Shown: positions 1 through 64,000 of the stretch, piece after piece
How the letters are laid out: the number at the start of each line of letters is the position of its first letter
How positions within the stretch are numbered: position 1 is the stretch's first letter
Virus record (IMG/VR): IMGVR_UViG_3300028775_000009
Length of the DNA stretch: 64,000 nucleotides
Origin: a virus
Direction: 5' to 3' (one strand)
Translations under genes and position numbers: made by a program
Notes under the pieces: model-generated
Told to the model about the DNA's origin: nothing
The model's input: only the letters and a program-made list of their open reading frames with translations
Databases searched by the model: none

Positions 1-25
1 ACCCTTGAAGGAAAATGGAAAATTC

Positions 26-397
26 CTAGTTCTTGGTAATTGAGATGCGTTTCGCCCCACCTGCGGATTTAGGCGGAAACTTGGTGCGATCGTCTTCCTC
101 GAGAACTGTCCCGTCCTCGTATTTGGCTGTAAACGCCTTCTTTGTTACTGGCTCGGCAGCCACCGCCACTGGAGACTTCCCAGCGTCAGCACGATTGAGA
201 GTCGCTGGAACCGCGTGGGGATCGGTCACAACTGGCTTTGGCGCGATCTCTTTGCCCTCAAGCTTGGCTATGCCCATCCTGATCTTCTGGAGGGTAAGGG
301 CTACCCAGCTCTCGGGGTAACCGGCGGCGCTGCTGTTGGCGAGGTCAGCCTCAGCACCTTTAAAATGGGCGAGTGCTTCGTTGTTCTGGTCAGACAT
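26..397 (-). CDS. Hypothetical protein (123 aa)
   Basis: ATG overlaps the stop of the upstream glycosyltransferase (translational coupling); no recognisable motif. Confidence 0.6.
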   Translation of the reverse strand: MSDQNNEALAHFKGAEADLANSSAAGYPESWVALTLQKIRMGIAKLEGKEIAPKPVVTDPHAVPATLNRADAGKSPVAVAAEPVTKKAFTAKYEDGTVLEEDDRTKFPPKSAGGAKRISITKN

Positions 398-1139
398 TTT
401 GGAGCTCCTTTTGCTTCAGATTTTGCTGCCACGTCTCGTAAAGCAGAAACAGATCCGAACTATTGCCCAGATCCAACGATACCTTCGAAATTCTACCCCT
501 CGTCGCGATGCGATGCCCAATATACTTCGATGCCGGCCCAGCGCTGAAAAGTACCAGGGGGGCATCTACTTCGTAAGCTTGGGCGATAACATCCTCTGAT
601 TGCCGCCAGTTGTCCATCTGGATATAGGAGGTTTTTACGCCAAGAAGTTCGTGCGCCCGGTCAGCTAGAGCTGCGTAAGAGTTCGGGTTGCGGTGGATGA
701 ACAGGATGTGGCCAGCAGCTTTGTAGAGATTGATCTTCATCTCTTCGGTCCACGCATTACACCAGAAGTTGTCGACGTAGCGGGGCCGGGAACGGAACCG
801 GTTGTAGAGTTCGAAGTCCTCTCGAATGATCCCGCTGATCGACGGTGCAAACCATGTGCATTCATTCGCTGCAAGTTTTATCCTGTCGTGCAGGTCGCAC
901 TTGTCGATCCCGAGGCATCCCAGGCGTCCCATCCAGTCATCATCTTCAACGTCACGAGTGCTGGCTGGTAGACCCTCGAGGTAGTCCATCAGCAGTTTCT
1001 CTCCGTCCCCCATTCTGACGATGCTGAGCGGCTCTCGCCTTAGAACCGCGTTCGCAACCATCATGTAGAACGTGCTGGTGGAGATCGTGTCCATGCAGCG
1101 ATAGACCTGAGACTGGCTAAGCAGTGTCGGTTCAAACAT
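390..1139 (-). CDS. GT-D fold (DUF1792-like) glycosyltransferase
   Basis: Motifs PLSIVRMGDGE, LVLFSAGPASK and LDLGN match GT-D signatures. Start moved to ATG 1139 (MFEPTLL), which has an RBS and overlaps the upstream stop. Confidence 0.75.
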   Translation of the reverse strand: MFEPTLLSQSQVYRCMDTISTSTFYMMVANAVLRREPLSIVRMGDGEKLLMDYLEGLPASTRDVEDDDWMGRLGCLGIDKCDLHDRIKLAANECTWFAPSISGIIREDFELYNRFRSRPRYVDNFWCNAWTEEMKINLYKAAGHILFIHRNPNSYAALADRAHELLGVKTSYIQMDNWRQSEDVIAQAYEVDAPLVLFSAGPASKYIGHRIATRGRISKVSLDLGNSSDLFLLYETWQQNLKQKELQNV

Positions 1140-2136
1140 GCTTTCCCTCGATAAATTCATTCCAGACGAGCACTGAATGCTTCACGTACTCCTCCAGTGC
1201 TGCATGGTTCAACGCTACCCCAACCTTGTCAGCGAGATGCATCGCATCTGTGATGTTGTTCGAGCTGTCGTACTTCGCCTTCGATCGCGCCGGCAGCCAA
1301 CGAATTGCGTCGGAGCCGACCAGGGGAACCCCCATGCTAACCGCGTCCGCAGCGCAAATGTCGAACGTCTCGGAAATGGACACCTGGAGGCAGATATCCA
1401 TCGACTCAACGAGTTCAAGGAATTCATCGTGGGGAAGCCACGGGTGAAGAATTAGCCGCCCGCCAGTGTTGTCGATGACAGCCTTGATCGACTTCTTGAT
1501 CGCGTTCACCTCTACGCCATCAGGAGCATCGTTCATGTGGAAGTGGAGCCTTTTGTTTTTGTCCTGCGCCCACTTCGCAGCAGCAAAAGCCTGCTCGGTC
1601 TGATTCTTTAGAATGCGCAACGCTCCGAAGCATCCGACGTTGACGTGGTGCTCGTGGCATCGAGGCTCGTGGCGGAGGCGCTGCATGGGATAGTAGTTCG
1701 GCAGGTAGACGCTGTCACCCAGAAGCATGAAGTCGTCCCGTGCGTAGATCGAGTTGAAGGCTACGTCAATCCCCAGCGCCATGAAATCAGCAATCCAGAG
1801 CACGCCAATTCCTTCTTGCGCCAAAAATGGAACTTCTGAATTGATCCGCACCACAAAGCGAACCTTTGGGAAGGTCTTCTTTAGCCACTCCATCTTCTTC
1901 GGAGTCACCCACAACGCCTCCAGAATCACCAGTGTTGGGTCTAGATCAAGAATGAAGGTCTCAACTGAGTTTTCATCGCTCGCCTCGGCGAGTTTTACCC
2001 TGTGGCCTTCTCGCTTCAACATCTCAACGATGAAGAGCGTCGCCGTCTTCAAACTGTTATGCCCCTGGTTGTAAGCACCGTACGACTGATGGCGCTTGAT
2101 GATAAATAATATTAACGGCGAACGGTGCTCGGGCAT
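1132..2136 (-). CDS. GT-B (GT4-like) glycosyltransferase
   Basis: VNVGCFGALRILKNQ and DICLQVSISETFDICAADAVSMGVPLVGS (E-X7-D variant of the GT4 E-X7-E motif). Confidence 0.8.
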   Translation of the reverse strand: MPEHRSPLILFIIKRHQSYGAYNQGHNSLKTATLFIVEMLKREGHRVKLAEASDENSVETFILDLDPTLVILEALWVTPKKMEWLKKTFPKVRFVVRINSEVPFLAQEGIGVLWIADFMALGIDVAFNSIYARDDFMLLGDSVYLPNYYPMQRLRHEPRCHEHHVNVGCFGALRILKNQTEQAFAAAKWAQDKNKRLHFHMNDAPDGVEVNAIKKSIKAVIDNTGGRLILHPWLPHDEFLELVESMDICLQVSISETFDICAADAVSMGVPLVGSDAIRWLPARSKAKYDSSNNITDAMHLADKVGVALNHAALEEYVKHSVLVWNEFIEGKHV

Positions 2137-2247
2137 GGTGTGGCCTTCTTGCAGGGGGTGAATTGTAGGATGCCGATTTCTCGTGCAGGGTTGGCGGCTC
2201 CCTTGAAGCCGATACTACCACGCAGCCAAATTGTGCAAACGTGAATT

Positions 2248-3174
2248 TTAGTTGTCAGTGCAGTACGCGGTAACCGTCATGTTGATGTAGAAGCCAGAAG
2301 GAACTCCCGCAGGCATAAAGAACCTCACCTGAAGCTGGTCGTTCGCGTTTACGGGGAACGAAGGAGACGCCACCGACTCCACCGTTACCCCCGTCCACGT
2401 CTGCGTCACCGCCGAATTTGGAATGGCGATGCCCTGCGTGATATCCCACATTTGAATCGTTATTGGCGTAGAAAGTCCGCCGCTCATACGCGCATCGTAG
2501 ACGACCCGATTGAGGCTACAGGCGTTTGGAGCGAGGTACACCATGTCCGGGTTGTGGCCGAGCGCTACCAGCGACCCGAGATAGTAAGTCGTGGTCGGCG
2601 AGACGACGATGTTGGTCGGAGCCACAAACTTGAAGACGTCCACCGGAGCGTTGAATAGCTGGCGGAAGGACGATCCGTTCTCTGAGATTTGGAGGATTCC
2701 GTTGCTTCGGCACAGCGTACTCGAACCGGGAGTCGTTGAGGTCGCCGCGGCACTCAAAACGCACGCTGGAGTACCGTCGCAGAATATAGCTTGGCCTGGG
2801 TCTGAGGACGAGAAGTAGGAGCACACCGCTGGAGGCACCAGCGCGCTCACCGAATTCGAAGGCGAGGATACAAACCCGGCCAGAACAGACTGCACGTAGT
2901 AGCAGTAGGACGATCCGGCAGCCACCGTGACATCGGTATACGGCCCACCAGCCGCTACCCCGGAAGCGAGTGTTGAGAATGTCTGCCCCGTCACACAGGC
3001 ACCGGGAGCGCGAGAGACGGTGATCGTGGTTCCCGCTGTAGTCGATGCCGCCCAGTTGAGGACAACTTCGCTTGGCGCGGTCGCAGTCGCGCCTGTCGCA
3101 GTCACGGCTAAGTTTGTCTGGCTGAAGGCCGCTGTGGTCAGGGCAAGGAGAGCTAGGGCTAGGCGACGGAGCAT
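2248..3174 (-). CDS. Secreted protein: signal peptide, FN3-like domain, beta-sandwich C-terminus
   Basis: MLRRLALALLALTTAAFSQ; VVLNWAAS...YTDVTVAAGSSYCYYVQSV is an FN3 pattern; GAGG RBS upstream of ATG 3174. Confidence 0.65.
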   Translation of the reverse strand: MLRRLALALLALTTAAFSQTNLAVTATGATATAPSEVVLNWAASTTAGTTITVSRAPGACVTGQTFSTLASGVAAGGPYTDVTVAAGSSYCYYVQSVLAGFVSSPSNSVSALVPPAVCSYFSSSDPGQAIFCDGTPACVLSAAATSTTPGSSTLCRSNGILQISENGSSFRQLFNAPVDVFKFVAPTNIVVSPTTTYYLGSLVALGHNPDMVYLAPNACSLNRVVYDARMSGGLSTPITIQMWDITQGIAIPNSAVTQTWTGVTVESVASPSFPVNANDQLQVRFFMPAGVPSGFYINMTVTAYCTDN

Positions 3175-3197
3175 CGGAACCACCTCACGCTGACAGT

Positions 3198-3710
3198 CTA
3201 CTGCGTATTTCTGGCCAGCATGATAAGATTCCGCGCCTTACCACGCTGATCTTCGGGGATGTGGTCGAATATGGTTCCACCGTTTAGGTGCTCAATCTCG
3301 TGCTGAACGCACCGAGCTGCAAGGTGGGAGAGTTCGATGTCGATCTCTTTCCCGCTTGGGGTTGTCGCCACCAGACGGACGCGCACCGCACGCTCCACCA
3401 TCACCTTGATCGTCGGTGGTAAGCTCATACACTCCTCGACCTTCGAGACGCGCTCGTTGCTCTCCCACACGATCTCCGGATTCACAAAGATGCTCTTGGT
3501 TTTGAGGCCGAGAAGCTTCGTATTCAGCACGAAGACGCGGTAGAGCGAACCGATCTGGTTGGCCGAGAGGCCCACGCTCTTCCGCTTCACCTGCTTCAAC
3601 GCAGCCATCAAGTCTTCGCCCACCTGTCGGGCGATGTCGTCACGACCTTCAGGAACCGGGACGCAGGGTGTAGTCAGGATTGGGTTGGGGTATTGGATGA
3701 TGTGCGGCAT
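3198..3710 (-). CDS. def: Peptide deformylase
   Basis: N-terminal IIQYPNPILTTPC plus three PDF motifs: VGLSANQIG, EECMS (EGCLS variant) and QHEIEHLNG (HExDH variant). Confidence 0.92.
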   Translation of the reverse strand: MPHIIQYPNPILTTPCVPVPEGRDDIARQVGEDLMAALKQVKRKSVGLSANQIGSLYRVFVLNTKLLGLKTKSIFVNPEIVWESNERVSKVEECMSLPPTIKVMVERAVRVRLVATTPSGKEIDIELSHLAARCVQHEIEHLNGGTIFDHIPEDQRGKARNLIMLARNTQ

Positions 3711-3961
3711 TAGACGGGTAACCCTCCCTCGCGTCGGGCAAGCTTCTCACCCTCTGCCATGTCCATCACCCGAATGACAAACTTTCCGCCACGGCAGTCA
3801 GCCACAACGCACTTCTCGTTGTCGCCGAGCCGCAAGACGTCCTCGGACAGAATCTCCACATCGGTCAGGCCAAACTTCAGCATGAGAACGCCCACGATCT
3901 TGTGCCAGTTATCGTGGGTGAGCCGCGTGACTGGATGATCGGGATTTAGTTCGTCACCCAC
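3710..3961 (-). CDS. Hypothetical protein (83 aa)
   Basis: 1-nt stop/start overlaps with both neighbours. Confidence 0.7.
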   Translation of the reverse strand: MGDELNPDHPVTRLTHDNWHKIVGVLMLKFGLTDVEILSEDVLRLGDNEKCVVADCRGGKFVIRVMDMAEGEKLARREGGLPV

Positions 3962-4161
3962 TAGCGGTTGAACCTCTCGATCCTGCGACGGAGGATATCC
4001 CTGTACACCGTCATCGCTGCACGTTGATCGACAAGATGCCGCCGGTCTATCTTGTCGAGGTTTTTGAAAATACTGGAGTCCTCGATGAAGACGTGTAGTT
4101 TCTCCAACTTTGCGTCCAGTTCCTCATGCTCGTCTACGACTCGCTGCTGATGTGCTTCCAT
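3961..4161 (-). CDS. Small helical phage protein (crAss001_48-like)
   Basis: HQQRVVDEHEELDAKLEKL...LVDQRAAMTVYRDILRRRI resembles a widespread phage family; GAGG RBS. Confidence 0.65.
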   Translation of the reverse strand: MEAHQQRVVDEHEELDAKLEKLHVFIEDSSIFKNLDKIDRRHLVDQRAAMTVYRDILRRRIERFNR

Positions 4162-4184
4162 TTTGGTTTCCTCGTCAAAATGTG

Positions 4185-4627
4185 GTGGGCAGAGGCGGGG
4201 TGTACAACCCCTGGCTTCCTCTGCCTTTTAGCATGCCCCGTTTACCCCGCACGAGACCCCTATCGCGTGTACTTGCCCTTGACGCCGGGCTTTCTGGTCA
4301 GGTCTTGGTTCGCCAAGCCGTTGCTAAAAACTTTAGTTGGGGTGACGGTCCCCGTTTACTCATCTGCCAGCCTGTACTCCGATGTGAGTTGGACTATCAC
4401 CGCTAACTTTGCCGCCGTCATTCGGCTCGGGTGAAGCTCTGTCGCTTTTCGTCTCTCAGCCCACTGGCCTTCGCGTTGGGTATATGTTGTGTCCTGAAAC
4501 TTTGGGCCATTTTCGTATTGAAATAGGCCTCCGTCAAAGTCATCGAATTTCGCTATAACCCGAGAAATAGCCGCTCGCGTAGGACATTTATAAGGTCCGT
4601 CTTAGAAGCGGGCTCATCCAGACCTGA
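4185..4627 (-). ncRNA. Candidate large structured RNA (~440 nt)
   Basis: No minus-strand ORF of 60 aa or more; directly downstream of a sigma70-like promoter. Long-range helix 4618-4627/4298-4308, 7-bp pairing 4558-4564/4426-4432 and many local hairpins. Confidence 0.55.
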
Positions 4628-4631
4628 AGAC

Positions 4632-4660
4632 AATCTACCGCATCATGCAAGCATGCGCAA
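4632..4660 (-). promoter_or_regulatory. Sigma70-like promoter TTGCGC-17-TAGATT with operator CATGCTTGCATG in the spacer
   Basis: -35 at 4660-4655, -10 at 4637-4632, operator at 4644-4655. Confidence 0.65.
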
Positions 4661-4677
4661 TGGTATCTTTGGTAACC

Positions 4678-4705
4678 AAAAAGAACCCACCCCGGCTAGG
4701 GTGGG
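4678..4705 (-). terminator. Intrinsic terminator
   Basis: CCCACCCU-AGCC-GGGGUGGG stem-loop followed by UUCUUUUU. Confidence 0.8.
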
Positions 4706-4763
4706 GAGTAGAGAGTTTCCCTTGGTTTACGTTCGCTGCGAATTTTCCAAGTTCACATCGAAT
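4678..4763 (-). ncRNA. Candidate ~85-nt small RNA
   Basis: Bracketed by a near-consensus promoter (4798-4770) and an intrinsic terminator; no credible ORF inside. Confidence 0.45.
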
Positions 4764-4769
4764 GCCGCG

Positions 4770-4798
4770 ATTCTAGGCATAGAAAAACCGGGCGTCAA
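4770..4798 (-). promoter_or_regulatory. Sigma70 promoter TTGACG-17-TAGAAT
   Basis: -35 at 4798-4793, -10 at 4775-4770, exact 17-nt spacer. Confidence 0.75.
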
Positions 4799-4814
4799 CA
4801 GGTTTATTCGATTA

Positions 4815-4946
4815 TTACCCATCGGCGGGCGGTATCTCGACTGGTTGACCGGGGGATGTGCCGGACGACCCCGGCGGCTTCAATGGGTTCGATGTGCGCG
4901 TCATTGGACCGAAAAAACCCACGAGTGTAAGGATGATTGCTAACAC
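4815..4946 (-). CDS. Small protein (43 aa), hydrophobic N-terminus and Pro/Gly/Ser tail
   Basis: GGAGGT RBS before GTG; translates as MLAIILTLVGFFGPMTRTSNPLKPPGSSGTSPGQPVEIPPADG. Not in the ORF track. Confidence 0.45.
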   Translation of the reverse strand: MLAIILTLVGFFGPMTRTSNPLKPPGSSGTSPGQPVEIPPADG

Positions 4947-4950
4947 GGGT

Positions 4951-5118
4951 TCACCTCCGCCTCTTTGACTTCCTGTTTGCGCTGCGATGCTTCACGCGCT
5001 TCGGGAGCTTGCGCTTGCCAGTCTCGCGCTGCCACTTCTTTGCGGTCCCACGCGGCAGTTCTCCCCTAGCCTCTTTGGCGTAGAAAAGTCGTCTTTGAGC
5101 CTCGCTCTTAAATGGCAT
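4951..5118 (-). CDS. Small basic phage protein (55 aa)
   Basis: MPFKSEAQRRLFYAKEARGELPRGTAKKWQRETGKRKLPKRVKHRSANRKSKRRR; the MPFKS.AQRR start is common in phage late regions. Not in the ORF track. Confidence 0.75.
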   Translation of the reverse strand: MPFKSEAQRRLFYAKEARGELPRGTAKKWQRETGKRKLPKRVKHRSANRKSKRRR

Positions 5119-5121
5119 GGC

Positions 5122-5271
5122 CTAGCGGAGTCCACCGCGAAGCAGCAGGATGATAAGGATGATGAGCAAGACGGTTCCGATGCTGAAGCCACCGTTATAA
5201 CCCAGCCCCGGCCCGGCATACCAGCCGCCGCCGAAGCAGAGCAGTACGAGTACGATGAGAAGAATAAGCAT
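5122..5271 (-). CDS. DUF3309-like small two-helix membrane protein (49 aa)
   Basis: GGAGG RBS; MLILLIVLVLLCFGGGWYAGPGLGYNGGFSIGTVLLIILIILLLRGGLR. Not in the ORF track. Confidence 0.7.
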   Translation of the reverse strand: MLILLIVLVLLCFGGGWYAGPGLGYNGGFSIGTVLLIILIILLLRGGLR

Positions 5272-5285
5272 TGTAGCCTCCGTGT

Positions 5286-8200
5286 TCACTGAATGGCGTG
5301 AGTCCTACGTCGTGCTGGCCGCCGATGCCGAATGTGCTCCGACTTCGATTCCTCTGGCTTCGCCGGTCTGAAAAAAGCTTCTACCGTTCCAACGGGTGCA
5401 ATTTCCTGCTTTGCGAGGTCTGCGAGGATTTTACTCCTGCGCTCCTCAGTCGATGCCTTATGGTGAACCCCGTCGTCCCCAAACGTCTTGTAGTAGTTGA
5501 TTCCCGCCAGTCGAATATGATCTAGGTCTGAGGCTAGGATGCCGCCTGATTCCTCAGCGGTTGCAAACTCCAGTCGCTTCTTCGTGTCGAACGACTTGAT
5601 ATCCTTCGGCTCGTGCGTCGCCAGCCGGTCAAACATGACCTTGGCAGGATAGATTCCCATGCCATACGACACGTTGCCAAGCTCGAGCCAGAGCGCATCC
5701 TGGGGGTGTTCCTGAATACCTTCGAACCGGCGTAGTTCTTCGGCGGCCGCTTCGGGGTTTTTCTTCTTGTTGATGCCATACTGCATGACGCGAAGGCCCA
5801 TACCAGCCGCTCCGAAGCCGATCAGCCAGCGCCCCAGAGCCTTATAGTCCTTCTCTGTCCAATCCGGGTTCTTCATGCCTTCAAACACGGTGCGATTCAC
5901 TAGGTTCGCCGTCTTGAAGGTGTAAGTTTTGAGCATCCAGGTCAGCCGCATTAGTGTATTCTGCTGCTTGCTGATTGGGTGGTCGGCGGCGTAGCGAACA
6001 CTTGGGGGCAACTCTGAGGGTCTGCCGCTACCCGTCGTCCAATCAGCAGCCGCAATCATCGCCCTGCGGACGTCGGAAGTGTTATAGCCCGACGCCGCGA
6101 TCCGGTCCATATCTTCGTCCGAATACGCATAGAGGTCCTGAAGCTTCCGACGGAGCTGCACATCCTTCGGGTTCGCCTTGAGCGCCGGCGCGGCGTAGCG
6201 CTCGAGGAAGACACGCCCCGCGGCCGAAGAAACAATCCGCGATATCCAGATGGCCGGCGTGAATCCGGTCAGGGTCAGCATCTTCTGGTCGAGGCCTCCC
6301 GCGTGGAGTCCATACTCCATCATCATCGCCTGGCGCACGTAGTCGGTGAGGATGCCTGCGTCCCGCGCCATGCGCGTCGCTTCAATCGGGCTCGTGGCCG
6401 TGCTGAAAACACCTCCGGCCAGGGATCGCAAATTGGTTACAAGTCCGGTTTTGGCCATGTGATACGGCAACTTCAGCGTGCTCAGGCCCATCTTCGACAA
6501 TACGACCCATTGCGACGCTGCGCGCAGGAGCCGCTTGTTGCTCTCACCCACAGACGAGGGGTTTAGGTCTGCGCTCACTACGCTGTCGACCACCTGCTGA
6601 GTAGCCAGCGGGAGTTGGAGGATGAGTGGATTCAGCTTCTCGCGCTCCTGCCCAACGGTCTCGATGTTTGCCAGCATCGACGCTACCTGGTCGACGTAGA
6701 CATTCATCGCACGGTTGGTGGTGTCGTAGTCGGGGATGCTGGTTCTGCGGCCTTTTTCGAGGTTGCCCGACAAGCGAACGCCACGGCGATTCTTTTCAAA
6801 GAACTTCGCTGCATCGACAACGCTGATTCCGCGCTTGCCGGCATAGGCTTCGATCAAGTCTTGGCGGCGCGCATCGTTCGTCGGCATGTCGTGGATCTCG
6901 CCAAGTGTCGTAACCGTCGGCTTTGCACCGTTTTTGCCTTCGATGAGGATCGGCTTATTCCAGTCGTAAATGTGTGGCCAGTAGTTCGGGTCATCCGCGA
7001 TCTGCTTGTAAGTCACCGTTTGCTCTTTGCCGTCGCGGTAGAACTTCATCTTGGCGCCAGCGTCTCCGAGACGGTTCCGCACGTACGAAAAGAACGTGCG
7101 GTAGCCGTCCACGGCCTTCAGGATGGCAGGGTCAGTGCTCTCTGCCTTGCCTTCGAGAACCTTCACAACGAGTGGGTGGTCGCTGGGCCGGATGTCACCG
7201 ATGATGTCGGACACTTTGGCCAGCAGTTCGCCCTGATGGTCAGTCTTCAGGTGGCTACGCTCGATCAACCGCCGCTGCACCTCGCGACCCTCGCTCGGGA
7301 AGCCTTCGTGGGCCATAATCTTGCGAATTGCCTGGTCGCCCGACGTGTGGCGCAGGTACATCCACTCACGCGCAAAGTCCTTCAGCGCCGCAAGCTGTTT
7401 GCCGGCCGTGTGCTGGAAGAAGAGACCGCGCTCACCTATTGCCAGATCGAAACCGATCTTCGAATCCTTTGCTGCGCGCTCGACCGCAGGCACAACCGGC
7501 TCACGCGCTACCGCAGCTTTTGCGCCCTCGATCGCTACATCGGCGGAGATGGCTGGCGTGTTCGCCAGATACGCTCTACGCATAGAAGGTGGTACATCTT
7601 CGAGGTTCCGCTTCATCGCCTCCGAGGTGCTCTTGTCGATGGGATCGTCCACCGGCCCCTGATAGAGACGCTTCGGCTGGGCCTTATACTTCATGCCTTT
7701 ATCCTTGCCGATTGCGTCCTTGGCCCGTGGCAGTTTCAAGTCCTCTATGCGCGTGAAACCTACTCCGGCCCCGCGCTCCTCAAACTGCGCGGCCTCCGGC
7801 GCAGATTCGTTGCCCATCTCGTAGTCGATTGCCTCTTCCGAGATGCCGACCGACTCGCGCAGACTCTTTGCAAGTCTGCTCTCGACTACCTCGCCACGCA
7901 CAACAGCGTTCAACGCCCGCATGCGCGGGAGGATTTTGGTCGTCAGCACCTTGATTTCGGGCAGCGCGTCGGATGTTAGGAAGATTTTGGCTACGTTCGA
8001 CTTCGTCCCGTAGCGCCACGTTCGGCCGGTGCTCTGCTCGAACATGATTCCAGACCACGGCAGGCCAAGGTGGATGTCCATTCTTGGACGGTCGCCAGCG
8101 CGATCGTGAAAACTAGCTCCAACACCGCCGGCAGCGTAGGTCGTATAAACGCCCTTCTTGGTTCCGTCCATGAATGCCTGGCGTTCTTCAGCGCGAAGCT

Positions 8201-11200
8201 CGTTTGCCGACCCAGCGAAGATCCCAATGTCCTGCTTCAGTCCATCGCGCATCGCCTCAACCACATCAGGCAGCGCTGGCAGCATCTTGTTGAGGTGGTC
8301 TGCCATTCCAGCGGGCAGACGCTCAAAGAACTTCATGCCTTCAGACGTCCCTGAGCGGTACTCGCTGTAGATCACGGGGTTCCAGCCGTCCGCAATAGCC
8401 TTCTTGGCCATCTCGATCGCATGCGGTAGCCGCGCCGACTCGATGTATCGCTTGAGGTAGATGACCTCCTGGGCCTGGGTCGCTCGTGCCATCGACGATT
8501 TGCCCTGTTCGCGGAAAATCTTTCCAGCAAGGTTGAATACGTCGCGAATCTTCTTCACGCCATCCTGCACCTCTGGTGTCTGCTCGACCAGTCCGACGTG
8601 CGCGGTGACGCCATCAAGGTCGCGGTGCAGCGATGCCCATTGGCCACGCTCAATAAGCTGCTGGCGGAGTTTCAAAAGCTTCTTTGGAGCGTAACCGCCT
8701 GTGTAGGAGTTGGGTCCGGTTTCGACCACGCCGAATTGACGGGCCCACTCGAAGAATCCGCCCTCCGGCCACAGCCCAAGCTTGTCCATATAGCCGATTT
8801 CGACAGCAGTATGAAACGGCGTCGCGCTCATGTAAACCGCTTTCTTCGCCGCCCGGCCTAAAAGACGACCACTTTGGCCCTGCTCTGACTCCATCCACTT
8901 TCGAAGCTCTGCCGACTCGTCGAAGATCACGAAGTCCCACGGGATCGACAGCATATCCTTGTCACCGCGAATCTGGGCGTAGGTCGTCGCGTACGTTCCG
9001 CCGCCTTGGACGTCGTTCATTGAGGCTGGTAGTCCTTCGACTGAAACTCCAAGCTGCTTGCCCACGTCTACATAGCCATCTGAATCGTGGATGAGGTTCC
9101 GGCTCCGAGTAACGATGAGTCCGACCTTTTCTCCAGAATCTCCTAGCAGTTGATCGGCGATCGCGAGCGCTTGGAACGTTTTCCCAGATCCGGTTGGACT
9201 CGCAACCACAACGCCGTCATACTGTTGCAGTCCAGAGAGAGCGACTTCGATAGCTTCCGGTTGCCCCGGAAAAATCATTAGATTGCGCAGGTCATCAGGC
9301 AACCTCACTGTCGGCGCTGGAGTACCCTCTGGCAACCCGAGAGCCTCCGCGTAGTCTCTCCATGCCTCCGGCGACGCCAGCGGGGTGCCGCGGGCGCGCT
9401 TTGGCGCAGCCAGCGATGCTGCTGGCATCTTTGCTAGGGGGAGACTGGCTGCTCGTTTTCCGTCAGCAGTTTCCTCTCCTCTTCCACTAGGCTCTGGATG
9501 TCCTGGTAGAACCCGTCCGGTGGTCTCATCCCGCCCGTCGGCCGCTCCGGTTCGTTCAGGAACTTCCGCAGTTCGAGTAGCGTCGGGTAGCCCAGCATTT
9601 CCATCAGGTACTTCTCGTACGTTTGCCCTTTCGCCATCGCGTCCTCCAAATTCCGTGGTGCCGTACACCTGACGCGCCGACATCGCCTGCGCAGGGGTGG
9701 TTGGCTCCTCCATGTGTGGCATTTCCGCCACACCATGCACTGCATTGATTACTTCTGAATTTGCCCTCTCTGGCGTACTGCCGAAGATGAGCGTGGAACC
9801 ACCCAGTCGATTCTCAACACTGGCCAGTTGCGCCCGAATCTTCGCCTCTTCGCGGGGATCAGTTGTAGTTCGGAGCCGCTCCTCAAGTTGCCGAGCCTGA
9901 CGAGCAAGGTCCCCGATAGATGCCGCTCCGCCCTGATAAAGCCGCTTGCCAACCGTCGAAGCCTTGACATAGAAGTTACCGTCCTTCCCGTCGAAAAGCT
10001 GGTAAGTGCGAATTGCCTGATTGTTGCGGTCGATGAAATCGTCTGCCGATTTGCGATCAGTGAACACAAAATTTCGGGCGTTCGGGTCGATGTGCGCTGT
10101 CTCGTCCAAAATCCTCGCACCCTCTGGAATGGCGACTTTGGGGTCCTTGACCGACTTCTCGAGCGCGTCAACGTCGACACGCGCCGTAATCGGCTTCCGC
10201 TCCGACCGGGTCCAGTCGTACCAATTGTCGAACATCTTCTCGACTTCGGGAGAAGCCTTCGCCAGACCACGGCCACGCACCGCATCGTAAACAGCCTGAA
10301 TTGCCTTGTGGATGGTGTCGAAGGCCTTTTCGAGAGCGCCGCGGCGTCGGCCGCCATCGTAGTGATACCGCTCGAAGGCCTCCGCAAACTTCTCTTCCTG
10401 CGCCGTCGTCCACTCTGCACCCGGTCTGGCCTCGACAAACTGGTTGAGAATCGCCTGATCGCTTCCGTTGAGGTAGTGCCGGATAGCGTGCGCAGCCTCG
10501 TGGATGACAGTCGAGGTGTCCGCTTTGTCGAAGAGGTGAATCAACTTCGATCCGTCCTCCATAATGTCGGTCGCACCGCGAGCTCCACGGTCTTCGCCGC
10601 CAAAACGGAAGCGAATCATCTTGTTCTTGAGGATCGTGTCGAACGACTCGCCAATAGCGCGTGGCAGAACCCGCTCGAAGATATCTCCAACCGCTTCAGC
10701 CTGCTCGTCGGTAAATCCGGGGTGGTCAGCCAACGCCTTGCGGAAATCGCGCACACTGGTGGGTTCGAAGCCTTTCTCGTTCTCGATAACCGAACTGGAG
10801 TCCGGCTGGATTGCCTCTTCCACAGCTTCAGCCGCACGCGCTGGTTCCACCGGAAGTCCGTTCCGCGCCTCTTCGATGATCTCCTTGGCTGCGTCAGGGA
10901 GCCCACCAACCATGCCCCACTCTTCAGGAATGACCTCCATACCGTACTTGCTGGCAATCTGCTCGGTGAATACATCTGCCGGGTGGATGGCTCCGAACAT
11001 CGTCACGCCGCCGCGCTCCGCCTCTTCGGCGTAGTCGCCAATCATGTTGGCGTACTCGCGTGGAGTCTCTTCGAGAGCTCGCGCCAGAGATTCAACCGCC
11101 GGATGGACCGGTGGGTGTGTTGCCTGACCATCAAAACTCAGATCGAAGTTCGAAAGGCGATACCGCTCTGGATGGAGAAGACGCTCGATAAGCGATTCGC

Positions 11201-14200
11201 TGCCGTGAGACTCGTCCTTGGTGACATCTCTTCCTTCGAGTTGATTCAGCCTTGCGGACTGGTCTTGTGCGCGGGTCATCAGTTCGACCGCATCCGTGTT
11301 GTAGCTCGCTAGATTCCAGATTTCACCAGCCGAACGCATGATGACGAAGTCCATGCCCACGCGGCCAAGCTTGTCCTTGATCGCCGCGCTGGTTCGACCG
11401 AGCACCTGCGGATTCGAGACGGCGATTCCCGCTAGGGTGTTTTCAATGAGCGCCTTCGCGGGCTCCGTCAGGTCACCATCCTCGGTGAAGTAGGCTGAGC
11501 GCTTCTTTGGATCAACCAGACCGGCATCGCGAAGGATGTCAGCAAGGTCGGCAGAACGCGCACGCATCGCCGTCCGCAAGCTGGAGTCTCCGGATACCGA
11601 CCGAAACACGTTCGCCATCCGCTCGACGACGGATGGAGTCAGTAGCCGTGAAAGAGCCGCCGATTGCTCGGTGGAGCTCATCCCCTGGCTGGGGTCGCGA
11701 TTCATCTCGATGCCATACCGCGCCAGCGTGGCAGGGTCGGTCACCGTGCGGTCCATCACCCGGACAAGCACGGGGTTGCGCATCTCGAAGATGGAAGCGG
11801 GGTCGATACCAAACGCCTGTGCGCGGTCAAGGATCGAGGCTCGAACCTCTTCGTACCGGCCACGCTTCTGCGCCAGCTTCATGCTCTGCGTGCGTCCGTT
11901 TCCCGACAGCACCGTGCCGTCAGGCATAACGATCGGTGGCCCATCCACCGGCAACACGGAGTTGCTGAGGATCTGGTCAGCGTCAAGCGCGCCAGCACGC
12001 TCCTCTACAGCCGCCTGGAGTTCCGGTTGATCTTGGTAGTTGCGCGGTTGCGCTTCCTGCGGGTAGCGCGGGTCTGGTGTGTAATTTTCAGTACTACGAT
12101 GAGAAGTAATAAGATTATTAGAATCGACAACCGCATAGTGGACTGGCACCTCTTCGCCAGAGTTCAACCTGACACGAGTTTCTCGGCCTAGAATGGCCGG
12201 CATTTTTGGATTCGTCTCGCGCTCCGTACGTGGTTTGACCACCTCAGTCGCCGCGACAATCTCATCCTCTTTGCGCTGGATAAAGTCAGCCGTGTCACGC
12301 AGCGCCTCGGCTTCAGCCTTCTGCTCCGGTAGTGCCTCGGGACCACCCAGACGGTCGGCGGCCCGGTTGATGACCTGCTTCTGGTCTTCAAAGTGGACTA
12401 CCTCACGCGCAGCTCGTTCAGTGCCAGATTCAATGTCGGTACGCATCCGCGAGATGAGGTCTTCCCGATAAGCATCGAGCACCTGACGCTCAGCCGCAGC
12501 ACGGGTCTGCCGCATCTGGCTCATAAACTCGTTCATGTCCGGAGAGCGCTGGCTCTCGGGTATCTTCCGAATGGCGCGCTGCACGTCAAAGATGTCGCGT
12601 GACCCGCCAACATCCTGAAGGTTGATGCGCTCTGCCAAACGGGTCAGGCCTTTCGCCTGGTTGGTTAGGGCCTCCCCTGCTCCAGTCTCCGCCGATGTTG
12701 CATTGGTAATCGTGTTGCGAATCTGCTGCACATGGTCTGCGCGAGCTTCACGCACTGCCTGCCCGGCAAGCTCCTGATCGACCTGTGCGCGGGTCGAATC
12801 GCGATAGGCCATCAGCGTGTCGACCTGCTGCCTGTCGCGTAAAGACGCCTCGTAGTTGGCAACGTCGATATGCTCACCGCGAGAGAGACGGTCAGCAATC
12901 TCTGGCGTGGTAAACGCTTTGGCGCGTGCCGGATCTTCATTGAGGAAGCCAGCCAGCGCGGACACCTGATCGCTCTTTTCGATGGCGTCGAAGCTCTTGC
13001 CGAAGTTTTTCTCCGAGTACTCCGAAAGTGCCCGGTAGATGTCGGGTGCGGCCTTCATCGAAGCTGCAATGTTTGAGTGCTCGAGGATGACTCGTGCCAA
13101 GCCAGCAGTCTCATCCGCTCCCGGCGCCAGGGGTTCGCCTGTACCTTCGTTGCGGTTCATCCAGCGCGTGACGGCTGGCCTCGAAGCTTCGACCATATCG
13201 GCGTGACGGCGATACGCATCGTAGGCTGGCGTCGCTTTGAAGGCGTCCCACTTCTCCGGCTGCTCGCGCTCAAACTTCGATGCAACCTCGCGCTGGCGAT
13301 CAAGCGGCAAGCTCGAGAATGAGGCCCCAGCGTTCTCTTCGGCATACTCCTGCACTGGCCGCTCCAGTTCGGAAGCAGTCTGAATTTCGACCGATCCTGG
13401 AGCGGTGCGCTTGTCCACCACTTTGACGCCACCCTCCATCGGCTCGGGACTGGGAGCGTGGACGGGTTCCGTTTCCTTTTCGGTCGTCTTGACCAATCCT
13501 CGATCACCACGGGTGTTGCGTCGCTGATCGTTGACACCGAATCCGCGCTCTTCAGCGGCCGGGGTAATCTCGTCGGCCTTAGCAGCCTGATACTGTGTGC
13601 GTCGCTGGGCTTCTTCGTTGGCTTTGACTTTAGCCTCAGCCGCCGCCTGCGCCTGCTTGTACTGCTCCGCCGCCCGCTGACGCTGTAATTCTTGGCCTAG
13701 AACAGTTTTGGCCGCCTGCAATCTGGCGGAGTTGGCTTTTGCTCGGTCGTTCATCCACTCGATATCAGCCTGAGCGTCGCCGCGAGTCTGCGACTTGCGA
13801 ATCTTGTCCGTCTCCTGGTCCACGCGCTTGCGAAACCCTGGACTTTGATCCTCTACTGAGGAGTAGAGTGTATGCGCCTTCTCGGGGTCGGTAAGCTGTT
13901 TAAATGGCTTCTTATAGAGGTCCTTCGCTTTATCGTTGAGTCGAGCGGTATTCTCGCCGCCCTCGGCGATCTTGCCACCAACGTGCGGAACGACGATCAT
14001 GGCGACGTTTGCCGCCATCTCGCCCCAAGCTTCGTTTTCTCCGGCATCGTCCCCACGCTGACGAGCTTCGTGGATCTGGTGCGCGGTATCGACGATACCC
14101 TCGCCCATAGTCGGCATCATCGCCAAACCAACGGCGTGCATCGCGGACGCAACATACTCGCCACCCTTGACCACCGCAGCGCCCGGAGCGGCCATCATCG

Positions 14201-14660
14201 CGACTTGTGTGGGCGACGTCATCCCAGATACAGCGCGGGATGCTCCCTTCGAAAGTTGCCCCAGCTTCGTCTTCGGGTTGACTGGGAATAGCTCTTCCAC
14301 CGCTACGAGCGGGTGGTTGACAAAGTTGCGAAATGCCGCGGTATAATCGCCGGTAACCTGCGCAGCCTGCTTCGCTTCACTAACAGCGCCGCTGGCTCCG
14401 GAGTAGCCCACCGTGTTCTTTACACGCTCCCACCATGTCGGGTTATAGGCGCTGATCGACGCAGTCGGAGCTTCAGTTTTCGGTTTCTCGGCAGGCTTGT
14501 CGAATGAACCGACGACAGCGCCGGCTGGAAGACCCTTGATCTTCGGCGCGTCGGTGTGCTTTGGTTTAGGCTGCGGCTTTGAGAATGAGCCGACAACGGC
14601 TCCCGGTGGAAGTCCCTTCACTGCGGGCGGGTTTACTTGCTCGTCTGCCATGTACGCCAA
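5286..14660 (-). CDS. Giant polyvalent (DarB-like) virion/ejection protein, 3124 aa: DdrB-like ParB domain, zincin metallopeptidase, strawberry-notch-like SF2 helicase
   Basis: GPPIVMPDGTVLSGNGRT (~aa 920); VIHEAAH (~aa 1390); SPTGSGKT (~aa 1820), FDESAE, YMSATPF and QSTGRTWRYG (~aa 2215); last large gene of the ejection-protein block. Confidence 0.8.
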   Translation of the reverse strand: MAYMADEQVNPPAVKGLPPGAVVGSFSKPQPKPKHTDAPKIKGLPAGAVVGSFDKPAEKPKTEAPTASISAYNPTWWERVKNTVGYSGASGAVSEAKQAAQVTGDYTAAFRNFVNHPLVAVEELFPVNPKTKLGQLSKGASRAVSGMTSPTQVAMMAAPGAAVVKGGEYVASAMHAVGLAMMPTMGEGIVDTAHQIHEARQRGDDAGENEAWGEMAANVAMIVVPHVGGKIAEGGENTARLNDKAKDLYKKPFKQLTDPEKAHTLYSSVEDQSPGFRKRVDQETDKIRKSQTRGDAQADIEWMNDRAKANSARLQAAKTVLGQELQRQRAAEQYKQAQAAAEAKVKANEEAQRRTQYQAAKADEITPAAEERGFGVNDQRRNTRGDRGLVKTTEKETEPVHAPSPEPMEGGVKVVDKRTAPGSVEIQTASELERPVQEYAEENAGASFSSLPLDRQREVASKFEREQPEKWDAFKATPAYDAYRRHADMVEASRPAVTRWMNRNEGTGEPLAPGADETAGLARVILEHSNIAASMKAAPDIYRALSEYSEKNFGKSFDAIEKSDQVSALAGFLNEDPARAKAFTTPEIADRLSRGEHIDVANYEASLRDRQQVDTLMAYRDSTRAQVDQELAGQAVREARADHVQQIRNTITNATSAETGAGEALTNQAKGLTRLAERINLQDVGGSRDIFDVQRAIRKIPESQRSPDMNEFMSQMRQTRAAAERQVLDAYREDLISRMRTDIESGTERAAREVVHFEDQKQVINRAADRLGGPEALPEQKAEAEALRDTADFIQRKEDEIVAATEVVKPRTERETNPKMPAILGRETRVRLNSGEEVPVHYAVVDSNNLITSHRSTENYTPDPRYPQEAQPRNYQDQPELQAAVEERAGALDADQILSNSVLPVDGPPIVMPDGTVLSGNGRTQSMKLAQKRGRYEEVRASILDRAQAFGIDPASIFEMRNPVLVRVMDRTVTDPATLARYGIEMNRDPSQGMSSTEQSAALSRLLTPSVVERMANVFRSVSGDSSLRTAMRARSADLADILRDAGLVDPKKRSAYFTEDGDLTEPAKALIENTLAGIAVSNPQVLGRTSAAIKDKLGRVGMDFVIMRSAGEIWNLASYNTDAVELMTRAQDQSARLNQLEGRDVTKDESHGSESLIERLLHPERYRLSNFDLSFDGQATHPPVHPAVESLARALEETPREYANMIGDYAEEAERGGVTMFGAIHPADVFTEQIASKYGMEVIPEEWGMVGGLPDAAKEIIEEARNGLPVEPARAAEAVEEAIQPDSSSVIENEKGFEPTSVRDFRKALADHPGFTDEQAEAVGDIFERVLPRAIGESFDTILKNKMIRFRFGGEDRGARGATDIMEDGSKLIHLFDKADTSTVIHEAAHAIRHYLNGSDQAILNQFVEARPGAEWTTAQEEKFAEAFERYHYDGGRRRGALEKAFDTIHKAIQAVYDAVRGRGLAKASPEVEKMFDNWYDWTRSERKPITARVDVDALEKSVKDPKVAIPEGARILDETAHIDPNARNFVFTDRKSADDFIDRNNQAIRTYQLFDGKDGNFYVKASTVGKRLYQGGAASIGDLARQARQLEERLRTTTDPREEAKIRAQLASVENRLGGSTLIFGSTPERANSEVINAVHGVAEMPHMEEPTTPAQAMSARQVYGTTEFGGRDGERANVREVPDGNAGLPDATRTAEVPERTGAADGRDETTGRVLPGHPEPSGRGEETADGKRAASLPLAKMPAASLAAPKRARGTPLASPEAWRDYAEALGLPEGTPAPTVRLPDDLRNLMIFPGQPEAIEVALSGLQQYDGVVVASPTGSGKTFQALAIADQLLGDSGEKVGLIVTRSRNLIHDSDGYVDVGKQLGVSVEGLPASMNDVQGGGTYATTYAQIRGDKDMLSIPWDFVIFDESAELRKWMESEQGQSGRLLGRAAKKAVYMSATPFHTAVEIGYMDKLGLWPEGGFFEWARQFGVVETGPNSYTGGYAPKKLLKLRQQLIERGQWASLHRDLDGVTAHVGLVEQTPEVQDGVKKIRDVFNLAGKIFREQGKSSMARATQAQEVIYLKRYIESARLPHAIEMAKKAIADGWNPVIYSEYRSGTSEGMKFFERLPAGMADHLNKMLPALPDVVEAMRDGLKQDIGIFAGSANELRAEERQAFMDGTKKGVYTTYAAGGVGASFHDRAGDRPRMDIHLGLPWSGIMFEQSTGRTWRYGTKSNVAKIFLTSDALPEIKVLTTKILPRMRALNAVVRGEVVESRLAKSLRESVGISEEAIDYEMGNESAPEAAQFEERGAGVGFTRIEDLKLPRAKDAIGKDKGMKYKAQPKRLYQGPVDDPIDKSTSEAMKRNLEDVPPSMRRAYLANTPAISADVAIEGAKAAVAREPVVPAVERAAKDSKIGFDLAIGERGLFFQHTAGKQLAALKDFAREWMYLRHTSGDQAIRKIMAHEGFPSEGREVQRRLIERSHLKTDHQGELLAKVSDIIGDIRPSDHPLVVKVLEGKAESTDPAILKAVDGYRTFFSYVRNRLGDAGAKMKFYRDGKEQTVTYKQIADDPNYWPHIYDWNKPILIEGKNGAKPTVTTLGEIHDMPTNDARRQDLIEAYAGKRGISVVDAAKFFEKNRRGVRLSGNLEKGRRTSIPDYDTTNRAMNVYVDQVASMLANIETVGQEREKLNPLILQLPLATQQVVDSVVSADLNPSSVGESNKRLLRAASQWVVLSKMGLSTLKLPYHMAKTGLVTNLRSLAGGVFSTATSPIEATRMARDAGILTDYVRQAMMMEYGLHAGGLDQKMLTLTGFTPAIWISRIVSSAAGRVFLERYAAPALKANPKDVQLRRKLQDLYAYSDEDMDRIAASGYNTSDVRRAMIAAADWTTGSGRPSELPPSVRYAADHPISKQQNTLMRLTWMLKTYTFKTANLVNRTVFEGMKNPDWTEKDYKALGRWLIGFGAAGMGLRVMQYGINKKKNPEAAAEELRRFEGIQEHPQDALWLELGNVSYGMGIYPAKVMFDRLATHEPKDIKSFDTKKRLEFATAEESGGILASDLDHIRLAGINYYKTFGDDGVHHKASTEERRSKILADLAKQEIAPVGTVEAFFRPAKPEESKSEHIRHRRPARRRTHAIQ

Positions 14661-14679
14661 TCATAATCGGAAGCTTGTA

Positions 14680-16353
14680 CTACAGCGCTTGAAATTCTCC
14701 GTTGACCGCCCATCCGATCAAATGCTGCTTGTCGTCGTACACGGGGGCAGATGCGCCCTTCGGCGGCTTGTGCCCCTGCACCTCCGGCAGCCCGCCGTCT
14801 TCGTGCTTGGCGGTCTCCGTTTTGGGGTTCTCCGGGGGCTTAGCATCGGTATGAGCGTAAGGCTTCATGCGGCCAAGCACTACCTTACGATCCTCCGGTG
14901 ATATCCCCCCGCCCACCTTGGGGTCGTTGAGAACATCTTTGATCTGCTGCTGCAGATCCATCTCAAACTTTTGAGCCTGTTTCTTGTCGAGGTTTCCCGA
15001 GTATTTCCCGTTTTTATCCGGTTGTCCAAGGTATTTACCGTACGACCGCATCCCGTCGCCGTCACGCGGAACGAAGTTGGCGAGCTTGTCGCTGAAGTCT
15101 TTGTCGTCGCGGTACTGAGGAAGCGACTGCAGGCGCTCGATCGCCGAACTGAGCACCTTGTTGTCAAACTGAACTGGCTCCTGAGTCGCGCTGTACGACT
15201 GACCCTCGTCATCCGAGATCGACTTCTTGATCGCCATCTTATCAGCTTCACGATCAAGCTTGTCGTCATCCCAACCGGGGTTATGTTCTTTCAGATACGA
15301 GCGTGCCTGACCATACGCTTTTTCGTAGCGATTAGATCCGGTGCCGCTACCGCCGCGGCCACCGCCGCTCCTCCCCTTAGCTGCGTACTCCTTCTGTGGT
15401 CCGCGCAGTTGCTTGTACGTTCCATCCCCATTGTCCATGAGGATTTCACCCTCGCGGGTGACCGTCAGCTTTGTCTTCGGCCCGGTAGGGACCTTGTTGA
15501 GTTCGAGGATCTGTTTGTCTTGGTCGGTGAGCTTGTAGTTTGGGTCTTTTTCCAAACGCCCAAAAACATCATCGAGAGCGCGCTTCGCCTCGTCCCCTGG
15601 CTTTTCCGCCACAGGCTTCGCGACGGGCGCGATACGCTCTTCGAGAGACGTGAGCCGCGTGTTCTGATCTGCCGTGCGCTGGCCTGCCGGAATCTGCAAA
15701 AGCTTGTCACGCTCGGCCACCGCCTGTTGATGGCTGAGGTCGTTCTGATCTTTGAGTGTCTTCGCCTGTACCGAGGGATCGGCTGCGCGCTGCTGCGCCT
15801 GCCGCTGTCCCATCGCAATCTGCCCGTAAACTGGTGGGCCAGCCTTCTGACTGAGTTCGAATAATGCCTGCGTCTTGACGTGCGGGTCAGGACTATTCAG
15901 CCGGTTCATCAGGGGCTCCTGAGCGGCCTGCTGCGCCTTCTTTCCACCCTTACCCTTTTGCTCTTGGACAATGAACGGACGCCGGAAGTCTTGCAACGCT
16001 CCCCAGCTACCATCCACCGCATTCTTGGCCGAGACGTACTCGGGACTCTTTGGGTCAACTCCGGCCTGACTAAGTTGGAAGAGCCGCGTCGCATCCTGAT
16101 TGTAGGACGCCTGGAGGTTGTCGTCCTTCTTTTTGAACTTCATCACGTCGGCGGCTTGCTTGTACGCACGACCGGCCATGACGCCGCGCAGCAGCCCGTC
16201 CGCAATGGTTGCGATCGCGCCCGAGTGCTTTACCGCTCCATTGGCTTCTGGAGCCTGTGTCGGGATAGGAGATGGCATCGCCACCGGAGACACGTCCGGC
16301 AACACTGGAGCCTGATAGGGGGTTGAGGTGGTTGGATCATAAGCTTGCGGCAC
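14680..16353 (-). CDS. Probable internal virion / DNA ejection protein (557 aa)
   Basis: Helical Ala/Gln/Lys-rich protein lying between the nozzle and the giant protein; GGAGG RBS. Confidence 0.55.
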   Translation of the reverse strand: MPQAYDPTTSTPYQAPVLPDVSPVAMPSPIPTQAPEANGAVKHSGAIATIADGLLRGVMAGRAYKQAADVMKFKKKDDNLQASYNQDATRLFQLSQAGVDPKSPEYVSAKNAVDGSWGALQDFRRPFIVQEQKGKGGKKAQQAAQEPLMNRLNSPDPHVKTQALFELSQKAGPPVYGQIAMGQRQAQQRAADPSVQAKTLKDQNDLSHQQAVAERDKLLQIPAGQRTADQNTRLTSLEERIAPVAKPVAEKPGDEAKRALDDVFGRLEKDPNYKLTDQDKQILELNKVPTGPKTKLTVTREGEILMDNGDGTYKQLRGPQKEYAAKGRSGGGRGGSGTGSNRYEKAYGQARSYLKEHNPGWDDDKLDREADKMAIKKSISDDEGQSYSATQEPVQFDNKVLSSAIERLQSLPQYRDDKDFSDKLANFVPRDGDGMRSYGKYLGQPDKNGKYSGNLDKKQAQKFEMDLQQQIKDVLNDPKVGGGISPEDRKVVLGRMKPYAHTDAKPPENPKTETAKHEDGGLPEVQGHKPPKGASAPVYDDKQHLIGWAVNGEFQAL

Positions 16354-16362
16354 TCAGTCCTC

Positions 16363-16521
16363 CTAGAAAGTCGGCGTGGGATTCCATGCCGAGAAATCAA
16401 TAGTAGCTGGATTATATGGTGCGCTACTAAGTCCCATCGGATTACCCGCTCCAAAGTTGAGGCCAAGAGGGTCGGCGCCCGCGTTAGGATTGGACGGAGG
16501 TGGAGCGTTAGGGGGTGTCAT
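16363..16521 (-). CDS. Small Pro/Asn-rich protein (52 aa)
   Basis: ATG overlaps the upstream TGA (ATGA) and the ORF fills the intergenic gap exactly. Confidence 0.45.
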   Translation of the reverse strand: MTPPNAPPPSNPNAGADPLGLNFGAGNPMGLSSAPYNPATIDFSAWNPTPTF

Positions 16522-17078
16522 ATAAACGCTGCGCCCACTGTGGCAGCATCCGTGCCCAGCGACGTCAGCGCACCGAGTTGGGCACCTTTTTGCTGGATCT
16601 GCTGCTGACCCAAAGCTCCAAGACCCGAGTTTGCACTGTTGTAGCCCGAGATGCCGGTTCCGGCTGCAGCGGTGGATTCTCCCACCCCTTGACCGGATAG
16701 CTGCGCGAGTGCGTTGAAGGAATTCAGATAGCTTCCAGAAGCGGCCTTGCCTACCTCTGCGCCCTGATTGACGTCAACCTGCTCGAGTGCAAGATTTTTT
16801 TCACCGCCAGCCGGGCCTGTGCGCAGGATGTTAGCCTTCGCCTGGTCCGATGCCGTTTGAATCTGCTGCGTTGCTGGAGCGATCGCCGTGGCGATCTTGC
16901 CTGGGTCACCTGTCGCGATTGTGGAGTAGAAATTTTCTGCAGACTGGAATCCGGGAAACGCCGCCTGGTAAAGCTGATCTGCGTTACCGGCCTGCTGCTG
17001 AGCGATTGCCGTTAGAGCGTTAGAGTTGGATAGTTCGCCCGCTTGCACTGCTGGAGAGAGGCCGCTGGATTTTCCCGT
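16518..17078 (-). CDS. Probable ejection/pilot protein (gp7/gp14-like); start codon ambiguous
   Basis: Ala/Gln/Gly/Ser-rich with a hydrophobic C-terminus. No in-frame ATG; ACG at 17078 follows AAGGAG, whereas GTG at 17048 lacks an RBS. Confidence 0.6.
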   Translation of the reverse strand, partial: TGKSSGLSPAVQAGELSNSNALTAIAQQQAGNADQLYQAAFPGFQSAENFYSTIATGDPGKIATAIAPATQQIQTASDQAKANILRTGPAGGEKNLALEQVDVNQGAEVGKAASGSYLNSFNALAQLSGQGVGESTAAAGTGISGYNSANSGLGALGQQQIQQKGAQLGALTSLGTDAATVGAAFI

Positions 17079-17142
17079 ATCGCTACCGCTCCTTCCCCAA
17101 AACGCAGTCTTCCCTGCATCCTAGAGGCAGAACAGATAATCA

Positions 17143-17654
17143 TCAAGGGATGTGCAAGCTATTTTCTCGGCTGAGAATCCTGTTGCGAGACGTAGTGGCC
17201 GGATCGACAAAGGCAACAACCGCTTTGGGATGCCGAGCCTGTAGAATCGCCCTCTGCTTTTCGAGTCCCACGGGGTCTCCGGCCAGCACTACCGACTCCT
17301 GAACTGGGGTTCCATTAGGGAGAATTGCCTGAAGCACGACGACGTACTTGTCCCTGATTTGATCCTTCGTGTAGATGTGGCCCAATAGACTGCCATGCCG
17401 ACCGTGTAGCGCCTCTTTGGCGATGGTCGCCGCCGATATTTTCGAGGGTCTAAAGATGTACGTTCCCGCGCCGCGCCCTCCAACTTCAACAGATTCCATG
17501 CCTTCAGGAATAGCTGGCGTGTAGCGGGAGCGCGCTGGGAGCATAACCACGTCGATGCTGCCCGAACGCAGTGAGTCCATCTGCGCATCTATCGTGGCAA
17601 CGGACTCCTCGACGACCGGCTCTTCGGACGAGCCAACAAGGAGTTCCGAGTCTA
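17143..17654 (-). CDS. ~170-aa hypothetical ORF, probably the -1 frameshift extension of the GNAT
   Basis: Open in the -1 frame across the GNAT stop; no convincing independent RBS/start. Confidence 0.55.
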
Positions 17655-17675
17655 CTTTTTTTGGGAATAGGCCTC
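17602..17675 (-). other. Programmed -1 ribosomal frameshift signal
   Basis: A_AAA_AAG (17661-17655) just before TAG, GAGG 10 nt upstream, long stem-loop (17647-17602) 7 nt downstream. Confidence 0.65.
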
Positions 17676-18278
17676 GATTAGAACTTTCTCGACATAGGCT
17701 TCGAAGTCTTCGCGGAGGAGGCAGGACGTTACGCAGGGCACGAGAACGCCTTTTTTCATCTCCCATCGAGGGTGAAATCCGGTGTCTTTGAAGCCGAAAC
17801 GTGTCAGAAAGTGCTTTGTCTGGTGGTTGTCCTCATAGCGGATGCCGTGTACCACCTCGAGCTTGAGTTCTTGAAACATGAAAGCCAGACCCAGCAGCCC
17901 CAGCGCCTCAGCGTCAACCGACCCCCAGTACTCGCGAAAGAAGGCATACCCCGCCATGATACCTTTGCCGCCGGCCACGGTCACAGTCCGGAAGATAATG
18001 CCAGCCGGCGTGAACTCCTCACCGTCCCACCGGCCCATAATAACCAGCGGCGTCTTGCTTAGGTAGGAGGTGATTGAGTCCCATGAGATGTCCATGCCGA
18101 AAAACAGCGATTCGAGTATCCCCGTGCCATTTGGGTTGCGATTCGAGTAGCGATCGCCCTTCAGCTTTTGATAGATGAGCCCCAGATAGCCTTCAGGGAA
18201 ATCCGTGCGCAGATAGCCCCGCGCATGGAGATCCCCGACCCTATACTTGTCTTCGGTGAAAGCGTCGAGTATCGACAT
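17652..18278 (-). CDS. GNAT-family (RimJ/RimL-like) acetyltransferase
   Basis: AGYAFFREYWGS...LGLAFMFQELKLEVVHG..YEDNHQTKHFLTRFGFKDTG; GNATs commonly sit before ejection genes in podoviruses. Confidence 0.75.
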   Translation of the reverse strand: MSILDAFTEDKYRVGDLHARGYLRTDFPEGYLGLIYQKLKGDRYSNRNPNGTGILESLFFGMDISWDSITSYLSKTPLVIMGRWDGEEFTPAGIIFRTVTVAGGKGIMAGYAFFREYWGSVDAEALGLLGLAFMFQELKLEVVHGIRYEDNHQTKHFLTRFGFKDTGFHPRWEMKKGVLVPCVTSCLLREDFEAYVEKVLIEAYSQKK

Positions 18279-18716
18279 TTACATCCTCATGAAGATCATT
18301 GCGCTGATCGAACCAAAGATGAAAAGTACTACCGCCGAAACGCCCAGCGCCCACGTCAGGCAGTAACGATTGAGCGTGTATGTGCTCCGCCCCGGCGATC
18401 CATCACGCGGGTAGCGCGAATGCAGGTAACTCTCATACGAGAGGGTTAGCCATAGGTTATAAAGCAGCGCGTAGATGGATGCCGACAGCAAAAATACCGT
18501 CGACATGCCATCGCCAAACCTGGAAAACAGGAGGCTCCCAGCCATGCCGAAACCGAAGATCATCCACGCGATCTTGGCATACCGATCGTAGATGAAGCTA
18601 AAGGTTCCGTGCGACGTGTCGAAGTCGAACTCGAACCTCACGTTCGGGAAGCTGACCCGAGCAATCAGGAAGGCCATTAAAAATGGCGTCAGGACGATCG
18701 CGAGGGTTGTCATCAT
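18279..18716 (-). CDS. Integral membrane protein (~4 TM)
   Basis: Four hydrophobic stretches in 145 aa. Confidence 0.65.
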   Translation of the reverse strand: MMTTLAIVLTPFLMAFLIARVSFPNVRFEFDFDTSHGTFSFIYDRYAKIAWMIFGFGMAGSLLFSRFGDGMSTVFLLSASIYALLYNLWLTLSYESYLHSRYPRDGSPGRSTYTLNRYCLTWALGVSAVVLFIFGSISAMIFMRM

Positions 18717-18997
18717 CCCCGTGGCACCATCTGCGGACGCTGCCCTTGCTGCGGTACGGCGAGTCCGCTCTCGCCCTTCCAGCCAGCTTCGGCCGCCGTG
18801 ACGTGACCGATCGCGTTGGCGGTCGAAATCGCCTTCGGATTGTTGATCTCGGTCAATCCTTCAAGCAGCATGGCTCCGAAGGACTTGTTGAGAAAAACCT
18901 TGATGTCGTGCAGGGCGTTTGCCAGTTGGCTTTCGGTGGGTGCTCCACGGAAACTGATCGCTTCCAGTTTGATATCTTTGAACTCGGTCTCTGCCAT
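18713..18997 (-). CDS. Hypothetical protein (MAETEFKD...)
   Basis: AGGAG RBS before ATG 18997; directly under the operator-containing promoter. Confidence 0.65.
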   Translation of the reverse strand: MAETEFKDIKLEAISFRGAPTESQLANALHDIKVFLNKSFGAMLLEGLTEINNPKAISTANAIGHVTAAEAGWKGESGLAVPQQGQRPQMVPRG

Positions 18998-19012
18998 GTT
19001 TCTCCTCGTCGT

Positions 19013-19053
19013 GATGCTTGCATGAATGTACAACATGCTTGCATGCTCGGCAA
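19013..19053 (-). promoter_or_regulatory. Promoter TTGCCG-17-TACATT with two operators
   Basis: -35 at 19053-19048, -10 at 19030-19025; operators at 19034-19045 (spacer) and 19013-19024 (over the start site). Confidence 0.7.
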
Positions 19054-19059
19054 GGATTT

Positions 19060-19287
19060 TTAGTGTGCCACCGCCATGGTCGGTTGTCGCCGCTGTCGGC
19101 CGGCCAGTTCGAAGTCCCTCTCATCCTCTGAGAGCCTCCGAACTTTGTGCTCGTCAAGCGCGTGGTCTTCGATCCATAAGTCGAAGCAGGTTTGACACAT
19201 CAACGTGTCGTCGGCCTTCCAGACCGGCTTACCCGCCACCTGCCTGCCCTTCAGTTTTTTACATCTCTTACCGGCACAGTCACTCAT
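19060..19287 (-). CDS. Small Cys-containing hypothetical protein
   Basis: CxxxxC and CxxC; overlaps the nozzle stop. Confidence 0.55.
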   Translation of the reverse strand: MSDCAGKRCKKLKGRQVAGKPVWKADDTLMCQTCFDLWIEDHALDEHKVRRLSEDERDFELAGRQRRQPTMAVAH

Positions 19288-22200
19288 GGATTCAGTTCTC
19301 CTATCGCGTAGCTCGCCCCTTCGGCAACCGCCTTGAATTCAACTCTCGGGTTTGCCCAGTCTTGGTAGGGCGCCGTGCTCGTGCCGATCATGCGGAAGGT
19401 GCGCAGGATGACCGCCGAATTCACGCCGTCATTCTGGCCAAACCTCACGCGCACCACTGCCCGATTTGGAGCCGCAGGCAAGGTGAAGGTGTAATACGGT
19501 ACATCGCTCCCATCCGCGTAGAGGTTGTAGATAATCGGCGCGGTCGACTGGTAATCGAAGTAGCCCTGCTTCACCAGCTTCGAGGCATCCGTCCCAAACT
19601 TGATCCAATACGTATCGCGGCTGGTCCGATAGCCTGCGAGCACCGCGACGTAGATATTCTCCTGATAGAGAACCGGCGCGTTGAACACGTTCATGGTGTG
19701 CTGAATGCTCATCGAGTACGCTTGCTGCCCGTCGCCATCGTTGATCTGGAGTTGATTCTTTTGGCGCACGCCCTCAGTGTTGAAGGTGTCCAGAACAAGC
19801 GATACCGGAGGCTCCGTGTCGAAGAGCAGCGTCGTCGCCATATCCTGACTCGCGGTACTTGCATCGGTCTCAAGCACGTTGAACTGGTTTGGGAAGTGAG
19901 AGCTTCCGCGATACGGCGTTTGAATGTCCAGGGCGATCGGCAGGGTCGTTAGCTGTGTGCCAGCCCACCCGCCATCGTCAGAGTCGCCTACACCCTCCTG
20001 CACAATGACGTAGTTGGCTGACGTACCCAACTGCTTCGCCGTCAGCAAAAGGTTGGTGTCCTGCTCCCAGAGCATCGCAGTTGCCGGGATATCGTCATCG
20101 CGGAACCGGTTGTAGCTTGTGTTGTAGATGAGGCGATACCGCTGGCCGCTGTTATTCAGGCTGACATACGACAAGTAGACATCGTTGTTCCAGAACGCCA
20201 TAACCACCTGCGAAAGCTGTGTGGTGTCGACAAGCGGAATCGGCGTCACCTGCGTAGCCGATGGGAGACGATAGAGCCACTCCACCTCCAGCGTCATGTA
20301 CGTGCCTTCAGACCCACGGAAGAGTCTTTGACCATCCGCTGCCTGATACCAGATGCCACCCTCGGCCTGCGTCCAGCCCTTGTTGGCCACGATGCCGTGG
20401 ATTGACCCAGTGGGCTGCCATCCCGGCGTTGCACCCCCTGTGATGACGTACCACGATAGCTGAGTACCTACGTAGAGCGTCCCGCGCCAGTTGACGACCG
20501 CATTGATGATGTCGCTGGAGCTTCCAACCTCGAGATAGTCCTCCGGCCCAAAGTTCTCCGGATATCCTGGCTTAGAGTAGTAAAGGAAGTTCGGATTGTT
20601 CTTATCGCCCGCCAGCCACACCTGGCCGTAAGCGAACGCGCACTGGTCGCATGGCGTTCTCGGCGTAGAAAATGCATACACTGGTTCGCCTGCGTTGTGC
20701 TGAAGCCTCAGTATCCCGGTGAACGATCCTGTACCACCCGTGATGACCTGAATCTCTTCAAGGTTCACCGCGTTGCCAATAACGACGGTTTGATTTGCAA
20801 CGAAGACTGCCGACGCTTGCGCGACACTGATGAGTTGCGGGACGAAGGCGCTGTAGAGAGAGCTTCCCGGCGAACTTGTCGGCAACGATAGCGTCGTCGC
20901 GATCGGGTCTTCGAGTGAGCTCGTCACCGGGGGGTCGTTATCCAGAATGAGTCCCGGCGCTTGCGCCAGAGCCGCGTCGGGGATGACGTCCTTGTAGCTG
21001 AATGGATTGAACCTCGCGACAGCGTTGATTACGTTCGGGATTTGGTCAATATTGAGCCAGTTGTTTGGGTAGATACCGCCGCGGCGGTAGATGCGGACGT
21101 GAGTCACCTGCGGGTCATTTGAGTAAAATCCGTTGACCTGCGCGGCCTGACGCAAAAAGAAGGGTGCCGCTAGCGACGCGAGGTAGCCGAACTGTGTATT
21201 GAACTCCTGCTCCGGAGTTCCGTTCGACTCAGTGCCGGTGTTCGCGTCGTAGTATGTGGCCCGATAGTCGTATCCTGTCCCCCCGAAAGAGCTTGGCCCG
21301 TAGCCCCACTGGAAATAGAGGCCGTTGCATGCGACCGTCGACGAGCCAACCGTGTTGGTGGTGATAACGAGTTGCCATCCAGTGACCGCTGTCCAGTCAG
21401 AGCCAGACTCTCCGGCGTTCCCAATCGGCGTGAAATCCCCCCTGCGCAGATAGATCGTTTGCCACGACCCCTGACCAGTCGAGATGTTGCCAGGCTGCAA
21501 CTGCGCTGTCGTTGAGTTAGGCACTTGCCCCGTCAGGAGTCCGAGGGTATCGGCGAAAATCTGCTGCTCAGTCGTGGTGTAGGCATCCTGGAGCTGCTGA
21601 ACCCCTGCCTGATAGAAAACTGGCGAGATATCCTTGTAGTAGTAGGCCGAGGTATAGCCCGATCCGTTGACGTCAAACTGGATGCGGATATTTGAGATTG
21701 CCGCTGGATCGCCCACTGCGAGCGTGAGCACAATGAGGTCATCATCGGTCGCCTGATTATTGATGTTTAAATTGATTGGAACGGTAACACCAACCGTCGC
21801 AGTTGTATTCTGCGCAACCGTGCCAACGAACGAGCCAACCTGAAACGCCGTCTCTGTGGTCGGCACCTGCTGATAGAAGCCCCATGCCGACATCTGCGGC
21901 GGGTAGGGATTCGAATATTCTGCCGTCAAAACGCATGTATTCGGTGCGGCTGCTCCGCCGTTGAGGGTTCCGCCCGTCGCGCTCAGCAGTGCGCCTGACT
22001 TGTAGGGAACCGTTAGCGTGGTCGCGCTCGAAACGGTAGCTGTATAGAACCCATCCAACAGATCGTTTGAGCTTCCATAGATGGAGATGCTGGTGGTGCC
22101 CGTCAGTCCATGCGGCTCCTGTGTCGTAATCAGGAGTGCGGTGTACATGCCAAACGCAAATCCACTGGTCACGATCGACGAGATTGGCACTTGCACAACA

Positions 22201-23333
22201 GTGTTCGTATTAAGGACGCTCAGCATCCCGTTGGTGATCTGATTGAAGACGTCGGGTGCGGTGATGACCGCGTTGATGTCGAAGGTAGTCGCAGTGCCGC
22301 CAACTGTCCCGGCTGTGGCGATAACCGACATCGTCGACCTGATCTGGAGGGTGTCGATATTGCTGAGTCCGGGGATATTGAGGCTGGGGCTGCCGCCAAT
22401 CTGTTGATTGGAGCTACCGGTCTGGCTGAAGAAGTTAGTCCATGTCACACCAGAGTTGATGGAATAGTCGAGTGAAATTGTGCGCGAGCCGGAATTGCCG
22501 GGGATCCCACCAGTGGGAACGTTGACGAACATCGACAGCGATACGGTCTCAGTCCCGGTAACCGGAGCGGACGCGAAGCCGGAGTAAATCTGCACGTTGC
22601 TTGTCGAGCCTGGAGCTGTAACGCTCGCGTTGTTCGCGCCTCCGGCAATCGAGAAGGTGCCTGCCCCAAATGGCTGCACTCCAAAAAAGTCGGTGAAATC
22701 GGTGACGGTCTGGCCGGAAGAGGCTTGCAGCTTGGTCACCGCGCTATAGGCCCATCCGCCCGAGAATCCGCTCGTGGTGTAGGCGTTGCCAGGGGCAAAG
22801 TTATCGATCAGGGTTAGCAGGGGCGAGTAGGGTACAGTGTTGAGCGTGTACGGCGAGGAATCAATTCCGGTAAGTTCCGGCGTTCCAGTACCGGAGTCCT
22901 TGATTGAAGTGTTGGCGTCGTAGATGAAGAGGTAAGGGAGGCTCGACTCGAAGGTGCTGCCATCCAGCCAGCCAAACGGAGACCCTGATAGGCCAGTGAA
23001 GATGTTGGTGTACTGCCCCTGCGTATTGCCAGTCCTTCGATAGAGGTTGCCTTCGGAGTCGCCTGCATAGCGATATGCATTCGTCTTGTAAGTCAGGCGC
23101 GCCAGCGTGGTGATCGGGTCAGGGAAGAAGTAATTACTGGTCCCCACGCCAACCGGGTCGCGGTTGATGATCTGGGTGCCATAGCGCGAAGACATGGAGT
23201 TCTCGGCGCGCTCGTACGCATTCATTAGATTCAGAAAAGTTCCCGGCGGGCATTCGTCAGTGACAGCGCGGGCTATAATCCCCTTGCTCTCGTACACCAT
23301 CTCTACTGGTTTGTATTGAGTGTCCTGGCTCAT
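19284..23333 (-). CDS. Tail nozzle / tail tubular protein B-like (P22 gp10 / T7 gp12 class), 1349 aa
   Basis: Beta-propeller-type segments (AFAYGQVWLAGDKNNPNFLYYSKPGYPENF; GIVANKGWTQAEGGIWYQAADG) and position in the tail block. Confidence 0.7.
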   Translation of the reverse strand: MSQDTQYKPVEMVYESKGIIARAVTDECPPGTFLNLMNAYERAENSMSSRYGTQIINRDPVGVGTSNYFFPDPITTLARLTYKTNAYRYAGDSEGNLYRRTGNTQGQYTNIFTGLSGSPFGWLDGSTFESSLPYLFIYDANTSIKDSGTGTPELTGIDSSPYTLNTVPYSPLLTLIDNFAPGNAYTTSGFSGGWAYSAVTKLQASSGQTVTDFTDFFGVQPFGAGTFSIAGGANNASVTAPGSTSNVQIYSGFASAPVTGTETVSLSMFVNVPTGGIPGNSGSRTISLDYSINSGVTWTNFFSQTGSSNQQIGGSPSLNIPGLSNIDTLQIRSTMSVIATAGTVGGTATTFDINAVITAPDVFNQITNGMLSVLNTNTVVQVPISSIVTSGFAFGMYTALLITTQEPHGLTGTTSISIYGSSNDLLDGFYTATVSSATTLTVPYKSGALLSATGGTLNGGAAAPNTCVLTAEYSNPYPPQMSAWGFYQQVPTTETAFQVGSFVGTVAQNTTATVGVTVPINLNINNQATDDDLIVLTLAVGDPAAISNIRIQFDVNGSGYTSAYYYKDISPVFYQAGVQQLQDAYTTTEQQIFADTLGLLTGQVPNSTTAQLQPGNISTGQGSWQTIYLRRGDFTPIGNAGESGSDWTAVTGWQLVITTNTVGSSTVACNGLYFQWGYGPSSFGGTGYDYRATYYDANTGTESNGTPEQEFNTQFGYLASLAAPFFLRQAAQVNGFYSNDPQVTHVRIYRRGGIYPNNWLNIDQIPNVINAVARFNPFSYKDVIPDAALAQAPGLILDNDPPVTSSLEDPIATTLSLPTSSPGSSLYSAFVPQLISVAQASAVFVANQTVVIGNAVNLEEIQVITGGTGSFTGILRLQHNAGEPVYAFSTPRTPCDQCAFAYGQVWLAGDKNNPNFLYYSKPGYPENFGPEDYLEVGSSSDIINAVVNWRGTLYVGTQLSWYVITGGATPGWQPTGSIHGIVANKGWTQAEGGIWYQAADGQRLFRGSEGTYMTLEVEWLYRLPSATQVTPIPLVDTTQLSQVVMAFWNNDVYLSYVSLNNSGQRYRLIYNTSYNRFRDDDIPATAMLWEQDTNLLLTAKQLGTSANYVIVQEGVGDSDDGGWAGTQLTTLPIALDIQTPYRGSSHFPNQFNVLETDASTASQDMATTLLFDTEPPVSLVLDTFNTEGVRQKNQLQINDGDGQQAYSMSIQHTMNVFNAPVLYQENIYVAVLAGYRTSRDTYWIKFGTDASKLVKQGYFDYQSTAPIIYNLYADGSDVPYYTFTLPAAPNRAVVRVRFGQNDGVNSAVILRTFRMIGTSTAPYQDWANPRVEFKAVAEGASYAIGELNP

Positions 23334-23623
23334 TCGAAGGTCACCACCTGGCCTTTGAAACTATGAGCGACGTTTGTCATTAGGTCGATGTGCTGCTTCC
23401 GCGCCAAAGCCTCCGCGTGACGCTCTTTCAGCCACTTCGACATCGCTGCCTTTATGCTCTCCGGCGTTCGCGGCCCATCGCCGTGGTAGGTACGAAACAA
23501 CGCGTGCGGCCAGAGTCCATGAGTTTCTTCAGGGCCAAAGGTGTCGCCATCCCTTACGCGAAACGTGACCTGAAAGTGTCCGGTCATACCGTCGACGTCC
23601 GACTTCACGATCTGGATGGCCAT
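23330..23623 (-). CDS. Hypothetical protein (97 aa)
   Basis: Coupled to the nozzle start; GAGG RBS. Confidence 0.6.
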   Translation of the reverse strand: MAIQIVKSDVDGMTGHFQVTFRVRDGDTFGPEETHGLWPHALFRTYHGDGPRTPESIKAAMSKWLKERHAEALARKQHIDLMTNVAHSFKGQVVTFE

Positions 23624-23640
23624 GGCAACCTCATTCTAAT

Positions 23641-24609
23641 CTACAATCTGGCGACGATACGATTCCCGTTATTCTGCGCGGCGGGCACGGTAGCTCCGGC
23701 GGCACTCTGCGTCGTCACCACGCCGCCGGCGTTGATGACGACGACCGCGATCAGCACTTGCCCGTCTACGTTAGCTGCAAGACGATTCTGTTGGCTATCG
23801 CTGCTAAAGGGTCCTGAAACCGCTAAGGTGTGGCTTGGATTCTTGAGGTACACGTAGTAACACCCGCCTGTTGAAGCCGCGCCTCCGGTAGTTGTCCCAT
23901 CGGCAAAACCGGGCTGGGCCCACGTCAGCGTCGTACCTGAAGCGCTAATAAGTTCGAAGGTTCCATCAAACGACGAGTCCAGCGCACCCAGTTCATAGAT
24001 CGACTCACCCGCCGACAGTCCAGTAAATACGCCTGTGGCCGTGACTACGCCCGATGTCCGCGTCATCGACGTAATCGCCTGTGAGCTTGGTAATGGAACC
24101 GTGTCGGAGAACGTGCCGTAAGGGACGATCGAGCCATCGACATAGAGGTGGAAGCCTGCGCTGATAGTGAAAGTTACTGATCCACCTGATGGTGCTCCAG
24201 CCGAGACAATCGAGGTATTGGTGGTCGGTGCGGTGTTGGTCACGCCATTGAGGAAGGTGCTGTAGCTCTCCTGCTGTGTCTTCGAATTGAGCGCCCGATA
24301 CGTCTTGAGGCCAGGACCAGTTTTTGTCCCAGCCTCAAGTTGAGGAGCAAGAGCCTGCGCAGAGTAGTTTTTCTCGGCATGACCCTTGCTGATGGCGTCA
24401 GTCGGAGATTGTGGCTCCCCAACCCCGCTCACCGTCGCACCTTGCATGTCGATTCCCGCTGGCAGCGCAGTCTTTCCGGCTGATCCGTTGCCTGCGTTGA
24501 TCGCATTGGCGAACTGCTGCATCACCGTGTTGAAGTACCCCATATTGGGGTCGTCAAAATCTGCCTTGGTGAAGTTGCTGAATTGAACAGGGGCAGGCTT
24601 GTTAGCCAT
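23641..24609 (-). CDS. Virion tail-associated structural protein (322 aa)
   Basis: Fibre-like ISGVGEPQSPTDAISKG segment plus a small beta module (ITSMTRTSGVVTAT). Confidence 0.5.
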   Translation of the reverse strand: MANKPAPVQFSNFTKADFDDPNMGYFNTVMQQFANAINAGNGSAGKTALPAGIDMQGATVSGVGEPQSPTDAISKGHAEKNYSAQALAPQLEAGTKTGPGLKTYRALNSKTQQESYSTFLNGVTNTAPTTNTSIVSAGAPSGGSVTFTISAGFHLYVDGSIVPYGTFSDTVPLPSSQAITSMTRTSGVVTATGVFTGLSAGESIYELGALDSSFDGTFELISASGTTLTWAQPGFADGTTTGGAASTGGCYYVYLKNPSHTLAVSGPFSSDSQQNRLAANVDGQVLIAVVVINAGGVVTTQSAAGATVPAAQNNGNRIVARL

Positions 24610-25781
24610 TAGCGCCTCCCGCTCTTCATCGCCAGCATATTGTCGATGTACCGGTTGGTCGTATCCACCCCACGGTCGAACCTCCCTTTGCAGTAGTTCG
24701 CAAGCATCGGCTGAATGCGAACGCCTTCCTTGGTAAACATGTACTCCATCGTTTTGTAGATGACGTAGTGGAGGCAGACGTCGGGGACAAGGAAGCCATC
24801 GGTCAGCAGCAGGGTGTCGGAGTCCCGAGTGGCGGTCAGGATCTCAATCGGGAAGTTGCTCGACGGTGGCGCGTTAAGTCCAAACTGGTAGAGTCCGGAG
24901 CGATCTTCGAAAAAAGCAGTGGGGTTGTTCGCGTAGTCGTTTCGCCAGTTCCGGTTCTGCATAGTGAGTTCAGCCATCGTGATCTCGTACAGCCGGACCC
25001 AGTAGTAAATGAGCGCCGTGTCAGTGGTCGAATCGGGGCCAATCTGGTTGTAGGTAAACGTTGTGGAGTTGATAACGCTGGCAACCTGAAAGACTCCGGT
25101 AAACGACGTGTCGGCAAAGGTACTTCCGCCGTACCCGCCCTCGCCGAATCCGCCTTCGCCATAGCCCTCGCCTGACGAACTGGGCGCCACGTAGACGAAG
25201 AAGGTGCTGCCGACGACCAGTACGCTTGGGTCGTTCGTTACCGCGGTCACTACGCCGCCCGTGCGAGTCAGCGATACCGTTGGGATGTAAACGGTGGAGA
25301 TGGCGACGCGGTCGATTTGGGTTGCCGTGTCGGGCAGTGATTGAAAGATGTTTCCGTAGAGCGCGTTCTGCTCGTAGATGGTGTAGAAGGCTGGCACCTT
25401 CGACAGAAACTCGTTTTGAGCTCGCGCCAGATAATCAAGTATCTCCGCCTGGGTGAAGTACGGGTCGGTCGGCTGCTGCGATGGAAAGGTTGCTGCAGTA
25501 ACCGTCTCGCCCGATGCGTGGCCAAAACCGAAGTTTGCCTGAATCTCGTTGGTCTCCGGGTTGGCGGTTACGACCGTGATGATTTCGAGGTCGGCGCCGG
25601 TTCCCACCACAAGCATCGCGCCAGCGTAGACGGCGTTGTCGAAAGAGGCTAAAGGTACGGTTTGCAGTCCGGTGGATACGTCCGCGGCCAGGGTGGTGCT
25701 GACGTAGTTTTCACACAGTCGGAGACTGATTTCGATGAGGACGTCGTTTGCAGTTCTGTACCCGACGCCCGTCGTTGCCAT
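24609..25781 (-). CDS. Head-tail adaptor ring-like protein with inserted beta domains (390 aa)
   Basis: N-terminal helix TANDVLIEISLRL, FTQAEILDYLARAQNEF and C-terminal VPDVCLHYVIYKTMEYMFTKEG. Confidence 0.5.
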   Translation of the reverse strand: MATTGVGYRTANDVLIEISLRLCENYVSTTLAADVSTGLQTVPLASFDNAVYAGAMLVVGTGADLEIITVVTANPETNEIQANFGFGHASGETVTAATFPSQQPTDPYFTQAEILDYLARAQNEFLSKVPAFYTIYEQNALYGNIFQSLPDTATQIDRVAISTVYIPTVSLTRTGGVVTAVTNDPSVLVVGSTFFVYVAPSSSGEGYGEGGFGEGGYGGSTFADTSFTGVFQVASVINSTTFTYNQIGPDSTTDTALIYYWVRLYEITMAELTMQNRNWRNDYANNPTAFFEDRSGLYQFGLNAPPSSNFPIEILTATRDSDTLLLTDGFLVPDVCLHYVIYKTMEYMFTKEGVRIQPMLANYCKGRFDRGVDTTNRYIDNMLAMKSGRR

Positions 25782-25805
25782 CGAAATTATCTCCCGTCGC
25801 CTAGC

Positions 25806-26486
25806 TTACACCGACGCCAGTTCTTCGGTCTCCACCTTTGCAGGCTCCGGCTTCATCCCGTACTTTGCCATGGTCTCAACCTTCTCTGTAACGCCCATCG
25901 TATCCCAGATTCTCCACGCAAAACCCTTCGGCTTCTTCAGTGTGGTGAGGTCGATGGATTTCGGATCTACAACGACTACGGCCTTGGAGTTCATCTCCTC
26001 GATCGCGAGTTGAAGACCAGATTTTTCAACCAGTCCCGGCCCGGCCGTAATTGTGATCTCGCCGCCAAAGACCTCGCCAACGGTCGACTCAGGGGTGAAT
26101 CCTTGCGACAGACCGATTACGTTAATTTCTACGCCGAGAATTTCCGGTTCCGCCGTGGCGCCGGCAGTGATCTCCTTGAAGAGCTTCTCCGCGTCGTCGT
26201 CATCCTCTTCGACCACGGCAACAGTCTCAACTACAGGTGCGTGCTCCTCGTCCCAATTGTCAGGCTTCCGAACGGAGAAGGTTCCGCTTCCGCCACACTT
26301 GTCGCAGGTAGACTTCATATCGCCGGCCGCCGCTCCAGCTACCGGGACGGTTGTCTGGCCGGTGCCTGAGCATGCGAGGCATACTGCCACAAAACCTCGG
26401 GAGAAACAGTTCTTGCAGCCCATGGGTACGTCTGGATTGGTGCAGTGGCATCTCGATACAACTCCGTGAAAATCGGTTAGTTTCAT
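25806..26486 (-). CDS. DnaJ-type zinc-finger protein with acidic tail
   Basis: CKNCFSRG, CLACSGTG and CDKCGGSG (CxxCxGxG-like); start MKLTDF just after the upstream stop. Confidence 0.6.
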   Translation of the reverse strand: MKLTDFHGVVSRCHCTNPDVPMGCKNCFSRGFVAVCLACSGTGQTTVPVAGAAAGDMKSTCDKCGGSGTFSVRKPDNWDEEHAPVVETVAVVEEDDDDAEKLFKEITAGATAEPEILGVEINVIGLSQGFTPESTVGEVFGGEITITAGPGLVEKSGLQLAIEEMNSKAVVVVDPKSIDLTTLKKPKGFAWRIWDTMGVTEKVETMAKYGMKPEPAKVETEELASV

Positions 26487-26491
26487 CCTCG

Positions 26492-27178
26492 TCACCTTCG
26501 TTTGATTGGATTGACCTGCATGGGTGCCCCGGTAGCGCGAGACCAAATGTAAATATCGCGGCGGTCCTGAATCTGCGTCATGCGCGCCGCCTGGTCTAAA
26601 AACGATTGGAGCATTTTATTGCTCTCGCTGAATTCATTTCCAGCCTCCTTGAACCGTGCGTAGTGCGCGGCATACTCCTGAAGCGCCGAAAAGAATTGGT
26701 CCTCAAACGGCACCGTCTGCGCTCCATCATAAGGCCAAGTCTCGGTCGAAGGGTACTGAATTCCAGTGAGGAGCACTGTTTGGCCCGTGTAGACCGAGGG
26801 ATGCACCACAAACATATTGAAGCCGAGCGGAGCCCAATGCTCGATGACATCGCCCATATCCTGCTCCCAGTCCGATCCCCATGAGTTTTGGAGATAGTCG
26901 AGGTCTTCAAGCGTATACTTCCACGCCTCCGAAGCCGCACCTTGAACGTTGGTGATGCAGAGCATCCCTTTGGGGACGAGTTGCCACGGGGTATTCGGCA
27001 CGATCGAGAATGGCTGGCTGACGATCTGCGTTGGTCGTCCCACCAGAAGCATCAGTTCGTTGCATGCCTCGACCAGGCCGGGGTAAATTTCGGTCGCGAG
27101 CTTCCAGAATACGCCTGGCCCCACGGGCTCCTCTAAACGATTCTGAACGTCGGCCGCGAGTGAAGCGATGGTTGCCAT
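26492..27178 (-). CDS. Head-tail adaptor / tail tubular protein A-like (228 aa)
   Basis: ATIASLAADVQNRLEE...VPFEDQFFSALQEYAAHYARFKE, the typical adaptor N- and C-terminal helices. Confidence 0.6.
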   Translation of the reverse strand: MATIASLAADVQNRLEEPVGPGVFWKLATEIYPGLVEACNELMLLVGRPTQIVSQPFSIVPNTPWQLVPKGMLCITNVQGAASEAWKYTLEDLDYLQNSWGSDWEQDMGDVIEHWAPLGFNMFVVHPSVYTGQTVLLTGIQYPSTETWPYDGAQTVPFEDQFFSALQEYAAHYARFKEAGNEFSESNKMLQSFLDQAARMTQIQDRRDIYIWSRATGAPMQVNPIKRR

Positions 27179-27182
27179 AATT

Positions 27183-29306
27183 TTAGCGGGACGCCGCGCT
27201 ACCTATCGTAACAGCCCTGCCTGATACGTTGAGAGGTGGCGATATGGTGACCGCATAACAATCTGAAGCGTTGAATGCAGTATTCGGCGTCGTGCCACTA
27301 CCGTCTGGAGTTCCACTCATCGTGTTCAGATAGCAGTCCATCGCCGGGATGCTGTTGACCATGCCACCCAGCGCCATCGCTGAGGTTCCGCCTGCGCACT
27401 GGCTGTTATTGACCACCAAATAACCGTTATAGGTTCCGCTCGTACAGACCAGCAGGTTTCCACCGGTCACGTCGGGGCCGATCAACGGCCAAGGCTTTGC
27501 GGCTGGGATAAATGATGGTTTCGATGAGAATGCAAACGATGCAGGCATTGCGCTCTGACCTGCTCCGGTGTCACCCAGGGTCGGGACTGCACTCTGATAG
27601 GTTCCGATTGCTGTGGGAATCTCAGAGGTAGAGGAGCAGGTCGTAGACCAGCCGGTATCGGATGAGTTGCCGCACCATCTGACCGCGTTCGTCTTAGCAT
27701 CCCAGTTGCCCCACCGTAGAAGGGTTGAGGCCACACTTGGAGCGGTCGTGTCGTTGGTTACGCCATCGCCCCAGCCGAGGTCGTATATTTCACCGGTGGT
27801 ATTAGATGTAGTGTCGGTACCCTGATACACCGAAGCGAATCCCGGCTTCCCGATTACGTTGCCCACGATGCTCAGCGCACGGTTATAGCTTAGTGCAGCA
27901 AAAGCCCAGTTCCAGAAACCGTCATTATTCGCATTTGCCGAGCCAGCAGACCACCCATAAACCTGATTGCGGAAGTAGGTAGACATACCGCCAGAGCCGT
28001 GTACGTCGTCGGACTTGTAGCCGGGGGTTATATTGCCTTCCCAGAGAACGTCCATCACTCCGGGATTGTGGTTTGTAGTCGTTAGCCCTAGAGGCCCACC
28101 GGGTGTTGTATTCGGTGCGCCTGAAGGTGAATTGCACTGCGTCCCGTTCTGGCAGAACAGGTCGAGAATGTCGTAGTTGTAGGCCCTGACCGTTCCCGTA
28201 TCCAGTTGGGTCATCTGTGGCGAGGAAACCTGCTGGTAGATGTTGTTGACGATCAGATTGTCCGAGGTCAGAAAGCTCTCATGCCCGTAACTTGAACTGA
28301 GCGCGTTCTTGGTGCCCCAAGCATAGTTGTTCATAATCGTGATGTGCGCAGCGTCGGCAAGCTGGATATGTGATCTTCCGGGTAGGTAAGTCGCTAGTCC
28401 AGTAGCCCAATCATTCGCGGAATTGAAGAATGAAATATTGAGCGAACTGGAATTTCCCGTATCCAGGCGGTCATCGATGGTCAGGTTTTCTATTCCGGCG
28501 TTCTGCACGGTAGATGAAGGCCACCACGCGCCCGGATTGTTACTGCTAGACCAGTTCTGTCCGTACAATCCGGGTGATATGGTGAAGGTCGATCCTGACG
28601 TACACGACGGGGAGCACGCGGTAATCTGCACCATCTGCGCAATACCGTGATCTACTCCGCTAACCACGCGGAACCCATTACCGGGCTGTATGGAGCACGT
28701 TGTAGGGTTCGTGTCACAAAAGAACATGTTGCCCGTAGGCGAGGCTACGTTGGCTTGGTCGAGGATGATATATTTGCCGACGCTGAGTCCGTTGCTGCCC
28801 ACAGAGGTGAGGGTTATATTGGTAGTCCCCTGCGTGAATCCTGCCGTCCAAGTCGCTGCATTCGAGCCACCCGGTTGGACCGTAGACGCACCGGAAAACG
28901 TGTTCGAATCCGATGTAAAGCAGACAATGGCTGAACATGCACCACCCGAATACCCGCCCGCAGGGACGACCAAAAGGGTCTGGTTCGCGCCGGAGCCCCT
29001 TAGGGTCACATTTGACTTCAGATTGATCGACGCCGTGATGCTATAGGTTCCAGGATTCAGTAACACTACTTCATTCGATGCGCATCCAGTGATCGCTGAG
29101 TTGATGTTAGCGGCAGTCACCGACTGCGCAAAGCTTGGTGCTTGGCCAGCCGTTCCCAGGGTTGAGCAGATTGTGCTACGTGTAGGAATACCGCCAACTA
29201 CACCGGCAGATGTCCAGTCTATAGTGCGGCTTGAATCAATGACTCCGGAGGTTAGTTGCGCTGCGCACGGAAGCGATAGGAGGAGGAAGCAGATAAATTT
29301 TCTCAT
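27183..29306 (-). CDS. Pectate-lyase-like beta-helix tailspike/depolymerase with signal-peptide-like N-terminus
   Basis: INSAITGC...VVLLNPGTYSITASINLKSNVTLRGSGANQT; N-terminus MRKFICFLLLSLPCAAQ; the ATG overlaps the upstream TGA. Confidence 0.7.
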   Translation of the reverse strand: MRKFICFLLLSLPCAAQLTSGVIDSSRTIDWTSAGVVGGIPTRSTICSTLGTAGQAPSFAQSVTAANINSAITGCASNEVVLLNPGTYSITASINLKSNVTLRGSGANQTLLVVPAGGYSGGACSAIVCFTSDSNTFSGASTVQPGGSNAATWTAGFTQGTTNITLTSVGSNGLSVGKYIILDQANVASPTGNMFFCDTNPTTCSIQPGNGFRVVSGVDHGIAQMVQITACSPSCTSGSTFTISPGLYGQNWSSSNNPGAWWPSSTVQNAGIENLTIDDRLDTGNSSSLNISFFNSANDWATGLATYLPGRSHIQLADAAHITIMNNYAWGTKNALSSSYGHESFLTSDNLIVNNIYQQVSSPQMTQLDTGTVRAYNYDILDLFCQNGTQCNSPSGAPNTTPGGPLGLTTTNHNPGVMDVLWEGNITPGYKSDDVHGSGGMSTYFRNQVYGWSAGSANANNDGFWNWAFAALSYNRALSIVGNVIGKPGFASVYQGTDTTSNTTGEIYDLGWGDGVTNDTTAPSVASTLLRWGNWDAKTNAVRWCGNSSDTGWSTTCSSTSEIPTAIGTYQSAVPTLGDTGAGQSAMPASFAFSSKPSFIPAAKPWPLIGPDVTGGNLLVCTSGTYNGYLVVNNSQCAGGTSAMALGGMVNSIPAMDCYLNTMSGTPDGSGTTPNTAFNASDCYAVTISPPLNVSGRAVTIGSAASR

Positions 29307-31285
29307 GGCGTCACCGGGTATTCTGCTGCGCCCGACCACTGCACTGCTACACCGTCGATGCAGATCGTGTTTCCGGCATCGCCGTTATCACCACCGAACC
29401 CAAAGGCGAAGTTGGTCGGTGATCCGGATTGCGCCGGGTTAGAGGCTTTCTGCTGGGTCGAAAGCAGGTTGCCGAGAGAGTCGTAAATCTCTTGTGTATG
29501 CGCCGAGGTTGATACGTTTCCGGTCGATAGCGATCCGCTGCCGAAGGAGTTGATGCCAGTCATGGTCAAATTTGTTCCCACGTTGGACGTCACGATTCCG
29601 GTTATGCCGTTCGTCGTCCCGTTGAAGAAACTGACTACGGTATTGGCAGCTAGGCCTAGCGCGGTGGCAGTCGTGATCGTGCACGATCCCGTGACCGCCG
29701 TGCAGGATGATGTGCCTGTGGTCGCAACATTATAGCCAACAAACTGCTCGTTGATGTAATACCAGGGGATGATGACCCAGCTTGTCGCCGTACCGCTGCC
29801 GTAAGCCTTATGCGAGTTGACTACTAGCGTCGTTCCGGTATCAGACGTGACTTGTGCCAGCATCGCCCCAGACGCTGTGCCAAGGTTGTTGCTGGTTGCA
29901 ATCTCCACCCAAGTGCCAGCAGCGAGGCCTAATGATGTCGCAGTGGTAAAGGTCAGTGCCCCCGTCCCCACCGTGTTCGAAGTGGTCGAGGAGCCGGTCG
30001 TCCACTGGAAGGCCCCGTTGGGGATCGTTCCGCCCAGACTTGTAGCCGGGTTTGCGAAGTCATCATTCCCGTTCAGGTTCAGGTGGGTCTCGACATAGAG
30101 CGTCCCGTTGTGGTGCATCAACGAGGAAAAGTCACCGCCGTTATTAGGCCCGAACATCGAATAGAACGTTCCCGTTTCGCCAGCAGCGATGAAGGGCAGA
30201 TCCCATGCCGCAATCAGCATTACATTAGGGTTGGCCGGGAGCGCCAGCGGCATCACGTATTTCATCTGCGCGGAGAGGTTGGCTGCTGCCGTGATATTCG
30301 CCAGCCCTCTCGTGCCGGAGGAGTCGGTGTTCGAGGTTCCAGCAATATTCTTTCCTGTTATCTGTGGTGGCGATTGACATGCCGATAAAATCTCTTGTGT
30401 CCCCGGTGTAGTTGCTGGAACTGTAAAATTGCCCGATGCGCCATTCAACTGTCCCGCGCTCACCGCACTCGCTACCGCAATAGGCTGTGTGATTGCCGTA
30501 CCACTAGTTGAAGTCTCGAAGTTGAAGAACAGATCGAAGGTATTTCCAACTGACGCAGGCAGAAATCCAACTTGGTTCACCGCCGCCACACCCCCCGTAG
30601 TCCACGACCATGTTCCGTTGATTGCCGCAGCGGTAGTCTGCACATCATAGGCAAGCCCGTAAGCGGTCGTGTTCGACACATTGAAGTGTGAATTAGTAAT
30701 GGTATAGGGAGAGGAGACTGTCGGTCCTGCCGTGGCCGAACCATTCGCCCAACTAGTTACGATAAGGTTATTGGCGCTTACCGGAGTCATCGAACCTGCT
30801 GCAAGGGTGCTGACACTTGTAGCCGCTCCAGCCTGCGTGAACTGGCCTATGGGAGCCGAGTGAGCCACCCCGGAGAAACAGGCAATGGCGCTCGATGCAA
30901 AGGTAGTTCCAGTCCATGTAAAGGTCTCGGAAGCATTTGTGATTAGGTTTGGGGCGTAGTAGACGCGGTTGTTTTCGGTTCCTCCGCCGCAGGTCGTATC
31001 GCATTGCAGGTAGGGTCCATACCAGATGTTGCCCGCGAGATCGGCAACCGATCCGGCAGTTCCGTTCGAACCGAAGTCAGAGACCGTCCATATACAGATA
31101 TTTGCGCCAGTAGTGTTGACCGCGCTCGTAGTGCAGTTTCCTCCGCTCGACGTGTTGTTGCAGGAGGTATTCGCAATCAGGCCGATGCCGGTAACCCCCT
31201 GCATATTCACAATGTAGGAGAGCATCTGCGCTCTCGCGGGGAGGCAGAGCGCCAGCAATATGATAAGAACTAGTGGTTTATCCAT
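29303..31285 (-). CDS. Thr/Ser/Gly-rich tail-fibre-like protein with signal-peptide-like N-terminus (660 aa)
   Basis: MDKPLVLIILLALCLPARAQ; fibre-type modules TTSAVNTTGAN and AQVTSDTGTTLVVN..GSGTATSW. Confidence 0.55.
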   Translation of the reverse strand: MDKPLVLIILLALCLPARAQMLSYIVNMQGVTGIGLIANTSCNNTSSGGNCTTSAVNTTGANICIWTVSDFGSNGTAGSVADLAGNIWYGPYLQCDTTCGGGTENNRVYYAPNLITNASETFTWTGTTFASSAIACFSGVAHSAPIGQFTQAGAATSVSTLAAGSMTPVSANNLIVTSWANGSATAGPTVSSPYTITNSHFNVSNTTAYGLAYDVQTTAAAINGTWSWTTGGVAAVNQVGFLPASVGNTFDLFFNFETSTSGTAITQPIAVASAVSAGQLNGASGNFTVPATTPGTQEILSACQSPPQITGKNIAGTSNTDSSGTRGLANITAAANLSAQMKYVMPLALPANPNVMLIAAWDLPFIAAGETGTFYSMFGPNNGGDFSSLMHHNGTLYVETHLNLNGNDDFANPATSLGGTIPNGAFQWTTGSSTTSNTVGTGALTFTTATSLGLAAGTWVEIATSNNLGTASGAMLAQVTSDTGTTLVVNSHKAYGSGTATSWVIIPWYYINEQFVGYNVATTGTSSCTAVTGSCTITTATALGLAANTVVSFFNGTTNGITGIVTSNVGTNLTMTGINSFGSGSLSTGNVSTSAHTQEIYDSLGNLLSTQQKASNPAQSGSPTNFAFGFGGDNGDAGNTICIDGVAVQWSGAAEYPVTP

Positions 31286-33426
31286 ACGCCAAATCCCGCC
31301 CCAAATGCGCTGTAGTGAGTTGAGTCAAGACCTTCGATGCAAAGCGCATCACCTTTTGCACCGCCCGAAACCAGCGTTCCCGTCGTCACCGTTCCGTTAG
31401 TTCCCCCATAAGCGATAAAGACGCTGGTGGTTGACGTGATCGTTAGAACACCAGTCTGACCGGGATAATTTGTAAAGCAATACGTCTTTCCTAAAACGGG
31501 AGCATCGACGACCCAATTGAAAGCCCCCCCACTATTATTGACGTAAACGCCAGATACTCCCGTCAGCGTTAGCGGTGATCCGCTCGTCGATACTATTGTC
31601 GGCGTAATGTTCGTGTAGGCTGTCGTCGCTAGTTTGGTTGAGTTGTCGCCAGCAGTCTGAGTGGTTGCGGTCACGCCGTTGGGTAGAGCTGGCGTTCCCG
31701 AAAGGTTGGCCGCAGTTCCAGAGATGCTGCCCGAAGGGATGACGTAATCCGTACCTGCCGTGGCCGCCGAGAGGCTTCCAGCGGCATCCTTTAGTAGTCC
31801 GGTCAAAGATGATGGTCCCTGAGTTGTCCCGAGATTGCCCGTCAGTCCAGAGAAGGCTGTAACCGGAGTGATCCACGAACATACGGACTGCGTGACTCCA
31901 TTGACCGTACCGGGAACCGCAAACGCCATCACCTGCCCCGCTGTCGGGCTGGCTGCACACATCTGCTGAAAGTAGGTTTGCGTGCCAGTAGTGGTGCCAA
32001 TCCAGCCGTTGTACGCGGTCGGCAAAAGGGTAGTTGGAACCGTACCCGATCCCACGCCAAGAGCAAATGCTCCCTGCGTGCTGCCCGTCGACGCAAACCC
32101 GCCAGCCGAAGCGATACCGCCGGCACCACCGTAGGTCAGCGTGTTTGCTGTCGTCTGGCTGTCGTCGAGGTTGGCGTCCGAAGTTGGAGCTGCACCAGCC
32201 CCACCACCAAGAAGAAGGTGCCCTGCCGCAAGTACGGCCGATGAGGTCAGCACGGTCGCGCTCGAGAAATATGGGATGCCGCCGGAGTTGGTCGTGCCAG
32301 CCACGGTCTGCGGGAAACTGATGGAGCCGCCAGTAATCGAGTTGCAGCCAAAACCGGTGCCCGTCGTCCAGATAAGGGCACTACTCCCAGCCGTCGAGCA
32401 GGACGGCATAGGCAGCGCAGATGGAGACCCGCTGGCGATCGCGCCTACAACCGTGTTAGCCGCCTGCGATGCTAGGCCGCTCAAGCTTAGGGCTGCACTG
32501 AGGCTGCCGGCGCTCCCTGACGTGTTCGCAGCGTTGTTCGGGATGTCGGATGAGACAAGAGCACGGAAGCTATAAGCCCCCGTCCCGCCAGTGGCAGGCC
32601 CCGCAAGCACCGAATTTTGAACCGCGGTCGAAGCCGTGAATGCCAAGGCCGGCGCGGTCGTCGGATTGGCCCCCAGAGCTGCCGTGAAGAGTGGGGATAG
32701 GTTACCAGTGGTGAAACTCGTTAGGCCGCCCGTGACCGTCGATAGCGCCCATGCTGTACCCGTCCAGTTCAAGTAGCCGGTCGTTAGAGACGGCAAAAGG
32801 TGATTGATTAGTCCAACGACCTCGGTCGCCCCACCGGTCGAGCCGCTGATCGCGTCTCCGGACAACTGGTTGAAGGTTCCGGTTCCACCGCAAGATCCCC
32901 ACGCAGTCGTAAAGCATCGGAAGGTGTTGTCAGTGACCCGGAAGTACTGGCTCCCGCCTACGCCTGGGACTTCAGTGTCGTTGTACGCGCCAGCCAAACT
33001 GTTGACAGCGATGCGCGGCGCCACGATGACTGCGTTGATTTGGGTTGTGATGCTCTGAGACGCCCCTGTCACCGCCAGGGGAGTCGTTGAGTAGCAGGGC
33101 GTGTTCGCCATCTGAGGACAGACTTTGAGGGACCAGCCGCTTGCCGGAGGGTTCGTCGCTGGAGTCGTTCCGGTGGTCGACGTCACCACTTGCGAAAACG
33201 ACCCGGTTCCATCGAGGGTGCCGGAGAAGGTGAGCGTAAATGCCTGGCCCGCGACTACGGGGACACCGCCAGCCGGGTTGTAGACAAAGGTGAGCACGTA
33301 AGTGCCGTTCGCCCACGCCTGACTATCGGAGTCGGTTACGGTAGCAGAGAGAGTCGTTGTCGCCGCGAAGACTGCAGGGGTAATCGCTAGGATTATGAAC
33401 CAAAACAGTTTTCGAAGCGCCTTCAT
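31270..33426 (-). CDS. Tail-fibre-like protein with signal-peptide-like N-terminus
   Basis: MKALRKLFWFIILAITPAVFA, then LSATVTDSDSQAWANGT (fibre N-domain-like) and TTQTAGDNSTKLATTAY (tail-fibre motif); GAGGT RBS. Confidence 0.6.
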   Translation of the reverse strand: MKALRKLFWFIILAITPAVFAATTTLSATVTDSDSQAWANGTYVLTFVYNPAGGVPVVAGQAFTLTFSGTLDGTGSFSQVVTSTTGTTPATNPPASGWSLKVCPQMANTPCYSTTPLAVTGASQSITTQINAVIVAPRIAVNSLAGAYNDTEVPGVGGSQYFRVTDNTFRCFTTAWGSCGGTGTFNQLSGDAISGSTGGATEVVGLINHLLPSLTTGYLNWTGTAWALSTVTGGLTSFTTGNLSPLFTAALGANPTTAPALAFTASTAVQNSVLAGPATGGTGAYSFRALVSSDIPNNAANTSGSAGSLSAALSLSGLASQAANTVVGAIASGSPSALPMPSCSTAGSSALIWTTGTGFGCNSITGGSISFPQTVAGTTNSGGIPYFSSATVLTSSAVLAAGHLLLGGGAGAAPTSDANLDDSQTTANTLTYGGAGGIASAGGFASTGSTQGAFALGVGSGTVPTTLLPTAYNGWIGTTTGTQTYFQQMCAASPTAGQVMAFAVPGTVNGVTQSVCSWITPVTAFSGLTGNLGTTQGPSSLTGLLKDAAGSLSAATAGTDYVIPSGSISGTAANLSGTPALPNGVTATTQTAGDNSTKLATTAYTNITPTIVSTSGSPLTLTGVSGVYVNNSGGAFNWVVDAPVLGKTYCFTNYPGQTGVLTITSTTSVFIAYGGTNGTVTTGTLVSGGAKGDALCIEGLDSTHYSAFGAGFGVWINH

Positions 33427-33436
33427 TTGAATCACC

Positions 33437-34000
33437 TCAAGCTTGCATGAACCCTGCTACAAACGTATCTCCACTGGTGCCGTCAATCCAGAACTCGCTC
33501 GTCTTGAGCGTGTCCGCCAAGTCAGTTGCCGAGAGGTACGGGTTTGCTCCTGTCGGAAGGTTGACTACCCAGAAAACGGACGAGTCGCCAACTGCGACCG
33601 TAGAGGCGTTGCCCAGATACATCGGGCTGGTCGACGTCACTGGCTCTACCCAAACCTTCATCGCGTCTTCGTTGACCACAACATACTCGCCGCTGGCGTG
33701 ATTCTTTAGTAGGCCGGATACTGTGATCGACGGGGTTACCGTATTGATCGAAGCGATGATGCCGAGGTCAAGCGCGCCGCCGGGAACAAAGGCCGCCTTT
33801 AACCCAACAAGCACATGATCGCCCGTCTTCATGCCGACGATCGACACCACCGGCAGAACGGTCTGCGACGGGTTGCTGCCTGGATTCGTATTTTGAGAGT
33901 ATGGGTCGAGTGTCTGCACCCCAGCCCCGTTCATGGTGGTGCCGAAGACTGGTTGCGACGCTGCCCCAAGTGCCTGAATTCCCCTATATGGACGAATCAT
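33437..34000 (-). CDS. Hypothetical virion-block protein (187 aa)
   Basis: Coupled ORF in the late operon. Confidence 0.65.
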   Translation of the reverse strand: MIRPYRGIQALGAASQPVFGTTMNGAGVQTLDPYSQNTNPGSNPSQTVLPVVSIVGMKTGDHVLVGLKAAFVPGGALDLGIIASINTVTPSITVSGLLKNHASGEYVVVNEDAMKVWVEPVTSTSPMYLGNASTVAVGDSSVFWVVNLPTGANPYLSATDLADTLKTSEFWIDGTSGDTFVAGFMQA

Positions 34001-34344
34001 TAGTCATCACCTCTCCGGCGGGTAATCGGGTTGCGACCGTAGCTCATAGGAGCGCAGCAGTCGCCGAGGTCGGATTGGCGCTCACCCTCTTTCCGATTTT
34101 CGAACGAGCCTACAGCGCGGATATCCCCCACCGAAGCTCGCACGTTGTCCATAATCGAGGCAGTCTCGACGCGCTTCACGTACTTTCCCATCTTCATCGG
34201 ATTCTCGCTCGGGACGTAGTCGACGCAATCCTTTGTCCGCAGACGGCTGCGATCAACGAAGAAGTTATCCGTCGCGGAGTGCGTGTTCACCGGAATCTCA
34301 ACGCCGTTACCTGCATCCAACTTGCGAAATGGCTGATATGCCAT
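34000..34344 (-). CDS. Hypothetical protein (114 aa)
   Basis: GGAGG RBS, coupled. Confidence 0.65.
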   Translation of the reverse strand: MAYQPFRKLDAGNGVEIPVNTHSATDNFFVDRSRLRTKDCVDYVPSENPMKMGKYVKRVETASIMDNVRASVGDIRAVGSFENRKEGERQSDLGDCCAPMSYGRNPITRRRGDD

Positions 34345-34346
34345 GG

Positions 34347-34685
34347 CTACCTCCCGTTGTAGTGAAACTTTCTTCGGTACGTCTCCTTGATCCCCTGTTT
34401 TCTCGCCTGGGGCGGAGCATTGAAATTCTTCGCGTCCATGTTGCGGACAACACTCGCAAAGTTATAACGCTGCTCCGCCTCGCCGAGCTGACGCGCACTC
34501 GTGACTCGGATGGGTTTCCCGTGCTCGTCGTGTACATGCTGAATCGTCAGGTCGGCATAGGGGTTGGTGCAGGTAGCTTCCACCTTCTCGCGGACGCACC
34601 TGCAGTCTACGCCTAGAAAACGACCCGCCGTAAAGCGAACTCGAAAAACGATCTCCCCGCACTCATCACACGTCAACGCGCCCAT
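34347..34685 (-). CDS. Zinc-ribbon hypothetical protein (112 aa)
   Basis: MGALTCDECGE...DCRC; the ATG follows the upstream TAA by 1 nt. Confidence 0.6.
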   Translation of the reverse strand: MGALTCDECGEIVFRVRFTAGRFLGVDCRCVREKVEATCTNPYADLTIQHVHDEHGKPIRVTSARQLGEAEQRYNFASVVRNMDAKNFNAPPQARKQGIKETYRRKFHYNGR

Positions 34686-34686
34686 A

Positions 34687-35700
34687 TTAATAGTCGTCCC
34701 ATCCACCACCTCCGCCGGCCATGATCGGATGCATCGCATCCCATAGACCGCCGCCAGGGGTATAGTACGGCAAACCTTCGCCTGGATATATAAGATTCGT
34801 TCGATACAGGTTCTCATCATTGTCGGCCATCTTCAATAGCTCAGCCTCAAAGTCAGCACGTTTGCGCGCAGACTCCGCCGCATCGTAGTACGGATTCTGC
34901 CTCGGGCCACGCCAGATCAGAGCCTCGGCAATCGCGTGCTTGATGACCACGTCCGCCCGTATATAAGGCGGGAGCGCATCCGAATCGTTGACCAGATTCG
35001 GCGGCTGCGTGTACGCCAAAAACGGAAGCGCCTGCTGAATCCACGACAACGGGTAGAGTTCGATGATGTAGTTTCCGTTTGAGTCTGGTGGCACCGCAGC
35101 GACGCCCCACGGAAAAACTCCGCCCGACTGCCTCCATGGGTCAATATTGTTGAGGAGGTCCTGGGTCAGATTCAGGCGAATCTTGATCGCCTGAATCATA
35201 TTCACCATCGTCTTGATGTACTTGATGTTCGGCCCGATATTGAAATAGTACTGCGCGATGAAGTAGCCGCTCGAAACCGATGGCGAACCCCACGGCATCT
35301 CCAGCGTCAACACCTGGTTCACTGTGTCCACGCCGATGATCGTGTAGATAGGATTGTTGTAGCCGATACGGAACTGCCGACCGACTACATCGGCTGTCCA
35401 TGCGGTGTTCGTCCCCACCACTGAAGCCGATCCCAGCGTCGTCGCCGCAGTACCGCCAACAATCGCGGCAGGGCAAACAACCTGGCCTTTAGTGAATAGC
35501 CCGTACCACGTCTTGCGATCGTAGATCGTCCTGACGGCGTCGTTGATCCATTGGCCGGCGATCGCCGTCGCATCTGGATTCACAGAATTGATTCGCCCGA
35601 TCATCTGGCCGAAGTTCATCTGGTTGACGTAAGGATTTACGCCCTGAGTTGGAAGAACTTGGTTTGGGATTTGGACGGAGGTGGAAGGGATTATCGGCAT
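34687..35700 (-). CDS. Head-tail adaptor ring-like protein (337 aa)
   Basis: MNFGQMIGRIN...WINDAVRTIY..TWYGL and C-terminal LVNDSDALPPYIRADVVIKHAIAEALIW. Confidence 0.55.
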   Translation of the reverse strand: MPIIPSTSVQIPNQVLPTQGVNPYVNQMNFGQMIGRINSVNPDATAIAGQWINDAVRTIYDRKTWYGLFTKGQVVCPAAIVGGTAATTLGSASVVGTNTAWTADVVGRQFRIGYNNPIYTIIGVDTVNQVLTLEMPWGSPSVSSGYFIAQYYFNIGPNIKYIKTMVNMIQAIKIRLNLTQDLLNNIDPWRQSGGVFPWGVAAVPPDSNGNYIIELYPLSWIQQALPFLAYTQPPNLVNDSDALPPYIRADVVIKHAIAEALIWRGPRQNPYYDAAESARKRADFEAELLKMADNDENLYRTNLIYPGEGLPYYTPGGGLWDAMHPIMAGGGGGWDDY

Positions 35701-35730
35701 AGAACGACTCTCCCTTCCTTCCGGATTAGA

Positions 35731-36069
35731 TTACTCGCCAGAGGCGTAAACGATGACACCGAAGATGAAGGTGGTCATATCGACTGCGTTTGCAACTTCA
35801 GCACCAGCGATATAGGCCTGGACCTTACCAGTCTGCTCGTTGTAGACAATGGTATAACCAGCGCCAGCCGTGTTGACTGAAATCTGACTTATACCAATGA
35901 TGCCGTTACTCGTGGCTCCTGGACCACCAGTTGCAGCCAAACCCCAAAGCGCACCAGTCACGGCAATACCGCCAGTGGCGTAGACTCCGAGACTGAGCGT
36001 GTCGACCGCAACCGGCACCGTCCCAAACAGATTGAAATTGTCTCCCGCTCGTCCTGCCGTAGCTGCCAT
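35731..36069 (-). CDS. Small structural protein (head decoration-like)
   Basis: GGGAG RBS; Gly/Ala/Thr-rich beta pattern two genes after the MCP. Confidence 0.5.
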   Translation of the reverse strand: MAATAGRAGDNFNLFGTVPVAVDTLSLGVYATGGIAVTGALWGLAATGGPGATSNGIIGISQISVNTAGAGYTIVYNEQTGKVQAYIAGAEVANAVDMTTFIFGVIVYASGE

Positions 36070-36105
36070 GGTGATGCTCCCTTATTGAAGTCGCTACGTC
36101 CTCGA

Positions 36106-36717
36106 TTAGTTGAGGAATGGTACGTAGAGGTCGGCCAGCCCACTTGCCAGCGTAGTAAGTGCGTAAGCAGCCACGCGCTGAGGAGACGCGGTCGCGGTCA
36201 CGGTGTGGCCGGTGGTGAAAGCTCCGGTCGCGCCGTAGATCGAGTCGCCAACAGTGCAGGCGGTTGGAGCCGCATTTGGCAAAAACCCGCCAATATGGAT
36301 GAAGCACCAGTTGCCGTTGATGTTGGTGGCAGTCGACAGGCTCGGCACCGAGGTGGTGTTAGGAAGCAGCCAGCCGGCAACATTGTTGATACCACTTGCG
36401 CCACCGAAGGACTCGGAAAGAAGACCGGTGACCACGGTGAAGGTCTCATCCTTCCAGTAGACGATGGCTGGGCCAGCGAGGATCGCCTGCGACGCGGTCG
36501 GGTTGTACCGAACGTATTTCAGAAATCGCGGAGACCCAACGCCATTAGTCGAGATCGTGGCGGGGCTCGGCTGGGTCATGTAGATCCCGCCGGGAGTGTT
36601 CATCGCACCATTGGTCAACGAGTTGTTGCCGTTGGTATTGGTCGTCACGTAGCTGTCGATGGTCGTCAGCGCGCTGCCGCTATCGATTACCGGAAAATTC
36701 AATCCCATGAATCCCAT
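36106..36717 (-). CDS. Capsid cement/decoration-like protein (203 aa)
   Basis: Immediately after the MCP; GGGAG RBS before ATG 36717; KYVRYN and GNWCFIHIGG patterns. Confidence 0.55.
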   Translation of the reverse strand: MGFMGLNFPVIDSGSALTTIDSYVTTNTNGNNSLTNGAMNTPGGIYMTQPSPATISTNGVGSPRFLKYVRYNPTASQAILAGPAIVYWKDETFTVVTGLLSESFGGASGINNVAGWLLPNTTSVPSLSTATNINGNWCFIHIGGFLPNAAPTACTVGDSIYGATGAFTTGHTVTATASPQRVAAYALTTLASGLADLYVPFLN

Positions 36718-36773
36718 GATGCGTCTCCCTTTGCAGCCAAATGAATTTCTACGCCTAGAAGCATCACCCCCGA

Positions 36774-37742
36774 TTAGGAGGTGATGCCGGCCAGGATGAA
36801 GCCAAGACGCGGAGCCGAGACCACGATGTCGCCGCCAAAGCAAAGCTGGCCAGCAGCATCAACCGAGTTCGGAAGCTCCTTGAAGCCGGTGAAGCCAAAT
36901 CCAAAGAGCTCCTGGTCGGAGATGTACACGTTGAGAAAGTCCGTGTTCATGCCGAAGACGTAGCCGCTCGGGACGTACTGGTCAACTACCAACCGCTCAT
37001 TGTTGAAGCGGATGGCACGGAAACCGACCGAGAAGAGGTCGCTCGAAGTGTCCATGACGCGCTGCGCGGGAACCAGCTTGTTCCAGATCGAGTTATAAAT
37101 CGACTGGGTAGTGGCCAGCAGGTTCGGGCAGCGGTTGCCGAAGGTCGCCTGACCCTGAGCCTTCTGCAGTGTGGTTAGCGGTAGAGGACCGGCAACGTTC
37201 TGGTAGAAGCCGTTGATGCCGGCGTTGGCGCCAACGCCGATAGCCGCACGCGACAACTGGCCGTAGCTCGGGTAGTTGGTGCCGTCGTCGTAACCGGCAA
37301 GCAACCCATCGAGGGCGATCTGGCTGGTGACGGTGCCCTGTCCGTCGCCATAGATGTCGGACGCAAGAGATTGAGCCAAGGCCTGTGAGCCGTTGACCAT
37401 CTTCTCTTCAACGAAGGACATGATCGCTTCCGTGCCGCGGTTCAGGACGAGTTGAGTGCCCTGAATGGTCACGTTCGCGTAGTAGTACTTGGGATTGAAC
37501 ACCATGGCGGTGTCAGTCTGCACGTAGCTGATGTCGAACGTGCCGCCGGGGGCGAATGGACCCGCCTTCAGAGGCGCGTACTGAATCGGCTGTTGAATCT
37601 GCGTCCCACCGGGGAACGTGCGAGTGGTCTCACCCTTGAAGATGAGCGCGAATACCGGCGACACCTTGTAGTATTCGTCAACAATTTCGTTGACGATATA
37701 TGCGTTGGTGACCGCGGTGATGTCGTTATACGGTAGTCCCAT
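36774..37742 (-). CDS. Major capsid protein (HK97 fold), 322 aa
   Basis: Position after the scaffold; GGTQIQQPIQYA, NPKYYYANVTI, DLLATTQSIYN-like segment and QLCFGGDIVVSAPR. Confidence 0.88.
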   Translation of the reverse strand: MGLPYNDITAVTNAYIVNEIVDEYYKVSPVFALIFKGETTRTFPGGTQIQQPIQYAPLKAGPFAPGGTFDISYVQTDTAMVFNPKYYYANVTIQGTQLVLNRGTEAIMSFVEEKMVNGSQALAQSLASDIYGDGQGTVTSQIALDGLLAGYDDGTNYPSYGQLSRAAIGVGANAGINGFYQNVAGPLPLTTLQKAQGQATFGNRCPNLLATTQSIYNSIWNKLVPAQRVMDTSSDLFSVGFRAIRFNNERLVVDQYVPSGYVFGMNTDFLNVYISDQELFGFGFTGFKELPNSVDAAGQLCFGGDIVVSAPRLGFILAGITS

Positions 37743-37763
37743 GGTAGTTCCCCCTGAAAATAA

Positions 37764-38495
37764 TTACTCGTTTACCGCAGACATCCGTGCGTCGAGCGCC
37801 TCGGCGGCCTTCTGCACGGCTGTCTTGACACCACCGTCCGCCGTCGAACCATCCCGACGCCGTGCGGTCAAAATCGAAACTGGACCCTTCGAACCACTAG
37901 GGGTAACTCCCGGCAGAGAAGCGCCAGAGTTGCGCTGCTTCAGTCCCTCGCGAATGCCCGTGTCAATAGCCTTCTGCTGCTTCACCGGAGCAATGAAAGC
38001 GTCGTAGGCTGCGCGGACACTGCCAAACTTTGTGAAGCCACCCTGTTCGGTAATGAAGGTATTCAACTTCGCGTCATCGAAGTTCTCGCCGGTAAGATCG
38101 TGGTACTCGCGATCGATCCGCTGGAGTTCGCGGCTAAGTTCGACTGAGCGCGCTACCGAGTTATTGAAGAGCTTGTCGCCTTCCGGCTTGATGGCCGCAG
38201 TAATCGCGGTGTTGATACGCTCGTCGAGATTGCCGATACGCGAATCCAGTAGTTTTGCGATGTCGTCAAGTCCAGCGGACAACCCGGTTGTGCCGACGGG
38301 CGGCTCGGTGGTGATAGTTGTGGGCGGGGTGACTACAGGAGCCCGCGCAGGCTGGCGAACAGGCACGATGTCGGTTGTGCCTTCGTAGTAGTGGGTAAGC
38401 TCTTCGCCGAACTGCACTCTCGAGCGCACCTCCGGTGTCAACTTAGCGACTACGTCCGCTCCGAGCAAGCCTTCGAGTTCATCCATGAGTGCCAT
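37764..38495 (-). CDS. Capsid scaffolding protein
   Basis: Helical, low-complexity protein directly upstream of the MCP. Confidence 0.7.
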   Translation of the reverse strand: MALMDELEGLLGADVVAKLTPEVRSRVQFGEELTHYYEGTTDIVPVRQPARAPVVTPPTTITTEPPVGTTGLSAGLDDIAKLLDSRIGNLDERINTAITAAIKPEGDKLFNNSVARSVELSRELQRIDREYHDLTGENFDDAKLNTFITEQGGFTKFGSVRAAYDAFIAPVKQQKAIDTGIREGLKQRNSGASLPGVTPSGSKGPVSILTARRRDGSTADGGVKTAVQKAAEALDARMSAVNE

Positions 38496-38527
38496 AACTT
38501 TTTACCTCTCCTCGTCAAAACTTTGGT

Positions 38528-38908
38528 TTACGTCGCAGGGACAGCCTCACCGGGCTTTGGGGTCGGTGGTGCTGGTGGTGCAGCCGCGGGATCGGTCGAA
38601 GCCGAAGGCGCGGGTGAAGCTGAATCCAAGTCTTTGGGATCTTTCTTGAGAACGTCGACCACCATCTCCTTGAGTGGAGCCAGTGCGCGGTCGATGTACG
38701 TCTGGGTTCCGTCCTTCATCTTTGGAACCTTCTTCAGCACGCTCATGACTTTCGCAACAGCCTGAAATATTTCATCTTCAGGCTTACCACCGTCAGCGCC
38801 GCCCGGCGCACCACCTGGAGCGGGTGCTGCACCCGGTGGGGGTGCTCCGCCGCCTGGCTGACCTGCCATGCCGTCGTAGAAACTCGGTGGTGTGCTCGCA
38901 GCGGCCAC
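38528..38908 (-). CDS. Pro/Gly/Ala-rich hypothetical protein
   Basis: Central helix between disordered ends; typical of the portal-scaffold interval. Confidence 0.65.
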   Translation of the reverse strand: MAAASTPPSFYDGMAGQPGGGAPPPGAAPAPGGAPGGADGGKPEDEIFQAVAKVMSVLKKVPKMKDGTQTYIDRALAPLKEMVVDVLKKDPKDLDSASPAPSASTDPAAAPPAPPTPKPGEAVPAT

Positions 38909-38910
38909 AA

Positions 38911-39081
38911 TTATCCTTTGTTCGAGGACGGGTAGCCCGTCTTCACGTTGACGCTCAGGCCGCGATCAGGAACAACCGCGTCGTTGGCGAGATGGCCAAA
39001 GGTGGTGATCGAACCCTTCTTCAGCGAAGGAGACTTTACCGGCTCACCGAAACTCTCTTTGGAAACTGGCAGATTTGCCAT
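38911..39081 (-). CDS. Small hypothetical protein (56 aa)
   Basis: MANLPVSKESFGEPVKSPSLKKG...; GAGAGG RBS; coupled to the next GTG. Not in the ORF track. Confidence 0.6.
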   Translation of the reverse strand: MANLPVSKESFGEPVKSPSLKKGSITTFGHLANDAVVPDRGLSVNVKTGYPSSNKG

Positions 39082-39171
39082 GATGCCCTCTCTTTTGATC
39101 TGAGGCCGGATTGCTCCGGCCCCTGATTGTTTTTCTCGGTGGGATTATTCCCCCGCCTGACTTGCAGCAAA

Positions 39172-39234
39172 CTACTTGCTGCGCTTCCCGCCGCGCTTGT
39201 GCTTGCGGCCACCCTTACGGCCCTTATGGCGCAT
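39172..39234 (-). CDS. Protamine-like basic peptide (20 aa)
   Basis: AAAGGAG 8 nt before ATG; MRHKGRKGGRKHKRGGKRSK. Confidence 0.6.
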   Translation of the reverse strand: MRHKGRKGGRKHKRGGKRSK

Positions 39235-39417
39235 AATGAGTACTCCTTTCGGATCGGTTTGTTATAGCGGCCTTCACCGCTGTCAGGCTTGGTCGCCCTT
39301 GCCTGATTGAGAGATTTACTGAAATGGAGAAACTTTGCAACACATGCGCAAGCAAAAAGATCGAAAAAGTTTGATTTATTTTATAGCGTTGGTTCGTGGC
39401 CCCCGATAAAATACGGT

Positions 39418-40101
39418 ATGCCCCGTAGGAAGATAGAATTACCCGCTGGTATTTGCATTTGTAGAAAACCCGAGTGTGATATTCCGTTCGGCCTTTGCCA
39501 TTGCGGCTGCGGCGAGAAAACAGGGATAGCGAAACAATCGCAATCTTGCCTAAATCACGTCATGGGAATGCCTAAACTTCGTGTTTACGGCCATGGAAAA
39601 AGGGTTCGGCGCGTCGACCCTCCTGTCAGAGCTAATTGTTCATTCCGCCTCATTCACCTTGGCGGACAGTATTTCACAATCGTCGATGCCGACGATTACG
39701 AGAAGTTCAGTAACTTCTACTACGCCCTGAGCAATGGCTACGCAATGAGGCATCTTCCCGAGGGTGGCTCAATTGGCCTGCACCGCGACGTTATGGGATC
39801 TCCCCCCGGAAAGATGGTAGACCACCGCAACGGGGACACCCTCGACAATCGCAAGGACAACCTGCGCGTCTGCACGCGGGCTCAAAACTTCCACAATCAT
39901 CGACTCAGTAAGAGAAATAAGACCGGATACACAGGTGTTTACCTAATCGAAAAGACGGGACAATGGACGGCCAGCATTGGCTTCCAGGGGAAGCTGATCT
40001 ATCTCGGAGCCTTTCGCCTGAAGCATCAAGCCATCCAGGCCCGCCGCAAAGCAGAGAAAAAGTACCACGGCGAGTACACGCCAAAAACACGTCGCCGCTG
40101 A
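39418..40101 (+). CDS. HNH endonuclease with AP2 DNA-binding domain
   Basis: CHCGCG motif, VDHRNGDTLDNRKDNLR, TGYTGV..WTASI...LIYLGAF; inserted antisense within the head operon. Confidence 0.88.
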   Translation: MPRRKIELPAGICICRKPECDIPFGLCHCGCGEKTGIAKQSQSCLNHVMGMPKLRVYGHGKRVRRVDPPVRANCSFRLIHLGGQYFTIVDADDYEKFSNFYYALSNGYAMRHLPEGGSIGLHRDVMGSPPGKMVDHRNGDTLDNRKDNLRVCTRAQNFHNHRLSKRNKTGYTGVYLIEKTGQWTASIGFQGKLIYLGAFRLKHQAIQARRKAEKKYHGEYTPKTRRR

Positions 40102-40102
40102 T

Positions 40103-41884
40103 TTATTTTTTGCCCTTATGCTGCATAGCTCCAGCCGCCCCGGCCAAAGCAATCTTCTCCGCCGCCTCTTCCTTGAGTTCTTTCTCGATGAGGTTGACGT
40201 CGACATTCTCGTCCAGAATGCGATAAAGTCCACGTCTGGACATGTCTCCCGCCTTGCGCAGACCGAACGCCACGCCGATTTTGTCTTCTTTCTCGATCGA
40301 CAAAAGGCTTCCCTTTCGAACCCCAAAACCAACCTTCGAAACGAAGTCTTCGCCCGACATCCCCTTTGGGATCGTGCTGCCGTAAATCGGCTCAAAGTCG
40401 TTTGCAACCACCGCATCGGAACCAAACTTGGCAATACGATAGCGCGTATCGGCGAACTGGAGGAAGCGCGAGATAGTCATCGTGCCGGATTCGTTGAGGA
40501 AAGTCTTCAGCGACCGTCCGGCAAAACGGATGTTGGTCGAACGGCTCGACAGGATCTTCTCGATCGAGTCGCCGCCCGGCACCTGCTTCTTCTGGAGCGC
40601 CTGATTCATCGCCGCGGCGCCCGAAGTCAAATCCTGCTCCGCCTCGATGCCCTGCTCGAACGGAAGCACGTAGTTGCCGAGCTGTGGCGGTTCGCGGAAC
40701 TTCGGTGCCTCACGCGCATTGTTGTTCCAAACAATCTTCGAGCCTGGTGCGCCGGGGTCGAGGGAGTCCCAGTTTCCCTGGCTCATCGCACCAACCGGCC
40801 CGATGATCGACGGCTCGATCGCCGCCATGATCGTGTCCATCACGCCGCCGTTGATTCGGTTGATAATGTTCTGCAGCGCGATCTGCGGCTCCAGCATCGA
40901 CAAACCGTTGAACTTCCACGGCACCCGGTAGGGTCGATACTGTACAAACGGAAATTTTCCATCCCAGTACGGGTTGCAGGTGTCTTCAAGTACCTTGCCG
41001 CCGGCAACAGTAACGACGCGCCCACGCGGAAATAGTGGCATTCCCGGCTCAACCCAGTAGCCCCAGTTGGTGTTCTCTTTGCCAACGAAAACCGACGTCG
41101 ACCCGCGCAGGATGCGGTCATCTTTGAACCAGAAGTCTTTGAGCATCACCTGTGGATACTTCGACTGGACACCTTCAGTCTTGGTCCCCAGCAGCGCCTT
41201 GAGCGGCCCCGGCATGTGGTTCCATGTACCCTTGGCGATGCGGGTCGGGCGGATCGTCATGCCCGGCATCTCAGAGTATGAACTGTCGGGCTTCACGCCG
41301 TCGGCAACCGCACCGTACTTGCGCTTGAGGTACGCGAGATTCACTACCCGGCGAGCGATGACACATTCCGCCTCTTGAAGTTTGGTCGACGCCCCGATCT
41401 GCATGAGGTTGACTGGGGATATCGGCTGAAACTCCACATCGCCCAAACCGCCGTTCAAGGATGAGTTCCACTGGATTTTTGCATACCCCGTGTGGATCAA
41501 ACCCCACATCACGACCTGAGTAAGCTCGTCCTCGAAGTTCATCGTCTCCGCCCATTCGACGATCATGTGGTTGAGGAGTTCCTGGAGCTCGGAGTAGCCG
41601 TCAAAGCGGTCGTGAATCTTCACCTGGAAGTCTGGCTGGATGTCGGTGAGCAGGCCAACTGTCTCGATAAACTGGCGGAATAGCCGGTTTTTCGTGGGGC
41701 GCGAGCGGCCAAACCGCGATTTCGCTGTCCACTGCCGACCTTCAATGTAGTCGATGCAGCGTGAGACCAGTTTGAAGTCGCTGGAACCAGTGAGATCGTC
41801 TTCGGCTTCGCCGTAGACGGAGTCGCACCAATGGACGACCTCACGCTCGAGGCTCAGCTCCGGCCGTTCATTTGGAGCACTCAT
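40103..41884 (-). CDS. Portal protein (P22-like), 593 aa
   Basis: Position after TerL; GLIHTGYAKIQW, FPFVQYRP..FNGLSMLEPQIALQNIIN. Confidence 0.85.
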   Translation of the reverse strand: MSAPNERPELSLEREVVHWCDSVYGEAEDDLTGSSDFKLVSRCIDYIEGRQWTAKSRFGRSRPTKNRLFRQFIETVGLLTDIQPDFQVKIHDRFDGYSELQELLNHMIVEWAETMNFEDELTQVVMWGLIHTGYAKIQWNSSLNGGLGDVEFQPISPVNLMQIGASTKLQEAECVIARRVVNLAYLKRKYGAVADGVKPDSSYSEMPGMTIRPTRIAKGTWNHMPGPLKALLGTKTEGVQSKYPQVMLKDFWFKDDRILRGSTSVFVGKENTNWGYWVEPGMPLFPRGRVVTVAGGKVLEDTCNPYWDGKFPFVQYRPYRVPWKFNGLSMLEPQIALQNIINRINGGVMDTIMAAIEPSIIGPVGAMSQGNWDSLDPGAPGSKIVWNNNAREAPKFREPPQLGNYVLPFEQGIEAEQDLTSGAAAMNQALQKKQVPGGDSIEKILSSRSTNIRFAGRSLKTFLNESGTMTISRFLQFADTRYRIAKFGSDAVVANDFEPIYGSTIPKGMSGEDFVSKVGFGVRKGSLLSIEKEDKIGVAFGLRKAGDMSRRGLYRILDENVDVNLIEKELKEEAAEKIALAGAAGAMQHKGKK

Positions 41885-41924
41885 ATCGCCGAGCCTAGCA
41901 CGAAGTCATGGTTGCATTCCACGA

Positions 41925-42413
41925 TTAGACAGGAGATTCTACGCCAGCTTTGGCGAACATGCCCTGCACGAGTTCGAGCGCCGCCGTCTGGGAGGCGATC
42001 TGGACTTCAAGTTCTTTGGCGTTCTTGATGGCTGCAAGCATCTGAGTGCCCGTCATCACCCCAAGAGACCGCATTTCCCGCGCCTGCATGCCGTCGACGA
42101 TAATCAGGTCGCCGTCAGTGTGCAGCCGGATAATGTTGTCAACCGTGGCATCGAGCTGGCCGGGGTGCATGTTATTGAACTTTTCGAGCGCGCTCCCGTT
42201 CACGAAGACATCGACCTTTACATCGCCGGCGTTCGCCTTGCGGATGACTTCAAGCTTTATCATTCGCGGGTTCATCGACATCACCTGGGCATAATTTCCC
42301 AACTGGTGACCGATAACGCACTTGAACATCACGTTGTCTTCCTTGACTACCTCATTGTTGGCCCCGTTCTTATCGCAGGTGGGGCACCACATAAACGCTC
42401 GCTCTCCAGCCAT
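41925..42413 (-). CDS. Hypothetical protein with N-terminal CxxC
   Basis: GAGGAG RBS; lies between TerL and portal. Confidence 0.65.
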   Translation of the reverse strand: MAGERAFMWCPTCDKNGANNEVVKEDNVMFKCVIGHQLGNYAQVMSMNPRMIKLEVIRKANAGDVKVDVFVNGSALEKFNNMHPGQLDATVDNIIRLHTDGDLIIVDGMQAREMRSLGVMTGTQMLAAIKNAKELEVQIASQTAALELVQGMFAKAGVESPV

Positions 42414-42428
42414 TGTCGTCTCCTCGTC

Positions 42429-44555
42429 TTACCAGTCGTCACTCTGATCGCTCGTTCCGCGACCAACTCCAGCCATCGCCGATTTGTACGAATTTACCAC
42501 GTCGGGAAGGATTCTCGTGGAATCCATTCCATGCCTAGAAAATAGTTCGTGCTCGGCTCCATTCCCGTCAAAGATCGGGCTGTAAAGCGTGTTCGCTTTG
42601 CACACCAGAATCGGCATCACCATCCACCCAGCCAGTCCCTTCATCGCCTTCTCGGCATCTTCCTTCTTGATGTACTGGCCGCGCTGGCGTCCTATATCGT
42701 CGTAGACCCCGTACTGGTTGATGTCGTTCTTGCTGTGCCGTGGCTGGCCCGGCGTCGCCGCAGCCTTGATGTGCTTATTCGTCTCGCGAGCGCAGTAGAG
42801 TCCAATCATCGACCCCATGACCAGGTCGTCGTTATTATCCTGGCCTTCGAACCGCATGCCTCCGTTCAACGAACTGAAGTCGATGCACTCATCGAGCAGG
42901 TCTTGGTCGTGGATAATGACCGACTCCTCAAGTAGAGCCTCGTTCAGCGTGCCGATGATCTGGTCGCGAGTCTTGATCGTCGTCAGCCAGTGGAGGTGGA
43001 CTCCCATCGTGCTCCCAACGCGATCATGATGCTGCGGCCGGTAAAGTGTGGGGTAGTCCATGTCCTTCAGCTTGTCGCCAACACTGATGCCTGGCCCCTG
43101 ATATTCGCAGGCAATCTCAGCCCCGTTGTAGTAAAACCCAAGCGCGGCTACCGCCCGAGCATAGACTCCCGGTGGTGCGTGGCCCAACCATGAAGCCGCG
43201 AGCTCGTCCGGCTCCATTCCGATACCGACGCGCCATACGGCGCACGCGCTGAAGTCGCCATCTTTGACGCCGAGCGCCGAGTCAACGCCGAGATAGTACG
43301 TTCGCCCCTGCTCGGGCTGCAGCCAGATGTGCAGTGGATCGGACGCATTCGCTCCTTTACGCTTCGACAAAACTTCGTCGTCGCCAACCTCGCGAGTGAT
43401 GATGTTCGATGTGAAGTTGTCGGCCTGCAGCGTGACGTGTCCGACCCAAAGCGGCCGGCACGAAAACTTCATCTCCTGCTCTTCGAGCTTGTCCCGATCA
43501 AACGCACACATGCCTGACGCCTGGAACGACTCGGCCGGCGTCAGCGGGTACGACTCTTTGAAGCCTGACACGCCCTGCCCGTACTTGGAGGCCTTCATGC
43601 CAGCACGGCGGAACTTCCAGAAGCCCAGAGGGATATCGAACTGCTCTTCGCGCTTGATGCGCGCCGTGAACGCCATCTCCTCTTCGGTTAGGGTGAAAAT
43701 CTTCTTCACCGGCATGTAGTACTTTTTCACTTTGTAAACCGGTATGAAGAGAGCGCGCCAGCCGGTGTCACCTTCAACCGAGCCCTGCCACCAGTCGTAC
43801 ATCAAACCATTGCGGCCGTAGCCCGTGGACTCCATCACGCGGAATCCATCGCGAGCGCTTCGGGCAGACGGGAGAATATCGGCGTGGAACACGTCGGCGG
43901 ATGGCCAACGAGAGGCCTCACTGCAATGCAGGTTTCGAATCGTGCGCCCAATGGCGACGCCCGACATCTGCTGCGCGTGCGCGGTCTGGAAGGTTGATCC
44001 CAAGCCGGGCCTGACAAGACGCTCCATTTCGTCCTTGCGTTGGAATTCGATGGCGTCGCCCTTAGTTTCGTACTGGCACTCTGGCCGCAGCCACCACGGC
44101 AGAGATTTGTAAGCGTTGACCACCATCGCGTGAATCATTGCCGACGTCTTCGGGTTCTGCGCGATCGCCATCGTGTAGCTGTGGGCAAGGAAGATGGTGC
44201 GGTGGAACATCGCCGCTGACGTCCACACGGTCAGGCCTGTCTGCCGCGGCTTCAAAACGATCAGATTGCAGAATCCGTTCTCGTCGAACTCTTCCTCGAT
44301 GGCTTCGTACACCATCTCCTGATGGTCCCACCATGGGTAGAGAGTTCGCCACTGGCCTTGCTCAGTCCGGATGCAGTAGTAGTTTTCTAGAAAGTAGCGG
44401 CGGTCAAAACACTTGTCAGTCTCAGTGTCGACGAAGTCCATCTCTTCATCGCTGAGCATACTCAACGCAGTGTTGACATCGTTGCCGGCGCGGATAAACA
44501 CCTCGTCGAGCACGTCGATGGCATCGTTGAGGGTATTATCCTTCCTGGATATCAT
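42429..44555 (-). CDS. terL: Terminase large subunit
   Basis: LIVLKPRQTGLT, LHCSEASRW, VMESTGYG, YYLGVDSALG and DDLVMG; alternative start at 44588. Confidence 0.92.
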   Translation of the reverse strand: MISRKDNTLNDAIDVLDEVFIRAGNDVNTALSMLSDEEMDFVDTETDKCFDRRYFLENYYCIRTEQGQWRTLYPWWDHQEMVYEAIEEEFDENGFCNLIVLKPRQTGLTVWTSAAMFHRTIFLAHSYTMAIAQNPKTSAMIHAMVVNAYKSLPWWLRPECQYETKGDAIEFQRKDEMERLVRPGLGSTFQTAHAQQMSGVAIGRTIRNLHCSEASRWPSADVFHADILPSARSARDGFRVMESTGYGRNGLMYDWWQGSVEGDTGWRALFIPVYKVKKYYMPVKKIFTLTEEEMAFTARIKREEQFDIPLGFWKFRRAGMKASKYGQGVSGFKESYPLTPAESFQASGMCAFDRDKLEEQEMKFSCRPLWVGHVTLQADNFTSNIITREVGDDEVLSKRKGANASDPLHIWLQPEQGRTYYLGVDSALGVKDGDFSACAVWRVGIGMEPDELAASWLGHAPPGVYARAVAALGFYYNGAEIACEYQGPGISVGDKLKDMDYPTLYRPQHHDRVGSTMGVHLHWLTTIKTRDQIIGTLNEALLEESVIIHDQDLLDECIDFSSLNGGMRFEGQDNNDDLVMGSMIGLYCARETNKHIKAAATPGQPRHSKNDINQYGVYDDIGRQRGQYIKKEDAEKAMKGLAGWMVMPILVCKANTLYSPIFDGNGAEHELFSRHGMDSTRILPDVVNSYKSAMAGVGRGTSDQSDDW

Positions 44556-45246
44556 CGTCGTCGCCCTCTTCGTCGTCTTCGATGTCAATCCCGATGTCGG
44601 ATAACTCTTCCTCCAGCGTTTGCTCCTCGATCACCTCTGCATCGACCACTTCGCCTTCGTCAATTTTTCTCTGCCGGTTACGGCGGACGCGATCTTCGAA
44701 GCTCAACCCTTGTGGGCGGCCACCCGTCGTACCAGACCCCGGATTGTTTACCTGGGTGTTGCTGGTGATAGCGATCCCGCCACCCTTGGGGCGGATCGAA
44801 TCCATCAGGTTTTTCATGGTGTCGATGGTTTTGAGTTGCGTGGTGGTGTCAGGGCGGGTGACGCGGCGGTACTTATCTTTCCCCTTCTTGTCCTTGCCGA
44901 TGTGGATATTTTCGCTGATCTTCGCTCGAAGCCCGGTCTTGAGTACCGTACCCACTTCGGTCATGCTTTTGAGGATGACCTGGTTGACGGCGAAGTCTAC
45001 CTCCTCGTTCGACACCTCGGCTCGAGCCGAATCGTAGCGGTCGAGGCTATCCTGCACTTGCACGAGCGACCCGCCGGTCTTGATGGCAATCTCGTCAGGC
45101 GAGAACCCTTTACGCTTGAGGTACGCCCTAAACTTGTCAGTCTGAGAGAGCGCCTTCGAGCCCCTCGACCTCTTCGCGGAAGTCGATGAGGTCCTGCTTG
45201 GCAGTTGGGGTTTGGTCGTAGATAGTTCCAGCGTTGTCTGGGGCAT
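44536..45246 (-). CDS. Putative terminase small subunit
   Basis: HTH-like RKGFSPDEIAIKTGGSLVQVQDSL, helical body and acidic tail; directly upstream of TerL. Confidence 0.6.
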   Translation of the reverse strand: MPQTTLELSTTKPQLPSRTSSTSAKRSRGSKALSQTDKFRAYLKRKGFSPDEIAIKTGGSLVQVQDSLDRYDSARAEVSNEEVDFAVNQVILKSMTEVGTVLKTGLRAKISENIHIGKDKKGKDKYRRVTRPDTTTQLKTIDTMKNLMDSIRPKGGGIAITSNTQVNNPGSGTTGGRPQGLSFEDRVRRNRQRKIDEGEVVDAEVIEEQTLEEELSDIGIDIEDDEEGDDDDIQEG

Positions 45247-45805
45247 ACTCTTCGGCTCCGAGTCCCGACGGCGACTCTTCCCTTTCATTATGCAACTGAA
45301 GCAGCTTACTGAGTATCGACGTGATCTTCTCGATACGGATGCAAGCGCTGATTGCACGGGCTGACGCCGTCATCAGCGCCTCGCCGTTGATCGAGTTGGT
45401 GATCGCCTTCATCTCGTCGTGGTGAGTCGTCAGGATGGCCCTGGCTTCCTTCAGGAAGGCTTCATTTGCGGCGCGCTGCTCCGCTCGGGCGCTGGTCGCG
45501 GCGTTCTTATGGTTTTCGAGTACGACGTTGATTGCCTTGATAAATTCAGCGTTGGCGGTGGCGCTCTCGTTGAGCATCTCCGTCGTTTCGTCTTTCCACG
45601 TGTACGCGGTGCCTTCGAAGTAGTCGCAGGTTGTACCCAGCTTCTCTCGGTGAACTTCGAGGATGCCGGCCAGTTTGGCGTTGTTCGCCTCGAAAACGGC
45701 TTTTGCCTTCCACATGAAAAAGCCCAAGATCACCATCCCGGCGAATACGACCACCAAGACCACACCGGCAAGCAGGGCCAACGCAACCATTCCAGCGCTT
45801 TGCAT
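45137..45805 (-). CDS. N-terminally membrane-anchored coiled-coil protein
   Basis: One TM (LALLAGVVLVVVFAGMVILGFFMW) followed by a helical region; the ATG coincides with the predicted +1. Confidence 0.6.
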   Translation of the reverse strand: MQSAGMVALALLAGVVLVVVFAGMVILGFFMWKAKAVFEANNAKLAGILEVHREKLGTTCDYFEGTAYTWKDETTEMLNESATANAEFIKAINVVLENHKNAATSARAEQRAANEAFLKEARAILTTHHDEMKAITNSINGEALMTASARAISACIRIEKITSILSKLLQLHNEREESPSGLGAEEYAPDNAGTIYDQTPTAKQDLIDFREEVEGLEGALSD

Positions 45806-45811
45806 TGGGCA

Positions 45812-45842
45812 AGCGTAAACCGATTCATGCAAGCATGCAAGC
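45812..45842 (-). promoter_or_regulatory. Late-operon promoter TTGCAT-17-TACGCT with operator
   Basis: -35 at 45840-45835, -10 at 45817-45812; operator at 45826-45837 plus an overlapping partial copy. Confidence 0.6.
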
Positions 45843-46388
45843 TGAAAGTAGAACGGCTGACGGTCTCAACCCTAGCTCGACCGTGGAAGGAGGATAGGGG
45901 AGACGCGCCAGCCGGAAAAAGGTTCGGCCGCGAACCCACATGTAGTTTCTCATGTTTTACGATTTAACTTGCATTATTTTTTTACCTCATTTACTTTCGT
46001 TTTCACGCTTGACCGTGGAAAGCCAAGCAAAAAACAATTCCCATGACCCGACCATTTGGTCATGCATATCTAGCTGTCGAGCCAAAGCGCATTGTTGCGT
46101 CAGGGTCGATCGGGGTTAAGGGTTGGGCTCTATACGCCCGGAGATGCCTCGTTAGGTACGGTTGGCTGAGGCAGAACATTCGATCAGTCGCTTAGTCAAA
46201 GTGATCCTGTATAGGCTTCATACCTCGTCGTGGCTCCTTTATGCCGAGTATGGAGAAAAGACCGGGCCTTCCTTTTTGGGGTTGGCGTCCGGTTTTTCTT
46301 CGCCCTGAGCGTTCACCATTGTCCGATTAGTTTTAGAAGCAACAACTTAAAGCAAAAGCAAATACAACTACCAGAAAGGATATATCCA

Positions 46389-46823
46389 ATGCTAATAGCA
46401 AGATTCGATGGAGGATGCTGGCCTAATCCGGGTGGACATGCATCGTGCGCATGTTTGATTACTCGCGGAGAAGAAGAGATTTTTCGGTGCAGTAAGTACC
46501 TTGGACACGGTTCCAAAATGACCAACAACGTTGCCGAGTTCGAAGGAATCAAGATGATCCTTGGATGGTATCTGGCAACAAAATCGACCGACGCGATGAC
46601 GATCGTTGGCGACTCGCAGGTTGTCATCTGGAGGATGCTAGGGAAGTACCGCAAGCCCGTGGCTGGGATTTGCGCAGAATCAGCCAACGACTGCTTGCAG
46701 ATGAAATCTTGGCTTCCCTACGGGAAAGTAAATTTCGAATGGCAACCACGGCTGAGCAACGACGAGTGCGACGCCATGTGTGACCTGGAAATTTCTGAAG
46801 CAACCCTCGCAACTCGGCAGTAA
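46389..46823 (+). CDS. rnhA: Ribonuclease HI
   Basis: FDGGCWPNPG, TNNVAEFEG, IVGDSQVV, EWQPRLSNDECDAM; the catalytic D-E-D-D set is present. Confidence 0.9.
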   Translation: MLIARFDGGCWPNPGGHASCACLITRGEEEIFRCSKYLGHGSKMTNNVAEFEGIKMILGWYLATKSTDAMTIVGDSQVVIWRMLGKYRKPVAGICAESANDCLQMKSWLPYGKVNFEWQPRLSNDECDAMCDLEISEATLATRQ

Positions 46824-46845
46824 ACTCAAACAACCGGAGGAGTAC

Positions 46846-47475
46846 ATGGTCAACCTGAACGCAATCCAAAGTATCGTGATGATGGCTCGAAGCCAGGGCA
46901 ATATGGTCGCCGAGATCCACTTCTGCAAGCAGACGCTCGACGAGGTGAAGCAGGCCATCATCGACGAAGGTAAGGCTAAGGTCGAAGACCGGCGATCCCT
47001 GCTCGATCGCATGCGCAACCCGCGACCGGAGCCCACGGTCGAAAACACTGTGTTCACCATCCTGGGAGTCCCTCTCGTCGAGAACGAGATGCTTCCCTGC
47101 GATCAGGTTGCGGTGCGCACAAACAACCAGAATCCGAACTGGCTGCGCGACATCATGAAGGCGCGTGGCGACGGTGCAGCCGCACAGAAGAGCGAGTTCG
47201 AGCAGATTGCGGAGACGCCGTGGTTTAAGGCCGACAAGGTCGATAAGGGCGACCCAGACGCGCCCATCACCGCCTCCATGCTGTCGGGGTCGCGCACTGG
47301 ACGGCCAACCCCCAGCGACCTGTTGATGCACGCTATCGACAATGTCGAGAAGTATGAAGATGTCATCATCATCCCCATCACTAAGGGTGGCGACGTCCTC
47401 ATGTCCGCGACAATCCCACAAATCGCCGCGGAAGGTTACATACGCAAAGTGCTGGTGCGGCTTATGGAAGGCTGA
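46846..47475 (+). CDS. Hypothetical protein
   Basis: GGAGGAG RBS before ATG 46846. Confidence 0.7.
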   Translation: MVNLNAIQSIVMMARSQGNMVAEIHFCKQTLDEVKQAIIDEGKAKVEDRRSLLDRMRNPRPEPTVENTVFTILGVPLVENEMLPCDQVAVRTNNQNPNWLRDIMKARGDGAAAQKSEFEQIAETPWFKADKVDKGDPDAPITASMLSGSRTGRPTPSDLLMHAIDNVEKYEDVIIIPITKGGDVLMSATIPQIAAEGYIRKVLVRLMEG

Positions 47476-47881
47476 GGGTGGAGACGGCGAGGGTAGTCGC
47501 CGTCAGTTCGTCGTACATCCCCTTGGTCCGCTCACAGCAGCAGTCAAAGGTATTGCACGACCCGCACGGTGGCTCTACCGCTTTGACGAACCCGCTGACC
47601 CGGTCGAAATCTTCGGTTTGATCGTACAGTGAAGTGATGGCCACTAGATAATGTTCCTCGTTCGATTCCAACCATGGAAAGTAGTTGAGTAGAGCATCGA
47701 CGCGATCTGTCGAGTCAATCGTTTCGCCATACACTCCCGGCTGGCTAGGATTGCGGTCCGTCCTTTTTGGCTCAGGCATCCCTAAAGCATTGGCGGCCGA
47801 TCCGAGGTAGCAACCCATCCAGTCACCAACACACATTGTTGTGATCGTTCGCCCCATGTCGGCGGCCTCGCTAAGTTTCAT
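47462..47881 (-). CDS. Hypothetical protein
   Basis: TGATG overlap with the upstream HTH gene. Confidence 0.6.
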   Translation of the reverse strand: MKLSEAADMGRTITTMCVGDWMGCYLGSAANALGMPEPKRTDRNPSQPGVYGETIDSTDRVDALLNYFPWLESNEEHYLVAITSLYDQTEDFDRVSGFVKAVEPPCGSCNTFDCCCERTKGMYDELTATTLAVSTLSLP

Positions 47882-48108
47882 CACTTTCCTCCATCGTCCA
47901 GTTTGTACATCACACACCGTTCCACGCCGAGAAACTTCAACACGCTCGCCCCAGGATGCCGCCGGCCCTTGAGAATGTCGGACAGCATCGATGTCGACAC
48001 CTCCAACTCCGCGGCGAACTCCATTTGCATCTTCACCCCCATACGCTGCTTCAGAAGGTCGAGCACCTGCTCCTCCGAAAGATAGAGCACCGACTTCGCT
48101 TTAGCCAT
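47881..48108 (-). CDS. Cro/XRE-like helix-turn-helix regulator
   Basis: QMEFAAELEVSTSMLSDILKGRRHPG. Confidence 0.8.
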   Translation of the reverse strand: MAKAKSVLYLSEEQVLDLLKQRMGVKMQMEFAAELEVSTSMLSDILKGRRHPGASVLKFLGVERCVMYKLDDGGK

Positions 48109-48532
48109 CTGAGCGGCCCCAAGCTCCCGGAAGGTGAAGTCCAAACGGAATTTCAAAGGTAGTCGGCGCTACATAGAAGATCCTCACGTTAATTTTTGCT
48201 GGCCACTCATTTGCCTGCTCGGGGTAGAGCTCAAGAGCGAGCGCGCCAGGGCTAAAAATTTCATTCTTAATGCGCTGGAGAATGCTCCAGTCGATCGGCC
48301 ACATATCCGCGTGTGATCGCACTGCGCACTGCATCCACGCTCCAACCGCACTCGGCTGCATAAATAAATGCACTTCGTACCGCGAGTTTGCGTATATGGC
48401 ATAGCAGTTCTGCAGGAGCAGATTATCGTTGCGCATCTTTTCGGTGATGGCGATCTGTGTGAACGCTGTCCAAACCTTACCAGCCTTCTTCGCTGCGGCC
48501 CGCTGCATTTGTCCTACGGTCGGTCTACTCAC
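48101..48532 (-). CDS. Conserved phage hypothetical protein
   Basis: WSILQRIKNEIF...ALELYP pattern seen in many phages. Confidence 0.65.
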   Translation of the reverse strand: MSRPTVGQMQRAAAKKAGKVWTAFTQIAITEKMRNDNLLLQNCYAIYANSRYEVHLFMQPSAVGAWMQCAVRSHADMWPIDWSILQRIKNEIFSPGALALELYPEQANEWPAKINVRIFYVAPTTFEIPFGLHLPGAWGRSDG

Positions 48533-48624
48533 TTCAGTCGCTCCTCTTTACGCAGCTTCCAATCAACATCGCGCCAAACAGAACCAGTCCGGCAAGACTC
48601 CAAACAAACTCCGCCATAGCAACC

Positions 48625-49511
48625 TCACATCACGTAGGGCTTTTGCAATTCCTTCTTTGACAATTTCTTATCAGCCTGATGCTTCACCATGTTGCTCTCG
48701 ACGGCGCTGTGGAACGCCCTCACCATATGCCTTGCGTCGTTGACCGTGATCCCGTTGCCATCGCTCATGAAGGTGCCGTCCTCCATCTCCATCAGGACGA
48801 TCACCTTCTTGATTCGCAGGAACGATCCGACCAAACCTTGCGCAACCTCAAGCACCGACTTCTTAGGCATTGACATGAAACTCTCCATCAAACAGCGGTG
48901 TGGGCGCCGGCTCTTTTGGCCGGATGGCATCTTCGAGAGTGTAGAAAGTTGGGTAGGCACATACCCTGTGCTGACACTGGTTGTTGTCGTTGAAAAACCA
49001 TTTGTCGTGCGACCCTATCGGGACTCGGCACGACACGCACGTCCGCACCTTCTTCACGGGCTTCTCGGTCGGCTGACCACAGCATGGACATCGGTGCTTC
49101 ATTTCACTCCCCTATAAGCCCTGCCGTAGTAAATCGAACACACGATACTAATTGAGATCCCGTACTTTTTTGCGATAGCATGCTTCGCTCCACGCCACTT
49201 ATGCGCGGCAAGGTAGAGTTTGATATCGCGTACTACCTCGGGTTGAACCGACCCCTTCATGTCGCTACAGTACGCTAATCTGCGTATCAGAATCAAGAAC
49301 TTTCTGCATCGTCAAACTGCATCGTGTTGAACTCCACCAGCGGAACCTCCTGGAGCCAGACGCGGGTGTACAGCATCGAGCTGGCCGTGCGCTGGACGGT
49401 GTAGGTGGATCCAAGGTCGAGGAACTTCATCGCAGCCTCCTGGTGGATGGCGAAGCCTCGCTCGGGGTGGGTGCAGACCACCTTCGTGCCTTTGATGGCG
49501 TAGACGTTCAC
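48625..49511 (-). CDS. Four coupled small ORFs (48625-48876, 48863-49102, 49099-49296 HTH-like, 49293-49511)
   Basis: Overlapping start/stop codons; CxxC motifs in 48863-49102; AIAKKYGISISIV HTH pattern in 49099-49296. Confidence 0.55.
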
Positions 49512-49543
49512 TTCCTGGACTCCATCTTCGTGAGGTTCGGGCT

Positions 49544-49975
49544 ATGGTAATCCCGAATGCAAAGCGTGAGACGTTGCAAAACAAGATTCTGGAAAATGTT
49601 GGTTGGGGTTCGCGCATCTATACCGATCAGCACGTCGGCTACGAGGGTCTAAATGCGACCCGTCTGTTTGTTCACCAGACGGTGAATCACATGCAGGAAT
49701 ATGTACGCGGCGAGGTACACACGCAAGGCATCGAGAACTTTTGGAGTCTGTTGAAGCGGACTCTGAAGGGCACGTATGTTGCGGTGGAACCGTTTCATCT
49801 GGATGCTTACCTCAACGAACAAGTATTTCGCTTCAACAACAGCGGCAAGAAGATGAACGATACTCTTCGCTTTGAGAAGGCGATGAGAAACGTCGCAGGA
49901 CACCGTTTGACGTACACAGAGCTTACCGGCACTGGCAGTGCTACCTCACATTCAGAATCGGCAGGGACGTGGTAA
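49544..49975 (+). pseudogene. IS1595 (ISXO2-like) DDE transposase, C-terminal fragment
   Basis: IYTDQH.GY...HQTVNH...YVRGEVHTQGIENFWSLLKRTLKGTY...HLDAYLNEQVFRFN; the zinc finger and first catalytic Asp are absent. Confidence 0.88.
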
Positions 49976-50007
49976 GAGAGGCCATAAACACGTCTTTGCC
50001 GTCAAAG

Positions 50008-50175
50008 CTATCGCTGCGCGTCTCCCCGAGCAGTTGAACCTTTTTGAGCCTTGGTAGGACGCTTCGCCTTTTTAGGTGTTGGCTTCGATCCAGGTTTCGG
50101 CGCACGAAACAGCGCAGTCATTCCCTTTTCAAAACGCTCTAGAGCTTCCGAGCCTTCATGGTATTCGTGCTTCAT
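50008..50175 (-). CDS. Small basic IS-associated protein (55 aa)
   Basis: MKHEYHEGSEALERFEKGMTALFRAPKP...; AGGAG RBS; convergent with the transposase. Confidence 0.6.
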   Translation of the reverse strand: MKHEYHEGSEALERFEKGMTALFRAPKPGSKPTPKKAKRPTKAQKGSTARGDAQR

Positions 50176-50187
50176 GCCCACATCTCC

Positions 50188-51105
50188 TTACGGTAACTCT
50201 GCCTCTCGCATCAGATTTTTGGGTGCAGGACCAAATTGCCCCATATGAACCATCCCATTGCAATCCACCACAAATGGCGCGTAAGCCTCTATGTGAGAGA
50301 CTTGCCCTCCGTATGAAAATGCTTGATAGAGGTGTATGTAATTCTGCAATGGTCCACCGATTGGACGAGGTGGACCCAGCAGAGGGTTAGTACCGGAGAA
50401 GGCTCCGGCTCCGGAAATAATCCCCCGATCGTGCGGGTTCTTGTCCAATAGCAAGACGATTCTTATCTTTCCATTTGGAGGCATGTTCTTTATGGCCAAC
50501 ATATAGTTTCTATATTCTTTGTCGCCAAAAATCCTAAGATAACCCCTCGCAACGAAAGGTATTGGGGGTCTAACGGGTTCAAAGGTCCAGTCCTCATCAC
50601 CCAATTTAGTTCCGCTGAATTTCTCGACAACGTATGGAAACTGAAACACCACATTCGCTGATAACGGGATGTTGACTCCGTTTTCACTCTTGGCGGTGAT
50701 CTCCACAATGTATTGGCTTCTGGATTGTAAGAACTCCGGGGTGATAGCTTGCATTCCCGGCATAATCTCTATCCCGTCTGGATGAATCCAGTTGAAGGCC
50801 AGCCACGGCGGGTCAGCATACACGCGATGAGACACCCAAAAATTGTGGACAAAAACAAATACCCAAACTATTGATGCTCCCGCCATTCCGATTGCTATGC
50901 TTCTTAGCCCTCTTTTGATGTTTCTCCGAAGGTCGCTCATACCTCCCTCGCGGAAAAAATCGACCAAGGAACTGAGAACGCCAGCGAAGACGGCGATGAA
51001 TGAAGTGCTGAAGCTATCGAGGGTGAGAGAGAAGGCCGTGCGCACAGAAGCCAACAACAAAGCGCTATTTGACGACCAATAAAAGAATTCGGGAATTGGC
51101 CACAT
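50188..51105 (-). CDS. Membrane-anchored cargo protein (305 aa)
   Basis: 2-3 N-terminal hydrophobic segments and a soluble C-domain; visibly more AT-rich than the flanks. Confidence 0.65.
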   Translation of the reverse strand: MWPIPEFFYWSSNSALLLASVRTAFSLTLDSFSTSFIAVFAGVLSSLVDFFREGGMSDLRRNIKRGLRSIAIGMAGASIVWVFVFVHNFWVSHRVYADPPWLAFNWIHPDGIEIMPGMQAITPEFLQSRSQYIVEITAKSENGVNIPLSANVVFQFPYVVEKFSGTKLGDEDWTFEPVRPPIPFVARGYLRIFGDKEYRNYMLAIKNMPPNGKIRIVLLLDKNPHDRGIISGAGAFSGTNPLLGPPRPIGGPLQNYIHLYQAFSYGGQVSHIEAYAPFVVDCNGMVHMGQFGPAPKNLMREAELP

Positions 51106-51368
51106 AACTTTTCAAGGGCATTCTTCTCTTGTTCGCCCTTGTGCGTCAAGTAAGTTATGTCCCAATTATCGCCATCGTCCACCTCAGCTTTCTTATCGCA
51201 GTAGCAGCAACCGTATGGGAGTCTCCGGTAGTAGCAGGTGCAGTGCTGGCCGCTTGATCGCCAGCAAACGGTTAACTCCGGCTCGACCACAAGCTCGCGC
51301 CGCTCTACTTCGGTTTTTCGCGGGTTGGCTGGCGCAAACGGCCTCTTCCATCCAGGTACTAGCATGCT

Positions 51369-52519
51369 TCACCTCATCCCATCAAAACGTTTGGCTATGT
51401 CGAAGGCCTGCGCAAGCGACTGGATGCTGCGGAAGACGTGGTCCGGGTCGCACGGTACTCCGTGAAACTCGAGGCTTGAGACGGGAATAATAATGAACTC
51501 CCCACCCCTGGTTACTGACGTGGTGCCGTCATTAAACGGAACGAACGTGATCGACTTCACTTCTCCCTCGCTTTCAACATTTGATCGGCGTACTCATACG
51601 CGGTATCGCCAAGCGGAAACTTGTTCCTGCCCCACGCGGGGCCATCGCAACTTGCCAGCAAACCCGTCAGCGCAGCCATCGCGAACTGGTCGCGCAACTG
51701 GATCGCGGCCTGCTGTTCGCCAATTTTTTTACGACGCGAAGCATCATTGGCTAAACACCTTTCCACCTCACGTAGTCGCTGCTCTTCGTTCGACACGCAG
51801 CCGGTCTCAGGATTAGCAGCGCCAGTGCCCTGCTCGCCGAACTGGAGCGAAATTTCGATTCCCTCAGAAGTCATTGGCGTTTTCTCTTTCGACCCAAAAA
51901 AATAAGGAGCGGAGGTAGCCTTGCCGTCTTCCCACACCGCACGGGCAAGCTTATCGGAGTCGAGAGGCTGGTTGATGTTCATCGTGGCGGCGTGGTTGAT
52001 ATTGGTCGCAGGCGCAGGACCGGGGCAGTACGGACGAATCCCCATCCACGGCTCGCCGCAGACTTCGCATACCGTGGCGGGCCCGATGCCATCCGTACTC
52101 CACCGATGAAGAATTTTCGCCGCATCCTCCGCCTGAAACGGAACAGTGGCTCGCATCGCGTCCGCAAGCCGAATCCATTCCCCCGTCGGCGACGCCTCCA
52201 TCCCTGCTTCGCCGACGTGCGGATTTAGATCGAACCGCGTAACACACGCTAACCGATCAAGGTCAAATGCCGCCGTTTTCGACCCCTGAAACGGAACGCA
52301 GTCCATCACGCCAACTATCCCGGTGAACCCAGCACCACAGTCGCCGCACAGCGTCCCAGCCCCCGGAGGATTTTTGAGCCAACGATGAACCTTAAACGGA
52401 ACCGCCTTCTCCGGAGAGGCACCCCTCCCAATCTCCCCGATTTTTTTGAGGTCCTCATCCATGTTCGGCCACGGTCGACCATGAGCCGCCTTATCCATCG
52501 CCTTCTTCCCCTCGTCCAT
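51369..52519 (-). CDS. Two hypothetical ORFs (51369-51560; 51557-52519 mosaic with CxxC motifs)
   Basis: The larger ORF ends in the common phage module LRDQFAMAALTGLLA...AYEYADQMLKAR. Confidence 0.6.
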
Positions 52520-52570
52520 AACCCCACCTCCGAAATTTTTTTCCGCCACACCCTTCGCCCCACCACAATA

Positions 52571-52672
52571 CGCAACATTGCGAATCAAATCAACCAAACT
52601 TTAGTAACCAAAATCATATTACTAATCCGCAAAATTGCGAATATCCCCACCACCTTAGTCCGCAAAATTGCG
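52571..52672. repeat. Three CGCAA-NN-TTGCG palindromes around an AT-rich stretch
   Basis: Copies at 52571-52582, 52628-52639 and 52661-52672; AT-rich segment at ~52585-52625. Confidence 0.7.
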
Positions 52673-52772
52673 TAGCGGGGGAGCGAAGAAAAACCCAAAA
52701 CGTGGACGAAGAAGTAGTCGCCGAAGGCGACGCATGCGGCGAGGGGGTATCCCTTGGTTCGCGAGCCTTGGC

Positions 52773-52850
52773 GGGGGCTGGGAGGGTGGGCGTAGGGGTG
52801 GCGTACAGGCGGGGTAGGGGGAGGGAGTGGGTCAGGGGTGGGGGAGGGGG
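52773..52850 (+). other. Cluster of 12 G-tracts (G3-G5), G-quadruplex-capable
   Basis: Counted directly; non-coding, downstream of the 52919 stop. Confidence 0.6.
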
Positions 52851-52918
52851 CGAGTTGTGGGCAGAGGGGAGGCGGGAGACGAGCGAGTTCACGCGATTGC
52901 GGTGGTGGGTCAGGGTCG

Positions 52919-53374
52919 TTAGATTGGTGCGCCTCGAACGTGCTTGACCTTCGGTGGATGGATGGCAAGGCGGCAGCCGTAGGTCTCGCCTGTGTCTTGA
53001 TCGTACTCAGTGTAGGCGCATGGCTGCGAGTGGCTGATGGGTTCGGGTGCAGGTGCATCGGTGAAGCCGACGCAGATATCGCGCAAGGCTTCGAGGTCAG
53101 GCTTTGCCGGTGGCAGGATCTCGGGCTGTAGCTGCGTCGGTCTAGTAGTTGGCTGCTGAGCTGCAAGGATCTCAAGGACGATGGAGCGGACGCGCTGGTC
53201 GAAGTCGGGCGACTTCTCTCTGAGGAGTTCGCCTGTAGTCGCTGTCTTGTGCCAGCCAGCCCGACGACACGAGGCACACAGCCTCGGTCTACGGTTCGCA
53301 TCCTTCACCAACCACCAATGTCCGCAGTCTTCAAGCTCACAGACCCACACGTTACATTCCTGTCGCCGCATCAT
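52919..53374 (-). CDS. Zinc-ribbon protein, probably DNA-binding
   Basis: CELEDCGHWW...RPRLCASC...W; extended -10 (TGcTAATCT) 7 nt before the ATG. Confidence 0.65.
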   Translation of the reverse strand: MMRRQECNVWVCELEDCGHWWLVKDANRRPRLCASCRRAGWHKTATTGELLREKSPDFDQRVRSIVLEILAAQQPTTRPTQLQPEILPPAKPDLEALRDICVGFTDAPAPEPISHSQPCAYTEYDQDTGETYGCRLAIHPPKVKHVRGAPI

Positions 53375-53795
53375 GTGTTACAGATTAGCACTAGCTGTAT
53401 ATAGAGCGCATTACAGATGAGCACCAAAGGTAACGCGCCGGCCGGTTACCAAAGACTCTTGGAATGTGACCAACGTGGGATATGCAAGCCGCCTAGAAGG
53501 TGAGAATCTACCTGTGTTGGCAACGCCAACCAAGGTGAACACAATGAAACGACTCGGAAACAACCCAATCTCCTACAGTTCACAGGCTTTCTACTCGTGG
53601 CGCGACGTCGAGGCCGCATGCTATGGCGTGTTCTCAGTGGAACGCGTTGTGGAGTATGGCGTTACGTGGCTGGTGCTGGTGGGTTTTGGAGAGGTGGTGG
53701 TGGCTCGGACGGCGGCTAACGCGATGCAAGTATTGGCAAATGGCGTGAATTAGGTTGCGCGTTCCATTTATGGGATGTGTGTGGAAGTGGTGTAG

Positions 53796-54560
53796 GTGGA
53801 GTATAGGAAAGCGAGGGTAAGGGTGATGGGATTAGCGATTAGCTTGAGTCATAACGAGGCGGCGAAGGTGTTAGGGGCGCTGCAGCAGGCGCGGATTAGC
53901 CACAATGAAGCGGTAGAGCGGTATGTGGAGGGTGGCGAGGCTGGACGTGCGGGATTTGAGGCGATGCTGGTGGTAAGGAACGAGAGGGCGCAGTGCATTG
54001 TGTTGGGGCTGAGTCGAAGCTGGGAGGAGGCGTACGGAGAGGGGCCTCAAAAATCAGCGGCGGAAGAGGGATTGCTGCCGTGTGGTATCTGTGGCCGGGG
54101 AAGCCGCGAAGCTGGGAGAATCACCTGTAAAGGCTGTACGACGGAGAGGGATAGAGAAGAGGAAGGGTTGAAGGCTGCTACCGTTTCAGGGCGCGAATTT
54201 AGCGCGAAGGAGCGGTTAGCTATCGGCAATAGGCCCGAAGTGGGTACAGATGACGACGCAGAGGACGAGGACGAAGGCGCCGTTTCAGGGCGCGAAAACG
54301 CCGCTGTGGGATCGTCCATTGTTTACGAAGGTGGCATGGTGACAGGCTTCATCAAGAGCCTTACAGCCGACGCGGTCGAGGTAGTTGTAAGCCAGCAGCC
54401 ACATAAGCAACGGGTGCAGACGTTTACCTTTGACTGCTATCGGCTGGTAGACCGAGGTGGGTATTTTGCCCTGTACCAACGTCCAGACCGAGCCGACGCG
54501 ATGAGAGACGAGCTGCGACGAGAGCCGGGGCTGGAAGGTGTAAAGGCTGACCACGACTAA
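53796..54560 (+). CDS. Hypothetical protein (254 aa) with CxxC pairs
   Basis: First long plus-strand ORF; G-rich composition. Confidence 0.55.
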   Translation: MEYRKARVRVMGLAISLSHNEAAKVLGALQQARISHNEAVERYVEGGEAGRAGFEAMLVVRNERAQCIVLGLSRSWEEAYGEGPQKSAAEEGLLPCGICGRGSREAGRITCKGCTTERDREEEGLKAATVSGREFSAKERLAIGNRPEVGTDDDAEDEDEGAVSGRENAAVGSSIVYEGGMVTGFIKSLTADAVEVVVSQQPHKQRVQTFTFDCYRLVDRGGYFALYQRPDRADAMRDELRREPGLEGVKADHD

Positions 54561-54617
54561 GGCACCGTTTTGGGGCTGAGATTCTAGGCATAGCATGCAA
54601 GCATCAAGGAGGCAACT

Positions 54618-55955
54618 ATGGGTTACAACGATCTAAGTGAATGCACCCTAACACCCGACGAGAGAGTAGATGAGGCGGTTCGTATCGGGAGGATTTTATT
54701 CAAAGAGCACGCTAGGGACATGATGACTGAGGCTGAGCAAAAGTTCACCGACCGGATGTTTGAGTGCTCCTATTGCTCGGTCAAACAGTTGTTCTGGCTG
54801 CGTGACATCAAGGACAAGTACATCTAAGGCACCGAGCATGCAAGCATCCACGCACCACCAACCGAAAGGAATACCCATCATGACCCTGCTATTCATCGCA
54901 CCAGCAGCCGCCCTAGTCGTCGCCTTGGCCCTTGGCCTTCGTGATTACTTCGGCTCGAAAGGGAATGTATGAACAACCAGACCACAGCCAAGGAATACGC
55001 CGACCAAGTAGCGAAACAATGGGACGAGCGCAACCCATTTCAGGGTCATACCAGCATGACAGCGCGAGAACTCACGCACTACCTTGAAACCGCCTTCATC
55101 GCAGGAGTGAACCACGCCGCCGCCCGTTTCATGGAAGACAAAGCCGCCGGGGTGGTTCTAGCGATCAAAGAACAATCAGGCCGCCCAACTCCATTCACTT
55201 TTGACCAAGAAATTACCCTTGAGAAGCATTTCAGCAACAAGCCGCCGCTGTTTGCCGCAGGCGAAGCCGAACAACAGCGCCTCTTCGCCGTGCTGGATCA
55301 GGTAGCCGTCGAAGCTTGCGCAGGGGTCAACGAAGTCGCTCAGTTTCTACAGGGAACCTTCAAGCTTCACATCTTCCGCTCGGGCCAGTGGCAGATTCTA
55401 GGCCGAGAATGCCAAGGGGAGCCGTTCGTCTCCTACACCATTCCACCGTTTCAGCAGTCAGAAGCCGAACTCGCCGCCGCTCTACGCGCTGCATTCTCGG
55501 CGTAGAATTTCACCCGTCGCAAAGTTCGACCAACGAAAGGGGACACCATGCCAGACATGACACCACGCGACTTTATCAAGGTCGCCGCAATTCTCGCTCA
55601 ACGATCCAAGGGGGCAATCGTGCCCGTTACCCGCGCCGAGTTCATTGGCCAGTGGGAGAAACAGATCCAGAACACAGCCGCCGCCGTATGGGACGAAGTG
55701 AAGAAGGAGAGCCACACGCCAGCCAGCGCAGCCGTCGCCGCCATGCAAAACGAACTCGTGAGGATCGGCGCCAGGCACACCGGACGAATCGACCGCACCG
55801 AGTTTGAAAGCTTCCACCATTACACGCTCAGAGGCTACCCGGTTCTACTCCGCGCCTTCCATGCAGGCACCTTCGAGGTTTACACCACCGTCGAAGGCGA
55901 CCACGCAGGGGACGCCATAGGAACCGCCGCGGCGCTGGACGAGATAACCCAATGA
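54618..55955 (+). CDS. Early small ORFs (54618-54827, 54969-55505, 55548-55955)
   Basis: Strong RBSs (AAGGAGG, AAAGGGG); no recognisable motifs. Confidence 0.65.
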
Positions 55956-56130
55956 ACTACGCCGGGTTAGCCTTCATCGCCTTCATCATCTTCGCGCCGA
56001 TCGTGATAGCCCTGCTAACGGACAAAACAATAGCGAAACATGACCGCAAGGTTACTAAAGAGACTCTAGACAGGCACTAAAACGAAGCGCATCATCAACC
56101 AACCATCCACGCTTCAAAGGAGCGCAAGAC

Positions 56131-57120
56131 ATGCGAAACGTAGTTACAACCGACGAAATATCCCATTTATGGGCACACCAAACACAAGAATCCGCTCGCG
56201 CCACTTCTGCCATGAGCTTTCATGGGCCAAACTTCAAAAGCTACAACGAAGTTATCGCCGGTATTGCCATCAACCGCACGGGCCAGAAAGCCTTTCTGGT
56301 CACCGCCCACACCTTTAGCGTAACCACCTCGCGCCACCTAAGCAACGTTCGTGAGTCGATCCCCTACGGTGCAAAGGTTTTCTTTGTCGATAAGCCAGAG
56401 GTTTCAACCCGTGAATATGTCCCCGTCCCAGACGGTAAAAAGTATGACGCAAAAAAACACGGATGGATGGACAAGAAAGACGGCCACACTGCAAACCACG
56501 CCGAGAATCTTGACTATTGGCGTAGGCGCATCACCCGCCTACTGGTTGAAGCTGGAGAAGCCCGCCGAGAGGTAAAGCGAACTCGCCTCATGGGTGAAGC
56601 CGCCGCCGACCTCGCAACCATGCATGAGTATGTTGATTTTTTTGGCGTCAAAGGTGTGAAGTACCCCGTTGTAGCATCCACGCCCGAGGAACTTTCCGAG
56701 TTCATTGCAAAGAAAACGAAGGCAGACGCAGCCGAAGTGAAGAAGGCGGAGAAGGCAAGACTCGCAGCGGAGGAGGAGCGTCGTTCGCGATACGCTGACA
56801 GGTTCGCCGCATGGCTTGCAGGTGAAGACGTATCCACCCACGGATGGTCTGACGCTTTCGCTACAGCTCTGCGAATCGCCGAGGACGAGGTGCAAACCTC
56901 ACGGGGCGCATCGTTCCCGCTCAAGGATGCTAAACGCGGTCTGGTTCTGGTTGATGCCGTTGTTGCATCCGGCGAACCGTGGCAGAAAAACGGCGTACGT
57001 TGCCGCCTCGGTCACTTCGAGATTGACCACATAGACAAGGACGGCACAGTGTATGCAGGTTGTCACGTTGTACCGTTCGAGTCTATCGCCCGAATCCGCG
57101 AAGCTGTCATAAGCGCATAG
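56131..57120 (+). CDS. Conserved early phage hypothetical protein (329 aa)
   Basis: AAAGGAG RBS; EISHLWAHQTQESAR N-terminus seen in other phage early proteins. Confidence 0.75.
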   Translation: MRNVVTTDEISHLWAHQTQESARATSAMSFHGPNFKSYNEVIAGIAINRTGQKAFLVTAHTFSVTTSRHLSNVRESIPYGAKVFFVDKPEVSTREYVPVPDGKKYDAKKHGWMDKKDGHTANHAENLDYWRRRITRLLVEAGEARREVKRTRLMGEAAADLATMHEYVDFFGVKGVKYPVVASTPEELSEFIAKKTKADAAEVKKAEKARLAAEEERRSRYADRFAAWLAGEDVSTHGWSDAFATALRIAEDEVQTSRGASFPLKDAKRGLVLVDAVVASGEPWQKNGVRCRLGHFEIDHIDKDGTVYAGCHVVPFESIARIREAVISA

Positions 57121-57181
57121 CCCCAACCTCGCGGACTCCAGACGGCACCTTAAGCGTCGATCTCCGCAAGAAAAGGACACC

Positions 57182-57679
57182 ATGAACCCGTCAAAGCTCA
57201 TTCTCTTCGCCGCTCTTACCGCATCCGCAGCCGCCCAGGATGTGAAACTTCAGCCCGTCAACTTCACCACCGAAGTCTCTACGTCTCTCCCAGACGCGCC
57301 GGAACCGTCTGAGGCATACTCTAGCGCCCTGATTCAGCCAGCGAAGGCGCCAGCCGCCCGCCAGACGCGATTTTTTACCCCTGTAATGCTCAGCTTGATC
57401 GGTGCTGACGGTCTGGTGCGCACCGTCGACGCCTTCAGCACCCGCGCCAACCTAACCAACCCCTGCCACTGCTACAAAGAAGAGAACGTTCCCAGCCTGA
57501 TGAAGACCAACACCAGCGCGTTTCTCTACTCAGAAGGGGTGGTTGCACTTTACACAGGCACCGCGTACCTGCTCCACCGCATGCACCACGACCAGTTAGC
57601 AAAGTTGCCACTCGCTTTCGATATCGCTTACGACGGAAAAGACGCTTTCCACAACATCCAGATCGCAGGCCGAAAATGA
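57182..57679 (+). CDS. Secreted/membrane hypothetical protein with signal peptide
   Basis: MNPSKLILFAALTASAAAQ, Pro-rich linker and two weakly hydrophobic helices. Confidence 0.65.
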   Translation: MNPSKLILFAALTASAAAQDVKLQPVNFTTEVSTSLPDAPEPSEAYSSALIQPAKAPAARQTRFFTPVMLSLIGADGLVRTVDAFSTRANLTNPCHCYKEENVPSLMKTNTSAFLYSEGVVALYTGTAYLLHRMHHDQLAKLPLAFDIAYDGKDAFHNIQIAGRK

Positions 57680-59214
57680 TGTACCCACGCCATACCCCGC
57701 ACGCATTCGAGCAACGCCATCACTGGACCGGACGTTGTGTTGTGCCCGGTTGCGGTCTGCCAACGGAGCACCGGGTCCACCAGCCGGATCTACCAATCGA
57801 ATACACCGCGCCCGATCCCGACGCCTTCACCCTCGAACTGGTAGACGCCGAGCCGGAAGAAGTCAAACCTGTTTACGTACCGCAGTACTCACTTTTCTAG
57901 GCATAAAAAGGAACCCGTCATGTACTCGTTTCTAGTCGCACACTTTAACCGCTCATCGAAAAACCGGGTTATGCACCTTGGAGACCCCGCAGCCCCGCCA
58001 ACCGTTCGCCGCAGCGAGACCAGCCGGCAACGCCGCGCCAAGTCCAGGAGCACCGGCCGACGCGCACAACGCAGCCTGAAGCAGCAGCCAGCCGTCCTGC
58101 TCGACCTGCCCACCGTCTACAACCCACCCGCCAGCCGCTACGCCGATTGGATCTGACATGGCCACTATCACAACAACCACCTGCGACAACTGCACTAAGG
58201 TGTTCCCCGTCGATGCTCCCGCTATCGGCTGGATGCGCTTTGTCAGAATGCCCGACCGAATCATTTTCCTACGCATGGAATTCAAACCGCGGGCCGAAAA
58301 CTTCCAGACCGGGCATTTATGCAGTTCAACCTGCGCGAAGGAACAGCTCGGCCTAGCATCCTCAGAATGGAGCGTGACGCCATGACCTGCCAGACGTGCC
58401 TTGGCCGAGGCTGGCTAAGGCGAGAAGTTCCCTGCTCTCTCTATGATTGCAAAACCGCAGTCATCACCGCAAAATGTCCCACATGCCGCGGTCGCAAGAC
58501 CGTATCGGAGGTGCCAAGTGCCAATCCCGCAAGCTCTAACGAAGTTCTTTGAAACTATGCAGGCCCCGCGCCTCGGGGAGATAAAGGCGTTAGACCTGTT
58601 GATAAATTTCGATGGAAATTTGTCTGTAGCCATGGACTACGCCCACGCCCACCGCATCGCACTCGAACCCGCTGATTGGGATGCGGCGCTGGACTATGCG
58701 CGGCGCTATGGATCGGAGGCGCGCTCCAATGGCTAGCAACTATCCACCCGGAATGGACTCACTACCGGAGCGACCCTGGGACGACCCCGAAGAAGACGCG
58801 GACGACCCAGACCGCGTTATAACCTCAGCCTGCCTCAACGATGTTCACGAGGAATGCCCCGACATTGACGCCAACTGCTGCGAGTGCTCCTGCCATTGGA
58901 GGGGTCATGTCTAAGACCTACCGCCAACAGGGTCGCTGGATGACTCTGCGGCTCCTGCTTGGGCCAGTGCTTCTCGTGCTGGCCCTCGCACTCATCGCAT
59001 TATTCACCCACGGAGGAAAATGAGCTACTTCGAGGAACAAGAAGACGCATGGATGGAAAACGACTGTAAAGGCTCGCCCGAGGATTACGACCCTTTCGAC
59101 GCCGACTCTTGGCCGACAAAGGTAACTGCAGCCCCGAAGCTCACCAGGTCGCAGAAGCGCAACGCGCAGCGCCGTCGCGCCAAGAAAGCCGCCAATGCCA
59201 AAGCAGCCATGTAA
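57676..59214 (+). CDS. Run of tiny coupled ORFs (e.g. 57676-57900, 57920-58156, 58158-58385, 58729-58914, 59020-59214)
   Basis: Overlapping ATGA/TGATG junctions; several Cys-rich. Confidence 0.45.
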
Positions 59215-59451
59215 GTTCTGCCTACGACCGATCGACACCCGGGGGATGCTCAGCCATCTCCACTTCAAGCACTGCGGTTACGTTAGCCGCGCATTCGCCC
59301 TAAGTCCGATTGTGTGGGTCTACCTTTGGGTTCACGAAGGCTTTACGCCGCCCAACCTCTCGACTCGAGCGCTACCGGCCAGCGTGCCGGATCGACCAAT
59401 TCAACCCATGCTTGCCCCTGTCTCGAAGATGCCGAGGTGGATATGAGCGAT

Positions 59452-59700
59452 TTACTTTGGCTCAGGCGGATGGATATTGCTTCGCAGTTTCGTTCCCTTT
59501 GGAACGTCCACGCCAGGCACCGGAGCAATAACGTGCGGCGGCGGCGGTTGCACATACCGCTTGTGGTCCATCGGGATTCGCTTAATCTCGTACTTCCCGT
59601 CTTTCGGGGGGTCGTTTCGGTTCGACGGTGCCGTGGCTGTAGTAGTTTGAGCTGCGGCGGTCGCGACACACGCAAGAAGTAAAAGGGTTTTTCCGATCAT
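59452..59700 (-). CDS. Small secreted Pro-rich protein
   Basis: MIGKTLLLLACVATAAAQ; GAGG RBS; antisense to its neighbours. Confidence 0.5.
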   Translation of the reverse strand: MIGKTLLLLACVATAAAQTTTATAPSNRNDPPKDGKYEIKRIPMDHKRYVQPPPPHVIAPVPGVDVPKGTKLRSNIHPPEPK

Positions 59701-59743
59701 CGGCGTTTTCCTCTACGCCGAGAATACCAACAAGAACGCCGAG

Positions 59744-60370
59744 GTGGATATGAAAGCAAATGAAAAACTAGCAGACGCGATTTACGAAAAGCTTTTTAGC
59801 GACGTGGCCTACATTGCAAAAAGGCCCGGCCAGCAACCGGAAGCCGACATGCTAACCAAGATTATGCGGCACATCTACACCGAGAAAATCATGGAAGTTC
59901 TAGATGAATACCTACCGCCGCACCGCACGATTCAATTCACTTGGGGCGGGAGCCAGAGCCAGTCCTACACCGTAAGCATTAAGTTCAACCTGCCCGGCAT
60001 AACGCCGATCTACGAACCGATTATTTTTCCCTTGAAGTCCTGCCACGATGCGCAGCAAACGACCTTCCGCCTCAACAAGATGCTGCAGCGTTGGATGCCT
60101 GACCTGCTCGCCGAAGGCGCCGAACTGCCGGAGAGGAATCACTGTCTCTATCCGAAGCCAGAGGAAAAACCCGAACCATCCCCGGTCGTCGAAGCTCTCC
60201 ATCTAGCCGTCAGGTACGGGGGAATCGACGGAGCCCACCATAAAACGTGGGTTATCGACCAAATGGTCCGCATCCTTGCCGGGAATAACTACGACGCCAT
60301 CGTGACCGCCGCCAAGGCTGGCGAAGACGGACCCGACACTTACGGGTGGGATGAAGGGATAGCGCCATGA
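59744..60370 (+). CDS. Hypothetical protein (208 aa)
   Basis: C-terminal YGGIDGAHHKTWVIDQMVRIL...WDEGIAP module common in phages. Confidence 0.7.
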   Translation: MDMKANEKLADAIYEKLFSDVAYIAKRPGQQPEADMLTKIMRHIYTEKIMEVLDEYLPPHRTIQFTWGGSQSQSYTVSIKFNLPGITPIYEPIIFPLKSCHDAQQTTFRLNKMLQRWMPDLLAEGAELPERNHCLYPKPEEKPEPSPVVEALHLAVRYGGIDGAHHKTWVIDQMVRILAGNNYDAIVTAAKAGEDGPDTYGWDEGIAP

Positions 60371-60533
60371 AATACGTTTTGCACTGACGAAAGGGAGTGC
60401 CCCGCCACCCCTGCAGATGGCGAGGCACTAGGCACGCAACCAACGGACGAGGAGTACGAAGGCAGCGGCAAAACCAGCAAACCACGGAAATAAATGAGTT
60501 GCAACCGATAGACACCGCATTACCAAAGTTTCC

Positions 60534-60562
60534 TTTACATCATGCTTGCATGAAGAGAGAAT
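60534..60562 (+). promoter_or_regulatory. Promoter TTTACA-17-GAGAAT with operator in the spacer
   Basis: Operator at 60541-60552; ATG 60569 at the predicted +1. Confidence 0.6.
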
Positions 60563-60568
60563 GACGCC

Positions 60569-60943
60569 ATGAATGACCTTACACTTGGACCTTGGCAGTT
60601 CGACAGCAATACCAGAACCATCTACGGCACACCCCGATACGGCACGATCGAGCAGACTGCGGCCAACGCTGAATTTCAAGGAGCCGACTGCAATTCGCTG
60701 AATGAGGTTTGCAAGGTTCACCGCGTTAGCGTCTCCGAGTTTTGGCTAGGCCATACGCACTACCCAATGAAGGTTGATGTTGTTGAGTTCTTTCGACGAC
60801 GATCTCAGGCCAACGCCAACCTCATCGTGGCCGCGCCGGATCTACTGCAAGCGCTAAAAGATTTTGTTTCTATCACCGAGGGCGATGGGGCCGTGAAAAT
60901 GGCTGCCATTACTGCAATCAAAAAGGCGGAAGGAACCCTATGA
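60569..60943 (+). CDS. Hypothetical protein
   Basis: ANANLIVAAPDLLQALK motif frequent in phage early proteins. Confidence 0.7.
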   Translation: MNDLTLGPWQFDSNTRTIYGTPRYGTIEQTAANAEFQGADCNSLNEVCKVHRVSVSEFWLGHTHYPMKVDVVEFFRRRSQANANLIVAAPDLLQALKDFVSITEGDGAVKMAAITAIKKAEGTL

Positions 60944-61560
60944 GGCGTTTAGCTGTCGCCGTTATTGGAGTTAGCACCCTGCTGGCGGCCGAAGTCGCGC
61001 ACAAGGGAATCAAGCCCGGCGACTGCCTGACATGGGCTCAGCACGCTATGGCGCCACCGACCAAGGCGACCATTGCCGGCTGGAATGCATGGCTGGTCGA
61101 GAAGCAAAAGACCCATCCCGGTTACACGCCGAAGACTCACCCAAGGGTGAAGTGGGACTGGGAGCCGATCGCATGCCCCGCTGAAACCGCGCCGCCTACG
61201 CCACTGGTTGAATTGATTTCTGACTTCCCTATAAGCCAGTTCTCGCGCAACGTTACGTTTATCCCGTTCGCCAGCCCTTTGCTGCCAATCGACATCGTGC
61301 CGGTTCAGCCGGGATTCCTCGAAACCGAGGACTCACCCGAAATTCCCGGCATAGAAACCGACCAGGTCGGTCAAAACGAGGACTACCCGCTCGAAACGGG
61401 TGATTTTGGAGAGCTAGGGGGTGTAGGAGGCTTTGGGGGGTACGGAGGTACCACCGGAGGCGGATCGACGCCGCCACCAGCCTCCAGCGTTCCCGAACCG
61501 GCATCCCTGCTGCTCCTTGGAACCGGTCTTTTAACTTTGGCAGCATGGAGGAGACGATGA
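60940..61560 (+). CDS. PEP-CTERM sorting-domain protein
   Basis: N-terminal signal peptide; C-terminal VPEPASLLLLGTGLLTLAAWRRR. Confidence 0.88.
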   Translation: MRRLAVAVIGVSTLLAAEVAHKGIKPGDCLTWAQHAMAPPTKATIAGWNAWLVEKQKTHPGYTPKTHPRVKWDWEPIACPAETAPPTPLVELISDFPISQFSRNVTFIPFASPLLPIDIVPVQPGFLETEDSPEIPGIETDQVGQNEDYPLETGDFGELGGVGGFGGYGGTTGGGSTPPPASSVPEPASLLLLGTGLLTLAAWRRR

Positions 61561-61642
61561 TAAAGCGCCTTTGGTTCCGTTTCATCAACTGGCTCACCGA
61601 TTCGGGGTGCTATGACTAATTCGGTCAATTTCCTTGAGAGGA

Positions 61643-62002
61643 CTAGCTACGGGGAGCAATCTCCATCCGCTCCGTCTCCCGGTGCCGCGCTTCAAAGTGC
61701 TCCGCCAGTTCCACCCGGTTCAGAATCATGGCAGGACGAATGCGAAAGGATGTTTCCTTCATATCCGAACCCACCCGCTTCGCCATTGGGCCCCGCTCCA
61801 AAAGACCAACCTTCAACAGAATTTCCAGATTGTCACGAACCGCCCGTTCCTTGATGCCCAGGCGGTCAGAGAGTTCAGCTACAGGGAGCATACGAAATGC
61901 AGTCAGATCGAAGAGGCACATGAGTTCGAGGAAGAAGCGGAGAGCGCCTTCGTGGACCTCGGATCGTTTTGTCAGAGTTCGCAGGGCCAGCAATGAAAGC
62001 AT
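61643..62002 (-). CDS. Winged-helix HTH protein
   Basis: LPVAELSDRLGIKERAVRDNLEILLKVGLLERG...SFRI. Confidence 0.6.
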   Translation of the reverse strand: MLSLLALRTLTKRSEVHEGALRFFLELMCLFDLTAFRMLPVAELSDRLGIKERAVRDNLEILLKVGLLERGPMAKRVGSDMKETSFRIRPAMILNRVELAEHFEARHRETERMEIAPRS

Positions 62003-62016
62003 AGAGGTAGTAAATC

Positions 62017-62763
62017 ATGCGCTGTAACGGTAAAATAGAGGCACATCACAAAGAGCCGTGGAGGGCTCTATCTATGACCGACCTGCGCAAACAGGACGTT
62101 GTGCCCCTTCCTCAAAACATACCATACGGATTCTGCCACTGCGGGTGCGGTCAAAAAACAAAGATCGCGACAATCACACAGCGCCGCCGACACGTTCGCA
62201 GGGGCGAGCCTATGCGCTATCTCTCGGGCCACGGGACCACGCATGAACGCCCTGCCATCACCCAACCCGTTGATCCTTCAATTCGCTACATAGCTTTGAC
62301 TCAAGGACAAGTCGCGATTATAGACACGCATTTATACGACTGGCTGATGGGATATCGATGGTGTGCTCGGTGGCACAAGTCCACGCGAAGTTTTTACTCA
62401 ATCCGAGGAGAAAGGGTTGACGGGAAGCAGCGCACCGTCATAATGTCGCGCCAGATCACCGGACTAGAGCGGGGCGACAAGCGCATCGCAGACCACCACA
62501 ACCATGACACCCTCGATTACACCGGAAACAATTTGCGGGTTGTCAACGCCACGCAAAGCGCGTGCAATCTACGTAAGCGCCGCGATAACACCTCTGGATT
62601 GAAAGGCACTTCTTGGAACAAGCAGTGGCAGAAATGGGGAGCTTCCATTTGCCATCAGGGAAAACAGCGGTTTTTGGGGTACCGCAATACACGAGAAGAA
62701 GCTCATCAACTTTACCGAACAGCCGCCGCCGAATTACATAAGGAGTTTGCCTGCTATGAGTGA
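62017..62763 (+). CDS. Second HNH-AP2 endonuclease (possibly degenerate active site)
   Basis: IPYGFCHCGCGQKT, ADHHNHDTLDYTGNNLR, TSGLKGTSW...RFLGYRNTREEAH; the start may be 62092. Confidence 0.8.
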   Translation: MRCNGKIEAHHKEPWRALSMTDLRKQDVVPLPQNIPYGFCHCGCGQKTKIATITQRRRHVRRGEPMRYLSGHGTTHERPAITQPVDPSIRYIALTQGQVAIIDTHLYDWLMGYRWCARWHKSTRSFYSIRGERVDGKQRTVIMSRQITGLERGDKRIADHHNHDTLDYTGNNLRVVNATQSACNLRKRRDNTSGLKGTSWNKQWQKWGASICHQGKQRFLGYRNTREEAHQLYRTAAAELHKEFACYE

Positions 62764-63481
62764 CTTCGTCGATCTGGACCGCATTTTACAAACTACCGCT
62801 CCTAACGCGCTGGACCACGTACGACCATGGGTAGAGGATCAGTGGGCAGCTCAGGAAGCCCTCAACGAGTTTTACGCCAAGCTCGGCATGAAACCGCCCA
62901 AACATGTGTGGGCTAAAAGCCCCCGCGTCATTCATGAGGCGATCGAGATGCTGCGGCGGATTCACGCCGGTCAGAGGCATAACGCGATCGAGGCGCTGGT
63001 TCCCTACAATGAAGACACCCTGTTTCGCGAGTCTCAGAAGACGTTGCTCGAAGCAATTATCGACAAAGACCTCACGGTCACCATGGGAGCATCTCTCTCT
63101 CGCCAATTTCCATATCGAAAGCCGTGGGATCTCGGCCGCCTGCCTGGGTTTCTCGAACACGCCTTGCAGCCACAAAATTTAGGTCGCCACACTGCGCCGG
63201 CGGGCTGGTCGGACGTGTGCCTGTACTCTGCAGGGCTATCCTCGGTGACCCTGCAAACGCAGACATTCTGCGTGCTTCCCTATAAAGCACTCGCATGGAT
63301 GTGCTCTCCAGGGCAAAAGACAGAGAGTGCCGACGCTACCGTTTGGGCGTGGGCGGATGGCTACACGGTCGTCATCCCGAACGAAGACTCAAGGGACGAC
63401 GAAGACAAAGAAATTGAAGCTCCAAAAAATCCCCTATTGGAGCAGATCAACAAGAAGCTTTTGGAGGGGTCACATGAGTAG
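62756..63481 (+). CDS. Hypothetical protein
   Basis: Coupled to the HNH stop; AAGGAG RBS. Confidence 0.65.
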   Translation: MSDFVDLDRILQTTAPNALDHVRPWVEDQWAAQEALNEFYAKLGMKPPKHVWAKSPRVIHEAIEMLRRIHAGQRHNAIEALVPYNEDTLFRESQKTLLEAIIDKDLTVTMGASLSRQFPYRKPWDLGRLPGFLEHALQPQNLGRHTAPAGWSDVCLYSAGLSSVTLQTQTFCVLPYKALAWMCSPGQKTESADATVWAWADGYTVVIPNEDSRDDEDKEIEAPKNPLLEQINKKLLEGSHE

Positions 63482-63663
63482 TCTCGCACAGCGTCTCGTC
63501 AACCACCACGTCGTCGCCGTCTACAGCCTCTACAGCACGCCGGAGAAACGCTTTGTGGGTCTACTTGCACGGGCTGGTGCCATGTGGCGTGTACGGATTC
63601 TCGGCGTAATTTTTCCAGAGTTCCACCCGCACGTCATTCGTGAGTGTCGAAAGCAGGCTGGCT

Positions 63664-64000
63664 ATGATTCGACGATTGAGTAAGCCGATCGCAAAGGTTA
63701 GCCCGAAGAAACGCGCCCGGTCGGGCAAGCCAGGCAAGTGCGGGATTATTCGCTTATACGGGAAGGCAAAAACCGCTCTACGCCGAGAATGCTACGCGAG
63801 AGACAACGAACGCTGCGTCGTCTGCAAGGCGTGGTTACCGTTTGAGGGTTCACTAATGACCAGGATGCACATGGCCCACATCATCGGGCTCGGTCGTGGC
63901 GGAAGTGACGTTATCTCCAACGTAGAGACTAGATGCTACCAGCACCACATTATCGACCAGCACACCCCAAAAGTCGTACCACCCAAAGGAGATCCTCGAT
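63664..64000 (+). CDS. HNH endonuclease (CxxC...H...N...CxxH), runs off the window
   Basis: RDNERCVVC...MHMAHIIGLGRGGSDVISNVETRCYQHH; not in the ORF track. Confidence 0.75.
   Translation, partial: MIRRLSKPIAKVSPKKRARSGKPGKCGIIRLYGKAKTALRRECYARDNERCVVCKAWLPFEGSLMTRMHMAHIIGLGRGGSDVISNVETRCYQHHIIDQHTPKVVPPKGDPR

Follow-up and report, generated by a model that had tools for sequence, protein, structure and literature searches.

A candidate programmed -1 frameshift joins a phage GNAT acetyltransferase to an unnamed domain of polyvalent proteins

In the viral DNA analysed here, a single stretch of 64,000 nucleotides that we refer to as the window, a gene for a GNAT acetyltransferase ends on the slippery heptamer A_AAA_AAG, and it is likely that a programmed -1 ribosomal frameshift at this heptamer yields a 378-aa GNAT-X fusion, in which X denotes the domain encoded downstream, beside the 208-aa GNAT. 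The assignment of the predicted shift to the dnaX/IS type, in an unusual gene context, is well supported at the level of sequence. While the frameshift mechanism itself is textbook, the gene context is new with respect to the literature searched, and the interpretation is backed by natural "controls", namely relatives that do not carry the extension and relatives in which the same domains are constitutively fused, in both orders.

The genes of the region are all encoded on the minus strand, and the features of the cassette at the 3' end of the GNAT gene are the following:

17652..18278, minus strand: GNAT acetyltransferase ORF, 208 aa (P0001), the zero-frame product
17652-17654, minus strand: TAG, the zero-frame stop codon of the GNAT
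17655..17661, minus strand: slippery heptamer A_AAA_AAG, read as X_XXY_YYZ in the GNAT frame, the TAG lying directly 3'
17672..17675, minus strand: SD-like GAGG, a possible 5' stimulator, 10 nt 5' of the heptamer
17601..17648, minus strand: hairpin, a possible 3' stimulator, starting 6 nt 3' of the heptamer
17146..17655, minus strand: -1 frame ORF corresponding to domain X, 170 codons, with a TGA stop at 17143-17145
17578..17580, minus strand: ATG encoding M26 of domain X, the gene-caller start of a 145-aa product
17764..17766, minus strand: ATG in the -1 frame within the GNAT gene, the start of a program-listed 207-aa ORF

The GNAT gene of the window ends TCC CAA AAA AAG TAG, and most elements of a preliminary description of this junction were borne out by the sequence: the heptamer abuts the stop codon in the register required, the GAGG is present exactly 10 nt upstream, RNAfold returns the stem-loop that had been drawn, 6 nt past the heptamer, and the -1 frame, described as open for about 170 codons, runs for 170 codons to its TGA. 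Across the junction this frame reads ..FPKKVDSELLVGSSEEP.. (..FPKKVDSE..), and the frames predict products of 208 and 378 aa, the sizes given earlier. The further statement that the -1 frame has no start of its own fails literally, since it contains the two ATGs listed above, but it stands insofar as neither of them fits the domain boundary; the ATG at 17764-17766 has no SD, belongs to an overlapping reading and is not conserved.

The hairpin has a 7-nt loop on an inner stem, which a 4-nt bulge separates from an outer stem; its predicted free energy is -25.1 kcal/mol (RNAfold), and its z-score of -1.9 to -2.3 against dinucleotide shuffles is modest. Of 1000 synonymous recodings that preserve the peptide, 97.6% are less stable than the hairpin (z -2.2), and 2.4% fold equally well. 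The sequence AAAAAAG occurs six times in the window, against 6.7 occurrences expected, which is chance frequency, so that the heptamer by itself proves nothing; what makes it significant is where it lies, together with the comparative data. A search of the coding strand between GNAT and X found no promoter- or terminator-like site, and no tRNA gene was found within the 64-kb window.

In the proposed mechanism, AAA would occupy the P site and AAG the A site of the ribosome, and the lysine tRNAs would re-pair to AAA AAA. The next codon would then be GTA, with G17655 being read twice after the slip, and a fraction of the ribosomes would escape the TAG and carry on through X. The GAGG at -10, the hairpin at +6 and the adjacent stop codon, all of them stimulators of classical kinds (PMC5009743), would help the slip, and the transframe product would hold the junction ..SQKK-VDSE.. 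and the peptide VDSELLVGSSEEP... We infer that the slip is ribosomal, through re-pairing of tRNA-Lys, that the GAGG, the hairpin and the stop contribute to it, and that both products are functional.

The zero-frame protein is only marginally recognised by sequence profiles. It matches Pfam Acetyltransf_3 with an E-value of 0.0011 and 20.2 bits, under the cut-off of 25.4, as well as PHROG 4470 with an E-value of 7e-4, and a search against NCBIfam gave no match. Its AF2 model, computed from an alignment, has a pLDDT of 89 and retrieves SpeG, RimJ, RimL-like and PseH structures in Foldseek, with E-values of about 1e-9, a probability of 1.0 and TM-scores of 0.6-0.78. This model and its Foldseek matches, which are better evidence than the weak sequence profiles, indicate that the protein has a GNAT fold and is a predicted acetyltransferase of a divergent GNAT branch. 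Fifteen GNAT homologues were found, with identities of 39-100%, all from soil and peat metagenomes. Among 50,697 phage records, tblastn found no match to either the GNAT or X, single-protein scans of viral contigs gave none either, and scanning the viral contigs with alignment A1 returned one GNAT-only locus (L016).

The -1 frame encodes a real, conserved and foldable domain, whose N-terminus lies at the shift site and which is not provided with a start codon of its own. An exhaustive phmmer search retrieved 101 relatives of X, with E-values down to 1e-35. The closest of them (44-54% identity, E-values of 1e-35 to 1e-25) are internal to phage proteins of 2000-4500 aa, in which X is located about 400-800 residues in and is accompanied by Sno (Strawberry-notch)/SNF2 helicase, N6-MTase or PBECR5 domains; these giant proteins are polyvalent proteins as in Iyer et al. 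2017 (PMC5512222). Other relatives are stand-alone proteins of 150-200 aa, and further ones are fusions with Acb1-like 2H phosphoesterases. In a 35-member alignment, the domain starts with (V/I)GSxxEPVxEESRxTxDAQ. The VGSxxEPVxEE start of the polyvalent proteins falls on residue 6-7 of the window's -1 ORF, and genuine stand-alone X proteins begin 2-5 residues ahead of the VGS motif. The invariant E, T, Q, H, GH, Q and R columns of the family are kept in the X of the window. An AF2 model of the full 170 residues has a pLDDT of 95.4, and its residues 6-31 form two strands (b1 and b2) and helix 1 (a1).

Domain X has no assignable fold among the structures searched and is unnamed in current libraries. 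Searches against Pfam, PHROGs, NCBIfam and a PDB sequence profile gave no match, and fold searches returned a best Foldseek E-value of 0.25 in the PDB, a best Z-score of 5.0 in the wide VIA-align search, TM-scores of at most 0.39 in the atlas and protein-atlas feature scores of at most 0.86. An InPase domain (PF18823) had been suggested by an atlas match together with Iyer et al., and this lead was dropped: the TM-score of the atlas match is only 0.39, none of the 35 aligned members matches the family at E<=1, and InPase is an OB fold with four conserved acidic residues, in contrast to an alpha/beta model with one invariant acidic residue for X.

The same domain was not found in the window's own 3124-aa polyvalent protein, whose N-terminal 1300 residues are not similar to the X-bearing protein P0023, and Pfam searches of ten mid-sized X-containing proteins showed no partner domains. 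When used on metagenome and viral contigs, alignment A6 returned polyvalent proteins only, and on genome contigs it gave no match; alignment A4 gave no match on metagenome contigs, and a word-index search for X at "near" lengths recovered the window's own cluster only. Protein P0022, which has an arginine-rich N-terminal extension, was considered as a third case of frameshifting and rejected, there being no GNAT upstream of it; it is probably a stand-alone X whose gene call was extended too far.

Conservation of the heptamer among homologues, which the preliminary description had named as a way of checking the shift, could be assessed in a second lineage, represented by three loci from three runs (L007, L008 and L009) that are identical to each other. 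The GNAT of this lineage is about 60% identical to that of the window and its X 50%. The gene ends ATC CAA AAA AAA CCG TAA, placing a slippery A_AAA_AAA at the homologous codons, and X is again in the -1 frame, with 169 codons free of stops (170 in the window). Upstream, the -1 frame of L007 is closed 15 codons before the A-run, and between that stop and the N-terminus of X there is no ATG, GTG or TTG. The candidate stimulators differ between the two lineages: the GAGG is absent in L007, the SD-like element being seen only in the window lineage, and the homologous hairpin of L007 lies about 30 nt from the A-run, the 6-nt spacing being likewise found only in the window lineage. This hairpin is not clearly better than those of synonymous recodings, and it is too far away for a classical stimulator.

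Relatives of the GNAT in which X is missing provide the complementary observation. All five GNAT loci of this kind (L001, L004, L010, L013 and L016) also have no heptamer, and an additional GNAT (L011) ends on an imperfect C_AAA_AAG, with no X in the 76 nt that remain on its contig. The slippery run and the -1-frame X co-occur in both X-carrying lineages; the sample is small, and the GNAT/X layout in the -1 frame was seen in these two lineages only. In L001 and L013, the GNAT ends GCA AAA TAG/TAA and is followed, X being absent, by the conserved intergenic element that comes after X in the window. Downstream of the GNAT lies a GroES/Tad2-like/GroEL block in L004 and a GIY-YIG endonuclease in L010, and in L016 the GNAT has a C-terminal tail and no X.

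In-frame fusions of the two domains, another check proposed at the outset, exist in both orders. A 387-aa protein (P0042), 41% identical to the GNAT of the window, is an in-frame GNAT-X, and three proteins (P0119, P0030 and P0048) are in-frame X-GNAT. One of them, P0119, is encoded in a related phage (L017) at a syntenic position, between genes for a protein of about 1350 aa and for proteins of about 210 aa, about 540 aa and giant size. As Rosetta-stone evidence, these fusions imply that a covalent protein of GNAT and X is a selected product.

The flanks of the cassette suggest how the arrangement arose. In L007, the X cassette has GTAAAA(A)TAG at both flanks, and the copy at the 3' flank is followed by TCTGCCTATCCC.., the same sequence that comes after the GNAT stop in relatives with no X; the ends of X in the window keep AAAA(G)TAG and AAAATAG. 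This pattern suggests that X was inserted at an old ..AAA TAG end of the GNAT gene, after which the A-run may have been free to become slippery.

The comparative data bear directly on the possibility that GNAT and X are simply two genes, with X made alone as a 145-aa protein from the ATG at 17578-17580 and the heptamer being coincidental. Public gene calls do use M26 (P0018, the 145-aa call, as well as P0032 and P0021), and the M26 ATG is kept in the window, in L007 and in L015, a 524-bp contig encoding P0021 that ends before the junction, so that some independent initiation may occur there; the chance frequency of the heptamer in the window fits this reading as well. A protein starting at M26, however, would be without 25 residues of the conserved domain, including the invariant E17, T21 and Q25, all of which precede M26, and without b1, b2 and half of a1 in the AF2 model, and would therefore be a truncated domain. 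In the 21 codons of X that precede the ATG, the comparison of the window with L007 gives a pN of 0.21 and a pS of 0.61 (0.35 and 0.73, respectively, for the whole of X), a signature of purifying selection which implies that both lineages translate this stretch, in the -1 frame. A Met or other hydrophobic residue at column 26 is a general feature of the family, also deep within polyvalent proteins. The M26 ATG has no SD within 3-13 nt upstream, although about half of the ORF starts listed by the program in the window likewise have no clear SD. Genuine stand-alone X proteins, moreover, start ahead of the VGS motif, and the slippery run is found in 2/2 lineages with X and in none of the five X-less loci, L011 having only its imperfect version. 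An independent start for the downstream ORF, which the preliminary description had held to count against a shift, is accordingly of no use for making the whole domain. M26 is probably not the physiological N-terminus of X, the public 145-aa gene call is probably wrong, and we regard expression from two separate genes as improbable.

The same two products would result if the RNA polymerase, instead of the ribosome, slipped and added one A on the A7 of the window or the A8 of L007, and this outcome is known to be reached by slippage on A/T runs (PMC5009743). A homopolymeric A run is indeed present at the junction in both lineages, and the lack of an SD and of a well-spaced hairpin in L007 means that something besides a stimulated ribosomal shift may act; in that lineage, this would be a shift on A_AAA_AAA that needs no stimulator, or else slippage of the polymerase on the A8. 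Efficient bacterial slippage, however, has been described for runs of about nine (PMC5009743), compared to which A7 is short, and several properties of the window would be irrelevant to a polymerase: a heptamer that is optimal for the ribosome and ends in G, the SD at -10, and the hairpin at +6 with its stability above that of nearly all synonymous recodings. We therefore consider transcriptional slippage unlikely as the source of the fusion. Far less credible still is a decaying fusion, in which an ancestral in-frame GNAT-X was split when a single nucleotide was gained or lost in the A run, leaving X unexpressed. Homopolymers are prone to indels and an in-frame GNAT-X exists elsewhere (P0042), but X has stayed intact in two lineages at 50% identity, with a dN/dS of about 0.17 between the window and L007, which an unexpressed ORF would not survive, and the flanks suggest insertion of X at an old GNAT stop and not the splitting of a fusion. 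Furthermore, the junction is fixed across more than 20 samples of peat. At least 20 peat metagenome runs contain the phage, with contigs of about 97 kb and no RNA run among those listed. The ENA assembly L019, the JGI assembly L020 and three Logan assemblies agree letter for letter at the A7G junction; being identical in independent assemblies, the junction is not an assembly error.

With a programmed -1 ribosomal frameshift as the likely origin of GNAT-X, the frameshifted protein is an accessory enzyme, probably one that modifies the host or counters its defences. The GNAT gene has on one side the gene of a 1349-aa protein and on the other a block whose last member is the 3124-aa DdrB-ParB/helicase polyvalent protein, 3 kb downstream, and its position "ahead of the ejection proteins", as previously described, would follow from this context. 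Across its family, X travels with effector enzymes (GNAT, Acb1-like 2H phosphoesterase and PBECR5), and in injected polyvalent proteins it is regularly found as an early module. A PGAG loop and the many polar residues that are invariant in the family (E, T, Q, H, H, Q, S, R) may suit a ligand-binding or catalytic site; X may equally be a module for incorporation or delivery. More speculatively, the fused acetyltransferase might gain incorporation into the virion and delivery, or the binding of a target or ligand, with the unfused enzyme acting freely, and we suggest with low confidence that the shift sets the ratio of free GNAT to GNAT tethered to a partner bound by X. A specific form of this idea, doubtful at present, is a partitioning in which X sends the fused GNAT into the virion and on into the next cell with the DNA, and the unfused enzyme stays in the producer. 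If this were true, X would be an unrecognised module for virion incorporation or delivery, with no detected match to known folds, which phages join to effectors (GNAT, Acb1-like 2H phosphoesterase, PBECR5 nuclease) through recoding or through gene fusion with X on either side. The interest of X itself lies in its being a widespread, confidently folding and unnamed domain of polyvalent proteins that is repeatedly joined to effector enzymes, and the 378-aa GNAT-X offers a small and tractable two-domain system for learning what it does.

To our knowledge, nearly all the programmed frameshifts catalogued in tailed phages concern tail chaperones and capsid proteins. The tail-assembly chaperone G/GT of lambda and the capsid proteins 10A/10B of T7 are made by programmed shifts that fix the ratio of a short to a C-terminally extended protein, and in lambda the extension serves to anchor the protein on a structure of the virion. 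The window differs from both in its slippery site and in the nature of the protein, which is an accessory enzyme, the GNAT, and not a morphogenetic protein. The literature searched contained no case of a phage accessory acetyltransferase recoded onto a polyvalent-protein domain.

The closest mechanistic parallels are found in bacteria and their insertion sequences. In E. coli dnaX, the heptamer is preceded at 10 nt by an SD-like element and followed after about 6 nt by a stem-loop. This -1 frameshift cassette of dnaX and IS elements, including heptamer and stimulators, has been reviewed (PMC5009743), and E. coli dnaX resembles the window in its heptamer, A_AAA_AAG, and in giving two products, tau and gamma, that share their N-terminal part (PMC5009743). 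The outcome of the shift differs, as it leads to the shorter product in E. coli and to the longer one in the window, where the zero-frame stop abuts the site. A "reversed" layout of this kind has been mentioned for a few bacterial dnaX genes (PMC5009743). With its stop at the site and its shift to the long product, the window matches these "reversed" genes as well as the OrfAB of the IS3 family; gene, organism (here a phage) and appended domain are unrelated to dnaX. In shifts of the IS3/IS911 type, an SD and RNA structure serve as stimulators. The OrfA-OrfB of these elements resembles the window in its -1 shift, which takes place on an A-rich heptamer close to where the upstream ORF ends (PMC5009743), as well as in a downstream ORF that has no functional start of its own and is fused by the shift. 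Unlike IS3/IS911, the window encodes no transposase at this locus, its ORFs barely overlap and there is no three-way junction.

With respect to the proteins themselves, GNATs are listed among the domains of polyvalent proteins, and solo GNATs beside late structural genes have been proposed to be capsid-deployed (Iyer et al. 2017, PMC5512222). No Pfam family is matched by domain X, not even one derived from that study (PMC5512222), and GNAT-X can be viewed as a two-domain "mini-polyvalent" protein obtained by recoding, in contrast to the polyvalent proteins described there (PMC5512222), each of which is encoded in one frame. The nearest counterparts are the in-frame fusions from metagenomic phages (P0042, P0119, P0030 and P0048), which comprise the same two domains as the GNAT and X of the window; theirs is a constitutive fusion, in either domain order, with no slippery site and no free GNAT, whereas the window would supply the free enzyme and its extended form from one gene.

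Short direct repeats flank the cassette that encodes X, the conserved domain read in the −1 frame after the GNAT gene, both in the window and in L007, the second lineage with X in that frame:

window 17652-17661 and 17155-17165, direct repeats at the X cassette ends
L007 3646-3665 and 4146-4160, direct repeats at the X cassette ends

In both, these repeats reproduce the ancestral GNAT terminus, reading GTAAAA(A)TAG in L007 and AAAA(G)TAG and AAAATAG at the two ends of the window cassette. Because repeats of the GNAT terminus bound the cassette, the arrangement suggests that X was inserted at the old GNAT stop codon. The GNAT gene also contains a second heptamer:

window 17750-17756, minus strand, AAAAAAG (GAG ATG AAA AAA GGC)

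Since it is out of the X_XXY_YYZ register and most GNAT homologues have arginines where it encodes lysines, this copy is probably irrelevant.

Among the X-containing proteins P0028 (558 aa), P0043 (646 aa) and P0023 (3162 aa), X is also fused with Acb1-like 2H phosphoesterase domains and is contained in a PBECR5-nuclease polyvalent protein; it is therefore repeatedly found in the company of counter-defence-type enzymes. Two further proteins were considered:

L014 3001-3636, P0022, X protein of 211 aa
window 5286-14660, minus strand, polyvalent protein of 3124 aa

P0022, followed by a SprT-like gene, probably represents a stand-alone X, its gene call being too long by ~47 arginine-rich residues. 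The window's polyvalent protein matches DdrB-like ParB (residues 834-969) and DEAD/ResIII helicase, and a search of it for domain X found no copy.

Several GNAT and GNAT-X proteins of the clade terminate in a short hydrophobic tail resembling LSWL, preceded by an acidic, proline-rich linker; the window protein does not have this ending. The C-termini are as follows:

P0017 (L016), ..PELPLSWL
P0042 (in-frame GNAT-X), ..QQSLSWL
P0048 (X-GNAT), ..RPLWE
P0012 and P0013, ..PLFDGIPRFR

This shared ending may act as a docking motif.

Phages whose proteins are only ~60% identical share an intergenic element that is conserved in its nucleotide sequence and lies directly 5' of the genes for the 176-aa and 557-aa proteins and the polyvalent protein:

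window 17100-17150, minus strand, intergenic element
L001 3628-3695, L013 1378-1445 and L007 4150-4220, copies in relatives

Its sequence in these four loci, TCCCTTGATGATT..17 nt..TA(CC/GG)AT GCAGGGAAGACTGC GTTTT, has the appearance of a −35/−10 promoter followed by a small hairpin.

In related phages, the slot around the GNAT is a variable hotspot of accessory and anti-defence genes:

L004 3642-6278, GroES, Tad2-like and GroEL genes in the slot
L010 905-1885, GIY-YIG homing-type endonuclease in the slot
L011 2589-2801, and likewise L012, Acb2/Tad1-hairpin gene directly 5' of the GNAT

Follow-up and report, generated by a model that had tools for sequence, protein, structure and literature searches.

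Three consecutive large genes on the minus strand of a short-tailed phage from soil (an SU10-like podophage of Acidobacteriota type) begin with apparent Sec-type signal peptides, although they occupy the slot usual for receptor-binding genes. Are these receptor-binding proteins (RBPs) that leave the cytoplasm before they reach the virion, as the initial annotation had proposed, or does the slot hold exported proteins of another kind? The question was examined in the window, that is, the whole 64,000-nt stretch of DNA that was analysed.

Signal-bearing genes in the receptor-binding slot

The starts of the three genes were read directly from the sequence and were found, as initially annotated, to be backed by a ribosome-binding site (RBS) or by stop overlaps: (i) gene 1 starts with an ATG at 33426, with GAGGTG 6 nt and an upstream stop 10 nt before it; (ii) gene 2 starts with an ATG at 31285 and overlaps gene 1 by 16 nt; and (iii) gene 3 starts with an ATG at 29306 that overlaps the gene 2 stop as ATGA. 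Each N-terminus reads as had been quoted, with a basic n-region followed by a hydrophobic core (12-14 residues, none charged) and with small residues in positions -3/-1, and cleavage is predicted at VFA↓A (gene 1), ARA↓Q (gene 2) and CAA↓Q (gene 3); neither a twin arginine nor a lipobox was found in these N-termini. A home-made von Heijne-type scan, which is not a trained predictor, gave strong matches among the large late genes of the window only for genes 1-3 and for a fourth gene at 3174-2248, which had been annotated as repeating the pattern and does so. The same scan flagged none of 551 core head and tail open reading frames (ORFs) on 80 related contigs. The fourth gene adjoins a peptide deformylase gene and two glycosyltransferase genes; the same phage also encodes a PEP-CTERM surface protein. 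The features are as follows.

31270..33426, minus strand: gene 1 (718 aa), composed of a signal peptide, a conserved N-domain of beta-sandwich type, a mosaic fibre shaft and a small tip at the C-terminus (start and RBS read)
33364..33426, minus strand: gene 1 predicted signal peptide, residues 1-21, VFA↓A (scan)
32887..33363, minus strand: gene 1 conserved N-domain, residues 22-180 (pLDDT ~90; alignment of homologues)
31615..31650, minus strand: GDNSTKLATTAY motif, gene 1 residues 593-604, end of the intertwined shaft (position; within the predicted trimer interface)
31273..32019, minus strand: gene 1 residues 470-718, shaft and tip, predicted intertwined homotrimer (homotrimer test)
29303..31285, minus strand: gene 2, 660 aa; signal residues 1-19 and an uncharacterised ~210 aa domain at residues ~35-245 (start read)
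27183..29306, minus strand: gene 3, 707 aa; signal peptide, then a predicted right-handed beta-helix glycanase (start read; homologues; AF2/Foldseek)
29259-29306, minus strand: gene 3 predicted signal peptide, residues 1-16, CAA↓Q
27265, no strand: recombination breakpoint near the gene 3 3′ end (divergence of a 99% identical contig)
33437..34000, minus strand: conserved core gene (187 aa) that borders the slot upstream, with 0 cysteines and without a signal
26492..27178, minus strand: downstream flank of the slot, SU10-type adaptor protein without a signal (Pfam PF24175 over its full length; synteny)
2248..3174, minus strand: fourth signal-bearing gene, 308 aa, AFS↓Q, 8 cysteines

The cassette of genes 1-3 is accessory and optional. 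The slot between the conserved core gene and the adaptor gene was found to be empty in 28 of 40 related phages, and the right-hand junction differs in a contig that carries the cassette at 99% identity; this contig matches over 27265-31849, diverges at 27265 and has a gene 3 that gains a C-terminal CHB_HEX_C domain. The large slot ORFs of close relatives all bear signals (L005, L017, L026, L031 and L040, plus L028/29, L032, L035 and L039), and the isolated Tunturiibacter phage Tunturi_1 displays the same pattern on gp12, gp13, gp14, gp16 and gp17. Distant relatives hold paralogous, signal-less genes of the classic RBP type in this slot.

Signal conservation, cysteines and glutamine at the cleavage site

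Conservation across homologues, which had been proposed as a check on the signals, was observed: the signal is kept in 65 of 84 gene 1 homologues and 98 of 119 gene 3 homologues, and in gene 1 it is the form and not the sequence that is conserved, in 62-65 homologues. The paired cysteines noted earlier were also confirmed, with 10, 10, 16 and 8 residues, mostly near neighbours, in the mature products of genes 1, 2, 3 and the fourth gene, and 0-5 in the remaining virion proteins of the window. Among the signal-bearing relatives of gene 1, 63 of 65 have an even cysteine count (range 2-22, never zero), and the signal-less fibre cousins that share its modules have 0-3. Glutamine follows the predicted cut in three of the four signal genes of the window and in 74 of 98 gene 3 homologues, with an invariant +1 Q alongside conserved cysteines in the gene 3 family. 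In a 400-kb sample of an Acidobacteriaceae metagenome-assembled genome (MAG), glutamine was likewise the commonest +1 residue (13 of 46 signals vs 3.8% glutamine overall). These patterns support the view that the N-termini of genes 1-3 behave as real, selected Sec signal peptides, and export with disulfide folding of the products is well supported.

It could be argued instead that the hydrophobic N-termini are not used for export and represent relics, uncleaved anchors or segments bypassed by internal initiation, with the proteins assembling in the cytoplasm like ordinary fibres. In favour of this account, gene 2 has an in-frame ATG at codon 21, directly past the predicted cleavage site, such that a signal-less isoform is possible, and its N-domain family consists mostly of proteins that lack a signal; the gene 3 signal, moreover, could have arrived passively with a host gene (see below). 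However, signals persist in dozens of diverged phage-encoded homologues despite sequence drift, and cysteine counts split signal-bearing from signal-less relatives almost perfectly. In addition, the next in-frame starts of genes 1 and 3 (codons 44 and 63) lie within conserved mature domains, which argues against the downstream translation start considered in the initial annotation for these two genes, though not for gene 2. We regard unused N-termini as very improbable.

Predicted architecture and origin of the three proteins

The AF2 model of gene 3 is a right-handed beta-helix (pLDDT 88.8), and its best PDB matches are capsule depolymerases of phages (K1 lyase 7W1C, K64-1 S2-4 9K4A, phi297 gp61 4RU5 and LKA1 gp49 4RU4; Foldseek E 1e-13 to 1e-9), consistent with its annotation as a beta-helix depolymerase. 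At least 262 full-length homologues were found, and the protein is collinear with enzymes of bacterial Wzx/Wzy polysaccharide loci: homologues at 76% and 78% identity, plus two more, are located among Wzy, Wzx, glycosyltransferase and sugar-nucleotide genes, and a homologue is present in 10 of 151 genomes from the MAG G001 family. This collinearity and identity mark gene 3 as a captured host exported enzyme. The enzyme body starts directly after the signal, with no extra particle-binding or anchor domain. A tailspike with an added signal was considered for gene 3 and rejected, as the gene copies a cellular exported glycanase over its full length and has no particle-binding domain. Thus, from sequence and model, gene 3 is a predicted beta-helix glycanase of a cellular family from polysaccharide loci.

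Gene 2 consists of a signal peptide and a widespread uncharacterised domain, for which an exhaustive HMMER search returned 1675 relatives. A signal was detected in 44 of the 150 best of these relatives, the rest being mostly stand-alone proteins of ~220 aa; all five full-length or N-terminally complete relatives of gene 2 (P0207-P0209, P0211 and P0212; 40-50% identity) bear one. The initial label of tail fibre or spike suits the fibre-like gene 1 but not gene 3, a captured host glycanase; gene 2 has no assigned function.

Gene 1 is organised as RBPs usually are, with a conserved N-domain and, beyond it, mosaic distal modules. The N-domain, which immediately follows the signal, was modelled as a prealbumin/CarboxypepD_reg-like beta-sandwich (AF2, pLDDT ~90) whose structure matches were only weak ones to generic folds, and it was aligned at the N-terminus of P0002, P0004, P0006, P0017, P0018, P0030, P0041 and P0071. 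Of the 85 homologues of gene 1, the three whose contexts were checked all reside in phage tail modules; some homologues end in an S74 chaperone domain, typical of phage fibres. Neither gene 1 nor its N-domain was found in the 151 genomes of the MAG G001 family. The previously noted tail-fibre motif is present, within the interface of a predicted homotrimer (residues 470-718) that scored 0.79 against 0.00 for the best control, with runs agreeing in at least 87% of contacts and a partner pLDDT of at least 77. Among 30 proteins solved as one-chain pairs, 21 reached the mark of this test, against 0 of 23 solved as single chains, and the pass of gene 1 may reflect likeness because fibre tips are common among solved structures. 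On these models, gene 1 is a trimeric fibre-like adhesin.

This architecture, together with the location of genes 1-3 in the tail operon where distant relatives have RBP-type paralogues, is what would be expected if the signal-bearing proteins, or at least gene 1, were virion RBPs that are exported, cleaved and disulfide-bonded and then dock on fibre-less, DNA-filled particles only at or shortly after lysis, once holin, endolysin and spanin have brought the contents of the compartments together. The tail-module contexts checked, the S74 ends and the absence from the MAG G001 family add to this case. P22 tailspikes can join finished heads in vitro, which makes such late extracytoplasmic docking physically possible. 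Nonetheless, the 28 phages with an empty slot must have another way to adsorb, gene 3 aligns collinearly to enzymes of cells and has no added anchor, no N-terminal domain or anchor common to the three proteins was found, and the adaptor and nozzle-like protein of this phage carry no signal. Furthermore, the gene 1 N-domain is present in another podophage lineage too, whose set of tail genes differs, and this is more in keeping with a generic domain than with one specific to docking. Hence, of the earlier proposal of exported receptor-binding appendages, the export half is upheld by the signals, their conservation and the even cysteine counts, but the virion half, and the new assembly route that it would imply, are doubtful, and exported RBPs represent a minority reading for genes 1-3, unlikely though a serious contender.

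The proteins may alternatively stay in the infected cell's envelope, or be displayed at its surface, for superinfection exclusion, surface remodelling or cell-to-cell adhesion, being neither free enzymes nor virion parts. The model for this is the mosaic adhesive trimer (MAT) fibres of Bdellovibrio bacteriovorus, which are encoded by chromosomal genes of the predator and displayed on its surface (Caulton et al. 2024, PMC10769870). By analogy, gene 1 appears to be built like a MAT, with a signal, a conserved beta-rich domain next, a mosaic trimeric shaft related to phage fibres and, in some members, S74; its best AlphaFold-DB clusters bear names ('cell wall surface anchor family protein' and 'Peptidase S74 domain-containing protein') that are the labels given to MATs by Caulton et al. 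(PMC10769870), and the phage also encodes the PEP-CTERM protein and glycosyltransferases. Unlike MATs, however, the checked relatives of gene 1 are all in phage tail modules. Genes of a late structural operon would also have little opportunity to act at the surface before the cell lyses, no signal for targeting to the outer membrane (lipobox, PEP-CTERM motif or beta-barrel) was seen, and the window has no sign of lysogeny. Display on the infected cell is thus considered improbable.

A proposed exported cassette and its relation to known systems

The reading that we favour, at a probability of roughly 0.5, is that genes 1-3 form an accessory, exchangeable cassette of Sec-exported, surface-glycan-targeting proteins placed in the RBP-gene slot. 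The proteins would be translated late, alongside the tail genes, carried over the inner membrane by SecYEG and cleaved by signal peptidase I, after which two of the three would start with glutamine; they would then fold oxidatively in the periplasm, forming disulfides. Since gene 3 appears to derive from the host's own Wzx/Wzy locus, its glycanase should cut that host's exopolysaccharide or O-antigen. The three proteins would most likely act in the envelope and, once the cell has lysed, in the slime around it. Degrading or binding host polysaccharide in this way may keep progeny from being trapped and lay neighbour cells bare, and the proteins would not be obligatory particle parts. Counted against the cassette reading are the position of the genes mid tail operon, between conserved core genes and the adaptor, and the RBP build, predicted trimer and phage-only contexts (among those checked) of gene 1. 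In the same direction, a search of the window for another clearly variable RBP identified none, and distant relatives have classic RBP-type genes without signals in the slot. Sec export in diderms reaches the periplasm only, and cytoplasmic enzymes are freed by lysis anyway; the benefit of export would therefore rest on a need for disulfides or on action before lysis. Overall, the export signals and the host-locus origin of gene 3 make it very probable that the proteins leave the cytoplasm; actual export and cleavage, the substrate and the site of action are inferred. Two points are new: gene 3 has a host origin, and Tunturi_1/2 provide a culturable test system.

Phage-encoded proteins exported to the envelope are known from lambda (Bor and Lom) and T5 (Llp), sometimes beside tail-fibre genes. 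Those are small outer-membrane proteins or lipoproteins, often expressed from prophages, whereas the products of genes 1-3 are 660-720 aa, fibre-like or enzyme-like, and co-transcribed with tail genes. Sec signals with cleavage exposing glutamine are also found on Porphyromonas phage genes that obey the Bacteroidetes Q-rule, read as an adaptation to host secretion (Matrishin et al. 2023, PMC10367356; Bochtler et al. 2018, PMC5837995). The function of the Porphyromonas genes is not assigned; they were read as envelope modifiers with no tail fibre mentioned, and Acidobacteriota, the host phylum here, is not mentioned in the Q-rule paper (PMC5837995).

Gene 3 can be compared with WceF of Pantoea stewartii and similar glycanases of polysaccharide loci; WceF is an exported right-handed beta-helix enzyme with a tailspike-like fold and a Tat signal (Irmscher et al. 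2021, PMC7949094). Gene 3 resembles it as an exported beta-helix enzyme, with cellular homologues inside Wzx/Wzy biosynthesis loci, but differs in its Sec-type signal and in the location of this copy in a phage tail operon; as gene 3 had no sequence match to any PDB chain, WceF is analogous and not demonstrably of the same family. With capsule depolymerase tailspikes, gene 3 shares the fold and the tail gene region, yet those tailspikes lack a signal and carry an N-terminal particle-binding domain, and gene 3 is the opposite on both counts.

Late operon, lineage and likely host

The window was found to be phage DNA in which the late genes form a long operon on the minus strand; its main features are as follows in operon order.

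44588-42429, minus strand: large terminase
41884-40103, minus strand: SU10-type portal
37742-36774, minus strand: major capsid protein
after the major capsid gene, minus strand: adaptor-like 337-aa protein
between the 337-aa gene and genes 1-3, minus strand: three small conserved genes
33426-31270, 31285-29303 and 29306-27183, minus strand: genes 1 (718 aa), 2 (660 aa) and 3 (707 aa), between the small conserved genes and the SU10-type adaptor
27178-26492, minus strand: full-length SU10-type adaptor
25806-26546, minus strand: zinc-finger protein of 246 aa with two CxxC pairs of the DnaJ type
after the zinc-finger gene, minus strand: tail proteins of 390, 322 and 1349 aa
14680-16353, minus strand: 557-aa protein
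5286-14660, minus strand: giant protein of 3124 aa
end of the operon order, minus strand: peptide deformylase, a fourth signal-bearing gene (3174-2248, 308 aa) and two glycosyltransferases

At least 118 related contigs were identified in IMG/VR, and 80 of these were fetched for comparison. The podoviruses Tunturi_1 and Tunturi_2, whose host is the acidobacterium Tunturiibacter psychrotolerans, have capsid proteins that are distant relatives of the one encoded in the window, and short contigs binned into Acidobacteria metagenome-assembled genomes (MAGs) hold close relatives of the window phage. The host assignment is based on these two observations together with the cellular homologues of gene 3. 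For the tail proteins of 390, 322 and 1349 aa, PDB sequence searches returned no match, and tblastn against GenBank phages returned none for the 322-aa gene; Atlas look-ups linked the 1349-aa protein distantly, as a lead only, to the P22 gp10-type hub family (0.82) and gave a weak lead for the 322-aa protein. The gene of the zinc-finger protein follows that of the adaptor and precedes the tail genes; the protein is conserved in relatives and may act as a chaperone dedicated to the tail or fibres. Outside the operon, a 206-aa protein (60940-61560, plus strand) has at its C-terminal end a sorting motif of the PEP-CTERM type (Pfam PF07589, E-value 2.8e-07); it is a predicted phage-borne substrate of the host exosortase and, as such, another sign of envelope or exopolysaccharide targeting.

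Signal peptides and cysteine content

The initial annotation described three consecutive genes with supported, signal-led starts, and this was confirmed: gene 1 begins at an ATG (33426) preceded by GAGGTG, gene 2 at an ATG (31285) within a 16-nt overlap, and gene 3 at an ATG (29306) within an ATGA overlap, with all three N-termini displaying the n-h-c layout of the Sec/signal peptidase I type. Signals were called by direct reading and a simple von Heijne-type rule rather than by a trained predictor, the criteria being a basic n-region, an uncharged h-region of 7-15 residues and small residues at -3/-1. The predicted cuts (marked by a slash) are VFA/A in gene 1, ARA/Q in gene 2 and CAA/Q in gene 3; the n-region of gene 2 carries D2 and K3, for a net charge of about 0 apart from the N-terminus. 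Lipoprotein and Tat signals were ruled out, as the N-termini of genes 1 to 3 have neither an L-[AS]-[GA]-C motif nor a twin arginine (RR). The rule flagged these three genes and 3174-2248, the FN3-like gene that had been noted as repeating the pattern and indeed does so; it did not flag the head, portal, adaptor, nozzle-like or internal proteins, nor any of 551 core ORFs from the 80 related contigs.

Conservation of the signals across homologues, proposed earlier as a check, was likewise observed. A signal was detected in 62 of 85 gene-1 homologues (65 of 84 when allowing for upstream over-extensions), in 100 of 121 listed gene-3 proteins (98 of 119 on recount) and in all five gene-2 relatives that are full-length or N-terminally complete (40-50% identity), and the signals of the gene-1 and gene-3 homologues keep their form while their sequence varies freely. 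In close relatives, every large gene at the corresponding site bears one (contigs L005, L017, L026, L031 and L040; L028/29, L032, L035 and L039). Signal-peptide-like starts were also found in Tunturi_1 (PP887698.1, locus L081, 10371-23028) on gp12, gp13, gp14, gp16 and gp17; the annotations of gp14 and gp17 are tail spike and virion structural protein, and Q follows the predicted cut in four of the five signal-bearing proteins. Translation from a downstream start, raised earlier as an objection, is disfavored for genes 1 and 3, whose next in-frame start codons (codons 44 and 63) lie within conserved domains, but is possible for gene 2, in which codon 21 is an in-frame ATG (31223-31225, minus strand) directly past the predicted cut and preceded by GAGAG. 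Gene 2 could in this way yield a signal-less cytoplasmic isoform beside the exported form.

The signal-bearing proteins had also been noted to carry paired cysteines, and the counts agree with this. Mature cysteines number 10 in gene 1, 10 in gene 2, 16 in gene 3 and 8 in 3174-2248, mostly as close neighbors, compared with 0-5 in the other virion proteins of the window. The count was found to be even in 63 of 65 signal-bearing gene-1 homologues (range 2-22, never zero), and signal-less gene-1 relatives, which have a classic fibre N-terminus and the same internal modules, contain 0-3 cysteines in 580-1230 residues. Tunturi_1 displays the same split, with 2-32 cysteines in its signal-bearing proteins versus 0-7 in its signal-less structural proteins. 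This pattern is the mark to be expected of oxidative folding outside the cytoplasm. As a separate observation, the 3124-aa (5286-14660, minus strand) and 557-aa (14680-16353, minus strand) proteins have no cysteine at all; this residue seems to be avoided by proteins that probably cross the envelope during ejection. On the grounds of conservation in homologues, synteny and cysteine pattern, the signals were judged to be real, and the sequence evidence strongly suggests that the products of genes 1 to 3 are exported. That the signals are not used for export is regarded as very improbable.

The residue after the predicted cut is Q in three of the four window genes, in 74 of 98 signal-bearing gene-3 homologues and in 30 of 65 signal-bearing gene-1 homologues. 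In an Acidobacteriaceae MAG (G001; L093-L112, a 400-kb sample), Q was also the commonest +1 residue (13 of 46, compared with 3.8% overall), so the phage signals match the habit of the likely host. A Bacteroidetes-like 'Q-rule' may hold in Acidobacteriota, a phylum of which the Q-rule paper makes no mention (Bochtler et al. 2018, PMC5837995). A search of three Acidobacteria MAGs for plant-type glutaminyl cyclase (PF05096) came back negative, a result of little weight since the Porphyromonas enzyme is of another type.

Properties of the three signal-bearing proteins

Homologues of gene 1 share their pieces as a mosaic. Residues 1-180 recur in conserved form in at least eight of them, each time at the N-terminus, and an S74 chaperone domain is present in five of the listed homologues (P0018, P0035, P0040, P0069 and P0081). 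All three homologue contexts that were read are phage tail modules, one being the same site of a related SU10-like phage and two belonging to another podophage lineage, and the N-domain was found in none of 151 genomes of the family of MAG G001. The AlphaFold2 (AF2) monomer model was confident for residues 22-180 (a beta-sandwich, pLDDT ~90) and the last 110 residues and poor between them, as is usual for intertwined fibres. When residues 470-718 were modeled in three copies, an intertwined homotrimer was predicted with a score of 0.79 (best control, 0.00), a figure that expresses model confidence and may in part stem from resemblance to fibre tips already solved; of proteins solved as pairs of one chain, 21 of 30 attain the mark used for this score, compared with 0 of 23 proteins solved as single chains. 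Contact agreement between runs was at least 87% and partner pLDDT at least 77, with an interface spanning residues 493-606 and including the GDNSTKLATTAY motif. Searches with gene 1 were otherwise sparse: Foldseek of the model against the PDB gave only weak generic beta-sandwich matches, Pfam and PHROGs gave almost nothing, and neither the PDB sequence search nor tblastn against GenBank phages returned a match.

For gene 2, a word-based protein search identified a single copy of 95% identity, and an exhaustive search recovered 1675 relatives of a ~210-residue domain (residues ~35-245). Stand-alone proteins of ~220 residues that lack a signal make up most of these relatives; among the best 150, a signal is present in 44. 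Pfam and PHROGs provided no family name or function for gene 2 or for eight relatives, the PDB sequence search gave no match, the genomic contexts of two relatives were uninformative and the Atlas lead was weak.

Gene 3 has at least 262 full-length homologues. In an alignment of 61 sequences, the +1 Q and several cysteines show little or no variation, some acidic and basic columns are invariant, and the conserved body begins right after the signal with no particle-binding domain. The AF2 model is a right-handed parallel beta-helix (pLDDT 88.8, pTM 0.92) whose closest solved neighbors by Foldseek are phage capsule depolymerases and tailspikes, with epimerases and polygalacturonases also among the matches; Pfam and PHROGs gave a sub-threshold pectate-lyase match only, and the PDB sequence search none. 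The family is mainly cellular. Two close homologues, P0088 (78% identical) and P0089 (76%), were found in Wzx/Wzy-type polysaccharide loci, as were the more distant P0129 (on a 2.2-Mb contig) and P0137, with Wzy polymerase, Wzx flippase, glycosyltransferase and sugar-nucleotide genes as neighbors. A homologue is present in 10 of the 151 genomes of the family of MAG G001, and one of 45% identity sits in the tail region of a different phage. Nucleotide alignment with the cellular gene reaches 71% over 27301-29246, a stretch that takes in the whole gene-3 body and leaves out the signal. Given the cellular family, the polysaccharide-locus homologues and a conserved body that starts directly after the signal, gene 3 is best read as an exported host glycanase of a polysaccharide locus that was captured by the phage with an export signal in place and no added anchor. 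Of the suggestion that gene 3 is a beta-helix depolymerase, the fold was upheld, but a cellular-type enzyme with no anchor domain does not fit a tailspike. Set beside its 76-78% identical bacterial counterpart, gene 3 offers a clean case of a phage taking its host's glycan-processing enzyme, and the match points to the likely host and substrate.

An optional slot and the role of its genes

Genes 1 to 3 form a cassette in a slot of the tail module between a 187-aa core gene (33437-34000) and the SU10-type adaptor. Of the 40 related contigs that have both flanks, 28 were found to have no ORF of at least 250 residues in this slot, which indicates that the lineage can do without the cassette; presence throughout the lineage, as looked for in receptor-binding proteins (RBPs), was not found for the slot genes. 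The view of gene 1 as a tail fibre is in keeping with its fibre-like build, predicted trimer and phage tail contexts, but is weakened by these empty slots. In the many close relatives with an extra ~400-aa gene just downstream of the capsid region, after a 245-aa gene (L005, L006, L013-L026 and L028; absent from the window), this gene could encode a head fibre or an alternative RBP where the slot is empty.

The cassette itself also appears to move. One contig (L116) is 99% identical to the window over 27265-31849 and then diverges, with different genes following, and its copy of gene 3 is 798 aa long with an extra CHB_HEX_C-like C-terminal domain. Position ~27265 thereby stands out as a recombination breakpoint at the cassette edge, and a different right-hand junction in a 99% identical copy is as expected of a mobile module.

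The initial annotation proposed exported receptor-binding appendages and a new assembly route, and although the signals and cysteines fit export, virion membership was found to be the minority reading. It would require RBPs that are exported, disulfide-folded in the periplasm and fitted at or after lysis to fibre-less particles built in the cytoplasm, in Tunturi_1 and Tunturi_2 as well. The location within the tail operon and the RBP-like build of gene 1 speak for such docking, as does the content of the same slot in three distant relatives (L055, L057 and L063), where two to three tandem signal-less paralogues of 355-769 aa with a common N-terminus (M-x-R-F/Y-x-T-x-x-F-T...) look like a classic set of interchangeable tailspikes. 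However, genes 1 to 3 have no N-terminal domain in common, the conserved N-domain of gene 1 occurs in another podophage lineage too, gene 3 leaves no room for an anchor, and the adaptor and the 1349-aa protein, the latter with its weak lead to the hub family, are without signals. When the vacant slots, the altered junction with its longer gene 3, and the other envelope-directed genes of the phage (the PEP-CTERM protein, and the fourth exported protein with two glycosyltransferases) are added, docking at lysis is considered unlikely. The same considerations favor genes 1 to 3 as an accessory set of exported, glycan-targeting proteins, a reading to which we assign a probability of about one half. 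Surface display on the infected cell is regarded as improbable.

Export of these proteins would mean that a widespread group of soil phages routes its largest and most variable late proteins via the host secretion and disulfide machinery, which bears on how phages cope with the thick exopolysaccharide of Acidobacteriota. Metagenomic prediction of depolymerases and RBPs would be affected, since signal peptides often serve to exclude virion proteins, as would enzyme expression, since oxidative folding would be needed. Should the exported proteins also join the virion, this would be a two-compartment assembly route new to tailed phages; it is directly testable in Tunturi_1 and Tunturi_2, isolated phages that, with their host, display this gene pattern too.

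No description was found in the literature of signal peptides on fibre- or depolymerase-like genes in the RBP slot of a tailed phage. The closest published cases are the Q-rule signal peptides on Porphyromonas phage genes of unknown function (Matrishin et al. 2023, PMC10367356), the mosaic adhesive trimer (MAT) fibres of Bdellovibrio (Caulton et al. 2024, PMC10769870) and WceF, a glycanase of the Pantoea stewartii polysaccharide locus (Irmscher et al. 2021, PMC7949094). By architecture, gene 1 resembles the MAT fibres in having a signal, a conserved beta-rich N-domain directly after it, a mosaic shaft predicted to be trimeric and, in some family members, an S74 domain; its top AlphaFold-DB cluster matches also bear MAT annotation labels, a likeness by label only. 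Unlike MAT, which is a chromosomal bacterial gene displayed on the bacterium's own surface, gene 1 has only phage contexts (3 of 3 read), and its N-domain was found in none of the 151 genomes of the MAG G001 family. WceF is the nearest described analogue of gene 3 in role but has a Tat signal instead of a Sec-type one. To these cases the window adds the cellular origin of one cassette member, a link between cysteine parity and signal, an optional slot and a culturable phage-host pair.
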